Below, one piece after another: positions 1-64,000 of a DNA stretch of 64,000 nt; the first letter of the stretch is position 1; each line of letters begins with the position of its first letter. The stretch comes from Macrostomum lignano (lineage: Eukaryota), in assembly GCA_002269645.1 (NCBI GenBank), contig NIVC01001036.1, forward strand, positions 248,001 through 312,000. The letters run 5' to 3'. The position numbers were made by a program, and so were the translations under genes. The notes under the pieces were generated by a model that saw only the letters and a program-made list of their open reading frames with translations, made no database searches and was not told the origin of the DNA.

Positions 1-515
1 ACAAAGTTATGGGGAATATTAAGGCATGGAAGATTGTAAAGTCCGGAGAGGAAGCTTGGGAAAATATGAAATTTGGGGGGGGGCGCTTATAAAAAGTGCG
101 GCATCGATTGAATTTTAACTGTGCCTGGATGAGCAAATGCAATTATCAGCCATCTGTCAGCTTGAGTTTGCTCCAGCCTCATCACCGCATAATATATCAA
201 AGCTGAGGTTAAGCCTAAATGATAAAACCGATGTTACAGTCTACACTTGCTTTTTATTGTTGCATACAACACTATCTGGAGCTTTTAATGCGCCTGCCCC
301 AATTAAATATGCGAGCTACAGTTTAGGAATGTCCGATCCAAAAGCACAAACAGTGAACAGCAAATCTTATACCCTTCCCACGGTCTTAAGCCAAACAGGA
401 AATTTGCATGCACACTTGATGCAGACACATTAACGCGTTTGACTCTTGTGCTATGACCCCTGGTTCGATCCCACATCCATTTGGAGCTGTTGCACAAAAA
501 TTGACGGATGGGTTC

Positions 516-621
<106 letters not shown>

Positions 622-1619
622 TACCGCTGTCTGTGTGTTTAGCGGGACCAGAGTTTTGTTAATGCATTAGGTGGACCACCTAGTTTCCTTATAAAACCGG
701 TGTCTTCTGTCTCTACAGGAAAAGTTAGCGTGGGTTGTCTTTCAGTTTAGCCTGCAGATTAGCCATCTCGTGGAAACTGCATGTCACTTTCAACTGGGAT
801 AGCTGGACCAGCCCGGACCTGTTTTAGGTGGACCTTCAAAAAGACACCGTTTAGGTGGACCATCATTTATTTAGCAGAGTACTGCGATTATTATCGACCC
901 AGTACTGTTAAGCACGAGAAACAACACTAAAAGTCACGTGACAGAAGTCCCAAATACAAAATATGTAATTAAGTGCAAATAATGCATTCAGTTCTAGTTT
1001 GCTCCGGACTCAAGAACCATCATCCCCATTAAAAACTAATGAATCAAATGCAACTAATTTTTAGGCCGAGAAAAATAGTTACAAGTGCAAATTAACGGCC
1101 AAGCAAAAGTTTAAATAGCAAAAAGTCATATTTGTTTTTCACTAGAATAATGATAAACCTAAAGAAACACACTTAACGTCCCAAATATGTGCCAAAAGGC
1201 AAGTAGATTGACGACGATATAATTAATACATTAATTATATTAATAATGTAATATTGTAATAATGTAATTAATAATTCATTAAATACATTTGCCTAATAAA
1301 TTTCACGTATTGCAATAGAACAACTTTCCACTCAATTTTTGAAAAATGAAAAAAGTTTTAACGGACGGACAAGACATGTTACGACGGATAGCGGAATCAT
1401 CTCACAGAAAGCCACAAGCTGTCGCAGTCAATATCATCATAAACAAACTTTTGCGGTTGAGCACAAAAAAATCGTCTTCATTTTGCCGGAGTAGCTTGCG
1501 TCACTCGTCTGCATCAAAGCTGACTTGCCGTCTCCAGACTGGGCCTGTCAAATTTGGCATTTATACGAGAATTAAGGATTGACAGTTTACAACTGATATT
1601 CTACTGAGACTTTGAAACA

Positions 1620-2190
1620 GACTGGCATATTGGTGTCAGTACAGTCTGTAGGTTAGCTGGACCACCTAAACTTGAATTCCACCTCCCACCTGTGAGGCTC
1701 TAAAACAGACGGGATCAGTTGCGTCAGTGCAGTCTGTAGGTTAGCTGGACCTCCTGGACTTGAATTCCACCTCCCATCTGTGAGGCTCTTCAACAGACTG
1801 GCTCAGTTGCGTCAGTACAGTCTGTAGGTTAGCTGGACCACCTAAACTTGAATTCCACCTCCTATCTGTGAGGCTCTTCAACAGACTGGATCAGTTGCGT
1901 CAGTGCAGTCTGTAGGTTAGCTGGACCACCTAAACTTGAATTCCACCTCCTATCTGTGAGGCTCTTCAACAGACTGGATCAGTTGCGTCAGTGCAGTCTG
2001 TAGGTTAGCTGGACCTCCTAAACTTGAATTCCACCCCATCTGTGAGGCTCTAAAACAGACTGGCTCAGTTGCGTCAGTACAGTCTGTAGGTTAGCTGGAC
2101 CACCTAAACTTGAATTTCACCTCCTATCTGTGAGGCTCTTCAACAGACTGGCTCAGTTGCGTCAGTGCATTCTGTAGGTTAGCTGGACCA
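1620..2190. repeat. 88-bp tandem repeat, about 6.5 copies
   Basis: CAGTCTGTAGGTTAGCTGGACC recurs at 1642, 1730, 1818, 1906, 1994, 2080 and (variant) 2168. Confidence 0.92.
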
Positions 2191-3727
2191 GCTTAAGTTG
2201 TATGTGCACCGATTTGCTTACCTGGTAGATTTTGCTTTTTGGTCTGGCAGGAAAACATATTTCTGAAATTTCGATTGAGTAGGTTCTTATTGAGGCTCTT
2301 TACAAAAGTTTATTATTTTTTCATCCTAAATAACACTTCGTTTTGGTACTTACTGCAATTTCAATGCAATTTTTCAAAAACGTCGTCGAAAACATTTTTC
2401 ACTGGCTCCCAAGTATTGTTAGATCTAAAAGTCGTGTGTTGTTTTTATTAGCTACGTAGTAATCCAAAGGCTTGGTTTTACTAGATAATTAGAACGCGAG
2501 GAAGTCAATCTTTTAAATTGAATCTTTTCATTTTATGCTTACCTTAGGTATCCAGTCCACTTGATGTAACATCTGTTACTGTTGCACCTCTCTGGGACTC
2601 TGTGTTATTGGGATATCTCCTGCGAGACATTCGTGTCTTCTCGTGTATTGACTATTGACAGTTCAGTTGAATGTTTCAGTCTATCCGAGAAATTAGGTGG
2701 TCCATGTAAGCCTGTTTTAGCTAGACCAAAGGTTTTCACTTTTATAGCTCTGCCCCTCTCTGACTCGTTTAGTCGACGGACTGTCTGTCCCTTGGACTGC
2801 TCCTATTGGCTGGCATTCCCAGTAGGGGTGGTCCGATTTTTACCAACCTCTCCGAAATCAGTCCTTAACCAATGCAGCACTAGTCTGTGTGAATGTGCTG
2901 TGCGCTTTGAGTTTCGTTTACATGGACCTCAACAGACGATTTGATGTGCGTGCAACTGTGTTTAGTGGGACCCAGGGTAAACTAAAATAAAAAATATCAG
3001 ACCTTCGCTTTGAGCTTGGTTTGGTGCTTCCCCACCCCTAAACAGGGATCTGAGAGCAGAACCTTCTCCTCAAAGCCGAAACTCTCCACCAGGCTTATTT
3101 CTTATTGTGGTTCGACACTTTTATAAATATCAAATATCAAAAGGAATCTAAAAGAAGGAAAGTCGATAGGCCTATAGGATACAATATCCATTTAAACTAC
3201 TATCAGCAGCTAACGTGATAAAGGAACCGTCATTCGAATATTTTTCGGGCACAAAACCGTGGGAAGGCTATGAAGAAAGCTCAACAAAGCCGTGTGTGCC
3301 TAATTTAAGATCACGGAAATTAAATAGATTACTTTTTTGGCGTAAAAGATGTTGTAAAAAGGTAAATTGCCAACAGACTGAAACAGACTGAAACAGACTG
3401 AAACAGACTGCAACAGACAAATTCAGAAATTTTCATTGACAATTTTTGTTTAGCTGGACCTTTCAGACCCGGTTTAGGTGGACATCGCAAAAAGTCCATG
3501 TAAACTGAAATGCATTTTTTTCTGAGCATGAATGCCGATGAATGTTGCGCTTTGCGGCACTCATTCCTGACATCCATTGCTCTGTTTTGTGGTCCTTATA
3601 AACCACTCAACGTTGTCTGGAGCAAAAATATTCGGTGGTCCACCTACGCTGTCCACCTAAACCGAAAGGTCCAGCTAATGCGGCAACTGAACCGACGAAA
3701 GGTCCAAGTAAACACACAGACAGTAAC

Positions 3728-3990
<263 letters not shown>

Positions 3991-4797
3991 CACTAAGACA
4001 CTGTACACCCTGTGTGAGCGTGTGCATGAGTACAGGATACAGGAGTCAGCGGAATGCGCAGTTCAATTGCCTCAGCGCTGGTTTCTGGACGATGCCGCCG
4101 AAGGCGTTGCGCCAGGGTGGCCGCAAGCCTCCTGCGAATCTAGGCCTGTATAACTAAACACAGAGTGATGAATTATATATCAACCCTGCTGGTTGCAATC
4201 ACAATTAAAAAGGCGTTTAAAAAAGCATTTTAGAAAGCAATTTAGAGAAGAGTGAGCTATTATTTCAAAAATCTGCAATAGGAAGAGCAATTGTTTGAGT
4301 CGCGTGACAGCTGGCTGTTGAATCGCCCAAAATGATGCATTTGTCACTTGCCAGAGCCGGGTGCTCTCGTTGGCTTTCATATTTTCTAGTTAAAGAAGAC
4401 TCAAGGCTAAGGCTTAAAACCCTAACCTGTGTTTTGTACTAATAAGTGGACGATGCCATTCCGAATTTCTCCCTGTAGCTATTCATGTATCAGCTTGTCA
4501 ACCGTAGGAAGACAGCCAGACAGATAGACAGTGCGCATCAGTGCTTCTCTGTGCTCTGCTCTGTGTGGTCTCATTGATTTTTAGCATAATAGATTTTTTC
4601 CAACTCTTCCAAGATAGAAGGGCTAGGAGAGAGAGAGAGACAGAAATTGCTGAATGAATAGAAACTTATCTAATCAAGGCAGTTTCATTTTTTCTGTTCT
4701 ACAGAGGCATGCAAGAAAATTTAAGGTCAATAAAATATTATTGGAATGTAAAATACTGAGATTAGACTTGGGGTCATTAGTATATAGTTTATGAGTC

Positions 4798-4997
4798 AGG
4801 TGGCTGTGGAGTGAGGTGGATACGGAGTGAGGTGGCTGCGGAGTGAGGTGGCTGCGGAGTGAGGTGGCTGTGGAATGAGGTGGATACGGAGTGAGGTGGC
4901 TGTGGAATGAGATGGATACGGAGTGAGGTGGCTGCGGAATGAGGTGGCTGCGGAGTGAGGTGGCTGTGGAGTGAGGTGGCTTCGAAGTTGGGTGGCT
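4798..4997. repeat. 14-bp minisatellite (GGAGTGAGGTGGCT/GAT..)
   Basis: Tandem GGAGTGAGGTGG units; same family as 6147-6500. Confidence 0.9.
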
Positions 4998-5955
4998 TCG
5001 GTACAGAGGCTGTAAACTGTAAACTAAAGTCGGCGTACAGTTTTAAGCTTGGGAATTAAAATGCATGAAACAAATAAAAATACCAAAATCTAAATAAATA
5101 ACCTACCCAGCTAATAGATCCAAGTGACTAATCTTGCCGAACAAGCGATCTACATCTAATTCGATTTAGCCGCGCATGCGAGCTGGCGGATAGCATTAAA
5201 CTGCGAGGCGTCGGTGCGAATTATTAGTTAGCCGGCCATGATCGCGGGGAGAGAGGGAGAGGCCTGCTTTAATGGCAAAAACGGGGACAACTTTATCGAC
5301 TGTAGAATATTCGCTGCACACCGCTGAACCCTCCAAGTCCTGCCCCTCTGCATGCTGGCACCCGCCAACCCCAATACCTACAGCACTTGACCCAGACTGG
5401 GAAAATAGGCAGAAAAATCCTCGCGCCCCACTTGTTAGCCGGTGTTTTATGGCAGTAGAATGCGCCTTCAATTCGGCTTGATATTTGGCTACAGCAGAAC
5501 ACAGCGAATGTCCCTTATCAATTCGAAACTTGAATAGGATGATCTTAGCCAGATAGACACTGGCAGCTGTGTTCAACGTCGACTTCCGAAATAAATAAAT
5601 AGCAAAGTAAAGTACATCGTAAATATAGTTCAAGCCTAGCTAATGTTTATAACTCGAGTCTAATATTGATAAGACTGCATGTGTAAGCTCGCGGCAGTAT
5701 TTTTAGACGCAATTTCGGTAGGCTGGAAAATGCCATAGACAATTCAGCTATTCTTGCGCCAATTTAGGTAGCAGCATCTGATGCATAGAAACTCGCATAT
5801 TAGGAGAGACCCACCTTGTTGGCGCACCTCGAGGCCAAGTGCGAATTGCTCTATTTATTTTTATGAAGCTTTATCGGCCGAAATGTGCTGGCTAACTTAT
5901 TTGGTTGCATTTTTTTGAAGAGAAATTCCCCCTGCCCAGCCAAATCCCTGCTGCC

Positions 5956-6108
5956 ATGCGGCGAGGCCTTCTCCCGCCTGTTTCAAACAAGCGAGGACCG
6001 CCCGTAGGCTTGCAACAGCCTGATAATTGCTCTGCTTCTAATGGACCGGAGCTTGAATTCAGCGACGGCCAGCACATGGGCAACAACGTCAACAAGAATG
6101 ACACTTCG
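5956..6108 (+). CDS. Unknown protein, first identified coding exon (start uncertain)
   Basis: Open frame MRRGLLPPVSNKRGPP...NKNDTS ends at a consensus donor TCG|GTGAGT (6109), phase 0, compatible with the next exon. Confidence 0.55.
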
Positions 6109-6146
6109 GTGAGTTTTTATTAGCATTTCAAGATGGCTGCGAAGTT

Positions 6147-6500
6147 TTGGAGTGAGGTGGGTGCGGAGTGAGGTGGATACGGAGTGAGGTGGGTGCGGAG
6201 TGAGGTGGATGCGGAGTGAGGTGGATACGGAGTGAGGTGGATACGGAGTGAGGTGGGTGCGGAGTGAGGTGGATACGGAGTGAGGTGGGTGCGGAGTGAG
6301 GTGGATACGGAGTGAGGTGGCTGTGGAGTGAGGTGGCTGCGGAGTGAGGTGGCTACGGAGTGAGGTGGCTGTGGAGTGAGGTGGCTGCGGAGTGAGGTGG
6401 CTGCGGAGTGAGGTGGATCTGGAGTGAGGTGGATGTGGAGTGAGGAGGCTGTGGGAGTGAGGTGGATGTGGAGTGAGGAGGCTGTGGAGTGAGGTGGCTG
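6147..6500. repeat. 14-bp minisatellite in intron 1 of the unknown gene
   Basis: Tandem GGAGTGAGGTGG(A/C/G)T.C units. Confidence 0.92.
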
Positions 6501-6873
6501 GGTGAATCTAATCGAGAGGACACCGAAGTCTCATGCAGTAGACTTCTATGCTGAGAAACTGCCGCGTCAAAGAGCAAAGAGCTGATTTAATTCTTGCCTC
6601 CCCTGTTGCTGAAATTATTAGGCTACATAATAAAAATGATTTCAATATAAATGCAACTAAATGATATTCTGCCGATCGGAACGAAAAAGAGTTATGAATT
6701 TTTTGTCTATTCGATCCAATTAGGCAAAGTGTAGAGCAGAATTGAGATGAGCGATGAGCTGCTGCCCTGGCCGTGAAATGTTTGATCTAGGAGACAGATT
6801 TTTTTAGAGTAAATTAGCCCCATATCCAATCAGTTTTATCTTGAAATGAAAGCTTCCGCTTGGGTCATTTCAG

Positions 6874-6937
6874 GACATTGACGAGACGGAATCAGTGGAA
6901 TTGTGGAGCGGCTTCATTGAAGGCCAGGTCGAAGTTG
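6874..6937 (+). CDS. Unknown protein, exon 2
   Basis: Acceptor TTTCAG|GAC; DIDETESVELWSGFIEGQVEV plus 1 nt; donor G|GTGGGT; phase 0 to phase 1. Confidence 0.55.
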
Positions 6938-7014
6938 GTGGGTTTAAAGGCTTATATTTAGAAATTTTCTTACTGCAATTTAGCCCTACAACAATGTTTG
7001 AACTTTTCCTGCAG

Positions 7015-7100
7015 ATCTGGATGCAGTAAAGAGCGAAGTGTCGCGCAGAAGTGTCTACCAGAGGGCGTTTTTCATTGAGGATGACGATGAAGATGATCTG
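7015..7100 (+). CDS. Unknown protein, exon 3
   Basis: Acceptor TTTTCCTGCAG|AT; (D)LDAVKSEVSRRSVYQRAFFIEDDDEDDL; donor CTG|GTTCGT; phase 1 to phase 0. Confidence 0.6.
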
Positions 7101-7164
7101 GTTCGTTTTTGTAACTTTTTCTGCTCCAGAAATGTATATAGTTATCTGATATAAATGGGGACAA

Positions 7165-7850
7165 GACTGATTGGGACTCACCTGTATAGGAGACTGATTC
7201 ACCTGTATAGGAGACTGATTCACCTGTATAGGAGACTGATTCACCTGTCTAGGAGACTGATTCACCTGTCTAGGAGACTGATTCACCTGTCTAGGAGACT
7301 GATTCACCTGTCTAGGAGACTGATTCACCTAGCTAGGAGACTGATTCACCTAGCTAGGAGAATGACTCACCTGTCTAGGAGACTGATTAACCTGTCTAGG
7401 AGACTGATTAACCTGTCTAGGAGACTGATTCACCTGTCTAGAAGACTGATTCACCTGTCTAGGAGACTGATTAACCTGTCTAGGAAACCGATTCACCTGT
7501 ATAGGAGACTGATTCACCTGTCTAGGAGACTGATTCACCTAGCTAGGAGAATGACTCACCTGTCTAAGAGACTGATTCACCTGTCTAAAAGGCTGATTCA
7601 CCTGTCTAGGAGACTGATTCACCTGTCTAGGAGACTGATTCACCTAGCTAGGAGAATGACTCACCTGTCTAAGAGACTGATTCACCTGTCTAGGAGACTG
7701 ATTCACCTAGCTAGGAGAATGACTCACCTGTCTAGGAGACTGATTCACCTGTCTAGGAGACCGATTCACCTGTCTAGGAGACTGATTAACCTGTCTAGGA
7801 AACCGATTCACCTGTATAGGAGACTGATTCACCTGTCTAGGAGACTTTTA
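7165..7850. repeat. 21-bp minisatellite (AGGAGACTGATTCACCTGTCT) in intron 3 of the unknown gene
   Basis: About 32 tandem units; generates the RRLIHLS pseudo-ORF. Confidence 0.95.
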
Positions 7851-8272
7851 GTTTACCCGAACAAAAGGTACGAGTTAACTGGTTGAGTTAATATTTTTAA
7901 GAAGTTTTCAGAATCGATCTGGGCCACTAATATCCAAGGAGCGCAGTTCAGAGAGCGTAAAAATTTCAGCTATCGAGGTGTTGTTGGAACTTCAAAGCCG
8001 CCCGTTTACCTGTATAGTTGTTTATATTCGATAAATAGGGCAATTAAAAAGTTCGACAGCGCTAAAAACTGCGCACTCATTCAAAATTTTTGATCGTACT
8101 CCTCTGGAAACAGAAAAACTGTATATAACTAGTCTGGCTGTACTTTTAAACATTTGGAGAAGTTATAATACGCGAGGCTTACCGTGTCTTTTCGGATCAA
8201 CCAAGAGAAAGTAGAAATAATAAGATTATTTCCACACTTTTCGCTCACTCAACTCTACTCTTGTCGGATTAG

Positions 8273-8797
8273 TTTGAAGAAGTCGAACTGTCGGCCGTGC
8301 TCAGCACCTGCTTCATGGAGATGACGGAGGTGCACATGTCAACTGACCAGAACGACGGCTCGGAGATTATCGCCCCATCGCGCACTGATAAGCCCTTCTC
8401 GTGCTACATCTACGCAAGCATGGGTTGCCGCAGGCACTGGATGGCCAGCCTGGGTCATGTCTCCAGCGGGACAGAAGACGAGAAGGATGAGCTCACCTTC
8501 GATTGCCGCACCGCTGCCGCCGCCGCCGCCGCAGCAGCAGCAGCAAGCATATCAGCGTCAGAAACTAACTCAGTAACAACAACAATAGATGACACCAACA
8601 ACTGCCTGACGTTGTGGTTCAGCTATCAGCCAGACAGGGTGCCTGACCGAGAGCCTTCAACACTGCTGGTGTTTAAACTGGCGCGATTGGCCAATAATCT
8701 ACGCAGAATCATGTACAGCAGGTCATCGACTAGGAACAGGGGCTCAACTCTGTCAAAAACTAGCGAGAATAGAAGCGAAGATTCGCGGGATCTGTAA
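8273..8797 (+). CDS. Unknown protein, terminal exon
   Basis: Acceptor GATTAG|TTT in phase 0; 174 codons FEEVELSAVLSTCFMEM...poly-Ala...SEDSRDL-stop; GC-rich coding style like the other exons here. Confidence 0.65.
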   Translation, partial: FEEVELSAVLSTCFMEMTEVHMSTDQNDGSEIIAPSRTDKPFSCYIYASMGCRRHWMASLGHVSSGTEDEKDELTFDCRTAAAAAAAAAAASISASETNSVTTTIDDTNNCLTLWFSYQPDRVPDREPSTLLVFKLARLANNLRRIMYSRSSTRNRGSTLSKTSENRSEDSRDL

Positions 8798-8914
8798 ACT
8801 GGGTGCATATTTGGACTTCGATTTTGCCACGCTGAAAGCTATTCCAACAATCAGTTTGTATAGAGCTAATCAAAACGTTAAGATTTTATTATGAATGCCG
8901 CGAGACACAGACAC

Positions 8915-9290
8915 ACACCATGTCCATGCACTATCAACCCCCTTAACCTAACCACAACCCCACTCTATAGTATAGGCTCGATTCGGATTGGCTGCGCAAC
9001 TGACTTTCAAGCTAGCCACCCCACGCCATGTCCATGCACTATCAACCCCCTTAACCATGCCCGCAAACCCACTTTAGTATAGGCTCGATTCTGATTGGCT
9101 GCGCAACTGACTTTCAAGCTAGCCACCCCACGCCATGTCCATGCACTATCAACCCCCTTAACCTAACCACAACCCCACTCTATAGTATAGGCTCGATTCG
9201 GATTGGCTGTGCGACTGACCTTCAAGCCAGCCACCTCACGCCATGTTCATGCGCGAATAACCCCCCCCACTAACCATGTCCACAGCACCA
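8915..9290. repeat. About 108-bp tandem repeat, 3.5 copies
   Basis: CCATGTCCATGCACTATCAACCCCCTTAACC recurs at 8918, 9026, 9133 and (variant) 9241. Confidence 0.9.
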
Positions 9291-9689
9291 CTCTAGCAAA
9301 GGCATATATCACACCAGTTGCTCAGATATTTGCTGATCTGAATCTATGCAATGGATATCAATACAGACGTTAGTAACCACACCAATGTCGTAATAAACTT
9401 TTGTGTGGCAAACTCAAGTTCTCGCAAAAGTGCTTAGCCTGATCTCTACACTCCATGCTTGTTGCTTGCCTGTCTGCGACACTTTTACCACATCATTTTT
9501 CTCATTTACTCGCTTTTTTGCATTATAAATATAAAGCAATAGCACATTTGGGTCATATTTCATTTTGGCAAAACATTTTTTCTCTCGCACAGCAGTGACT
9601 GCTGACGTTAATCTTAAAGTGCGCTTTTTAACAGCTTTTTCTAAAACGAAGATTTAAATCAAACCAATAAAAAACAAAGAAAAGCTGTT

Positions 9690-10200
9690 CTTGGCCATCT
9701 ATAAGCAGTCTGCATTGAGCTCTTGGCCACTTGAGCAGTCTGGTTGAGCTCTTGGCCATCTGAGCAAACTGCATTGAGTTCTTAGCCATCTGAGCAGTAT
9801 GAATTGAGCTCTTGGTTATCTGAGCAGTATGAATTGAGCTCTTGGTTATCTGAGCAGTATGAATTGAGCTCTTGGTTATCTGAGCAGTATGAATTGAGCT
9901 CTTGGTTATCTGAGCAGTATGAATTGAGCTCTTGGTTATCTGAGCAGTATGAATTGAGCTCTTGGTTATCTGAGCAGTATGAATTGAGCTCTTGGTTATC
10001 TGAGCAGTATGAATTGAGCTCTTGGTTATCTGAGCAGTATGAATTGAGCTCTTGGTTATCTGAGCAGTATGAATTGAGCTCTTGGTTATCTGAGCAGTAT
10101 GAATTGAGCTCTTGGTTATCTGAGCAGTATGAATTGAGCTCTTGGTTATCTGAGCAGTATGAATTGAGCTCTTGGTCATCTGAGCAATCTGCATTGAGCA
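9690..10200. repeat. 30-bp minisatellite (TGAGCAGTATGAATTGAGCTCTTGGTTATC)
   Basis: About 13 perfect units plus degenerate flanking units. Confidence 0.96.
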
Positions 10201-10879
10201 CTGTACCAGTTAAGCAATAACTGTTACAATATGCCTGTCACATTAAAAAGACTAAGCCACAAGATTAAAATACCAAATAATATTTGATAGATTTGCAATC
10301 GACAACACAACCAAACAATACTAAATGTTCTACACATCAAGATCCAACCAATTCTAAAAAAAATTTTTATCGGAAAAAAGCTTCTATTGAGAGTATTCAA
10401 AACCTCATATCAGCAATGCTAGAAGCAGGACAAGTGCTTTATAAGCCAATATAAGAAAACTATTTCATATGAGGTCGTTTGCTGCGTTCTATCCGACCAT
10501 ACATTTTTAGCGGGTAGAATTAACTAAAAAAGCAAAACTACTCTAACGCATAGTTTTGTAAAGCCAAATACAAATAAAAATATTTCAAAGTATATTCTAT
10601 CTATAAAAGCTAAAATGCACTTGCTAAATTATAGCTACGAGTATGGGGCAAAGTTGAAATTGATCAAAATGGTGCCAACCAAACAGCTAAATCAAAACAG
10701 TGTTGTAGATAAACTATTTGAATGATACAAAAACATTTTGCGTGAAATAATTATTAAAGAAAAATATCACATTTCAATGGGCTCAACACATCTGACAGTG
10801 GGTACAGAACACTTGACACCTGACACAAGAGGCTGGACAATGGGCATAGTACACCTGACATTAAACACAGCACATAGGA

Positions 10880-12215
10880 AAAGACACAACGGGTTGGAAA
10901 CAACAGGCCAGACACAGTAGGCAAGACACAGTAGGCCAGACACAACAGGCCAGACAAAGTAGATCAGACACAGTAGGCCAGACACAACAGGCCAGACAAA
11001 GTAGACCAGACACAGTAGGCCAGACACAACAGGCCAGACAAAGTAGACCAGACAAAGTAGACCAGACACAAAAGGCCAGACACAACAGGCCAGACAAAGT
11101 AGACCAGACACAGTAGGCCAGACACAACAGGCCAAAGATAATAGGCCAGACAAAGTAGACCAGACACAATAGGCCAGACACAACAGGCCAGAGATAATAG
11201 GCCAGGCCAGACACAGTAGACCAGACACATTAGGCCGGACAAAACAGGCCAGACACAGTAGACCAGACACAGTAGGCCGGCCAAAACAGGCCAGACACAA
11301 CAGGCCAGACACAACAGGCCAGACAAAGTAGATCAGACACAGTAGGCCAGACACAACAGGCCAGACAAAGTAGACCAGACACAGTAGGCCAGACACAACA
11401 GGCCAGACAAAGTAGACCAGACAAAGTAGACCAGACACAAAAGGCCAGACACAACAGGCCAGACAAAGTAGACCAGACACAGTAGGCCAGACACAACAGG
11501 CCAAAGATAATAGGCCAGACAAAGTAGACCAGACACAATAGGCCAGACACAACAGGCCAGAGATAATAGGCCAGGCCAGACACAGTAGACCAGACACATT
11601 AGGCCGGACAAAACAGGCCAGACACAGTAGACCAGACACAGTAGGCCGGCCAAAACAGGCCAGACACAACAGGCCAGACACAACAGGCCAGACAAAACAG
11701 ACAAGACACAACAAGACAGACACAACAGACCAGACACAACAGACCAGACACAACAGGCCAGACACAACAGGCCAGACACAACAGGCCAGACAAAACAGAC
11801 AAGACACAACAGGCCAGACACAACAGACCAGAGATAATAGGCCAGACACAGTAGACCATACACAGTAGGCCGGACACAACAGGCCAGACACAACAGGCCA
11901 GACACAACAGTCCAGACACAACAGACCAGACAAAACAGGCCAGACACAACAGACAAGACACAACAGGCCAGACAAAACAGACAGGACACAGTAGGCCAGA
12001 CACAACAGTCCAGACACAACAGACCAGACAAAACAGACAGGACACAGTAGGCCAGACACAACAGTCCAGACACAACAGACCAGACAAAACAGACAAGACA
12101 CAGTAGGCCAGACAAAACAGACCAGACACAACAGACAAGACACAACAGGCCAGACACAACAGACAGGACACAACAGGCCAAACACAACAGACCAGACACA
12201 ACAGGCCAGACACAA
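10880..12215. repeat. Complex CAGGCCAGACACAA-type minisatellite with a 369-bp higher-order duplication
   Basis: Variable short units. The ORF track gives identical 117-aa peptides at 10861-11214 and 11230-11583 (offset 369). Confidence 0.92.
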
Positions 12216-13109
12216 GAAACCAATCATTGCGATTCTGCACGCCACTCAACCCTAGAAAGACGCCAAGTGAAAAAAACTGCTTATTAAAAAATCAAATAAA
12301 AAATCGCAATGAAAATGATGGCGCCAAACAGTTGCTAGGCAAGTTTCAGCCTGTGAAAACTGATTGTAGGCTGCGAAAAAAAAGCGTGCATAAAAGACAT
12401 ATGGCTCCTAGATGGAGAAAAAATCCGCTTACAACAGCTAGTGGGCGATTCAGATTAAAATATTAAGAAGCCCGCCCCCGTTCAATCAGGCGAAAATACT
12501 GGGATAGCCCCAGGTGCGCGGCTCGACCAATTAAATCAAATTTTCTACCTAGAAAAAATTGACAAAATTGAGCTAGAAATTTTGCTGGCCTAGCCTAAAG
12601 CTTAGCTTTCTGTTTTTTCTTTTAAAAGCAGAAATTCCATTAAGTAGACAGGGACAAATCTCATATATGAAACACTAGATAGGCCACTTCCTCAGCATAA
12701 TCCGTATAATCATTGGTTCAGAGCTTTTGTCTATGGCCCAAACCGATAGATCCAATGTGTCATTGCAATTAGCACTCAATTGCCCCCAGAACAAGCATAG
12801 CATAGGTAATAACTAGTGGCCTATCTAATGTTGGGTTGAATCTAAACTATAAGTCTGCGGTGAGTATTAAAACACAATAAATAATACAAAGTGATAAATT
12901 AAGTGTCAACAGAGACTCTAAACTGCCTTATTGAGCATGAGTACAGTTCACAGTGGCTAGGCCGGCGGTCTGAGCGAATACTCTTGCATTATTCTATCCA
13001 GACTTTGTCGGGAACCTGAAATGATTCAAATTGGAATAGAATTGGAAACACAATATTATTAAACACTTGCGCTGTAAGCATATGAGATCCACAACTAAGT
13101 AAGATTGTA

Positions 13110-16100
13110 TGGAAGCGGAGGCAGATTCAAAGACTGATTGAGGGAGAGTTGAGAGGCAAATTCAAGAACTGATTGATGGAGAGCTGAGAGGCAGATTCAA
13201 GGACTGATTGACGGAGAGCTGAGAGGCAGATTCAAGGACTGATTGAAGGAGAGTTGAGAGGCAGATTCAAGAACTGATTGATGGAGAGCTGAGAGGCAGA
13301 TTCAAGGACTGATTGATGGAGAGCTGAGAGGCAGATTCAAGGACTGATTGATGGAGAGCTGAGAGGCAGATTCAAGGACTGATTGATGGAGAGCTGAGAG
13401 GCAGATTCAAGGACTGATTGAGGGAGAGTTGAGAGGCAGATTCAAGGACTGATTGAGGGAGAGTTGAGAGGCAGATTCAAGGACTGATTGAGGGAGAGCT
13501 GAGAGGCAGATTCAAGGACTGATTGATGGAGAGCTGAGAGGCAGATTCAAGGACTGATTGAGGGAGAGTTGAGAGGCAGATTCAAGGACTGATTGGTGGA
13601 GAGCTGAGAGGCAGATTCAAGGACTGATTGAGGGAGAGTTGAGAGGCAGATTCAAGGACTGATTGATGGAGAGCTGAGAGGCAGATTCAAGAACTGATTG
13701 AGGGAGAGCTGAGAGGCAGATTCAAGGACTGATTGAGGGAGAGCTGAGAGGCAGATTCAAGGACTGATTGAGGGAGAGTTGAGAGGCAGATTCAAGGACT
13801 GATTGATGGAGAGCTGAGAGGCAGATTCAAGGACTGATTGATGGAGAGCTGAGAGGCAGATTCAAGGACTGATTGAGGGAGAGCTGAGAGGCAGATTCAA
13901 GGACTGATTGATGGAGAGCTGAGAGGCAGATTCAAGGACTGATTGATGGAGAGCTGAGAGGCAGATTCAAGAACTGATTGATGAAGAGCTGAGAGGCAGA
14001 TTCAAGGACTGATTGAGGGAGAGCTGAGAGGCAGATTCAAGGACTGATTGATGGAGAGCTGAGAGGCAGATTCAAGGACTGATTGTGGGAGAGTTGAGAG
14101 GCAGATTCAAGGACTGATTGAGCGAGAGCTGAGAGGCAGATTCAAGGACTGATTGACGGAGAGCTGAGAGGCAGATTCAAGGACTGATTGAGGGAGAGCT
14201 GAGAGGCAGATTCAAGAACTGATTGAGGGAGAGCTGAGAGGCAGATTCAAGGACTGATTGAGGGAGAGTTGAGAGGCAGATTCAAGGACTGATTGAGGGA
14301 GAGCTGAGAGGCAGATTCAAGGACTGATTGATGGAGAGCTGAGAGGCAGATTCAAGGACTGATTGAGGGAGAGTTGAGAGGCAGATTCAAGGACTGATTG
14401 AGGGAGAGCTGAGAGGCAGATTCAAGGACTGATTGAGGGAGAGTTGAGAGGCAGATTCAAGGACTGATTGAGGGAGAGTTGAGAGGCAGATTCAAGGACT
14501 GATTGAGGGAGAGCTGAGAGGCAGATTCAAGGACTGATTGATGGAGAGCTGAGAGGCAGATTCAAGGACTGATTGAGGGAGAGTTGAGAGGCAGATTCAA
14601 GGACTGATTGGTGGAGAGCTGAGAGGCAGATTCAAGAACTGATTGAGGGAGAGTTGAGAGGCAGATTCAAGGACTGATTGAGGGAGAGTTGAGAGGCAGA
14701 TTCAAGGACTGATTGAGGGAGAGCTGAGAGGCAGATTCAAGGACTGATTGATGGAGAGCTGAGAGGCAGATTCAAGGACTGATTGATGGAGAGCTGAGAG
14801 GCAGATTCAAGAACTGATTGATGAAGAGCTGAGAGGCAGATTCAAGGACTGATTGAGGGAGAGCTGAGAGGCAGATTCAAGGACTGATTGATGGAGAGCT
14901 GAGAGGCAGATTCAAGGACTGATTGTGGGAGAGTTGAGAGGCAGATTCAAGGACTGATTGAGCGAGAGCTGAGAGGCAGATTCAAGGACTGATTGACGGA
15001 GAGCTGAGAGGCAGATTCAAGGACTGATTGAGGGAGAGCTGAGAGGCAGATTCAAGGACTGATTGAGGGAGAGTTGAGAGGCAGATTCAAGGACTGATTG
15101 AGGGAGAGCTGAGAGGCAGATTCAAGGACTGATTGATGGAGAGCTGAGAGGCAGATTCAAGGACTGATTGATGGAGAGCTGAGAGGCAGATTCAAGAACT
15201 GATTGAGGGAGAGCTGAGAGGCAGATTCAAGGACTGATTGAGGGAGAGCTGAGAGGCAGATTCAAGGACTGATTGATGGAGAGCTGAGAGGCAGATTCAA
15301 GGACTGATTGAGGGAGAGTTGAGAGGCAGATTCAAGGACTGATTGGTGGAGAGCTGAGAGGCAGATTCAAGGACTGATTGAGGGAGAGTTGAGAGGCAGA
15401 TTCAAGGACTGATTGAGGGAGAGTTGAGAGGCAGATTCAAGGACTGATTGAGGGAGAGCTGAGAGGCAGATTCAAGGACTGATTGAGGGAGAGTTGAGAG
15501 GCAGATTCAAAGACTGATTGATGGAGAGCTGAGAGGCAGATTCAAGAACTGATTGATGGAGAGCTGAGAGGCAGATTCAAGGACTGATTGATGGAGAGCT
15601 GAGAGGCAGATTCAAGGACTGATTGATGGAGAGCTGAGAGGCAGATTCAAGGACTGATTGAGGGAGAGTTGAGAGGCAGATTCAAGGACTGATTGAGGGA
15701 GAGTTGAGAGGCAGATTCAAGGACTGATTGAGGGAGAGCTGAGAGGCAGATTCAAGGACTGATTGATGGAGAGCTGAGAGGCAGATTCAAGGACTGATTG
15801 AGGGAGAGTTGAGAGGCAGATTCAAGGACTGATTGGTGGAGAGCTGAGAGGCAGATTCAAGGACTGATTGAGGGAGAGTTGAGAGGCAGATTCAAGGACT
15901 GATTGAGGGAGAGTTGAGAGGCAGATTCAAGGACTGATTGGTGGAGAGCTGAGAGGCAGATTCAAGGACTGATTGAGGGAGAGTTGAGAGGCAGATTCAA
16001 AGACTGATTGATGGAGAGCTGAGAGGCAGATTCAAGAACTGATTGATGGAGAGCTGAGAGGCAGATTCAAGGACTGATTGAGGGAGAGCTGAGAGGCAGA

Positions 16101-18045
16101 TTCAAGGACTGATTGATGGAGAGCTGAGAGGCAGATTCAAGGACTGATTGAGGGAGAGTTGAGAGGCAGATTCAAGGACTGATTGAGGGAGAGCTGAGAG
16201 GCAGATTCAAGGACTGATTGATGGAGAGCTGAGAGGCAGATTCAAGGACTGATTGATGGAGAGCTGAGAGGCAGATTCAAGGACTGATTGATGGAGAGCT
16301 GAGAGGCAGATTCAAGGACTGATTGAGGGAGAGCTGAGAGGCAGATTCAAGGACTGATTGAGGAGAGCTGAGAGGCAGATTCAAGGACTGATTGAGGGAG
16401 AGCTGAGAGGCAGATTCAAGGACTGATTGATGGAGAGCTGAGAGGCAGATTCAAGGACTGATTGAGGGAGATCTGAGAGGCAGATTCAAGGACTGATTGA
16501 TGGAGAGCTGAGAGGCAGATTCAAGGACTGATTGATGGAGAGCTGAGAGGCAGATTCAAGAACTGATTGATGGAGAGCTGAGAGGCAGATTCAAGGACTG
16601 ATTGAGGGAGAGCTGAGAGGCAGATTCAAGGACTGATTGATGGAGAGCTGAGAGGCAGATTCAAGGACTGATTGTGGGAGAGTTGAGAGGCAGATTCAAG
16701 GGCTGATTGATGGAGAGCTGAGAGGCAGATTCAAGGACTGATTGATGGAGAGCTGAGAGGCAGATTCAAGGACTGATTGAGGGAGAGCTGAGAGGCAGAT
16801 TCAAGGACTGATTGAGGGAGAGCTGAGAGGCAGATTCAAGGACTGATTGGTGGAGAGCTGAGAGGCAGATTCAAGGACTGATTGAGGGAGAGCTGAGAGG
16901 CAGATTCAAGGACTGATTGATGGAGAGCTGAGAGGCAGATTCAAGGGCTGATTGATGGAGAGCTGAGAGGCAGATTTAAGGACTGATTGATGGAGAGCTG
17001 AGAGGCAGATTCAAGGACTGATTGTGGGAGAGTTGAGAGGCAGATTCAAGAACTGATTGAGCGAGAGCTGAGAGGCAGATTCAAGGACTGATTGATGGAG
17101 AGCTGAGAGGCAGATTCAAGGACTGATTGAGGGAGAGCTGAGAGGCAGATTCAAGAACTGATTGAGGGAGAGCTGAGAGGCAGATTCAAGGACTGATTGA
17201 GGGAGAGTTGAGAGGCAGATTCAAGGACTGATTGAGGGAGAGCTGAGAGGCAGATTCAAGGACTGATTGATGGAGAGCTGAGAGGCAGATTCAAGGACTG
17301 ATTGAGGGAGAGCTGAGAGGCAGATTCAAGGACTGATTGAGAGAGAGTTGAGAGGCAGATTCAAGGACTGATTGAGGGAGAGCTGAGAGGCAGATTCAAG
17401 GACTGATTGATGGAGAGCTGAGAGGCAGATTCAAGGACTGATTGAGGGAGAGCTGAGAGGCAGATTCAAGGACTGATTGATGGAGAGCTGAGAGGCAGAT
17501 TCAAGGACTGATTGTGGGAGAGTTGAGAGGCAGATTCAAGGACTGATTGTGGGAGAGTTGAGAGGCAGATTCAAGGACTGATTGAGCGAGAGCTGAGAGG
17601 CAGATTCAAGAACTGATTGAGGGAGAGCTGAGAGGCAGATTCAAGGACTGATTGAGGGAGAGCTGAGAGGCAGATTCAAGGACTGATTGAGGGAGAGCTG
17701 AGAGGCAGATTCAAGGACTGATTGATGGAGAGCTGAGAGGCAGATTCAAGGACTGATTGGTGGAGAGCTGAGAGGCAGATTCAAGGACTGATTGAGGGAG
17801 AGCTGAGAGGCAGATTCAAGGACTGATTGAGGGAGAGCTGAGAGGCAGATTCAAGGACTGATTGGTGGAGAGCTGAGAGGCAGATTCAAGGACTGATTGA
17901 GGGAGAGCTGAGAGGCAGATTCAAGGACTGATTGATGGAGAGCTGAGAGGCAGATTCAAGGACTGATTGGTGGAGAGCTGAGAGGCAGATTCAAGAACTG
18001 ATTGATGGAGAGCTGAGAGGCAGATTCAAGGACAGATTCAAAGTA
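13110..18045. repeat. 35-bp minisatellite (GAGCTGAGAGGCAGATTCAAGGACTGATTGATGGA), about 140 copies
   Basis: Regular 35-bp period with point variants. Confidence 0.98.
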
Positions 18046-18118
18046 GTAGTTGCACTTTGAATAAAAGCGCCGGAGCAGCATACAAAGCTTTACAGCCTCA
18101 ACAGCCCTAAAAAGGGAA

Positions 18119-18863
18119 TCAGGCATAATCGGGCAGCGTTTCCAAGAAAGCGGTCACGGTGTCGCAGCCGCGGTCCCTGGCCAGCTGCAGCGGCGACCGG
18201 CCGAGCAAGTCGAGCGGCTTGGCCGGCACCCGGACCTCGCGGCAGAGAAATCGCACCACATGCAGGTGGCCGTGCAAAGCGGCCGTGTGCAGCGGAGTGA
18301 AGCGGTTGTAGTCGGTGAGGCGCAGGTCCGACCCGGCGGTCCAGTGCATTCGCAGGGAGGCCAAATCGCCGGTTGCAGCCAGGGCGTTCAGCCGGGAGCC
18401 AGTCTGGGCCAGGGAGCGGCCGCTGGCGCCACCAACGCTGGCTAGCAGCTGGGCGAGCTCGGCGTCGCCTCGGTCTAGCGCAATGTCCAAGGCGGTGCGG
18501 CAGCGCTCGTCCTTGGCGTGCAGAGCGGCGCCGCGGTGCAGCAGATAGCGGACCATGTCGGTGCGGCCGTGCGCGGCGGCCAGGTGAAGCGGGCCGGCGC
18601 GGAATTTATATTTGCCGGAGTTCAACGTGGCCAAGTTGAACTCGCTGCCGCGGAGCAGCTGCTCAGCCCGGTCAAAGTGGCCGGAGACAGCCAGGGCGTT
18701 GAGCAGGGCCGGGGCAAAGTAGTCGCGCGACAGGGTGATACCGGCGAATGCGCACTGGTCGGATAGGTGGGCGCACATGCGGTCTAGCAGGGCCGGCTGG
18801 TCGGTCTGCGGATGGCGAGCCAATTCAGGCATATGGAGATAGGGCGGGAATGCAAAGGGGATG
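18119..18863 (-). CDS. ASPG: Asparaginase/60 kDa lysophospholipase, exon 4 (ankyrin repeats)
   Basis: Ankyrin motifs GPLHLAAAHGRTDMVRYLLHRGA and FTPLHTAALHGHLHVVRFLC; stop at 18119. Putative acceptor CCATAG|C at 18864 is phase-compatible with exon 3 (boundary less certain). Confidence 0.82.
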
Positions 18864-19074
18864 CTATGGCCTAGTTACTAGGTCACGGAAGCGCTTTAGG
18901 CGAGGAGGCTAGCAGTCATGCCCGTTTTGCTGACCCCTGAGTACGCACATGCATTATACGTAAGCAGGCACACGCAGTCACAGGTTGTACAGCGACCTTA
19001 ACTTTCGTATTGATAGGCATGTAAACACTCTGCACCTTAGGGCTCGGCTCTCCGGGCCAAACCAATGTGGTCTA

Positions 19075-19935
19075 CTACAGAATGGGAGCTACAGAAGGGG
19101 AAGATGGAATGGGAGCTGTAGAAGGGGAAGATGGAATGGGAGCTGCAGAAGGGGAAGATGGAATGGGAGCTGCAGAAGGGGAAGATGGAATGGGAGCTGC
19201 AGAAGGGGAAGATGGAATGGGAGCTACAGAAGGGGAAGATGGAATGGGAGCTACAGAAGGGGAAGATGGAATGGGAGCTGCAGAAGGGGAAGATGGAATG
19301 GGAGCTGCAGAAGGGGAAGATGGAATGGGAGCTGCAGAAGGGGGAGATGGAATGGGAGCTACAGAAAGGGAAGATGGAATGGGAGCTACAGATAGGGAAG
19401 ATGGAATGGGAGCTACAGAAAGGGAAGATGGAATGGGAGCTACAGATAGGGAAGATGGAATGGGAGCTACAGATAGGGAAGATGGAATGGGAGCTACAGA
19501 TAGGGAAGATGGAATGGGAGCTACAGAAAGGGAAGATGGAATGGGAGCTACAGATAGGGAAGATGGAATGGGAGCTACAGATAGGGAAGATGGAATGGGA
19601 GCTGTAGAAGGGAAGATGGAATGGGAGCTGCAGAAGGGGAAGATGGAATGGGAGCTGCAGAAGGGGAAGATGGAATGGGAGCTGCAGAAGGGGAAGATGG
19701 AATGGGATCTGCAGAAGGGGGAGATGGAATGGGAGCTACAGAAAGGGAAGATGGAATGGGAGCTACAGATAGGGAAGATGGAATGGGAGCTACAGAAAGG
19801 GAAGATGGAATGGGAGCTACAGATAGGGAAGATGGAATGGGAGCTACAGATAGGGAAGATGGAATGGGAGCTGTAGAAGGGAAGATGGAATGGGATGGGA
19901 GCTGCAAATGAGATGGAATGGGAGCTGCAGAAGGG
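19075..19935. repeat. 27/26-bp minisatellite (GGGAGCTGCAGAAGGGGAAGATGGAAT) in ASPG intron 3
   Basis: About 32 tandem units. Confidence 0.96.
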
Positions 19936-20066
19936 AAGGTGGGATTGGCGAAGATACAGCGGCGATGGATGGAGACTGAATCTATCTTAAATAAAAATGA
20001 CATGCCACACAAGCAAGCTACTGCAAGTAGGCACACAGAGAACGGTAGAATAAATGAGCACTCAAC

Positions 20067-20505
20067 CCGAGCCTGATCAATCGGGCGCGCCTCTCGCCGT
20101 CCTGCTCGACGCCTTCGGAAAAGTCGGCAACGGAGGTGGCCTCGCCGCGAAGGCTTCGCTGTAATTTGCGCCGCTTGTGCTCCAGCGGCCAGTCCTCCTT
20201 GCTGAGCACGTAGGCCAGCTTGGACAGGGCCGCCTCCGGGACCATGTCGGCGCCGGACAGGACACCGGCCTCGGCCAGCACCTGTCCGGTGCGATAGATG
20301 ACGGAGACTGGGCCGCGCTGGCACTGGGATATGTTAACAACCAGCACGCCGCGGTCGCTGGCCTCGCGCAGTGCGGCCAGCATAGAGTCATTAATTGGGA
20401 AATTTCCGGCTCCGTAGGATTGCAGCACCAAGCGCGGATTGGCGGCTTGAGGAACTCGCAGATTAGCTGCGTTGTCATGGAGGGGAACAGGCGGAGTAGG
20501 ATCAC
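20067..20505 (-). CDS. ASPG: Asparaginase, exon 3 (C-terminal asparaginase domain), with a 1-nt frameshift near 20432
   Basis: Acceptor TTGCAG|GTG. VILLRLFPSMTTQLICEFLKPPIR continues in a shifted frame as LVLQSYGAGNFP...GVLVVNISQC...ADMVPEAALSKLAYVL...LRGE, matching the type I asparaginase C-domain. Putative donor GG|GTTGAG. Confidence 0.85.
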
Positions 20506-20589
20506 CTGCAATTCGAATTTGGGTTAGTAACGGTGTTAACTGTGCAGCAACTGATCTGAAATGAGCAATGAATCATGTTGTCTTTTGTG

Positions 20590-23500
20590 AGTATGCACGC
20601 GTTCACACCTGTCTTTCATGACTATCTACCAGTGTTCACGCCTGTCTTTCATGACTATCTACCAGTGTTCACGCCTGTCTTTCATGACTATCTACCAGTG
20701 TTCACGCCTGTCTTTCATGACTATCTGTACCAGTGTTCACGCCTGTCTTTCATGACTATCTACCAGTGTTCACGCCTGTCTTTCATGACTATCTACCAGT
20801 GTTCACACCTGTCTTTCATGACTATCTACCAGTGTTCACGCCTGTCTTTCATGACTATCTACCAGTGTTCACGCCTGTCTTTCATGACTATCTACCAGTG
20901 TTCACGCCTGTCTTTCATGACTATCTGTACCAGTGTTCACACCTGTCTTTCATGACTATCTACCAGTGTTCACGCCTGTCTTTCATGACTATCTACCAGT
21001 GTTCACGCCTGTCTTTCATGACTATCTACCAGTGTTCACGCCTGTCTTTCATGACTATCTGTACCAGTGTTCACGCCTGTCTTTCATGACTATCTACCAG
21101 TGTTCACGCCTGTCTTTCATGACTATCTACCAGTGTTCACGCCTGTCTTTCATGACTATCTGTACCAGTGTTCACGCCTGTCTTTCATGACTATCTACCA
21201 GTGTTCACGCCTGTCTTTCATGACTATCTACCAGTGTTCACGCCTGTCTTTCATGACTATCTGTACCAGTGTTCACGCCTGTCTTTCATGACTATCTACC
21301 AGTGTTCACGCCTGTCTTTCATGACTATCTACCAGTGTTCACGCCTGTCTTTCATGACTATCTGCCAGTGTTCACGCCTGTCTTTCATGACTATCTGCCA
21401 GTGTTCACGCCTGTCTTTCATGACTATCTACCAGTGTTCACGCCTGTCTTTCATGACTATCTGCCAGTGTTCACGCCTGTCTTTCATGACTATCTGCCAG
21501 TGTTCACGCCTGTCTTTCATGACTATCTACCAGTGTTCACGCCTGTCTTTCATGACTATCTACCAGTGTTCACGCCTGTCTTTCATGACTATCTACCAGT
21601 GTTCACGCCTGTCTTTCATGACTATCTACCAGTGTTCACGCCTGTCTTTCATGACTATCTACCAGTGTTCACGCCTGTCTTTCATGACTATCTACCAGTG
21701 TTCACGCCTGTCTTTCATGACTATCTACCAGTGTTCACGCCTGTCTTTCATGACTATCTACCAGTGTTCACGCCTGTCTTTCATGACTATCTACCAGTGT
21801 TCACGCCTGTCTTTCATGACTATCTACCAGTGTTCACGCCTGTCTTTCATGACTATCTACCAGTGTTCACGCCTGTCTTTCATGACTATCTACCAGTGTT
21901 CACGCCTGTCTTTCATGACTATCTACCAGTGTTCACGCCTGTCTTTCATGACTATCTACCAGTGTTCACGCCTGTCTTTCATGACTATCTACCAGTGTTC
22001 ACGCCTGTCTTTCATGACTATCTGCCAGTGTTCACGCCTGTCTTTCATGACTATCTACCAGTGTTCACGCCTGTCTTTCATGACTATCTACCAGTGTTCA
22101 CGCCTGTCTTTCATGACTATCTACCAGTGTTCACGCCTGTCTTTCATGACTATCTACCAGTGTTCACGCCTGTCTTTCATGACTATCTGCCAGTGTTCAC
22201 GCCTGTCTTTCATGACTATCTACCAGTGTTCACGCCTGTCTTTCATGACTATCTACCAGTGTTCACGCCTGTCTTTCATGACTATCTGTACCAGTGTTCA
22301 CGCCTGTCTTTCATGACTATCTACCAGTGTTCACGCCTGTCTTTCATGACTATCTACCAGTGTTCACGCCTGTCTTTCATGACTATCTGTACCAGTGTTC
22401 ACGCCTGTCTTTCATGACTATCTACCAGTGTTCACGCCTGTCTTTCATGACTATCTACCAGTGTTCACGCCTGTCTTTCATGACTATCTACCAGTGTTCA
22501 CGCCTGTCTTTCATGACTATCTACCAGTGTTCACGCCTGTCTTTCATGACTATCTACCAGTGTTCACGCCTGTCTTTCATGACTATCTACCAGTGTTCAC
22601 GCCTGTCTTTCATGACTATCTACCAGTGTTCACGCCTGTCTTTCATGACTATCTACCAGTGTTCACGCCTGTCTTTCATGACTATCTACCAGTGTTCACG
22701 CCTGTCTTTCATGACTATCTACCAGTGTTCACGCCTGTCTTTCATGACTATCTACCAGTGTTCACGCCTGTCTTTCATGACTATCTACCAGTGTTCACGC
22801 CTGTCTTTCATGACTATCTACCAGTGTTCACGCCTGTCTTTCATGACTATCTGTACCAGTGTTCACGCCTGTCTTTCATGACTATCTACCAGTGTTCACG
22901 CCTGTCTTTCATGACTATCTACCAGTGTTCACGCCTGTCTTTCATGACTATCTACCAGTGTTCACGCCTGTCTTTCATGACTATCTACCAGTGTTCACGC
23001 CTGTCTTTCATGACTATCTACCAGTGTTCACGCCTGTCTTTCATGACTATCTACCAGTGTTCACGCCTGTCTTTCATGACTATCTACCAGTGTTCACGCC
23101 TGTCTTTCATGACTATCTACCAGTGTTCACGCCTGTCTTTCATGACTATCTACCAGTGTTCACGCCTGTCTTTCATGACTATCTACCAGTGTTCACGCCT
23201 GTCTTTCATGACTATCTACCAGTGTTCACGCCTGTCTTTCATGACTATCTACCAGTGTTCACGCCTGTCTTTCATGACTATCTACCAGTGTTCACGCCTG
23301 TCTTTCATGACTATCTACCAGTGTTCACGCCTGTCTTTCATGACTATCTACCAGTGTTCACGCCTGTCTTTCATGACTATCTACCAGTGTTCACGCCTGT
23401 CTTTCATGACTATCTACCAGTGTTCACGCCTGTCTTTCATGACTATCTACCAGTGTTCACGCCTGTCTTTCATGACTATCTACCAGTGTTCACGCCTGTC

Positions 23501-26500
23501 TTTCATGACTATCTACCAGTGTTCACGCCTGTCTTTCATGACTATCTACCAGTGTTCACGCCTGTCTTTCATGACTATCTGTACCAGTGTTCACGCCTGT
23601 CTTTCATGACTATCTACCAGTGTTCACGCCTGTCTTTCATGACTATCTACCAGTGTTCACGCCTGTCTTTCATGACTATCTACCAGTGTTCACGCCTGTC
23701 TTTCATGACTATCTACCAGTGTTCACGCCTGTCTTTCATGACTATCTACCAGTGTTCACGCCTGTCTTTCATGACTATCTACCAGTGTTCACGCCTGTCT
23801 TTCATGACTATCTACCAGTGTTCACGCCTGTCTTTCATGACTATCTACCAGTGTTCACGCCTGTCTTTCATGACTATCTACCAGTGTTCACGCCTGTCTT
23901 TCATGACTATCTACCAGTGTTCACGCCTGTCTTTCATGACTATCTACCAGTGTTCACGCCTGTCTTTCATGACTATCTACCAGTGTTCACGCCTGTCTTT
24001 CATGACTATCTACCAGTGTTCACGCCTGTCTTTCATGACTATCTACCAGTGTTCACGCCTGTCTTTCATGACTATCTACCAGTGTTCACGCCTGTCTTTC
24101 ATGACTATCTACCAGTGTTCACGCCTGTCTTTCATGACTATCTACCAGTGTTCACGCCTGTCTTTCATGACTATCTACCAGTGTTCACGCCTGTCTTTCA
24201 TGACTATCTACCAGTGTTCACGCCTGTCTTTCATGACTATCTACCAGTGTTCACGCCTGTCTTTCATGACTATCTACCAGTGTTCACGCCTGTCTTTCAT
24301 GACTATCTACCAGTGTTCACGCCTGTCTTTCATGACTATCTACCAGTGTTCACGCCTGTCTTTCATGACTATCTACCAGTGTTCACGCCTGTCTTTCATG
24401 ACTATCTACCAGTGTTCACGCCTGTCTTTCATGACTATCTACCAGTGTTCACGCCTGTCTTTCATGACTATCTACCAGTGTTCACGCCTGTCTTTCATGA
24501 CTATCTACCAGTGTTCACGCCTGTCTTTCATGACTATCTACCAGTGTTCACGCCTGTCTTTCATGACTATCTACCAGTGTTCACGCCTGTCTTTCATGAC
24601 TATCTACCAGTGTTCACGCCTGTCTTTCATGACTATCTACCAGTGTTCACGCCTGTCTTTCATGACTATCTACCAGTGTTCACGCCTGTCTTTCATGACT
24701 ATCTACCAGTGTTCACGCCTGTCTTTCATGACTATCTACCAGTGTTCACGCCTGTCTTTCATGACTATCTACCAGTGTTCACGCCTGTCTTTCATGACTA
24801 TCTACCAGTGTTCACGCCTGTCTTTCATGACTATCTACCAGTGTTCACGCCTGTCTTTCATGACTATCTACCAGTGTTCACGCCTGTCTTTCATGACTAT
24901 CTACCAGTGTTCACGCCTGTCTTTCATGACTATCTACCAGTGTTCACGCCTGTCTTTCATGACTATCTACCAGTGTTCACGCCTGTCTTTCATGACTATC
25001 TACCAGTGTTCACGCCTGTCTTTCATGACTATCTACCAGTGTTCACGCCTGTCTTTCATGACTATCTACCAGTGTTCACGCCTGTCTTTCATGACTATCT
25101 ACCAGTGTTCACGCCTGTCTTTCATGACTATCTACCAGTGTTCACGCCTGTCTTTCATGACTATCTACCAGTGTTCACGCCTGTCTTTCATGACTATCTA
25201 CCAGTGTTCACGCCTGTCTTTCATGACTATCTACCAGTGTTCACGCCTGTCTTTCATGACTATCTACCAGTGTTCACGCCTGTCTTTCATGACTATCTAC
25301 CAGTGTTCACGCCTGTCTTTCATGACTATCTACCAGTGTTCACGCCTGTCTTTCATGACTATCTACCAGTGTTCACGCCTGTCTTTCATGACTATCTACC
25401 AGTGTTCACGCCTGTCTTTCATGACTATCTACCAGTGTTCACGCCTGTCTTTCATGACTATCTACCAGTGTTCACGCCTGTCTTTCATGACTATCTACCA
25501 GTGTTCACGCCTGTCTTTCATGACTATCTACCAGTGTTCACGCCTGTCTTTCATGACTATCTACCAGTGTTCACGCCTGTCTTTCATGACTATCTACCAG
25601 TGTTCACGCCTGTCTTTCATGACTATCTACCAGTGTTCACGCCTGTCTTTCATGACTATCTACCAGTGTTCACGCCTGTCTTTCATGACTATCTACCAGT
25701 GTTCACGCCTGTCTTTCATGACTATCTACCAGTGTTCACGCCTGTCTTTCATGACTATCTACCAGTGTTCACGCCTGTCTTTCATGACTATCTACCAGTG
25801 TTCACGCCTGTCTTTCATGACTATCTACCAGTGTTCACGCCTGTCTTTCATGACTATCTACCAGTGTTCACGCCTGTCTTTCATGACTATCTACCAGTGT
25901 TCACGCCTGTCTTTCATGACTATCTACCAGTGTTCACGCCTGTCTTTCATGACTATCTACCAGTGTTCACGCCTGTCTTTCATGACTATCTACCAGTGTT
26001 CACGCCTGTCTTTCATGACTATCTACCAGTGTTCACGCCTGTCTTTCATGACTATCTACCAGTGTTCACGCCTGTCTTTCATGACTATCTACCAGTGTTC
26101 ACGCCTGTCTTTCATGACTATCTACCAGTGTTCACGCCTGTCTTTCATGACTATCTACCAGTGTTCACGCCTGTCTTTCATGACTATCTACCAGTGTTCA
26201 CGCCTGTCTTTCATGACTATCTACCAGTGTTCACGCCTGTCTTTCATGACTATCTACCAGTGTTCACGCCTGTCTTTCATGACTATCTACCAGTGTTCAC
26301 GCCTGTCTTTCATGACTATCTACCAGTGTTCACGCCTGTCTTTCATGACTATCTACCAGTGTTCACGCCTGTCTTTCATGACTATCTACCAGTGTTCACG
26401 CCTGTCTTTCATGACTATCTACCAGTGTTCACGCCTGTCTTTCATGACTATCTACCAGTGTTCACGCCTGTCTTTCATGACTATCTACCAGTGTTCACGC

Positions 26501-29500
26501 CTGTCTTTCATGACTATCTACCAGTGTTCACGCCTGTCTTTCATGACTATCTACCAGTGTTCACGCCTGTCTTTCATGACTATCTACCAGTGTTCACGCC
26601 TGTCTTTCATGACTATCTACCAGTGTTCACGCCTGTCTTTCATGACTATCTACCAGTGTTCACGCCTGTCTTTCATGACTATCTACCAGTGTTCACGCCT
26701 GTCTTTCATGACTATCTACCAGTGTTCACGCCTGTCTTTCATGACTATCTACCAGTGTTCACGCCTGTCTTTCATGACTATCTACCAGTGTTCACGCCTG
26801 TCTTTCATGACTATCTACCAGTGTTCACGCCTGTCTTTCATGACTATCTACCAGTGTTCACGCCTGTCTTTCATGACTATCTACCAGTGTTCACGCCTGT
26901 CTTTCATGACTATCTACCAGTGTTCACGCCTGTCTTTCATGACTATCTACCAGTGTTCACGCCTGTCTTTCATGACTATCTACCAGTGTTCACGCCTGTC
27001 TTTCATGACTATCTACCAGTGTTCACGCCTGTCTTTCATGACTATCTACCAGTGTTCACGCCTGTCTTTCATGACTATCTACCAGTGTTCACGCCTGTCT
27101 TTCATGACTATCTACCAGTGTTCACGCCTGTCTTTCATGACTATCTACCAGTGTTCACGCCTGTCTTTCATGACTATCTACCAGTGTTCACGCCTGTCTT
27201 TCATGACTATCTACCAGTGTTCACGCCTGTCTTTCATGACTATCTACCAGTGTTCACGCCTGTCTTTCATGACTATCTACCAGTGTTCACGCCTGTCTTT
27301 CATGACTATCTACCAGTGTTCACGCCTGTCTTTCATGACTATCTACCAGTGTTCACGCCTGTCTTTCATGACTATCTACCAGTGTTCACGCCTGTCTTTC
27401 ATGACTATCTACCAGTGTTCACGCCTGTCTTTCATGACTATCTACCAGTGTTCACGCCTGTCTTTCATGACTATCTACCAGTGTTCACGCCTGTCTTTCA
27501 TGACTATCTACCAGTGTTCACGCCTGTCTTTCATGACTATCTACCAGTGTTCACGCCTGTCTTTCATGACTATCTACCAGTGTTCACGCCTGTCTTTCAT
27601 GACTATCTACCAGTGTTCACGCCTGTCTTTCATGACTATCTACCAGTGTTCACGCCTGTCTTTCATGACTATCTACCAGTGTTCACGCCTGTCTTTCATG
27701 ACTATCTACCAGTGTTCACGCCTGTCTTTCATGACTATCTACCAGTGTTCACGCCTGTCTTTCATGACTATCTACCAGTGTTCACGCCTGTCTTTCATGA
27801 CTATCTACCAGTGTTCACGCCTGTCTTTCATGACTATCTACCAGTGTTCACGCCTGTCTTTCATGACTATCTACCAGTGTTCACGCCTGTCTTTCATGAC
27901 TATCTACCAGTGTTCACGCCTGTCTTTCATGACTATCTACCAGTGTTCACGCCTGTCTTTCATGACTATCTACCAGTGTTCACGCCTGTCTTTCATGACT
28001 ATCTACCAGTGTTCACGCCTGTCTTTCATGACTATCTACCAGTGTTCACGCCTGTCTTTCATGACTATCTACCAGTGTTCACGCCTGTCTTTCATGACTA
28101 TCTACCAGTGTTCACGCCTGTCTTTCATGACTATCTACCAGTGTTCACGCCTGTCTTTCATGACTATCTACCAGTGTTCACGCCTGTCTTTCATGACTAT
28201 CTACCAGTGTTCACGCCTGTCTTTCATGACTATCTACCAGTGTTCACGCCTGTCTTTCATGACTATCTACCAGTGTTCACGCCTGTCTTTCATGACTATC
28301 TACCAGTGTTCACGCCTGTCTTTCATGACTATCTACCAGTGTTCACGCCTGTCTTTCATGACTATCTACCAGTGTTCACGCCTGTCTTTCATGACTATCT
28401 ACCAGTGTTCACGCCTGTCTTTCATGACTATCTACCAGTGTTCACGCCTGTCTTTCATGACTATCTACCAGTGTTCACGCCTGTCTTTCATGACTATCTA
28501 CCAGTGTTCACGCCTGTCTTTCATGACTATCTACCAGTGTTCACGCCTGTCTTTCATGACTATCTACCAGTGTTCACGCCTGTCTTTCATGACTATCTAC
28601 CAGTGTTCACGCCTGTCTTTCATGACTATCTACCAGTGTTCACGCCTGTCTTTCATGACTATCTACCAGTGTTCACGCCTGTCTTTCATGACTATCTACC
28701 AGTGTTCACGCCTGTCTTTCATGACTATCTACCAGTGTTCACGCCTGTCTTTCATGACTATCTACCAGTGTTCACGCCTGTCTTTCATGACTATCTACCA
28801 GTGTTCACGCCTGTCTTTCATGACTATCTACCAGTGTTCACGCCTGTCTTTCATGACTATCTACCAGTGTTCACGCCTGTCTTTCATGACTATCTACCAG
28901 TGTTCACGCCTGTCTTTCATGACTATCTACCAGTGTTCACGCCTGTCTTTCATGACTATCTGCCAGTGTTCACGCCTGTCTTTCATGACTATCTACCAGT
29001 GTTCACGCCTGTCTTTCATGACTATCTACCAGTGTTCACGCCTGTCTTTCATGACTATCTACCAGTGTTCACGCCTGTCTTTCATGACTATCTACCAGTG
29101 TTCACGCCTGTCTTTCATGACTATCTACCAGTGTTCACGCCTGTCTTTCATGACTATCTACCAGTGTTCACGCCTGTCTTTCATGACTATCTACCAGTGT
29201 TCACGCCTGTCTTTCATGACTATCTACCAGTGTTCACGCCTGTCTTTCATGACTATCTACCAGTGTTCACGCCTGTCTTTCATGACTATCTACCAGTGTT
29301 CACGCCTGTCTTTCATGACTATCTACCAGTGTTCACGCCTGTCTTTCATGACTATCTACCAGTGTTCACGCCTGTCTTTCATGACTATCTACCAGTGTTC
29401 ACGCCTGTCTTTCATGACTATCTACCAGTGTTCACGCCTGTCTTTCATGACTATCTACCAGTGTTCACGCCTGTCTTTCATGACTATCTACCAGTGTTCA

Positions 29501-30915
29501 CGCCTGTCTTTCATGACTATCTACCAGTGTTCACGCCTGTCTTTCATGACTATCTACCAGTGTTCACGCCTGTCTTTCATGACTATCTACCAGTGTTCAC
29601 GCCTGTCTTTCATGACTATCTACCAGTGTTCACGCCTGTCTTTCATGACTATCTACCAGTGTTCACGCCTGTCTTTCATGACTATCTACCAGTGTTCACG
29701 CCTGTCTTTCATGACTATCTACCAGTGTTCACGCCTGTCTTTCATGACTATCTACCAGTGTTCACGCCTGTCTTTCATGACTATCTACCAGTGTTCACGC
29801 CTGTCTTTCATGACTATCTACCAGTGTTCACGCCTGTCTTTCATGACTATCTACCAGTGTTCACGCCTGTCTTTCATGACTATCTACCAGTGTTCACGCC
29901 TGTCTTTCATGACTATCTACCAGTGTTCACGCCTGTCTTTCATGACTATCTACCAGTGTTCACGCCTGTCTTTCATGACTATCTACCAGTGTTCACGCCT
30001 GTCTTTCATGACTATCTACCAGTGTTCACGCCTGTCTTTCATGACTATCTACCAGTGTTCACGCCTGTCTTTCATGACTATCTACCAGTGTTCACGCCTG
30101 TCTTTCATGACTATCTACCAGTGTTCACGCCTGTCTTTCATGACTATCTACCAGTGTTCACGCCTGTCTTTCATGACTATCTACCAGTGTTCACGCCTGT
30201 CTTTCATGACTATCTACCAGTGTTCACGCCTGTCTTTCATGACTATCTACCAGTGTTCACGCCTGTCTTTCATGACTATCTACCAGTGTTCACGCCTGTC
30301 TTTCATGACTATCTACCAGTGTTCACGCCTGTCTTTCATGACTATCTACCAGTGTTCACGCCTGTCTTTCATGACTATCTACCAGTGTTCACGCCTGTCT
30401 TTCATGACTATCTACCAGTGTTCACGCCTGTCTTTCATGACTATCTACCAGTGTTCACGCCTGTCTTTCATGACTATCTACCAGTGTTCACGCCTGTCTT
30501 TCATGACTATCTACCAGTGTTCACGCCTGTCTTTCATGACTATCTACCAGTGTTCACGCCTGTCTTTCATGACTATCTACCAGTGTTCACGCCTGTCTTT
30601 CATGACTATCTACCAGTGTTCACGCCTGTCTTTCATGACTATCTACCAGTGTTCACGCCTGTCTTTCATGACTATCTACCAGTGTTCACGCCTGTCTTTC
30701 ATGACTATCTACCAGTGTTCACGCCTGTCTTTCATGACTATCTACCAGTGTTCACGCCTGTCTTTCATGACTATCTGTACCAGTGTTCACGCCTGTCTTT
30801 CATGACTATCTACCAGTGTTCACGCCTGTCTTTCATGAGTGTTCACGCCTATGACTATCTACCAGTGTTCACGCCTGTCTTTCATGACTATCTACCAGTG
30901 TTCACACGTGTCTTT
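20590..30915. repeat. 33-bp minisatellite (ACCAGTGTTCACGCCTGTCTTTCATGACTATCT), about 310 copies, filling ASPG intron 2
   Basis: Exact 33-bp period, with 35-bp (+GT) variants mostly near the left end. Confidence 0.99.
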
Positions 30916-30950
30916 CACAAGTCCCCTACAGTTAAAATTATGGCTCGCAC

Positions 30951-31676
30951 CTGATTGCACAGTGTATCGTGCACCCGGAATTTCCTAGTATGATCGGCTC
31001 CAAGCACCCGGTGCCAGTACACGTGCACATCAATGCCCAGCTTAGCCAACGGATTACAATTAGGCGAGGCGAATGCGTCAAAGTCGTTAGTTGAAATCTT
31101 CGTACACCGGTTGCCGCGCAACAACTCGTTATGAAAGAAGACGCAAACCTCGGGCACGCAGTAGAATCCAGCCAAGATTAATGCGCCTAGAAAGTTGTCG
31201 CGGCCATCGCTGCGGCATTCAATAATAGGAATCTGGGAGCCAGTGACAATAACCGGCTTGCCGAGATTCTCAAGCAGGAAGGACAGAGCCGAGGCTGTAT
31301 AGCACATCGTGTCCGTGCCGTGCAGTATGACAAAGCCGTCAAAGAAGTCGTACTCAAGGCCAATATCGGCCGCTATGCGCAGGTGATCGTCCATGGTCAT
31401 GTCGGACGAGTCTAGCAGCGGCTCGTACTCGTAGATGACGTACAACAGGGTCCGGTTGCCAACGCTAGTGGGCAGAGCGAATGGCAGGTCAACGGCGCCC
31501 AGACTGGTGTCAGTGGCGATCTCCCAATCGTCCTCGGTCATTAGGGAGCGCAGGCATTGGTTATCGTGCAATACCTTTGTGTGGCGAATAGCATCTCCCA
31601 GGTAATTGGCTACGGGTACGTAGGCGCCGTTCTCTGATTTCATACCGATTGTGCCGCCAGTGTACAGTACCAGGAC
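30951..31676 (-). CDS. ASPG: Asparaginase, exon 2 (catalytic N-domain)
   Basis: VLVLYTGGTIGM, HGTDTM, TGSQIP and RCTKISTNDFDAFASPN are type I L-asparaginase signatures. Acceptor CTCAG|GTC, donor CAG|GTGCGA, both phase 0. Confidence 0.95.
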
Positions 31677-31959
31677 CTGAGAGTAGAAGTTGAATAACAA
31701 ATAGCCTTATATTACTTGATGATTTTCGCCCGGCGCTCCTACTGAATAGTAGCAAGATAAGAATGTGAAGCGAATCTTTATAGTGTACACAAAAACAGTT
31801 GCGCAATTTTAGGTAAACTAGCAATCATCGCCCCACGTTAGGGAGGCAACAGAGAGAGGAATTATATTTTTCGAATAAACTATAAATGTAGCATTTGACC
31901 TTTCACAGTTACAAAGTTAGTTTCTGAAGAAAAACATCTTTTTAAAGCAAAAACATGAA

Positions 31960-32377
31960 CTTTCACATCTCAGCAGTTCCCTCATGAGCCTTGAAATCTT
32001 AGTGATTCCCCCATGAGCCTTGACATCTCAGTGATTGCCCTATGAGCCTTGACATCTAAGCAGTTCCCCATGAACTTTGACATCTTCGCAGTTCCCCATA
32101 AGCCTTGACATCTTAGCAATTCCCCCATGAGCCTTGACCTCTCAGCAGTTCCCCCTGAGCCTTGACATCTCAGGGATTCCCCCCTGAGCCTTGACATCTA
32201 AGCAGTTCCCCATGAGCTTTGACATCTTCGCAGTTCCCCCATGAGCCTTGACATCTCAGCAGTTCCCCATGAGCCTTGACCTCTCAGCAGTTCCCCCTGA
32301 GCCTTGACATCTCAGGGATTCCCCCCTGAGCCTGGACATCTCAGCAATTTCCCCATGAGCCTGGACATCTCAGCAGC
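31960..32377. repeat. About 21-bp degenerate minisatellite in ASPG intron 1
   Basis: Tandem (A)TGAGCCTTGACATCTCAGCAGTTCCCC-type units. Confidence 0.88.
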
Positions 32378-32498
32378 CTGTAATAATACTAAAATAAAGT
32401 AGATGTACCCGTACTGGCTTAGCAATAACCAAGGCCAATTCTGCTTAGCTTGGAAAGACGAAAAATATGGAAACGGGAGTTATGCTATAAACTTTTAC

Positions 32499-32831
32499 CT
32501 TTGACACCTTGGTTAGTGTCAGATCGAGCAGTTCCATAGCTTGGAAAGCCATAGTGAAGTTGAATTTTTTCAACTGCTTAGGCTGATAATTCTGGTCAAT
32601 AGTGCTTTGAAACGGAGCCGACAGGCTGTGAACCCGGCCGCGGTGCTGCGCCTCGGCCAGCATGCGGGCCATCCGATCGCCGAATTCCTTCTTACGCGAT
32701 TGCAGCACCTTTGACGGGCTCATTGGAGTCTGTGAGGAGCTGGAGCTGCCAGTGGCAGCGGCGGCAGCTTCATTAGATTCCGATGGCACAGCGCCGCTGT
32801 TGCTGCTGTCGGCAAATACTTCGGGATCCAT
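32499..32831 (-). CDS. ASPG: Asparaginase, exon 1 (N-terminal extension)
   Basis: MDPEVFADSS...LDLTLTKVSK with donor AAG|GTAAAA in phase 0; joining gives ...SKVLVLYTGGTIGM. Confidence 0.75.
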
Positions 32832-35618
32832 CTGGTCTGTTCAGGCTTGGTAGCGTGTAGCGCATGCATTCATTTAATAAACTGCATAGACCATGTATAT
32901 CTCAGGACAATGTATAGCTTACCCTTTCTTGGAGATACTAACCTATTATAGTCAAATTGGATTGAAGCTTGGCCTAATTTGCCTTGCATTTGATATAATT
33001 TCCTTTCAAACTGTTATGGAACACAAGTACTAACCATAGCTAGTTCTGCTTAACTTGAAAGTCTAGTTGCAGATGCATGAAAATATTTAGAAAGCAAGCT
33101 TTTATCTTTGCTGACTCAAAATCTTTATCAATACTTGCTTTATCTTAACTGAAACATAGGCCTGAGAAATTAAAGGCTAAGTTCTAACTACTAGATTCTA
33201 TTTGTCTTTTTCAATATATTGCTTCTAGAATATAATCTTATAAGCAAGTAATAAATGAGAAAAGCATTTGATAGGACATAACATAAGAATTTGTTCATAA
33301 AAATAACTTATATGCTGAATAATAATAGAAAGTTGCTTTCAGACTAGCTTAATTTATAGATATAGAAATGAATATTGTCAAAAATATCAAAATACCTATA
33401 AAAATATATTTTTATTCATAGAGAAATATTTTTTAATATAAAAACTATACTTTCATTGGTCTATAGCCCTAATCTACTTGATTCCAATAGTTCTGTTTTA
33501 TGTTTTTCTAAATTAGGCCTATATATGTGCAATCCCTGTGATTTACACTGGCTATGCAATTTTCTTAAGTTTTTTTATACTTAGTTTTTTAATATATTGA
33601 ATTTCTACTAGCTTCCTAAAATAATATAATATTGTCATTGATACTTTAGGACAAACAATAATGAACTTTTAATATTTGGATAGATAGTTCAATTTGGCAC
33701 TAGTGCAGTTCTGTTCACAATTTTTTTCTTTTGAATTTGTGCCAGCTTCAATTATATTGTAGTGCCTTCAATTTAATATAATAGTATAATAGCAATAGCC
33801 AATAATAATATGCATAGGAATTATATGTAAAGTAAAGATAAACTCCTAGTCTCCTATTGTGTTTTTTATTTAGGGACTAACAAAGAATTGGTAAAGTCAA
33901 AGAGCAAATAAATAGCTTAACTTGAACTAAAAAAAGATGTAAATTTTATACCAAATTGGCTTAGAAAACACACAGTAAGCTGGCCTTAGTGGTCCAGCAA
34001 GCTATAGTATAGATTAGGCTTTCTAGCCTTTAGAAGGCAATAAAATCAAAATAATGCTAAAAATAGTTATGAATGGTTATGGCATTAATTATATGTTCTT
34101 CATTAGTGATTAGTGCTCAACTTTCAAGGTGCTATCAAATCAAATCTTAGTAGAGCTTTGTTTAGGCTACATTGATAAAATATTAAAAATGGCAGAATAA
34201 AACGCCATAATTATTTAACAGCAAACACTGAGCACAGTATGAAGTCAAGGAATACAACGTACAAGATCTGCTTTGTATAAAATTACAAATTAGGCAACAA
34301 ACCAAGGACATAGTTTCAGCGGTCGTCTGGTTAGCGGGGGTGTGTCTCTTCTTATTTTTTTACTTTTAACCATTTACTCTTCTTTTTTAGAGTTAAAAGC
34401 TATTTTTTATTTCCTATACTAGAGTTTTACGACGTTAAAAACGGTTTTCTATAGCTGAATGTTCGACTTTGTTATTACTTGCGCGAAATTTTGTAGCACT
34501 TTTTCAATTTTAGATTGACAATTTCTTTGGCCTCATTCGAACGGCCTGAGTCATGGTAAGCATTTATTCTAAAGTAATATTATATGTTGCTAACTATTAT
34601 TTTGTATTTAGGTAGCTTCCACCATCCAACAAATAGGAGCTTAACCTTCAAACCAAAGCGTCAATAGCAATGTTTAGAGATGAAAAATTTAAAGACCACG
34701 TAGACCAGTCCGACGAGCTCGGCTGTCTCGCCGGCAGGATGAACAATTGTCGAAAATTGTCAGAGATTGCAAACGAACCACACAAGTCCCATTATTCAGC
34801 GCACTTAATGTAGCACAGTACACCCCGCCCTGCTAAGATCTCGGATCTCGGAGTGAAACAGAGAGTTAATCTGGATTATTTCTGAACCGGACGTGAGCAA
34901 AAAGTACTTGTAGAAAGCAAAGTTTAAATTTAATTTATTTGATTTGATTTAAATACTTAGTTTAGGTAGCAAGGATTTAAAGAATGTTTTATACAGGTAA
35001 AAAATGCATTTAAGAGACTGCATAATCTTGGATATGAAGCACGATAATACATAAAATTATTTCCATCTGTATAACAGCTCAAAATGCCGTAAAAATAGAT
35101 TTTCTACTTAAAGTAGTATATTGTTATATACGAGCGTCAGTGGAAGTTGGAAGAACTGAAGGGCCACAGGTGCAACTGATATTGAGATTTGTTTTCTTAC
35201 CTACTCGTCCGTGTAGTGCATGCTTTTCGTTGCGCTGCCTTCAGCAAACCGTCCATTCAATTTAGAGTTTGGTGGGTCATGACCAGGTTAAAACTAAATT
35301 TACTTCAACCCTCTAGAGTATGATCGAGGGAAAATCTGCCAAAAGGTATGCCCATCAAATAGAAGAAGTTCGTGAACACCGTATGTTTACGTTGGGTGAT
35401 CATTCTACATTCGATCGATTCCGTTGGATTTGTATACTTTTACTGACTGCTGGGGCACACACATAGGCAAGCAGAAGTGCGATGTAATGCATTATAGTTT
35501 TTCTAACCTTGCTACAGCAGCAAAAAAGAGGAAAGTTTGAAGAGAGTTGCTGAAAATTATTATTATAGATAAAATCACATGTGCAAAACAGGTATTTATA
35601 CGTCGTACGAACGCAACC

Positions 35619-35837
35619 CACGGTTGGGCTGGAATAAGATTTCGGGGTAAAAAAATGCCCAATAAAACGACCACTGCAGTGTGATAGAGGAACATCTCAG
35701 CTGCTAGGGGAATATTTTCCTAAAATGAAATCGGTTTGTCCTGACCAGTTATGCCTAATTATGTTAATTAGCTAGCATAATTAATTTATGTACTCGAAAT
35801 TAGCCGCTTCCTTCGTGTGAAACCGCCCAAAAACTGC
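35619..35837 (+). repeat. Left terminal inverted repeat
   Basis: CACGGTTGGGCTGGAATAAG...AAAAACTGC; reverse complement of 38857-39075. Confidence 0.96.
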
Positions 35838-36202
35838 CCTTATGGCCTGGTCTGCTTTTATGTTTTTATGATATAAACTGCTATTATACTGGATGAGCAG
35901 TTGCTAATCAGAATGTATGCAGCAGCCAATGCTCTGCTCTAGCTTCAATATGAACTGTTGTGCTCTAGGTCTCACGCACTCTCTTTGCTCAATATCGAAA
36001 TTAGCACATGAACGTACGTACGTTCGTACTGTTCTATTTCATATGCGTCGGACTGTCAGATGTACATTGATTATTGCAACTTTCATAGCCAACTCATATC
36101 AGCACTCAAATAAATATCACAACCAATACTCAAGTCAAGGCCAAATTCAAAACATTTGTCTCTTGCATCAGTGGCCAGCGATCAATTTCAGAATTTCAGA
36201 AT

Positions 36203-38245
36203 ATGCCGAATGCAAAAAAATCACATGAGGAGTGCAGAGAGAGTCTGTGTTTGCTCTGTTTGCGGAAAGCCTCGCGCTCAATTTGGTCGGTAGCCAATTT
36301 TTCTGCTGAGGATTTGGTGCCGAATTTCGCCTCTGTACAGCACATTCTGCCGACCGGCTTGTGTGACGGGTGTCGACGCATCATTTCATCTCTATCTGGT
36401 CCAGCGCCTCGTGAGTTGCCACCAAGGCTAAACTATGAGCAGATGGTTGCCGACCTGCAGAGTCTGCCTCCGTCCACAAGAAATAATCCGCATTGCTCTT
36501 GCGAACTGTGCGAGCTTGCCAGATCGAAGAACAGCAGCAAGTTGACAACTTCTGTCAGCTCTTACAGTACTGGCGCTGCTGCATCTCGTCCAGGACGACC
36601 TCGAAAACATCCATTGTCGGCAGCTGATGCAGCACAACCACAGTTCATTTGCTCGTTTTGTCGATCAGAAATTGGCCGTGGCAAGAAACACAACTGCTCA
36701 AGAGCAACGCGACTGACTAATCTGCAGCAGGGTGTCAGTCCTGATACGCAGGACATGCTGGCCAGCAGCTGCATATCAACAAAGGCTGCAGCAAGTGGCT
36801 CCAGCTGTGTTTCCTTGTCACGGATGGAAGGTGGTCGCCCAATGCGCGTGACTGTTGGTGCTAGTGTGGGCAATGGAGCAACCAGCTTCCCTGCAACTTC
36901 TATCAGCACAATGAAGACACTGAAAGGTGTGCTGAATCTTAGCAACAATCAGACGCTGCAGGTCGCGCAGGTACTGAGAGCTGGTGCAAGCTCTTCGCGA
37001 GCAGTTGAATCTAGGCTGAAAGATTCATTAGTGACTCAGAATCGTGTATTGGAAGACTTTTTTAAACTTAAGACACTTCAATTCGAGCTGTCATCTTCTG
37101 CCATTGGTGATCGTGCTGCTGTCCTCTGCACTGATGCTTCGCGCCTCATTGAATTTATTGTCCAACAGCGAGGAGCCTCTAACTTCGAATGCCGGCTGGG
37201 GCTTGATGGTGGCGGAGGTTTTTTTAAGATTTGCGTGTCTGTCGTTGCGTCCACGTCTGACCATCAGGTGCACGGCGGTGCTGCTGCAGTTCACGAAAGT
37301 GTGCGACGCCACTCACAGTTCAATGACGCCGGAGTGAAAAAAATTATAGTTCTCGCAATCGTCAACGACATCTCAGAAACGTACAAAAATGTAAAAACAC
37401 TGCTACAGGCTGTTTCTGTGGTAGAGCTGTCTGCTGTGACTGTCACAGACATGAAGCTAGCAAACATTCTCTGCGGACTCCAGCCTCACTCGTGTGCTCA
37501 CCCATGTCCGTACTGCGAGTCTACTGCACCACTGACGACAAGCGGCAGGCCACGAACCCTCGGTAGAATTCGGCAGAAAGTGCAGGAGTTCAATTCTGCT
37601 GGACGAGTTTGGAGCAGAGCGAAGCAGTTCATGAACTGTGTCAATCTGCCGCTGCTGGCTGGTGATGATGACGAGGAAGTGCTGATGCTGCTGCCCCCTC
37701 CTGAACTGCATCTTCTGCTCGGAATCAGTAACAAATTGCTTGATTCTTTGAACGAAGCTTGGGGCGAAGACCGCGGATTTGCATGGCTACAATCTCACGG
37801 CATCGTGCGAGCGGGGTACCGCGGCGGCACAATGGAAGGCAACGCTTGTCGCAAATTGCTGCTGATGGCTGAGGTTCTTCTTGAAGACGTTCCTCATGAA
37901 CTACAGCCCTTCGCCCAGTGCTTGATTTGCTTCAACAGCGTTGTTAATGGAGCATTTGGCCAGGAATTGGTCCCGGATTTTGGTGAGCGAATCGAAAATT
38001 TTGGAGCTGCATACCTGGCACTGGGATTGACTGTCACGCCCAAAGTGCATGTTCTCCTTTGCCACGTGAGCGACTTCTGCCATCGCACTGGTCGTGCACT
38101 TGGAACTTGTAGCGAACAGGCAGTAGAGAGCGCACACTCGGATTTCCAGCGGACTTGGCAGCGCTACAGGCTGCCAGCCGATCACCCACAGTTCGGCAAT
38201 AGGCTGCTGCAGGCAACAGTGGCGTATAACAGCTGGCATATCTAA
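36203..38245 (+). CDS. 680-aa DDE transposase, Chapaev/Transib/RAG1-like
   Basis: N-terminal H-x7-CxxC...CxxC...HCxCxxC zinc finger; AT-hook GRPRK; CxxC..HxC finger. Putative catalytic D335 (LGLDGG), D416 (TDMKL) and E642 (SEQAVESAH). Zn ligands C435/C438 and H616-x4-H621; MEGNACRKLL motif. Confidence 0.9.
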   Translation: MPNAKKSHEECRESLCLLCLRKASRSIWSVANFSAEDLVPNFASVQHILPTGLCDGCRRIISSLSGPAPRELPPRLNYEQMVADLQSLPPSTRNNPHCSCELCELARSKNSSKLTTSVSSYSTGAAASRPGRPRKHPLSAADAAQPQFICSFCRSEIGRGKKHNCSRATRLTNLQQGVSPDTQDMLASSCISTKAAASGSSCVSLSRMEGGRPMRVTVGASVGNGATSFPATSISTMKTLKGVLNLSNNQTLQVAQVLRAGASSSRAVESRLKDSLVTQNRVLEDFFKLKTLQFELSSSAIGDRAAVLCTDASRLIEFIVQQRGASNFECRLGLDGGGGFFKICVSVVASTSDHQVHGGAAAVHESVRRHSQFNDAGVKKIIVLAIVNDISETYKNVKTLLQAVSVVELSAVTVTDMKLANILCGLQPHSCAHPCPYCESTAPLTTSGRPRTLGRIRQKVQEFNSAGRVWSRAKQFMNCVNLPLLAGDDDEEVLMLLPPPELHLLLGISNKLLDSLNEAWGEDRGFAWLQSHGIVRAGYRGGTMEGNACRKLLLMAEVLLEDVPHELQPFAQCLICFNSVVNGAFGQELVPDFGERIENFGAAYLALGLTVTPKVHVLLCHVSDFCHRTGRALGTCSEQAVESAHSDFQRTWQRYRLPADHPQFGNRLLQATVAYNSWHI

Positions 38246-38856
38246 TGCAGTGACATATTTAATGCGGTGATGGCTTTTCATTTGACTAAATTTACTGTCG
38301 TGTTGTGCAGCCTACTTTGCTGCATGCTGTTGTTACCAGCACTACTACATGGATGAAGAAAAACAGTATAATAGGAGCAATACTTCCATGACAATTTGTG
38401 AAGGGATCTATCTAAAAGTTCAACATCCAAAAGTTTGAATATTGATTCTATTGGCAATGGAAGTAATTCAAAAGAAATATTCAATATCTAAAAAAACTTT
38501 TGACCCAGACTTTTCTGCTCAGATTAGCAATATTCTCTTCTTTATCTGTGACATGTATCTCGTAGTACCTGCATGCTAAAACATAAACTGATCATGAATT
38601 GCTATATAAGTTATATTATAATTATATCATATATTTAATTTTATTGATATAAATTTTAATAGGTGCTATCCAAATGTCCAACCTGCTGCTCAGTTTTGAA
38701 GAGACCCTTTCTCTGAAACGCAGGATATTTCTATTTTTTTCTTTAATTTTTGAGTACTAATAATATGAACTACAAAGTGCTCACTTTCTATAACTAATAC
38801 TAATATATATTGATATTAAATAGCTACAGATTTTAATGCGAACACAGCTCATAAAA

Positions 38857-39075
38857 GCAGTTTTTAGGCGATTTCACATGAAGGAAGCGGCTAATTTCGA
38901 GTACATAAATTAATTATGCTAGCTAATTAACATAATTAGGCATAACTGGTCAGGACAAACCGATTTCATTTTAGGAAAATATTCCCCTAGCAGCTGAGGT
39001 GTTCCTCTATCACACTGCAGTGGTCGTTTTATTGGGCATTTTTTTACCCCGAAATCTTATTCCAGCCCAACCGTG
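38857..39075 (-). repeat. Right terminal inverted repeat
   Basis: GCAGTTTTTAGGCG...CCAGCCCAACCGTG; reverse complement of the left TIR. Confidence 0.96.
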
Positions 39076-39489
39076 AACCGTGCTATGATGGATAGCATAG
39101 CATAGTCAGAAGGTCAGTAGGGAGAGATGTGTCAGAATGGAAAAGGATATAGCGAGTCGCTAGAGTACGCGCGCGAGCACAGATACTACTGCAATGACTA
39201 TGGAAAGAAGTCGCTCTGTGCCCCAGCGCGTGACTGACAAAGTAAATGAAGCGAGTTTCGTACTGCGCCTGATGTATATCGGACTTCTGCATGAACACAA
39301 ACCAGATTCCCTAGCTAACAGAAAATAAGTTAAAAATACGAGCTACATGTCCGAAAAAAATTGCCATTCGGTTTGGCTATAATTCAAACTGCCACCTAAT
39401 TTTCTTTGTAATGCAGCTTAAAAAATTACGCAGGGTAATTTTTTTACCTTCTTTACCTTCTCTACAGGCTTTTCTCTACAAGTTAGCCC

Positions 39490-40480
39490 CTTTCCTGCCT
39501 ACCCTTCACTTCCCGCTACCCTACCCTCTCCTTCCCGCTACCCTCTCCTTCCCGCTACCTTCTCCTTCCCGCTACCCTCTCCTTCCCGCTACCCTCTCCT
39601 TCCCACTACCCTCTCCTTCCCGTTACCCTCTCCTTCCCGCTACCCTCTCCTTCCCGCTACCCTCTTCTTCCCGCTACCTTTTCCCTCCCGCTGCTACCCT
39701 CTCCTTTTCGCCACCCTCTCCTTCCCACTACCCTCTCCTTCCCGTTACCCTCTAGTTCCTTCCCGCTACCCTCTTCTTCCCGCTACCCTCTCCTTTCCGC
39801 TACCCTCTCCTTCCTGCTACCCTCTCCTTTCCGCTACCCTCTCCTTCCTGCTACCTTCTCCTTTCCGCTACCCTTTCCTTCCCGCTACCCTCTCCTTTTC
39901 GTTACCCTCTCCTTCCCGCTACCTTTTCCTTCTCGCTCCCTCTCCTTTTCGTTACCCTCTACTTCCCGCTACCCTCTCCTTCCTACTACCCTCTCCTTCC
40001 CGCTACCCTCTTCTTCCCGCTACCCTCTCCTTCCCGCTACCCTCTCCTTTCCGCTACCCTCTCCTTCCCGCTACCTTTTCCTTCCCGCTACCCTCTCCTT
40101 TTCGTTACCCTCTACTTCCGCTACCCTCTCCTTCCTACTACCCTCTCCTTCCCGCTACCCTCTTCTTCCCGCTACCCTCTCATTCCCGCTACCCTCTCCT
40201 TTCCGCTACCCTCTCCTTCCCGCTACACTTTCCTTCCCGCTACCCTCTCCTTTTCGTTACCCTCTACTTCCCGCTACCCTCTCCTTCCTACTACCCTCTC
40301 CTTCCCGCTACCCTCTTCTTCCCGCTACCCTCCCATTCCCGCTACCCTCTCCTTTCCGCTACCCTCTCCTTCCCGCTACCTTTTCCTTCCCGCTACCCTC
40401 TCCTTTTCGTTACCCTCTACTTCCCGCTACTCTCTCCTACTCGCTACCTTCTAGCTCCTTCCCGCTACCTTCTCGTTCTC
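39490..40480. repeat. 17-bp pyrimidine-rich minisatellite (CCTTCCCGCTACCCTCT)
   Basis: About 55 degenerate tandem units. Confidence 0.93.
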
Positions 40481-40755
40481 GCTGAAATTTCCTGCGAACT
40501 ACAGTGCACTCCTTGAATTAAAAATGGGCTAAGATAGCCGACCGTGATGCAAACCAACAACAGATATAACAAGCATTCAGATTCTACATAAAGTATATTC
40601 ATTTTAACTGCACTGCACTGCACTTGGCTACACTTCAATAATATATCTTAAAATATGGCCAAAAAATCCAGCCCTCTTGTGACCAGTTTCGCCTCTTCCA
40701 TCTTCCCACAGTTTTTCACACAATGGACATTGGTGAAAAGTAGGCAACGCTCCCA

Positions 40756-42333
40756 CTAGATGAGGCAGATGCTGCTCCAGATGATGGCGCTAGCAGCTGC
40801 AGCTGGGGCTGCGGCGGCGGCGGCGGCGGCGGCGCGGCGGCGGCGGCGGCGGCGCGGCGGCGGCGGTACGGGAGTATGGTGAAGCCGCCGCTGCCACTGC
40901 CTGCCGCTGTCTCTAGAGCCGGACGCCCAGATCTCTGGGATCGCCTGATCGCAGCTGCAATCTTCATCCCAGTGCTGTGACTGGCGAGCGCCGCCGCCAA
41001 AAACGACAGCAACTTCGTCGCCCGTCGAGTCAACTCGCTGATGTCGGGCCGTAGCGGACAGCAGAGGAGGCGGCGGCGGTGGCGGCAGCGGCGGCTGTGA
41101 AAACGATTCCCGCTGCCGATCCAGGTGCCTTCGACTTCGGCCGCTGCTTTCATCTCCTCGGTGCAGCCAGAAGAAGCAACAGCCGCGCTGCCTGTGGCAG
41201 CATCGGCAGAGACGCAGTGGCAGCCGGCCGAAGTCGCCATCGAATATCAGCAGCGCCAGCGGCTCAACGGCCGCCCTGGAGAAGCCGAGAATGGTGAGAA
41301 ACTTGTACAGCTCGACGGTGACACGGTACTGCGGGTCCATCAGGATCAGGGCGTACAGCGGATACCAGCAGATGAGATGCAGACACCACAGCCCGGCCAG
41401 CACCCTCTGCCGGTTGTACTTCGCCGATGCCAGCTGTCCGAGGCGCCTGGCGAAGCTCTCAACCGGCTGATCGGGCGGCTGGCTGGCGTCGCCGGCGCGG
41501 GCCTTGTAGAAGGCCAGCTTGGCGCCGATGGTGCGTCCGATGGTTCGGCGGAACACGGCCAGATAGTAGGCGGCCGCCATCAGCGCCAGGGACACGATCA
41601 GCACCCACATTGTGTACACAACGTAGTTCTTCACCTGGCCGTACACGAACAGGCATTTCTCGCCGCTCCTGCTGCTACTGGACGAGCGGGCGCCGGCGCC
41701 GGCGCCAACCACGCCGCGGCCAGTTGAAGCTTCGAAATTGGCACCGATGAGGGTCGGGCCGAGGTGCAGGATGGCGCTGCCAGTGTACACCAGCGACACG
41801 CCAAATAACACGCAGCAGACGGAGCCCTCCGGTTGGCGGCCCTCGGACGCCTGCCGACTATCAAAGAAGTACACCTCGCAGCAGGCCATGGCGACCAGAT
41901 TGAAGGCCGCCGTTGTCATCAGCACGATGTAGCTGGTGCCCAGCGAGTTGCAAGCGCTGCTGGACACGCCGCCGCCGTCAGAGACGAGGCCCCGGCCGAA
42001 CGGCAGGCAGTAGGCGGACATCGCCAGGTTGAGCAGCGCTGAGTGCCCTACGAACGCCGAGGAGAGTCGCCGGGTGCGCGGCCGGACCAGCAGGGAGGCC
42101 ATCAGCAGCGAGTTGGCGATGAGCCCGACTCCGGCGATGGCGAACATGGCGGCCTGCTCGAAGGCCTCGTGCAGCGAGTCGTCCTCGCCGTGCTGGTGCT
42201 CGTCCGGCCAGCCGGTGTCGCCTGGACCGGTCTGCATGAGCTGCCTTCGCGACCGGGTTGGCTGGGACTGCACGGGCGTGAGGATCTGGAGGGTCGGTGG
42301 ATGGCTTTCGTTAGTGTCTAGTGATGCCTGCAT
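40756..42333 (-). CDS. Orphan class A (rhodopsin-like) GPCR, single coding exon (start codon uncertain)
   Basis: Seven hydrophobic segments; TM1 GxxxN (GLIANSLL); Cys at the top of TM3 (ACNSLG) and in ECL2 (CLF); TM6 CWxP (ICWYPLY). DRY and NPxxY are replaced by EVY and EPLAL. Confidence 0.85.
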   Translation of the reverse strand: MQASLDTNESHPPTLQILTPVQSQPTRSRRQLMQTGPGDTGWPDEHQHGEDDSLHEAFEQAAMFAIAGVGLIANSLLMASLLVRPRTRRLSSAFVGHSALLNLAMSAYCLPFGRGLVSDGGGVSSSACNSLGTSYIVLMTTAAFNLVAMACCEVYFFDSRQASEGRQPEGSVCCVLFGVSLVYTGSAILHLGPTLIGANFEASTGRGVVGAGAGARSSSSSRSGEKCLFVYGQVKNYVVYTMWVLIVSLALMAAAYYLAVFRRTIGRTIGAKLAFYKARAGDASQPPDQPVESFARRLGQLASAKYNRQRVLAGLWCLHLICWYPLYALILMDPQYRVTVELYKFLTILGFSRAAVEPLALLIFDGDFGRLPLRLCRCCHRQRGCCFFWLHRGDESSGRSRRHLDRQRESFSQPPLPPPPPPPLLSATARHQRVDSTGDEVAVVFGGGARQSQHWDEDCSCDQAIPEIWASGSRDSGRQWQRRLHHTPVPPPPRRRRRRRAAAAAAAAAPAAAASAIIWSSICLI

Positions 42334-42334
42334 T

Positions 42335-42501
42335 TATTTACCCCAGCTAATGCTGGCACCCATTTTACAGCTGGGTGAACTGAAGCAATGCAGAGTTAAG
42401 TGTCCTGCTCAAGAACACTAAAATCGTTCCGACTAGGTCGAGAATCGAACCCCCGATCTTTCAGTGGTGAGTCCGACGCTCTGACCACTAGGCTACAACC
42501 C
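42335..42501 (-). mobile_element. tRNA-derived SINE with a CORE (MIR-like) domain
   Basis: Minus strand: GGGTTGTAGCCTAGTGGTCAGAGCG (A box), GGTTCGATTC (B box), then GTGTTCTTGAGCAGGACACTTAAC...CAGCTGTAAAATGGG, resembling the MIR/CORE consensus recalled from memory. Confidence 0.75.
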
Positions 42502-42879
42502 AGTGAAGAATAACTATATTTATAAATCAACAACTGACAGAATGAAAGTACAAAGAGCTCAGACTATCAGTTCCCTTCTACATGCCCCCGCGAGGGAGGT
42601 GTGCGGAGCACTCATTTTGCCAGAATTTTCTTCTACCAAAATCTATCCGAGGCTGAAAGGGTCAAGCGATTTCCCAGGAGAATTCCGTTCGGGAGATTTT
42701 TTTCACGCTGCCCTTAGGCAGTTGGAATATTTTTTCGGTGCCAAAGGCACAACTTTCTGCCCCTGCGTTTCCACTGCACTGCCAATGTACGTGTCATCTT
42801 GTCTGTTTAACTCTGGAGTGGTCTTTTTACATTCTGGCTAAAGTTGTTGAAATTATTGATTAGGGGGACGAATAGGGGT

Positions 42880-44645
42880 ACCATGAGATGCTTAGTGGGG
42901 TCTGTCATGAGATGCTTGATGTTGTGTGTGTCATGAGATGCTTAATGGGGTGTGCCATGAGATGCTTGAAGTGGTGTGTGTCATGAGATGCTTAATGGGG
43001 TGTGCCATGAGATGCTTGATGTGGTGTGTGTCATGAGATGCTTAATGGGGTGTGCCATGAGATGCTTGATGTGGTGTGTGTCATGAGATGCTTAATGGGG
43101 TGTGTCATGAGATGCTTAATGGGGTGTGTCATGAGATGCTTAATGGGGTGTGCCATGAGATGCTTGATGTGGTGTGTGTGTCATGAGAAGCCTAATGGTG
43201 TGTGTCATGAGATGCCTAATGGGGTGTGCCATGAGATGCTTGATGGGGTGTGCCATGAGATGCTTGATGTGGTGTGTGTCATGAGATGCTTAATGGGGTG
43301 TGCCATGAGATGCTTAATGGGGTGTGCCATGAGATGCTTGATGGGGTGTGCCATGAGATGCTTAATGGGATGAGCCATGAGATGCTTAATGGGGTATGCC
43401 ATGAGATGTCTAATGGGGTGTGCTATGAGATGCTTAATGGGGTGTGCCATGAGATGCCATGAGATGCTTAATGGGGTGTGTCATGAGATGCTTAATGGAG
43501 TGTGCCATGAGATGTTTGATGGGGTTCGTGCCATGAGATGCTTGATGGGGTATGCCATTAGATGCTTGATGGGGTGTGCCATGAGATACTTAATTGGGTG
43601 TGCCATGAGATGCTTAATGGGTTGTTTGATGAGATGCTTTATAGGTGAGCCATGAGATGCTTTATGGAGTGTGTGTCATGAGATGCTTGATGGGGTGTGA
43701 TATGAGATGTTTAATGGGGTGAGCCATGAGTTGTTTAATGGGGTGTGCCATGAGATGCCATGAGATGTTTAATGGGGTGTGCCATGAGATGTCTAATGGG
43801 GTGTGCCATGAGATGCTTAATGGGGTGTGCCATGAGATGCTTGATGGGGTGTGTACCATGAGATGCTTGATGGGGTGTGCTATGAGATGCTTGATGGGGT
43901 GTGTGCCATGAGATGCTTGATGGGGTGTGTGCCATGAGATTCTTGATGGGGTGTGTACCATGAGATGCTTGATGGGGTGTGCTATGAGATGCTTGATGGG
44001 GTGTGTGCCATGAGATGCTTGATGGGGTGTGCCATGAGATGCTTGATGGGTGTGTGCCATGAGATGCTTGATGGGGTGTGCCATGAGATGCTTGATGGGG
44101 TGTGTGCCATGAGATGGCATGAGATGTCTAATGGGGTGTGCTATGAGATGCTTAATGGGGTGTGCCATGAGATGCTTGATGGGGTGTGCCATGAGATGTC
44201 TAATGGGTGTGCCATGAGATGCTTGATGGGGTGTGTGCCATGAGATGGCATGAGATGTCTAATGGGGTGTGCTATGAGATGCTTAATGGGGTGTGCTATG
44301 AGATGCTTAATGGGGTGTGCTATGAGATGCTTAATGGGGTGTGCTATGAGATGCTTGATGGGGTGTGCCATGAGATGCTTAATGGGGTGTGCTATGAGAT
44401 GCTTGATGGGGTGTGCTATGAGATGCTTAATGGGGTGTGCTATGAGATGCTTAATGGGGTGTGCTATGAGATGCTTAATGGGGTGTGCTATGAGATGCTT
44501 AATGGGGTGTGCTATGAGATGCTTAATGGGGTGTGCTATGAGATGCTTGATGGGGTGTGTGCCATGAGATGCTTGATGGGGTGTGTGCCATGAGATGCTT
44601 GATGGGGTGTGTACCATGAGATGTATAAAGAGGCGTCATGAGATG
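42880..44645. repeat. About 24-bp minisatellite (CCATGAGATGCTTAATGGGGTGTG)
   Basis: About 70 variable units (24-26 bp). Confidence 0.96.
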
Positions 44646-45354
44646 CTGAGTAGTGGGAGTCCTGAGATGAAGGCGATCCGTCTTCCGGGATGCCAGAAGC
44701 CATCAACTCGGCGAATAATCCCGCCGCAACTCACCCTCACTGCACCGAGAACAGCACCTTGCCTGAATCCTCAAATCCGCCTCCCATCCCCTCAGAATCT
44801 CCAGCGAATGGAGCAGCGATAGCCGCAGGGGGTTGTTGGGGCTGTTCGACCGGACATGAATAATTCAGATAACGAAAGAATGAATGAGTTGCAAGCAGCA
44901 AAAAGTTAAATTTTCAGCCACACGGCTAAGAAGAGGATGGAAACGAGCCGCGTAAGGCTTGGCTCGGTCTATGGGCGATGAAGCGAGCACTTTCTCCCGA
45001 TGAGGCGTTGTAGTTCTCGCAGCTTCCTATTGGAGCAACCGTCCAGCCTTCTAGTGTCAGATATAGAGGCTTAGCGCTAATGCCTCAGCGGCCCGCAGGG
45101 AGACGCAAGAAGCAGGGCAGGCCCCCTGCAGCGCGTATTACTATATCTTCCCAGCTGCCAGAACACCGAATCTCCGTACAAATCCAGCCCCAGAAAACAT
45201 AGCAGCCTCTATAGTGTGAGAAAGTTAAAGACAAAAACATACGAGTAGATATCGAATTTGTGCACAGGGAAAGACCATTGAGGGTTGGATAAAATCGAGG
45301 GAGTGTGCCAGATGGCATGTACTGAAGACTGTCGCAAAGGCTGCGAATATAGAA

Positions 45355-46025
45355 GGCTCACCTGGAGCTCTTCTTGTCACCCCTGACTCACCTGTAGCTC
45401 TCCCTGTCACTGGATTACCTTACCTGGTAAGTATCCCTGGCACCCCTGTCTCACCTGGAGCTCTCCCTGTCACCGGATCACCTGCTAAGCATCCCTGTCT
45501 CACCTGGAGCTCTCCCTGTCACCGGATCACCTGCTGAGCATTCCTGTCTCACCTGGAGCTCTCCCTGTCACCGGATCACCTGCTGAGCATTCCTGTCTCC
45601 CTAGAGCTCTCCCTGTCACCGGATCACCTGCTGAGCATCCCTGTCTCACCTGGAGCTCTCCCTGTCACCGGATCACCTGCTGAGCATTCCTGTCTCCCTG
45701 GAGCTCTCCCTGTCACCGGATCACCTGCTGAGCATTCCTGTCTCACCTGGAGCTCTCCCTGTCACCGGATCACCTGCTGAGCATTCCTGTCTCACCTGGA
45801 GCTCTCCCTGTCACCGGATCACCTGCTGAGCATTCCTGTCTCACCTGGAGCTCTCCCTGTCACCGGATCACCTGCTGAGCATTCCTGTCTCACCTGGAGC
45901 TCTCCCTGTCACCGGATCACCTGCTGAGCATTCCTGTCTCACCTGGAGCTCTCCCTGTCACCGGATCACCTGCTGAGCATTCCTGTCTTACCTGGAGCTC
46001 TCCCTATAACCGGATCACACACTGA
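45355..46025. repeat. 49-bp minisatellite (CACCTGGAGCTCTCCCTGTCACCGGATCACCTGCTGAGCATTCCTGTCT)
   Basis: About 12 units; 49-bp period (e.g. 45842 and 45891). Confidence 0.94.
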
Positions 46026-46664
46026 GCAATCCCTCTAAAAAATCCTGAACGGCATTGCCCCTTAGGTACTTGGCACCCAATACTTTTTGGATAGTTAATT
46101 AGCCTTAGAGCTGGGCTTGCCACTGTAGCAGAAGGCTAGCTAAGGCATATTTCCATCGTCCATTCGTCAGTTCCACCCTCCTCACACTCAACTCTGTCAA
46201 GGATGAAAACTGCAGTTAACCTGAGAGACTCGAAAGTCCAGACGGTTACATTTTTGGAGCTTTTAGGCACGTGAATTCGAAACACAATCTTAATGAGGCA
46301 AGTTAGCATTGAGATTGAGTGCTCTGTAGGTGGGGGGGGAGTGTAGGTGGCGCGAATACTGCCAACGAATTCAGCCGCAGAATATGGAACTGCAAAACAC
46401 ACTGGGCCGCACATGCTAAACTGCGCAATAGCCTGCCGATCGTGGGGTGGCGGCCGCCCGCCTTCTATTGGGCGTAATTCAAATAAGAGACCAGCCGGGC
46501 CAGATGCAAGGTGCCAGCATAGTGTAGATAAACAGTAGAAGTAAAGACGGAAACAATTCTACTCAAAATTTCATTTCAAAGCCATTGCGTCACCCGACTC
46601 CAACTCAATTCGCTCCTTCTGACACAATAAAGACAGAGCTCACGAGCTGAGTACAGTGTGAGCA

Positions 46665-48188
46665 GTGCTCATGGCCAGCCGCATTCTCAGCTTGTTTAAC
46701 TGCGCCGGAGACAGCAGCACAGGAGACGGCAAGCGGCCCCTCCATCGGAAGAAGAAGAAGAAAAGAAGCGACAGAGCCGGAGGTAAAAGACCGGTGGGCA
46801 ACCCGGACTCGCCGGAAGAGTCCTACAGATTTGCCGCGGCCGCAGTACCGCAGCTTGGCGACGTAGCGGACGGAGACGGCGGCGACGGCGACGGTCTCGG
46901 CTGGCGCACCTTCAACTACCTGTGCGACAAGGAGCAGAGCAGCGGCGGCTACAGCCTGGCCCAGGTGCACTTCGCCAGCCGCAGGCCGCTGCGGGCCCGT
47001 CGTCAGTTCGGCGCCGAGACCGAATTCTGGTGCTCCTTCGCTGGCAAGCAGCGGCAGCTCGAGGCCCGTCTGGTATGTCTGCGGCCGGACTGCGGACTCC
47101 GGAGCGGCCAGCAGCAGCCGACCAGGTGTCCGACGTCAGTCATCGCCATCTCCCCGATCGGGCGGCACCAAGCCCGCTGCCGCAACCTGGAATCCACGCA
47201 TGGCCAGCTGCTCCTCCAGCTGGGCCGCCAGCTGTTCCACGCGCCGCTGCTAGCCAGGCCGCGCGAGGCCACCCGCCTGATGACCGACTGCGCTGCCTTC
47301 TGCATCGCCCAGCAGAGGCTGCTGTTTGCCGTCTCCTCCGACTTTAGCTTGCTGAAGTGCGCGCCGCTCCAGCGTCTGGCCATTGACGGAGCTTCAGCAG
47401 CTCGACAGCGGCTGATTTGGCGCCGCAGCTGGCGGCTGAAATCCCTCCTGCTGGCTGCCGGCTCAGCGGCAGAAACGGCGGCCGACGACGACTTTGACGA
47501 CTTAAACGACGACGATGAACAAGACTCAGGAGGTTCCGACGACAACGACGGCGACGGCGACGAAGATGACGACGAAGAGGAAAACGGTGTCGCCGAGGGT
47601 CCGGCGGGTTGCCACACGCTGGCGCACTGGCAGGCCGGCCACAGACTTTTCCTGGCCTCCAGACGCCGCGTCTGGGCGGTGGACGTCTCCGACGCCGGCT
47701 TCGATGAGGAGGATGACGATGATGATGAGGCGGAGACAGACGATGAGGCCGAGCAGCTGGACGGGACGCGCTGGGTTCCGCAACCGGCAGACGCCCGGTG
47801 CGCATTCAGCCTGCCTTCCAAGCCGGGCTCGAGCTTCCGCCGCGTCACCGACCTGGCCGTCGATCCGCGCGGCCTGCTGTTTGTCTGCGACGCCGGCGCC
47901 AACCGGGTGCTCGTCTTCGACGCCCGCAACGGCAGCCGCCTGGCCGAGCTGGGCGGGCGCGAGTTCCGACCGGACGTGCTGCTGATGAAGCACCTGCTGC
48001 CCGAGGAGGGCCCCGGCTCCGCCTACCGCCGGCCGGGCCGGCTGCGCAAGTCAAGCGGTGTCTGCGCCTATCAGCGCGACGCCGGCTGCGGCAGCCGCGC
48101 CTTCCTGCTGCTGGTCACCGGCGGCTTTGGCTGCGCCGGCCAGACGTTCGACGTGACGGGACTCCGGCCGGGATCGGCACAGTGCTGA
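46665..48188 (+). CDS. NHL-repeat-like/beta-propeller protein with acidic tracts, single exon
   Basis: 507-aa GC-rich ORF; NHL-type segment FRRVTDLAVDPRGLLFVCDAGANRVLVFD; basic KKKKKR stretch; two Asp/Glu-rich tracts. Confidence 0.72.
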   Translation: MLMASRILSLFNCAGDSSTGDGKRPLHRKKKKKRSDRAGGKRPVGNPDSPEESYRFAAAAVPQLGDVADGDGGDGDGLGWRTFNYLCDKEQSSGGYSLAQVHFASRRPLRARRQFGAETEFWCSFAGKQRQLEARLVCLRPDCGLRSGQQQPTRCPTSVIAISPIGRHQARCRNLESTHGQLLLQLGRQLFHAPLLARPREATRLMTDCAAFCIAQQRLLFAVSSDFSLLKCAPLQRLAIDGASAARQRLIWRRSWRLKSLLLAAGSAAETAADDDFDDLNDDDEQDSGGSDDNDGDGDEDDDEEENGVAEGPAGCHTLAHWQAGHRLFLASRRRVWAVDVSDAGFDEEDDDDDEAETDDEAEQLDGTRWVPQPADARCAFSLPSKPGSSFRRVTDLAVDPRGLLFVCDAGANRVLVFDARNGSRLAELGGREFRPDVLLMKHLLPEEGPGSAYRRPGRLRKSSGVCAYQRDAGCGSRAFLLLVTGGFGCAGQTFDVTGLRPGSAQC

Positions 48189-48329
48189 TCATCCTGATTG
48201 CAGTACATTCTGTACTTTTTTATTGGTTTCAGCGTCTCAGTACTGTTTTTTGTAACCACATTCAATATGGGATTCATGCTAGCATTGAGGACAAGTTGGT
48301 CGCTTCCCAGCCTGACAGCCTCATCAATC

Positions 48330-48715
48330 TGACAGGAACAGCTCTGATCTGACAGACACACTCACCAATCTGTCAGACACACTCACCAATCTGTCAGACA
48401 CACTCACCAATCTGTCAGACACCCTCACCAATCTGTCAGACACACTCACCAATCTGTCAGACACACTCACCAATCTGTCAGACACACTCACCAATCTGTC
48501 AGACACACTCACCAATCTGTCAGACACACTCACCAATCTGTCAGACACCCTCACCAATCTGTCAGACACCCTCACCAATCTGTCAGACACCCTCACCAAT
48601 CTGTCAGACACACTCACCAATCTGTCAGACACCCTCACCAATCTGTCAGACACCCTCACCAATCTGTCAGACACACTCACCAATCTGTCAGACATGCTCA
48701 CCAATCTGTCATATA
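48330..48715. repeat. 21-bp minisatellite (CACCAATCTGTCAGACACACT)
   Basis: About 18 units. Confidence 0.95.
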
Positions 48716-49584
48716 TCATGAGTTTCCTTATATCTTATACGAGTACCTGAATTGGAAAACTTTCTTTAAAGTGCACGATGTCCTAGGAAACTAAGTTTTT
48801 ATAGAAAGAACATTCCATACTCACCGGATAAGTATACGCTCGTAAGTACTAAAGAGAATCATCCAAGTTCAATTCTTTTATTAAATGTCTTACAACATTA
48901 TTTAGCTTGAAAGCATCTTCAATTCCCCCTAATACTTCTCTCTACTAATACTATATGAATTGTGTCGGCCGTTGCGCGCCGCATATCAATGCTAAGCCAA
49001 GGAGCCAAGGAAACTTTTTATTTGTTTCCAAAAGTGTCTGCGCTCAGTGCAGCTGGCTCACTTGCAGCCCTGGAGCTGGCGCCAGTCTGTGCACACGGCA
49101 CCCCAGAGCCAGCTAGCCGTCCGACAGACGATCCGGGGAGATTGTTAAAATCGATCTCAGCGCGGTAGAAGAGCTTCTTGTTCTCGAAATATAGAAATGG
49201 AATTAGCAAAAAGAATTGGCTATTGCTGCTTTGGCTTCTAGGAGCAGAAGAAAATTCTCTATTAATCTTAACACACCTTGGCGCAGTGTGCGTACTGGGG
49301 GAGAGCCACAGTCACCTCGGTCGAGTGCTTGGGGAAAAAATAGACTGAGATTTATAAGACTTACAATTGGCGCTGCTGATATTTAGCTGCTTGAGGTAAA
49401 AGTCTGGCGTTATTAATCATTCATTCTTCCGAATCGAAAGCTGTGACATTGCTGAAACTGAATTCTGCTTTTCACAGATTCGAAGAAAAATAAAGGAAGG
49501 ACCACATGCGGTCTGCGAAGCCTCTCTATCCGGCCATCGGGTCTTTTGAAACTTCACAATAGCAATCCGGCCCGGTCAAGGTTT

Positions 49585-49930
49585 GTGTCTCTTCTCAGCT
49601 CTCTTCTCTCTCCTCTCTCCTAATTCAGTCTTCTCTCCTCTCTTCTCTCCTTTCTCTCTCCTCTCTCCTTTCCCCTCTTCTCTCTTCTCTCCTCTCTCCT
49701 CTCCTCTCCTCTCCTCTCTCTCCTCTCTCCTCTCCCCTCTCCTCTCCCCTCCCCTTTACTCTCAGCTTCTCTCATTTAATCTCTCATCTCATCTATCTTC
49801 TCCTCTCCTCTCTCCTCTCCTCTCTCCTGTCTCTCCTTTCCTCTTTCATTTCTCTCCTTTAATCTCTCATCTCATCTTTCCTTCTCTCTCTCTCTCTCTC
49901 TCCTCTATTCCTTTCCTTTCCTCTCTCATC
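49585..49930. repeat. CT-rich low-complexity tract
   Basis: Degenerate CTCTC/CTCTT units. Confidence 0.9.
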
Positions 49931-51032
49931 CGACCCGCAGCCATGAGCTGGATTCTTCACATCCGGCCCTTGAGGTAAAAACCGTTAATTTGTTTAAATT
50001 CGCAGTGGCAGCAAAGTTCGGCGGAGAGAGGCCTGGGAAGGGGGGGGCTATCGATCTCTGCTAGCGAACGAGCAACACTGGTCGCCGCCGCTTGCGTCAG
50101 AGCCCTGCATTTTTGCACTTTGCCGCGGCTCCCCCACCCCCCCCCCAGGCCCCAGCCAATACGGATCAATAAGCCGCCGCAGTGATACCCTCCGGGGCTT
50201 CAAAAAATTAACTTGAAACGGGAAGAAGGGAATAAAAAGCTGCTGGGTATGGTCGGGCACTTGGCTACGCGCCTCATCATGGCTCGAATTTCAATTAACA
50301 CCGAGAAGGAGAGAGAAGAGAGCAAGGAGAGCCCCATACAGTCCTAGTCCGAGCTGATGAGCTAGAAGAGGACAGATGAGGATGGCCGGAGGCTGTGACT
50401 GGAGATGATGCGATTCCCATCCCCTCCCCATCCGCATGGGACAGGCAGGGGGGGGGGCAGCCAAGAAGGGGGGCGACGGTCTGCTGCTTCTGCCGGCGAC
50501 AACTGGCGGCCGCTTGTCAACTCCAACTCGGCTGTCCCGTCCGCGATCCCCGATCCCAAGCAGCGGCAGCACCGCCTGACCCGAAACACATGCCTGTCCC
50601 CCACTTCGTCTGCCTTCGGGCGTTGAAAGTCGCTTTGTCGGACGGTGCACATGCTGGGCCACCCCAGTTCCGGGATCGGGAGGCGGGGAAGAGCGGGAAG
50701 AAGGCGAATGAAAACGAATGAATTTATTTGCGGCGCAATCAGAGCCATGTGGAGCGGGGCCGGGTCGACGCGATGAAAGAGGCTGGGGACTATTGATGAA
50801 AGAAGAGGGGAGTCGCCGTTATAACAGATAGAGGCCCGGTCGGGGCCGAAATGAATGATTCCACACGCTTCGGTCGGTGGCCGCAGCTGCTGGAAGGTGG
50901 GACAGCGACGAAGCCTCTGCCTGCCGTCTAGTAGCGATGGAATTCCTGTCCCATGTCAACCGCTAATGCCCTGCCAGTTGGGAATGCATAGAGAGCACTT
51001 GCAGCACCTGACTGGGTGCGCTGAATTTATAA

Positions 51033-53030
<1,998 letters not shown>

Positions 53031-53672
53031 GGATGATCGATAGATATTCCAGCTGGCAGCTAATGATGATGAGGCCACAGAAGGAACTCAGACTGACTCA
53101 CCCCCGCTCCCTTCTCTCTCTCAATCGCAGCCTTCCAAATTAGTTCGCCCAGCTCCATCGCCCCTGATTACCCTATGCCGAGAAATAGAGTCCAAAAAGC
53201 GACTGCAAATTGCGGCAGAAATCTCCCCCCCCCCAGCTAAGACGGGCCGATTAGGCCAGGCGCACTCACCCCAGAGCTGGCTGTGTTGGGCAGGACAAAT
53301 AGATGCGCCGGCTGGGCAGAGCTCTCTCTGCTACCAAAAAATATCATTGAAGCCCTGGCCGCTGGCTGCAGTGGCTATCTATATTGCTTGGCAGTCAAAC
53401 TGCTTCTAGAGGCTAATAACGTCGGAGCTCGTCTCTGATTGGACAAATGCGTAGAGCGGATGATTGGCCATCAATTCCTAAGAGAAAACTCATAATCATA
53501 CTACTGTTAGTATATTTGCACACGACTTAGGTAGGTAAGTTCAAATATACGGCTGCTAAGTCAATTCTGCTAATTGCTATTAACTAAATTATTAACTAAA
53601 AGCTTAGTGACGAAAATTGAGCCTCTTTAATATGATACCTCTACTCATGCTCATGCTGCTCAGTGTGTCTTA

Positions 53673-54012
53673 GCTAGAGTGCTCAGACTGATTCAGTGTG
53701 ACTAGATTGTGGGTTATAGTGCTCTAATTAGGAACTGAGTGAGTCCTGAGTCAGCTAGAGTGCTCAGACTGATTCAGTGTGACTAGATTGTGGGTTATAG
53801 TGCTCTAATTAGGAACTGAGTGAGTCCTGAGTCAGCTAGAGTGCTCAGATTGATTCAGTGTGACTAGATTGTGGGTTACAGTGCTTTAATCGGGAACTGA
53901 GCGAGTCCTGAGTCAGCTAGAGTGCTCAGATTGATTCAGTGTGACTAGATTGTGGGTTACAGTGCTTTAATCGGGAACTGAGCGAGTCCTGAGTCAGCTA
54001 GAGTGCTCAGAT
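53673..54012. repeat. 81-bp tandem repeat, about 4 copies
   Basis: GCTAGAGTGCTCAGA recurs at 53673, 53754, 53835, 53916 and 53997. Confidence 0.93.
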
Positions 54013-54533
54013 TAATGCAGTGTGGAAGATCAAACTAAGGTGTCCAAATTAGGAATCAGACATGATCTAAAAGAATCCGAAACGACTCAAAATTCGATGA
54101 TTGGTCATTTGTCATGGCCATAATTAGCCCATATTTCGCCATTAAAGAATTCAATTTAGTTGGGTGAAACTTTTTTAATATAAAATTAAAAGTTTAAAAG
54201 TGAATAAAAAACATAGTTCGTTGAGAATTGCCATGTACTGGGTAATATTTATTAAGTACTTAGTCTCGGTCGTACAGTAGCACCAATAGTTTGTTATAAG
54301 CATCATAAATATAAACATTGATATAAAATTCAAAACACAGGAAGCATCGATGGAAATATGGAAGTTCAAACCGAAGGAAGCACCAGTTTATCTCACATTA
54401 TGCTCATAATTCGCTATCAACCTACTTTTTGCTTCAGTAGTAAGCAGTATAAGTAAGCTTTAATTTCTAAGTAGATGACGAGGCAATCATATCAGCATAG
54501 TTACTCGGGCTGTTTACCCACCCGAAAAAGCCC

Positions 54534-55412
54534 CTAAGCCGCTCCGGAGCAGATGACCTGATAGATGAGGCCGAACTCGCGCTCCTGCACAGCTGCCCGG
54601 CACTGGGCCACCACCTGAGCCCGGTAGCGGCCGGTGCGCAGCGCGGCGCCCTGCTGAATCACCAGGCCCACCTGTTTGAGCGCGCCAACCAGGGAGGCGT
54701 GCGCGTCGGCTCTGGCGCGGTGCGAGGCCACCAGGCCGCGGTTGACGCGCAGCAGGTCGGCGTAAGCCTGCCGCGTGTTGGCCATGTCGCCCAGCAGTCG
54801 GGAGTCCTCGGCCCGCACCGCCAAGCTGCGCACCAGGCCGGAGCTGTCCGCCTGATCGGCCGCCAAGCGCGCCTGTCCAGCCTCGAGCTGTCGGACGCGG
54901 CTGGCCAGGCCGTCCAGCTGCTCGGACAGGCCGGGGAAGCTGGCCTCGCTGGCCAGATCGTCCAGACCGAGGAAATCCGCCAACGATGCGACAACTTCGG
55001 CGGCCAATTCGAGCGAGTCAACGCCGACTGTGGCCATCGGCTCGGCGGCGGGTGAGCGAGTTTCGATGCTCAGCAGGCGGCCAGTGCGGACGCAGCGGAA
55101 GCGGAACGAGCCGCTCTCGGCCGCCGCGGTGGCCTTCGACGGCAGCAGGAAGCTGTTGTTGATCCACATGGCCAGCCGCTGAGGCCGCTCGGCCAGGCGG
55201 AACCGGACCCAGCCGGCCGGGGCTTCGGCCGCACTCGCCGCCTCATCCGCGGTGCCCAGCCAGGCGAATGTGGCGAAGCGGGGCAGCAGGCGGGAGGCCT
55301 CGAATACGTGGAACTGAGCCACGCTGCCGCGCTGTCCGACCAGGCATTTCAGGTGCAAATCCACCGCTGCGTTGCGGCTGGGCCGGATAACCAGGGCGAG
55401 CTGGCTGCTCAC
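54534..55412 (-). CDS. BBS2: Bardet-Biedl syndrome 2 protein, exon 4 (platform/coiled-coil C-terminus)
   Basis: Acceptor CGGCAG|GTG. SQFHVFE, RPQRLAMWINNSFLL, LVRSLAVRAEDSRLLGDM, LKQVGLVIQQGAALRTG and CRAAVQE match the BBS2 C-terminal pattern. Confidence 0.9.
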   Translation of the reverse strand: MSSQLALVIRPSRNAAVDLHLKCLVGQRGSVAQFHVFEASRLLPRFATFAWLGTADEAASAAEAPAGWVRFRLAERPQRLAMWINNSFLLPSKATAAAESGSFRFRCVRTGRLLSIETRSPAAEPMATVGVDSLELAAEVVASLADFLGLDDLASEASFPGLSEQLDGLASRVRQLEAGQARLAADQADSSGLVRSLAVRAEDSRLLGDMANTRQAYADLLRVNRGLVASHRARADAHASLVGALKQVGLVIQQGAALRTGRYRAQVVAQCRAAVQEREFGLIYQVICSGAA

Positions 55413-55444
55413 CTGCCGGTTTTAGGGGGCAAGCTGGATTAGAC

Positions 55445-55770
55445 CGCACACAATATGCCTCATCCTCCTCACCTCGGATCTCCCTCACCCCGGATGTCCA
55501 TCACCCCGGATGTCCCTCAACCCGGATCTCCATCACCCCGGATGTCCATCACCCCGGATGTCCCTCAACCCGGATCTCCATCACCCCGGATCTCTACCAC
55601 CCCGGATGTCCATCACCCCGGATTTGCTTCACCCGGATGTCCATCACCCCGGATCTCCATCACCCCGGATTTCCTTCACCTCGGATGTCCATCACCCCGG
55701 ATGCCCCTCACCCCGGATTTCCTTCACCCCGGATGTCCCTCACCCGGATCTCCCTCACCCCGGATCTGCT
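55445..55770. repeat. Degenerate CCATCACCCCGGAT-type minisatellite in BBS2 intron 3
   Basis: About 20 variable units containing ACCCCGGAT. Confidence 0.88.
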
Positions 55771-55800
55771 TCATCCCAAGACAGCCGCTCAAACGCCTAC

Positions 55801-56337
55801 CTGATTGGCGGGCGGGTGCGCCACAAGCGATTCGCCTTCTTCGAAGAGGCCCTCAGCAAAGACGGCCAGCGCCCTGACCACGGTTTCGTTGGAAGTCGAA
55901 ACGCTCAGCACCACTGCGTCGGCTTCAACGCTGAGGCTGCTGCTGAGCTGCGTATTGGCTGGTATCACCGACGCTTCGGCACCAGCTGTTCCCATGGCAA
56001 CGCGCAGAGTGCCTTCGAAGTTGACACCCGAGCCAATCCTACGCATGCCGCCGTCGCCGCCATCGCTGCCGTCGCCGCCTGCCCCTCCCCGCTTCTTCTG
56101 ATCAGCGTAGTTGCGCAGCTCCAGGCCCAGGCTCTGCTTGTACTGCATCAGCGAGCGCATCGAGCCCGGCGCGTCTTCCCCCAGGGTGGCGCGAAGCAGC
56201 GACGCGGCCAGGTGCTGCGGCACCGCGTCGAATGCCCGCAAGTCGCCCTCAACGCCGACAATAGTGAGGAGAGGCGGTCGGCCGTCGCCGCGAAGATCGG
56301 CCACGGCCAATCCGGCCACGGGACTCGGACCCTGGTC
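55801..56337 (-). CDS. BBS2: BBS2, exon 3
   Basis: Acceptor CCGCAG|GAC; DQGPSPVAGLAVADLRGDG...LELRNY...VIPANTQL...AVFAEGLFEEGESLVAHP; donor CAG|GTAGGC. Confidence 0.9.
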
Positions 56338-56414
56338 CTGCGGTTCACAGAGGGCGTTTCCATTTTTCTAGGATAGCTAGTTATTCTATTCTATTACCTT
56401 GCTTACTTCGATCA

Positions 56415-56950
56415 CGGAAGTTCATGCATAGACACAACCGGAAGTGCATGCATAGACACAACCGGAAGTGCATGCATAGACACAACTGGAAGTGCATGCA
56501 TAGACACAGCCGGAAGTGCATGCATAGACACAACTGGAAGTGCATGCATAGACACAACCGGAAGTGCATGCATAGACACAACTGGAAGTGCATGCATAGA
56601 CACAGCCGGAAGTGCATGCATAGACACAACCGGAAGTGCATGCATAGACACAACCGGAAGTGCATGCATAGACACTACCGGAAGTGCATGCATAGACACA
56701 ACCGGAAGTGCATGCATAGACACAACCGGAAGTGCATGCATAGACACAACTGGAAGTGCATACATAGACACAGCCGGAAGTGCATGCATAGACACAACCG
56801 GAAGTGCATGCATAGACACAACCGGAAGTGCATGCATAGACACAACCGGAAGTGCATGCATAGACACAACCGGAAGTGTATGCATAGACACTACCGGAAG
56901 TGCATGCATAGACACAACTGGAAGTGCATGCATAGACACAACCGGAAGCG
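56415..56950. repeat. 24-bp minisatellite (GACACAACCGGAAGTGCATGCATA) in BBS2 intron 2
   Basis: About 22 units. Confidence 0.96.
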
Positions 56951-56992
56951 TTTGCGGCAGCAAAACCGGAAATGAAAATGCCCAACGCTCAC

Positions 56993-57572
56993 CCTGAACA
57001 CAACTTCGCCAGTGGCCACCCGGCGGGCGTCGACTTTGCCGCCGCTCCAGCCCACCAGCAGTTCAACCTGGCCGTCGCTGTCCAAATCGAAGGCGGCCAA
57101 CGCCACTGGCCGGTGTTTGGACTTGATCCGCCACAGCCGCTTGGAGCGCTCGTACACCCCAACGGTGCCGTTGGCCAGGGCGTAGGCGAACCTGGGCGAG
57201 TCGGGCAGCGCCAGCAGAGCCACAGGCGAGTCGGTCTCAGTGAATTCGCGCGCGATCGCGTCGTCGCGAAACAGACGAAGCTCGAAATCTTCGCTGCCAA
57301 CTAGCAGCAGTTCGCCGGCCTCGTCGCCGAGGAATTTTCCGGCAGTCATGGAGGTGACTCGGTCGCCAGTGACGCTCCAGTAGGCCTCGGCACCGCTGGA
57401 ATCGAAGCCAAGCAGGGTGCAGTTGCCACCGGCGATGGCCACTCGGCGAGTTTTTCCCTGCTTCTGCTGCTGCTGTCTGCCGGGCTCGCCACCGCCGCTG
57501 CCGTCTCCCGATTGGCTGACGACTACGGCGAAAGCGCCGTCAGGCACGGGACGGTTGAACAGGTCCGCATTC
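56993..57572 (-). CDS. BBS2: BBS2, exon 2 (beta-propeller)
   Basis: Acceptor CAACAG|G; NADLFNRPVPDGA, GGNCTLLGFD, YWSVTGDRV, LLVGSEDFELRLF, FAYALANGTVGVY, WRIKSK, DLDSDGQVELLVGWSGGKVDAR; donor AGG|GTGAGC. Confidence 0.93.
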
Positions 57573-57592
57573 CTGTTGAACAGGAGAGGGGG

Positions 57593-58950
57593 GCAGTCAA
57601 GACAGTCAGCAAATACAGGTGAGACTGTCGGCAAATACAGGTGAGACAGTCGGCAAATACAGGTGAGACAGTCAGCAAATACAGGTGAGACAGTCAGCAA
57701 ATACAGTCAAGACAGTCAGCAAATACAGGTGAGACAGTCAGCAAATACAGTCAAGACAGTCAGCAAATACAGTCAAGACAGTCAGCAAATACAGTCAAGA
57801 CAGTCAGCAAATACAGTCAAGACAGTCAGCAAATACAGTCAAGACAGTCAGCAAATACAGGTGAGACAGTCAGCAAATACAGGTGAGACAGTCAGCAAAT
57901 ACAGTCAAGACAGTCAGCAAATACAGGTGAGACAGTCAGCAAATACAGGTGAGACAGTCAGCAAATACAGGTGAGACAGTCAGCAAATACAGGTGAGACT
58001 GTCGGCAAATACAGGTGAGACAGTCAGCAAATACAGGTGAGACAGTCAGCAAATACAGGTGAGACAGTCAGCAAATACAGTCAAGACAGTCAGCAAATAC
58101 AGGTGAGACAGTCAGCAAATACAGTCAAGACAGTCAGCAAATACAGGTGAGACAGTCAGCAAATACAGGTGAGACAGTCAGCAAATACAGGTGAGACAGT
58201 CAGCAAATACAGGTGAGACTGTCGGCAAATACAGGTGAGACAGTCAGCAAATACAGGTGAGACAGTCAGCAAATACAGGTGAGACAGTCAGCAAATACAG
58301 GTGAGACAGTCAGCAAATACAGTCAAGACAGTCAGCAAATACAGGTGAGACAGTCAGCAAATACAGTCAAGACAGTCAGCAAATACAGGTGAGACAGTCA
58401 GCAAATACAGTCAAGACAGTCAGCAAATACAGTCAAGACAGTCAGCAAATACAGGTGAGACAGTCAGCAAATACAGTCAAGACAGTCAGCAAATACAGGT
58501 GAGACAGTCAGCAAATACAGTCAAGACAGTCAGCAAATACAGGTGAGACAGTCAGCAAATACAGGTGAGACAGTCGGCAAATACAGGTGAGACAGTCAGC
58601 AAATACAGTCAAGACAGTCAGCAAATACAGTCAAGACAGTCAGCAAATACAGTCAAGACAGTCAGCAAATACAGTCAAGACAGTCAGCAAATACAGTCAA
58701 GACAGTCAGCAAATACAGGTGAGACAGTCAGCAAATACAGGTGAGACAGTCAGCAAATACAGTCAAGACAGTCAGCAAATACAGGTGAGACAGTCAGCAA
58801 ATACAGGTGAGACAGTCGGCAAATACAGGTGAGACAGTCAGCAAATACAGGTGAGACTGTCGGCAAATACAGGTGAGACAGTCAGCAAATACAGGTGAGA
58901 CAGTCAGCAAATACAGGTGAGACAGTCAGCAAATACAGTCAAGACAGTAA
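57593..58950. repeat. 22-bp minisatellite (GACAGTCAGCAAATACAGGTGA / ...CAGTCAA) in BBS2 intron 1
   Basis: About 60 units of two interspersed variants. Confidence 0.96.
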
Positions 58951-59086
58951 AAAAGTACAAGTTTTTTTAATTTGAAAAAAACTGTGAGCTAAAAAAGATA
59001 TTTTTACAGTGGACCAAACAGGTTTCAACGCTAACTTTATACTTAGAAGAGAAGAGTAATCAAGTTCTTTTTCCCAGCTTACTCAC

Positions 59087-59400
59087 CTGTGCACGTCGTA
59101 CACCAGCATGTCAGTTGCCGTGCCAATCACTAGAGCGTCACGTGACGCCGAATCGAGCAGCCGGCCGGCGCACATCGATAGCACCGGTTGCTCCATATTC
59201 AAAATCTGCACCGGCAGGCCGGTGTCTGTTTCCATGGCAACTGGGCCAGACTGCTGCTGCCCGGGACTGAGCAGCATCAGCTTGCCGGAGTTGGCGGCGC
59301 ACACGAGAGTGTCGGAGCGGCCATCGAATCGGCCGACAGCCACCAGGCCGGGCAGCACTGGCTGGGGCAGGCGGCCCTGATAGGCTGGAACCAGAGCCAT
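59087..59400 (-). CDS. BBS2: BBS2, exon 1
   Basis: MALVPAY...VAVGRFDG...AANSGKL...QILNMEQPV...LVIGTATDMLVYDVH matches the BBS2 N-terminus; donor AG|GTGAGT, phase 2, compatible with exon 2. The spliced CDS is 2310 nt (769 aa). Confidence 0.9.
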
Positions 59401-60932
59401 GCTGCTGCTGCTGCTGCTAGCTTGGCCAATAGAGCATGGCAGTCATTTAGATGAAATGGAAGAGCATCTATTTTATTAGTATTAATATTATTATTAGTTG
59501 TGTTGTTATTTCTGTTGCTAAAAAAATCAAAGCAACCTTCTTTTTACTTTAATAGAAAGTCAGTTAATAATTTAATACTGATTTAATGGCTTAAACTTTT
59601 AGATATAACTTTGCCAAATAAAAAATCTACATTTGCTTCTAGTTAAATAAACTATACCAAGAAAATGTTCCTTATGATAGAATAAATTCCTAGACATGCA
59701 TTCCATAGATAGTACTAAACTTCTTGTAAAATTGTTAGAATTGTTTTTCCCTATTGGACTTTACTCGAAAGAAACAGTTAAATAAAATAAACGAATTTTA
59801 TAGTTAATCAAATACAAATACAATATTGCTGCATTTAGGGTCATTTTAGCTTTTTTCATATACATGGTTACTAAATCACTGAGGGTGTTGTATGCATGAT
59901 TTTATTGAATTAATTAGTGCTTCTAGACTTTCAAAAACAATGTCTTGCATAGGTTGGTCTATACCAGCATAATTCAATGATGAATCAATATAACTTTTTG
60001 TGATTCAGGCATTAATTTAATTAGATATAATGAAAATTTACCAAAAAATGAGAAATTTACAAACTCATCTGCCCTAAAAATACATTGCTTTTATCAAGTA
60101 TTAGTTGTAATGTTGCAGCAAGCAGCAACAAAAGAAAACTTTAAATTATTTATTTCTTATTTAATTTCTAATGGTTTCGAACATTTCTGGTTATTAAATA
60201 GCTGCTGGTTATACTTATTTGTGTTGGTTTTAGCAACATCGTTAACTTAAAAAAATAAATAATTGGTATATAAAATAATAAACTAAAAAACCAGAAATAG
60301 AATTAATCTGTGAAAGACTGCTGCCATTCAAGGAGGCTGAAAGGGAATAATTTTCACGGAAAAGGAAATACAGCAATTGCGGTGAAGTATAGGGATGTTG
60401 TATGTTGGTAACCATGCAGATAAAACTTTAATTGTTGTTTTAGCGAAATTTACCAATGCAATCTAATGTTAGACTATTTTGAGAACTTAAGACTCTTTAA
60501 AGTGTTCAACACGATAATTTAAAAAACAATTTTGACCAGTTGCCAGGTTTCCAAGTTAGCAAGTAGCTTCTTTAAATTATTTTGTCCCGTATCGGCCTAT
60601 GAAAATGAACTGAATTTTTTCATTTGAATTTCAATACGACGCTGTTTAAATTTCAAGTATTTAAACAAAATCTAGAGCGTCCTTTTATTTACGGATAATT
60701 CATATCGCTAGTAATTCTCTTAACTTTTAGAAATTTTAGTAGCATATTAAACAAGGAAAGTCGATAACCACATGGGTAGTAAATATATCTGTGCTGATTT
60801 ACAGACTGTACATGTATTTGCATGGTTACTGGATGGATGGATTAATCAACGCGCGCTATTACGCGTATATGTACATGTTAGAAGATAAACTTACTTATAT
60901 ATGTAGTCACAATACAGACTGTGAGAAGGGGT

Positions 60933-61294
60933 GGGGGGCCGTAGCCCAGCGGTAGCGCAGCTGCTCTGGTGTGCCAGCGACCCAGGCTCGATTCCAAGTG
61001 CAGTCACATTAATTTGGGGCTGAATTGGAATCTCGGCTTGGCTCTGCTCGTGCAATTAACGGCCTTGAGAGCCAACCTCCCAAGGCGCAGTGAAGTGTAC
61101 ATGCCTAACGATAATATAAAGTTAGGGCCGCTGTACACTCCTGTGTGAGTGTGTGCCTGCGTACGTATCCGCGCGCTTGTATGCCTGCTCAGGGGAGTCG
61201 GCGGAATGGGCAGTAATGCCTCTCGCCGGTTGTGTGCCCATGTCGCTTAAAGTGCGCCAGGGTGCACACACCCCCCCTGCCTCTAAAAAAAAAA
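60933..61294 (+). mobile_element. Full-length tRNA-derived SINE with A-tail and 12-bp TSD
   Basis: tRNA-like head GGGGCCGTAGCCCAGCGGTAG (A box) ... GGCTCGATTCC (B box); A10 tail at 61285-61294; direct repeat GTGAGAAGGGGT at 60921-60932 and 61295-61306. Confidence 0.85.
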
Positions 61295-61979
61295 GTGAGA
61301 AGGGGTAGCACGAGTTAAGGTGCTGCTATTTACATGTAGGTCGTCCTTGTTGAATTGCATGGTGTGACGCGAGTAAAATACATGTACAGTGTCAGGGGAA
61401 TAAAATCAAGCTAGGGACACATGTCGCTGTCAGTGCCAGTTTAGGAGGTACATTTAGGAAAGTGTATTATGCGATGGACATGTACAGAACTCGATCAGAA
61501 CGCACTTCAGGCACATCCATCTCTGAACAGTGTCAAAATTAAAGGCTGTCTGAGCACCACGCACAGCAACGGCCGTAGTGTAAATATGCATGCGCCGAAC
61601 GGAAGGATGAAGTGATGAGATAGCGCTTTGCTAGAAACTTGAGGCACCTCGCGCATACAGTTAGTTTCCTCGCCTCCTCTACATGTACATGGACAAGCAC
61701 TAAATATATGCTCCGAATCAGCGATGCGTCTCGAAGTTACAGCCCGATGACATTGACAAGGGCGTTTTACAAGCACGAAATTTCACATCGTCGAAAGAGA
61801 TGATGAGATACTTTTACAAGCTCGAAATTTCATAATTGCTCGAAACTTTATTTAGGTTGAAACTTTACAATCTCGAACTTCATAAGCAAGAAAATTCACA
61901 TCGTCGAAAGGTCTTGCAGGTCACTTTCATAAGCTCATTCTTCACCTATGTACGAGTAAGCAGGAGAGCTGTTTCGGCC

Positions 61980-62290
61980 ATTTGCTTCGGCAACCATTGG
62001 CGGCCTGCTGCATTCTTTAAGATGACTATTACGCTGCGCCGCACACCGCGTGCAGCTGCTGAGGAGAATGCAGCTCGGCATTCGCACATTAAAAAGGCCG
62101 TCAAAAGCTGTCTCTCCAGACATGAGCCCCATCGAGCATGTCTGGGAGTTTGTAAAGCGAAGAGCTCAGCAGGATACCCCGCAGAATGCCGAACAGTTGC
62201 AACAGGCGGTTCTGCATCGCTGGCAGCAGCTGCCCCAAGAGTTCATCAACCGGCTGGTGATCAGGAGGCCAAGTTGAGGCATGCCTTGCT
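61980..62290 (+). pseudogene. Degraded Tc1/mariner transposase C-terminal fragment
   Basis: APHTARA followed, after frameshifts, by RPSK..SPDMSPIEHVWEFVKRR..P.N.EQL..AV...W..LP.E.I..LV, the Tc1 DD34E C-terminal motif. No TIRs identified. Confidence 0.75.
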
Positions 62291-62439
62291 TCATTAAGCA
62301 GTATAACGGAAGAATTCGAGAGTGTATCGTATTAGCTATGCGATCAGTTTTTGGGACTGGAAAATTCGCGAGCGATAAACAAGCTTTTTAATGAATTTTT
62401 ATGACATTTCACTGGCTCCTCAATGCAAAAAAAGTTGAA

Positions 62440-63530
62440 GTGGTTTTTTGCTAGTATATGGCTCCTCAATGCACCTGCAAATCTGCACGACTCCTCAATG
62501 CACCCGCAAATCTGCATGGCTCCTCAATGCACCTGCAAATCTGCATGACTCCTCAATGCACCTGCAAATCTGCACGACTCCTCAATGCACCTGCAAATCT
62601 GCACGACTCCTCAATGCACCTGCAAATCTGCATGACTCCTCAATGCACCTGCAAATCTGCACGACTCCTCAATGCACCTGCAAATCTGCATGACTCCTCA
62701 ATGCACCTGCAAATCTGCACGACTCCTCAATGCACCTGCAAATCTGCATGGCTCCTCAATGCACCTGCAAATCTGCATGGCTCCTCAATGCACCTGCAAA
62801 TCTGCATGGCTCGTCAATGCACCTACAAATCTGCATGGCTCCTCAATGCACCTGCAAATCTGCACGACTCCTCAATGCACCTGCAAATCTGCATGGCTCC
62901 TCAATGCACCTGCAAATCTGCATGGCTCCTCAATGCACCTGCAAATCTGCACGACTCCTCAATGCACCTGCAAATCTGCACGACTCCTCAATGCACCTGC
63001 AAATCTGCATGACTCCTCAATGCACCTGCAAATCTGCACGACTCCTCAATGCACCTGCAAATCTGCATGACTCCTCAATGCACCTGCAAATCTGCATGAC
63101 TCCTCAATGCACCTGCAAATCTGCATGACTCCTCAATGCACCTGCAAATCTGCACGACTCCTCAATGCACCTGCAAATCTGCATGGCTCCTCAATGCACC
63201 TGCAAATCTGCACGACTCCTCAATGCACCTGCAAATCTGCATGACTCCTCAATGCACCTGCAAATCTGCACGACTCCTCAATGTACCTGCAAATCTGCAC
63301 GACTCCTCAATGCACCTGCAAATCTGCACGACTCCTCAATGCACCTGCAAATCTGCATGGCTCCTCAATGCACCTGCAAATCTGCACGACTCCTCAATGC
63401 ACCTGCAAATCTACACGACTCCTCAATGCACCTGCAAATCTGCACGACTCCTCAATGCACCTGCAAATCTGCACGACTCCTCAATGCACCTGCAAATCTG
63501 CATGGCTCCTCAATGCACCTGCAAATCTGG
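62440..63530. repeat. 29-bp minisatellite (CTCCTCAATGCACCTGCAAATCTGCATGA)
   Basis: About 37 units with CACGA/CATGA/CATGG variants. Confidence 0.96.
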
Positions 63531-64000
63531 CTCATCAATTGATGAGCAAATCTAACTCAAAGCTCAATCCACCCTGAAAGCAAAGTCCTAATTTCTTAAT
63601 TAATTCTTCTGCAAAGCTTAAACTATTGTATGAACGTTTTTATACCGTAGTTCTACCGGTATTTTATTTATATTTATAGCCAACGCTAATCATCGTTTGT
63701 TTAAAATGGTTTTTTGCACGCATGATATAACACCTTAAACAACTGCATTGGATCGTTGTTACATCACGCAGTTCCTTGACGCACTTGTGTCCATCGTATT
63801 TAAATACACATGCGCACTAGCTTATTGTGCGCCCCAGCTCGTAGCCGAAAAAAATTCAAGAAAAAATGCTGCTCATTTTTCCTCACGCACTACTCACAGC
63901 AAACCAGTAGACAAATCGGCATTTTGCTATCTGGCCGCCAGCCGACGCCAAAAATATTTCTCCGCCTCGGCATCCCGCACTCTGCCCTGCACGGCAGCCC

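What the first reader, a model, noticed from the sequence alone, without database searches (positions are those of the whole stretch)
35615..39079. Apparently intact, young RAG1-like (Chapaev-type) DNA transposon
Seen: 219-bp TIRs with only 4 mismatches, CAC...GTG ends, a perfect 4-bp TSD (AACC) and one uninterrupted 680-aa ORF. The core parallels RAG1 motif by motif: LGLDGG (D335, cf. RAG1 D600), TDMKL..GL..S..HPCPYC (cf. YDEKL..GL..S...CTLC, D708 and C727/C730), PELHLLLG (cf. DALHCDIG), MEGNACRKLL (cf. MNGNFARKLM), HVLLCH (cf. H937-x4-H942) and SEQAVESAHSDFQR (cf. SEGNESGNKLFRR, E962). Established, from memory: 4-bp TSDs, CAC/GTG ends and D-x(60-80)-D-x(220-290)-E spacing (here x80 and x225) define Chapaev elements, whose N-termini resemble RAG1. 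Inference: a potentially active autonomous copy that could be a new family in the RAG1/Transib/Chapaev radiation. No RAG2-like ORF is visible.
Basis: partly seen in the sequence, partly recalled or inferred. Interest (0 to 1): 0.85.

Follow-up and report, generated by a model that had tools for sequence, protein, structure and literature searches.

The report
Young Chapaev transposon in a flatworm
This is a real, intact and very recently copied "cut-and-paste" jumping gene of the known Chapaev group in the flatworm Macrostomum lignano. Its enzyme has the same fold as RAG1, the protein that assembles antibody genes, so it is a good but not unprecedented candidate for studying that enzyme family.

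Summary
The element is 3,457 bp (35619-39075). It has 231-nt TIRs (97% identical; 219 nt with 4 mismatches), CAC...GTG ends, an AACC 4-bp TSD and one 680-aa ORF.

The host is Macrostomum lignano. Four further copies encode the identical protein, differ by 1-12 nt, and sit in unrelated flanks. Three of those four have their own perfect 4-bp TSD. A second family (56% aa identity) also makes a 4-bp TSD.

An AlphaFold model (pLDDT 80.6) hits only RAG1 (E about 1e-11) and then HzTransib in the PDB. Profile alignments place D416, C435/C438, H616/H621 and E642 on RAG1 D708, C727/C730, H937/H942 and E962.

The family is far closer to a published Chapaev3 transposase (hhalign E 1.3e-21) than to RAG1 (E 4e-4). 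It meets the published Chapaev hallmarks: 3-4 bp TSD, CAC/GTG termini, and C(2)C, LH and H(4)H motifs. It does not fit Chapaev3 (TWA TSD), Transib (5 bp) or CACTA. The N-terminus has a Chapa/NZD-like two-zinc ligand pattern.

Verdict: a new, probably active member of a known kind. The RAG1-like motifs are real, but the whole CMC/Transib clade shares them. Interest is moderate.

The parts
35615..35618 (.). Left copy of the 4-bp target-site duplication (AACC)
   Evidence: The other copies have ATCT, TTGC and CTCG, and the second family has GAGC.
35619..35849 (+). Left terminal inverted repeat, 231 nt, starting CACGGTTGGGCTGG
   Evidence: The window copy carries 4 private T>C changes at 35823, 35828, 35838 and 35839.
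35619..35632 (+). Terminal 14-nt box (CAC-heptamer region), 13 of 14 nt conserved in the second M. lignano family. Inferred cleavage and recognition site.
35649..35659 (+). A-tract box AAAAAAATGCC at TIR nt 31-41, conserved in the second family although the intervening spacer has diverged. Inferred second transposase contact, possibly for the AT-hook.
   Evidence: Only two families were compared, so the function is inference.
36203..38245 (+). Single-exon transposase gene, 680 aa, with a RAG1/Transib-fold DDE enzyme of the Chapaev group
36203..36532 (+). N-terminal two-zinc domain (aa 1-110). Invariant ligands: C16, C19, C54, C57 (ZAD-like C4) and H8 with C98, C100, C103. This is a Chapa/NZD-like type I ligand pattern.
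   Evidence: Invariant columns. zf-AD Pfam hits in 6 of 17 relatives. Profile against the PDB ZAD entry 7po9, E 0.041. Model pLDDT 84.5. Ligand scheme compared with preprint 10.64898/2026.01.24.700457.
36593..36604 (+). GRPR AT-hook-like motif (aa 131-134) in a disordered linker. GRP is the family consensus.
   Evidence: DNA binding is inferred.
36650..36697 (+). Small C2HC zinc knuckle (C150, C153, H163, C165), at least 90% conserved
37205..37207 (+). Codon of D335, the first catalytic Asp, on predicted strand beta-1 (LGLDGGGG). Invariant in 69 sequences.
   Evidence: Aligned to the D of LFIDSS in Garfield_BM. Equivalence to RAG1 D600 (SCDGMGD) rests on the fold match and the motif, not on a printed alignment.
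37448..37450 (+). Codon of D416, the second catalytic Asp. Invariant. Aligned to RAG1 D708.
37505..37516 (+). C435-x2-C438, the C(2)C zinc ligands. Aligned to RAG1 C727/C730.
38048..38065 (+). H616-x4-H621, the H(4)H zinc ligands. Aligned to RAG1 H937/H942.
38126..38128 (+). Codon of E642, the catalytic Glu. Aligned to RAG1 E962.
38845..39075 (-). Right terminal inverted repeat, ending ...CCAGCCCAACCGTG
39076..39079 (.). Right copy of the 4-bp target-site duplication (AACC)

Best explanation
The feature is a full-length autonomous cut-and-paste DNA transposon of the Chapaev group (CMC/'CMCT' clade, which some authors place in the Transib superfamily). It lies in the genome of the flatworm Macrostomum lignano and belongs to a family that amplified very recently and is probably still mobile.

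Shown here:
- Its single 680-aa protein has, from N to C: a two-zinc Chapa/ZAD-like domain, an AT-hook-like GRPR linker, a small C2HC knuckle, and a RAG1/Transib-fold catalytic core.
- The core carries the triad D335, D416 and E642.
- It also carries a structural zinc site formed by C435/C438 and H616/H621.

Inferred by analogy with RAG1 and HzTransib:
- A transposase dimer binds the two identical ends. It uses the conserved terminal CAC-containing 14 nt and possibly the A-tract box about 30 nt inside.
- It nicks at the CAC boundary.
- It releases the element, probably through hairpins on the flanking DNA.
- It inserts the 3'-OH ends into target DNA with a 4-bp stagger and no strong sequence preference. 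That stagger produces the 4-bp duplications.

There is no RAG2-like partner.
For: Structure of the element: TIRs, CAC/GTG ends, AACC TSD and an intact ORF.

Transposition:
- Five copies in assembly GCA_002269645.1 encode the identical protein in unrelated flanks. Their TSDs are ATCT, TTGC, AACC and CTCG, plus one imperfect pair, TATA/AATA.
- Pairwise differences are 1-12 nt, and all 15 variable sites are singletons.
- A second M. lignano family (56% aa identity) has a GAGC TSD and the same terminal 14-mer.

Fold: AF2 model with pLDDT 80.6. Foldseek against the PDB gives 34 RAG1 chains at E 1e-11 to 1e-8, then HzTransib at 4e-7 to 2e-5, then noise.

Sequence:
- The 69-sequence profile hits BbRAG1L at 1.4e-4 and zebrafish RAG1 at 1.3e-3, with catalytic and zinc residues in register.
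- hhalign against the verified mouse RAG1 core gives E 4e-4.
- hhalign against the published Chapaev3 transposase Garfield_BM gives E 1.3e-21, probability 99.4%, 351 columns covering all three catalytic residues. BLASTP gives 7e-15.
- D335, D416, C435, C438 and H503 are invariant. H616, H621 and E642 are at least 90% conserved.

Literature hallmarks of Chapaev: 3-4 bp TSD, CAC...GTG termini, and C(2)C, LH and H(4)H motifs (PMC4079192). Chapaev carries an N-terminal Chapa zinc domain and has been placed in the Transib superfamily (PMC4411706).

The family is large: 3,463 cluster representatives at E<=1e-3.
Against: - No reference sequence of Chapaev sensu stricto (for example Chapaev-1/2_BF from Repbase) could be obtained. 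Placement inside Chapaev proper, rather than as a sister lineage, rests on the TSD length, the termini, the N-terminal ligand pattern and homology to Chapaev3.
- The PDB holds no CACTA or Mirage transposase, so the fold search cannot discriminate within the CMC clade.
- Pfam has no model that hits this protein.
- The N-terminal domain is not significantly similar to the mouse RAG1 NZD (hhalign E 0.11) or to any solved structure (best ZAD hit E 0.37).
- One of the five copies has an imperfect TSD.
- Mobility, hairpin chemistry and the roles of the TIR boxes are untested.
- The five copies were found by exact protein identity, so the apparent absence of coding changes is partly a selection effect.
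Confidence: 0.88

Rival explanations
1. It represents a separate, so far unnamed lineage of the CMC/Transib ('CMCT') clade. That lineage would be sister to Chapaev and Chapaev3 rather than a member, and only converges with Chapaev on 4-bp TSDs and CAC ends.
For: It shares only 24% identity with the one reference Chapaev3 transposase available. The N-terminal domain differs from that of Garfield_BM (one search aligns only from residue 167 of Garfield). No Pfam model hits it. The family is large and unnamed.
Against: Every published Chapaev hallmark is met. The N-terminal ligand pattern fits the type I Chapa domain described for Chapaev. hhalign probability against Chapaev3 is 99.4%. Chapaev proper is known to be distant from Chapaev3 (PMC4411706).
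Confidence: 0.08
2. It is a Chapaev3 element.
For: The only reference transposase that could be compared is a Chapaev3 (Garfield_BM), and it matches strongly.
Against: All Chapaev3 elements examined in the literature make 3-bp TWA TSDs and insert between A and T (PMC4079192, PMC3014272). Here the TSDs are 4 bp: AACC, ATCT, TTGC, CTCG and GAGC. Identity is low (24%) and the N-terminus differs.
Confidence: 0.02
3. It is a canonical Transib or a RAG-like (ProtoRAG/TransibSU) transposon, on the direct line to RAG1.
For: The best structural matches are RAG1 and then HzTransib. The best PDB sequence match is amphioxus RAG1L.
Against: Transib and RAG-like elements make 5-bp TSDs (PMC4411706). Canonical Transib lacks an N-terminal zinc domain. 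There is no RAG2-like ORF. Similarity to RAG1 (E 4e-4) is about 17 orders of magnitude weaker than to Chapaev3. The TIRs are symmetric, with no 12/23 asymmetry.
Confidence: 0.01
4. It is structurally intact but no longer mobile. It may be silenced by piRNAs or carry a subtle inactivating change inherited from the master copy, so the 'potentially active' claim fails even though the identity is right.
For: No evidence of current mobility was available: no polymorphism data, transcripts or empty sites. M. lignano has an active piRNA system against transposons (PMC4604429, title and abstract only).
Against: Five copies are 99.65-99.97% identical with an uninterrupted ORF, all catalytic and zinc residues are intact, and the TIRs are near-perfect. 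A dead family would accumulate disabling mutations at random.
Confidence: 0.3

Closest known systems
Chapaev DNA transposons (Kapitonov & Jurka 2007; CMC-Chapaev in RepeatMasker/Dfam; a clade of the Transib superfamily in Kapitonov & Koonin 2015)
   Same: 4-bp TSD. Invariable 5'-CAC...GTG-3' termini. Single transposase ORF with a DDE triad and C(2)C, LH and H(4)H motifs. N-terminal two-zinc domain with one N-terminal and three C-terminal ZFb ligands (type I Chapa pattern). Animal host.
   Different: Not compared directly with any Chapaev-1/2 reference sequence. The TIRs are unusually long (231 nt). An extra C2HC knuckle follows the Chapa-like domain, and there is no RING finger. As far as the searchable literature shows, this is the first such family described in Macrostomum.
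Chapaev3 families Garfield, Merrow and Conan (Zhang et al. 2014, PMC4079192)
   Same: Clearly homologous catalytic core (hhalign E 1.3e-21). The same order of D, D, C(2)C, LH, H(4)H and E. CAC termini.
   Different: Chapaev3 makes 3-bp TWA TSDs with an A...T context, while this element makes 4-bp TSDs with no consensus. Identity is only 24%. The N-terminal region is different. The protein is longer (680 vs 485-561 aa).
RAG1 / RAG1L (V(D)J recombinase and ProtoRAG transposase) and HzTransib
   Same: The same overall fold over about 570 residues. The same catalytic triad positions (D708 and E962 aligned). The same C2/H2 structural zinc site. LH and GN motifs. A GRPR AT-hook-like motif upstream of the core, as at the start of the RAG1 nonamer-binding domain. 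A CAC at the cleaved end, as in the RSS heptamer.
   Different: 11-14% identity. 4-bp rather than 5-bp TSD. No RAG2 partner. Symmetric long TIRs instead of 12/23 signals. No RING finger. It is a selfish element, not a host recombinase.
EnSpm/CACTA and Mirage transposons
   Same: Members of the same CMC clade, sharing the C(2)C and H(3-4)H motifs and CA...TG ends (PMC12730594).
   Different: CACTA makes 3-bp TSDs, has CACTA termini and is usually a large multi-gene element. Mirage makes 2-bp TSDs. Neither has a Chapa domain.

Membership tests
Chapaev (CMC clade) | Target-site duplication of 3-4 bp (4 bp for Chapaev proper) | tested here: met
   Perfect 4-bp TSDs at 4 of 5 copies (AACC, ATCT, TTGC, CTCG) and 1 of 1 in the second family (GAGC). 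One copy is imperfect, TATA/AATA. Definition from PMC4079192.
Chapaev (CMC clade) | TIRs with invariable 5'-CAC ... GTG-3' termini | tested here: met
   CACGGTTGGG...CCCAACCGTG in all five copies, and CACGGTTAGG... in the second family.
Chapaev (CMC clade) | [quoted passage not shown] | tested here: met
   D335, D416, C435-x2-C438, L502-H503, H616-x4-H621 and E642, all invariant or at least 90% conserved in 69 sequences.
Chapaev (CMC clade) | Significant sequence homology to a reference Chapaev-group transposase | tested here: met
   hhalign A3 vs Garfield_BM (Chapaev3, sequence from the supplement of PMC4079192): probability 99.4%, E 1.3e-21, 351 columns. BLASTP 7e-15. No Chapaev-1/2 reference was available.
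Chapaev (CMC clade) | N-terminal Chapa domain: ZFa (C4) plus ZFb built from N- and C-terminal ligands | tested here: inconclusive
   The ligand pattern fits type I: H8-x7-C16-x2-C19 ... C54-x2-C57 ... C98-x-C100-x2-C103. Compare mouse NZD: H102-x7-C110-x2-C113 ... C175-x2-C178 ... H206-x3-C210-x2-C213. The ZFa part hits ZAD (Pfam zf-AD in 6 of 17 relatives; PDB 7po9 E 0.041). However, hhalign against the mouse NZD gives E 0.11, and Foldseek of the domain model finds nothing below E 0.37.
Chapaev (CMC clade) | Phylogenetic placement within the Chapaev clade of DDE cores | not testable with these tools
   Repbase and RepeatPeps reference sets are not available here.
Chapaev3 | 3-bp TWA TSD, inserted between A and T | tested here: not met
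   The TSDs are 4 bp and GC-containing. Definition.
Transib (canonical) | 5-bp TSD | tested here: not met
   4-bp TSDs. Definition from PMC4411706 and 10.64898/2026.08.26.747230.
Transib (canonical) | Transposase consists of the core only, with no NZD/Chapa-like N-terminal domain | tested here: not met
   A conserved two-zinc N-terminal domain is present. Definition.
Transib / RAG1 structural superfamily | RAG1/Transib fold of the catalytic core with a C2-H2 zinc site | tested here: met
   Foldseek: RAG1 at E 1e-11 and HzTransib at 4e-7, probability 1.0, about 570 columns, TM 0.45-0.58. Residues in register.
RAG-like transposon (ProtoRAG / TransibSU) | A RAG2-like gene next to the RAG1-like gene inside the element | tested here: not met
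   There is only one ORF with homologues in the 3,457-bp element.
RAG-like transposon (ProtoRAG / TransibSU) | Asymmetric heptamer-spacer-nonamer ends (12/23-like) | tested here: not met
   The two ends are 97% identical over 231 nt, so both have the same spacing. An A-tract lies 23 nt after the terminal 7 nt at both ends.
EnSpm/CACTA | CACTA termini and 3-bp TSD | tested here: not met
   The termini are CACGG and the TSD is 4 bp.

The most novel reading that the evidence does not exclude
The ends of this Chapaev element may carry an RSS-like bipartite signal: a terminal CAC-heptamer region, a spacer of about 23 nt that is free to vary, and an A-rich 'nonamer-like' box. That box could be read by the GRPR AT-hook region that sits where the RAG1 nonamer-binding domain begins.

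If so, the heptamer/spacer/nonamer grammar and its AT-hook reader, together with the NZD/Chapa domain, would predate the Chapaev-Transib/RAG split. This near-identical multi-copy family, in a flatworm where transgenesis already works, would be the first experimentally tractable active Chapaev on which to test that.
Probability: 0.15. Interest if true: 0.7.

Novelty: new member of a known kind. Interest (0 to 1): 0.4.

Why it matters
Chapaev is the only transposon lineage that consistently keeps an N-terminal zinc domain resembling the RAG1/RAG1L NZD. A 2026 preprint (10.64898/2026.01.24.700457) states that no experimental work exists on Chapaev transposases or their Chapa domain.

This family has an intact ORF, near-perfect ends and at least five copies that are 99.65-99.97% identical. 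It is therefore a practical starting point for three experiments:
- testing whether the Chapaev branch uses RAG/Transib-type hairpin chemistry;
- finding out what the Chapa domain does;
- finding out how a 4-bp rather than a 5-bp stagger is set.

The host, M. lignano, is the flatworm with established transgenesis, so an endogenous active cut-and-paste element matters there both as a tool and as a source of instability. None of this changes the current picture of RAG evolution. It adds a well-preserved specimen.

Tried and rejected
- Pfam scan of the protein itself: no hit at E<=10. phmmer against the PDB: no hit.
- A second word-index search with the 69-sequence alignment returned only proteins already known. 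It produced no names and no new taxa.
- Cluster look-ups gave no organism or product names for the relatives.
- I tried to recover complete ends and TSDs from distant relatives on short public contigs (L007-L012). The TIRs run off the contig ends (L007, L008, L010, L011). L009 has no long inverted repeat. The inverted repeat in L012 abuts an Illumina adapter. None of these was usable.
- The N-terminal domain was modelled alone and searched against the PDB. Nothing was significant: ZAD ranked first at E 0.37, followed by nuclear-receptor zinc modules.
- hhalign of the N-terminal profile against the verified mouse RAG1 NZD sequence was not significant (E 0.11, 22 columns).
- Considered and rejected: segmental duplication as the source of the five copies, because the flanks share no similarity at E<=1e-10; a domesticated host gene, because of the TIRs, TSDs and multiple copies; the 103-aa ORF at 35917-36228 as a second element gene, because it has no family hit and overlaps the start of the transposase ORF.
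- No searchable paper links M. lignano to Chapaev.


Full report
**Observation**

The window holds a 3,457-bp element at 35619-39075.
- Its inverted-repeat arms are 35619-35849 and 38845-39075: 231 nt, 97% complementary. In the pairwise alignment the first 219 nt contain exactly four mismatches.
- The ends read CACGGTTGGG...CCCAACCGTG and are flanked by AACC on both sides (35615-35618 and 39076-39079).
The spacing D335-x80-D416-x225-E642 is correct.
- The terminal 14-mer occurs nowhere else in the window (expected 0.05 by chance).

**Host and copies**

The protein is identical to one encoded at five places in the Macrostomum lignano assembly GCA_002269645.1, and 99% and 56% identical to two annotated M. 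lignano hypothetical proteins. One of the five loci (L003, NIVC01001036.1) is the window itself.

All five copies are 3,457 bp and differ pairwise at 1-12 positions. All 15 variable sites are singletons, which is the star-like pattern of a recent burst. Their flanks share no similarity, so they are independent insertions and not duplicated segments or redundant haplotigs.

The flanking tetranucleotides are ATCT/ATCT, TTGC/TTGC, AACC/AACC, CTCG/CTCG and TATA/AATA. The 56%-identical family (L006) has 126-nt TIRs beginning CACGGTTAGGCTGG and a GAGC/GAGC duplication. A 4-bp TSD without an obvious consensus is therefore a property of these elements.

**What the protein is**

On its own the protein hits nothing in Pfam or in PDB sequences. 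A full HMMER scan of 1.84 billion cluster representatives found 3,463 relatives at E<=1e-3 and 460 at E<=1e-30, so it belongs to a large, unnamed family.

In a 69-sequence alignment (A3):
- D335, D416, C435, C438 and H503 are invariant.
- H616, H621, E638 and E642 are at least 90% conserved.
- In the N-terminus, C16, C19, C54, C98, C100 and C103 are invariant. H8, C57, C150, C153, H163 and C165 are at least 90% conserved.

An AlphaFold2 model built on the 17-sequence alignment A2 has mean pLDDT 80.6, and above 90 over most of residues 380-680. Foldseek against the PDB returns 34 RAG1 chains first (E 1.1e-11 to 1e-8, probability 1.0, 553-676 alignment columns, about 570 in most hits, TM 0.42-0.58). 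HzTransib chains follow (4.3e-7 to 2.3e-5). Nothing else is below E 0.1, and the Hermes hAT transposase scores 0.28.

At the sequence level:
- The A2 profile already picked HzTransib as the best PDB match, over the H(4)H-to-E region (E 0.1).
- The deeper A3 profile hits amphioxus RAG1L (6b40, E 1.4e-4), zebrafish RAG1 (1.3e-3) and mouse RAG1 (about 0.01).
- I confirmed the mouse RAG1 core sequence and numbering against PDB chains. hhalign of A3 against it gives E 4e-4 over 228 columns.

In these alignments D416 pairs with D708, C435/C438 with C727/C730, L502-H503 with the LH of DALHCDIG, the GN of MEGNACRKLL with MNGNFARKL, H616/H621 with H937/H942, and E642 with E962. The first Asp is not covered by the RAG1 sequence alignments. 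However:
- D335 lies on the predicted first strand of the RNase-H-like unit: strands at 328-337, 340-349 and 381-388, a helix at 394-404, a strand at 412-414, then D416.
- Its motif LDGGGG resembles RAG1 CDGMGD around D600 (numbering verified).
- It aligns with the first Asp of a Chapaev3 transposase.

**Which family**

The literature gives the hallmarks of Chapaev as a 3-4 bp TSD, invariable CAC...GTG termini, a DDE triad and the motifs C(2)C, LH and H(4)H (PMC4079192). Chapaev3 elements instead make 3-bp TWA duplications. Canonical Transib and RAG-like elements make 5-bp duplications. Kapitonov and Koonin place Chapaev and Chapaev3 as clades of the Transib superfamily and describe their N-terminal 'Chapa' zinc domain (PMC4411706). 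Kojima notes that C(2)C and H(3-4)H are shared by EnSpm, Mirage, Chapaev, Transib and RAG1 (PMC12730594).

This element meets every Chapaev hallmark and fails the TSD criterion of Chapaev3, Transib and CACTA.

As a direct test I took the published Garfield_BM (Chapaev3) transposase from the supplement of PMC4079192. hhalign of A3 against it gives probability 99.4%, E 1.3e-21 and 351 aligned columns, covering all three catalytic residues and all motifs. BLASTP gives 7e-15 at 24% identity. The family is therefore about 17 orders of magnitude closer to a bona fide Chapaev-group enzyme than to RAG1. The remaining gap is that no Chapaev-1/2 reference sequence was available.

**N-terminal region**

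The first 110 residues model confidently as a small helical zinc domain (pLDDT 84.5). In the N-terminal alignment A4 the ligands H8, C16, C19, C54, C98, C100 and C103 are invariant and C57 is at least 90% conserved.

They form the pattern H8-x7-C16-x2-C19 ... C54-x2-C57 ... C98-x-C100-x2-C103. The NMR study of the mouse RAG1 NZD reports ZFa = C110, C113, C175, C178 and ZFb = H102, H206, C210, C213. It describes type I Chapa domains as using one N-terminal and three C-terminal ZFb ligands, with ZFa resembling ZAD (preprint 10.64898/2026.01.24.700457). The pattern here fits that description, including the identical H-x7-C-x2-C spacing.

Support for the ZFa part:
- Six of 17 relatives hit Pfam zf-AD (best E 6.8e-8).
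- The N-terminal profile's best PDB match is a Drosophila ZAD domain (7po9, E 0.041).

Direct tests are not significant. hhalign against the verified mouse NZD sequence gives E 0.11, and Foldseek of the domain model has ZAD first at only E 0.37. I therefore score the Chapa-domain criterion as inconclusive but consistent.

Downstream lie a GRPR AT-hook-like motif (aa 131-134; GRP is the family consensus) in a disordered linker, and a conserved C2HC knuckle (aa 150-165).

**Ends**

Between the two M. lignano families, TIR positions 1-14 (13 of 14 identical) and a box A6-7(T)TGCC at about nt 30-41 are conserved. The sequence between them and nearly everything beyond nt 45 has diverged.

Read as terminal 7 nt, 22-23 nt spacer and an A-rich box, this recalls an RSS, and the protein has an AT-hook where the RAG1 nonamer-binding domain starts. 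That is a lead from two families only. Both ends of each element are the same, so there is no 12/23 asymmetry.

**Mechanism**

Shown:
- an intact DDE enzyme of the RAG1/Transib fold, with its structural zinc site;
- near-identical ends;
- independent insertions with 4-bp duplications.

Inferred from RAG1 and HzTransib:
- nicking at the CAC boundary;
- hairpin formation on flanking DNA;
- release of blunt element ends;
- strand transfer with a 4-bp stagger.

No RAG2-like cofactor is encoded.

**Context**

The element is intergenic, in a region crowded with minisatellite arrays. This fits the reported 15% simple and tandem repeat content of this genome (PMC5730564). Nearby host ORFs include a rhodopsin-type GPCR, an NHL-repeat protein and a BBS2 exon.

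**Novelty and verdict**

Chapaev has been known since 2007, and its kinship with Transib and RAG1 has been published. What is new is the specimen: a Macrostomum family not found in the searchable literature, apparently intact and very young.

One caveat applies: the RAG1 motif parallels are clade-wide rather than special to this element.

I rate it a new member of a known kind, with interest 0.4. Its value is as a tractable candidate for the first functional study of a Chapaev transposase and its Chapa domain.

Noticed in passing
window 13118-18038, 20601-30838, 51029-53046 and more than 20 other arrays: The window is packed with minisatellite and microsatellite arrays. Examples: a 33-bp unit in about 310 copies (10.2 kb, 99% matches), a 35-bp unit in about 141 copies, and ATAG in about 507 copies. 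The 33-bp array produces spurious ORFs of 2,455-2,648 aa (22859-30805, 23587-30954).
   Followed up: partly
window 40756-42333 (-), 46665-48188 (+), 54534-55412 (-): Host coding sequences near the element: a rhodopsin-family 7TM receptor ORF (Pfam 7tm_1, E 1.5e-7), an ORF with an NHL repeat, and an exon encoding the BBS2 platform, hairpin and GAE domains (E 1e-22). The transposon lies about 1.7 kb from the GPCR ORF.
   Followed up: partly
window 35823, 35828, 35838, 35839 (left TIR) and 38722: The window copy differs from the other four copies by five private changes. Four of them are T>C within 17 bp of the left TIR. A cluster like that looks like a single event (a repair or conversion tract, editing-like change, or assembly error) rather than independent mutations.
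   Followed up: no
window 35673-35682 (TIR nt 55-64) and L006 about 3543-3556: Both M. lignano families carry a short palindrome of the form CAC...GTG about 52-65 nt inside each end: CACTGCAGTG here and GGCACCTATGTGCC in the second family. The surrounding sequence has diverged. It may be an internal transposase site or a hairpin.
   Followed up: no
L012:3360-3434 (ENA ERZ27295729, contig k141_1214982): A public metagenome contig that carries a 35%-identical relative ends in an Illumina Nextera adapter sequence. The assembly therefore contains unclipped adapter, and the inverted repeat next to it is not a genuine transposon end.
   Followed up: partly
P0010 and P0018 (M. lignano and metaclust proteins): Two database proteins fuse a 49-50%-identical Chapaev-like segment to a Peptidase_M16 or a ubiquitin-conjugating (UQ_con) domain. 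These are probably gene-model chimeras across insertions of further Chapaev families in M. lignano. Less likely, they are real host-transposase fusions.
   Followed up: no
L007:5495-6193: The contig carrying the 37%-identical relative P0004 also encodes a DDE_Tnp_IS1595 (Merlin/ISXO2-like) transposase fragment and long CAG/CAA-rich repeats. That host genome is also rich in transposons.
   Followed up: no
relatives P0009 and one other member of alignment A2: Two family members hit Pfam DUF1280 (best E 1.7e-6). DUF1280 may therefore be derived from Chapaev-type transposases.
   Followed up: no
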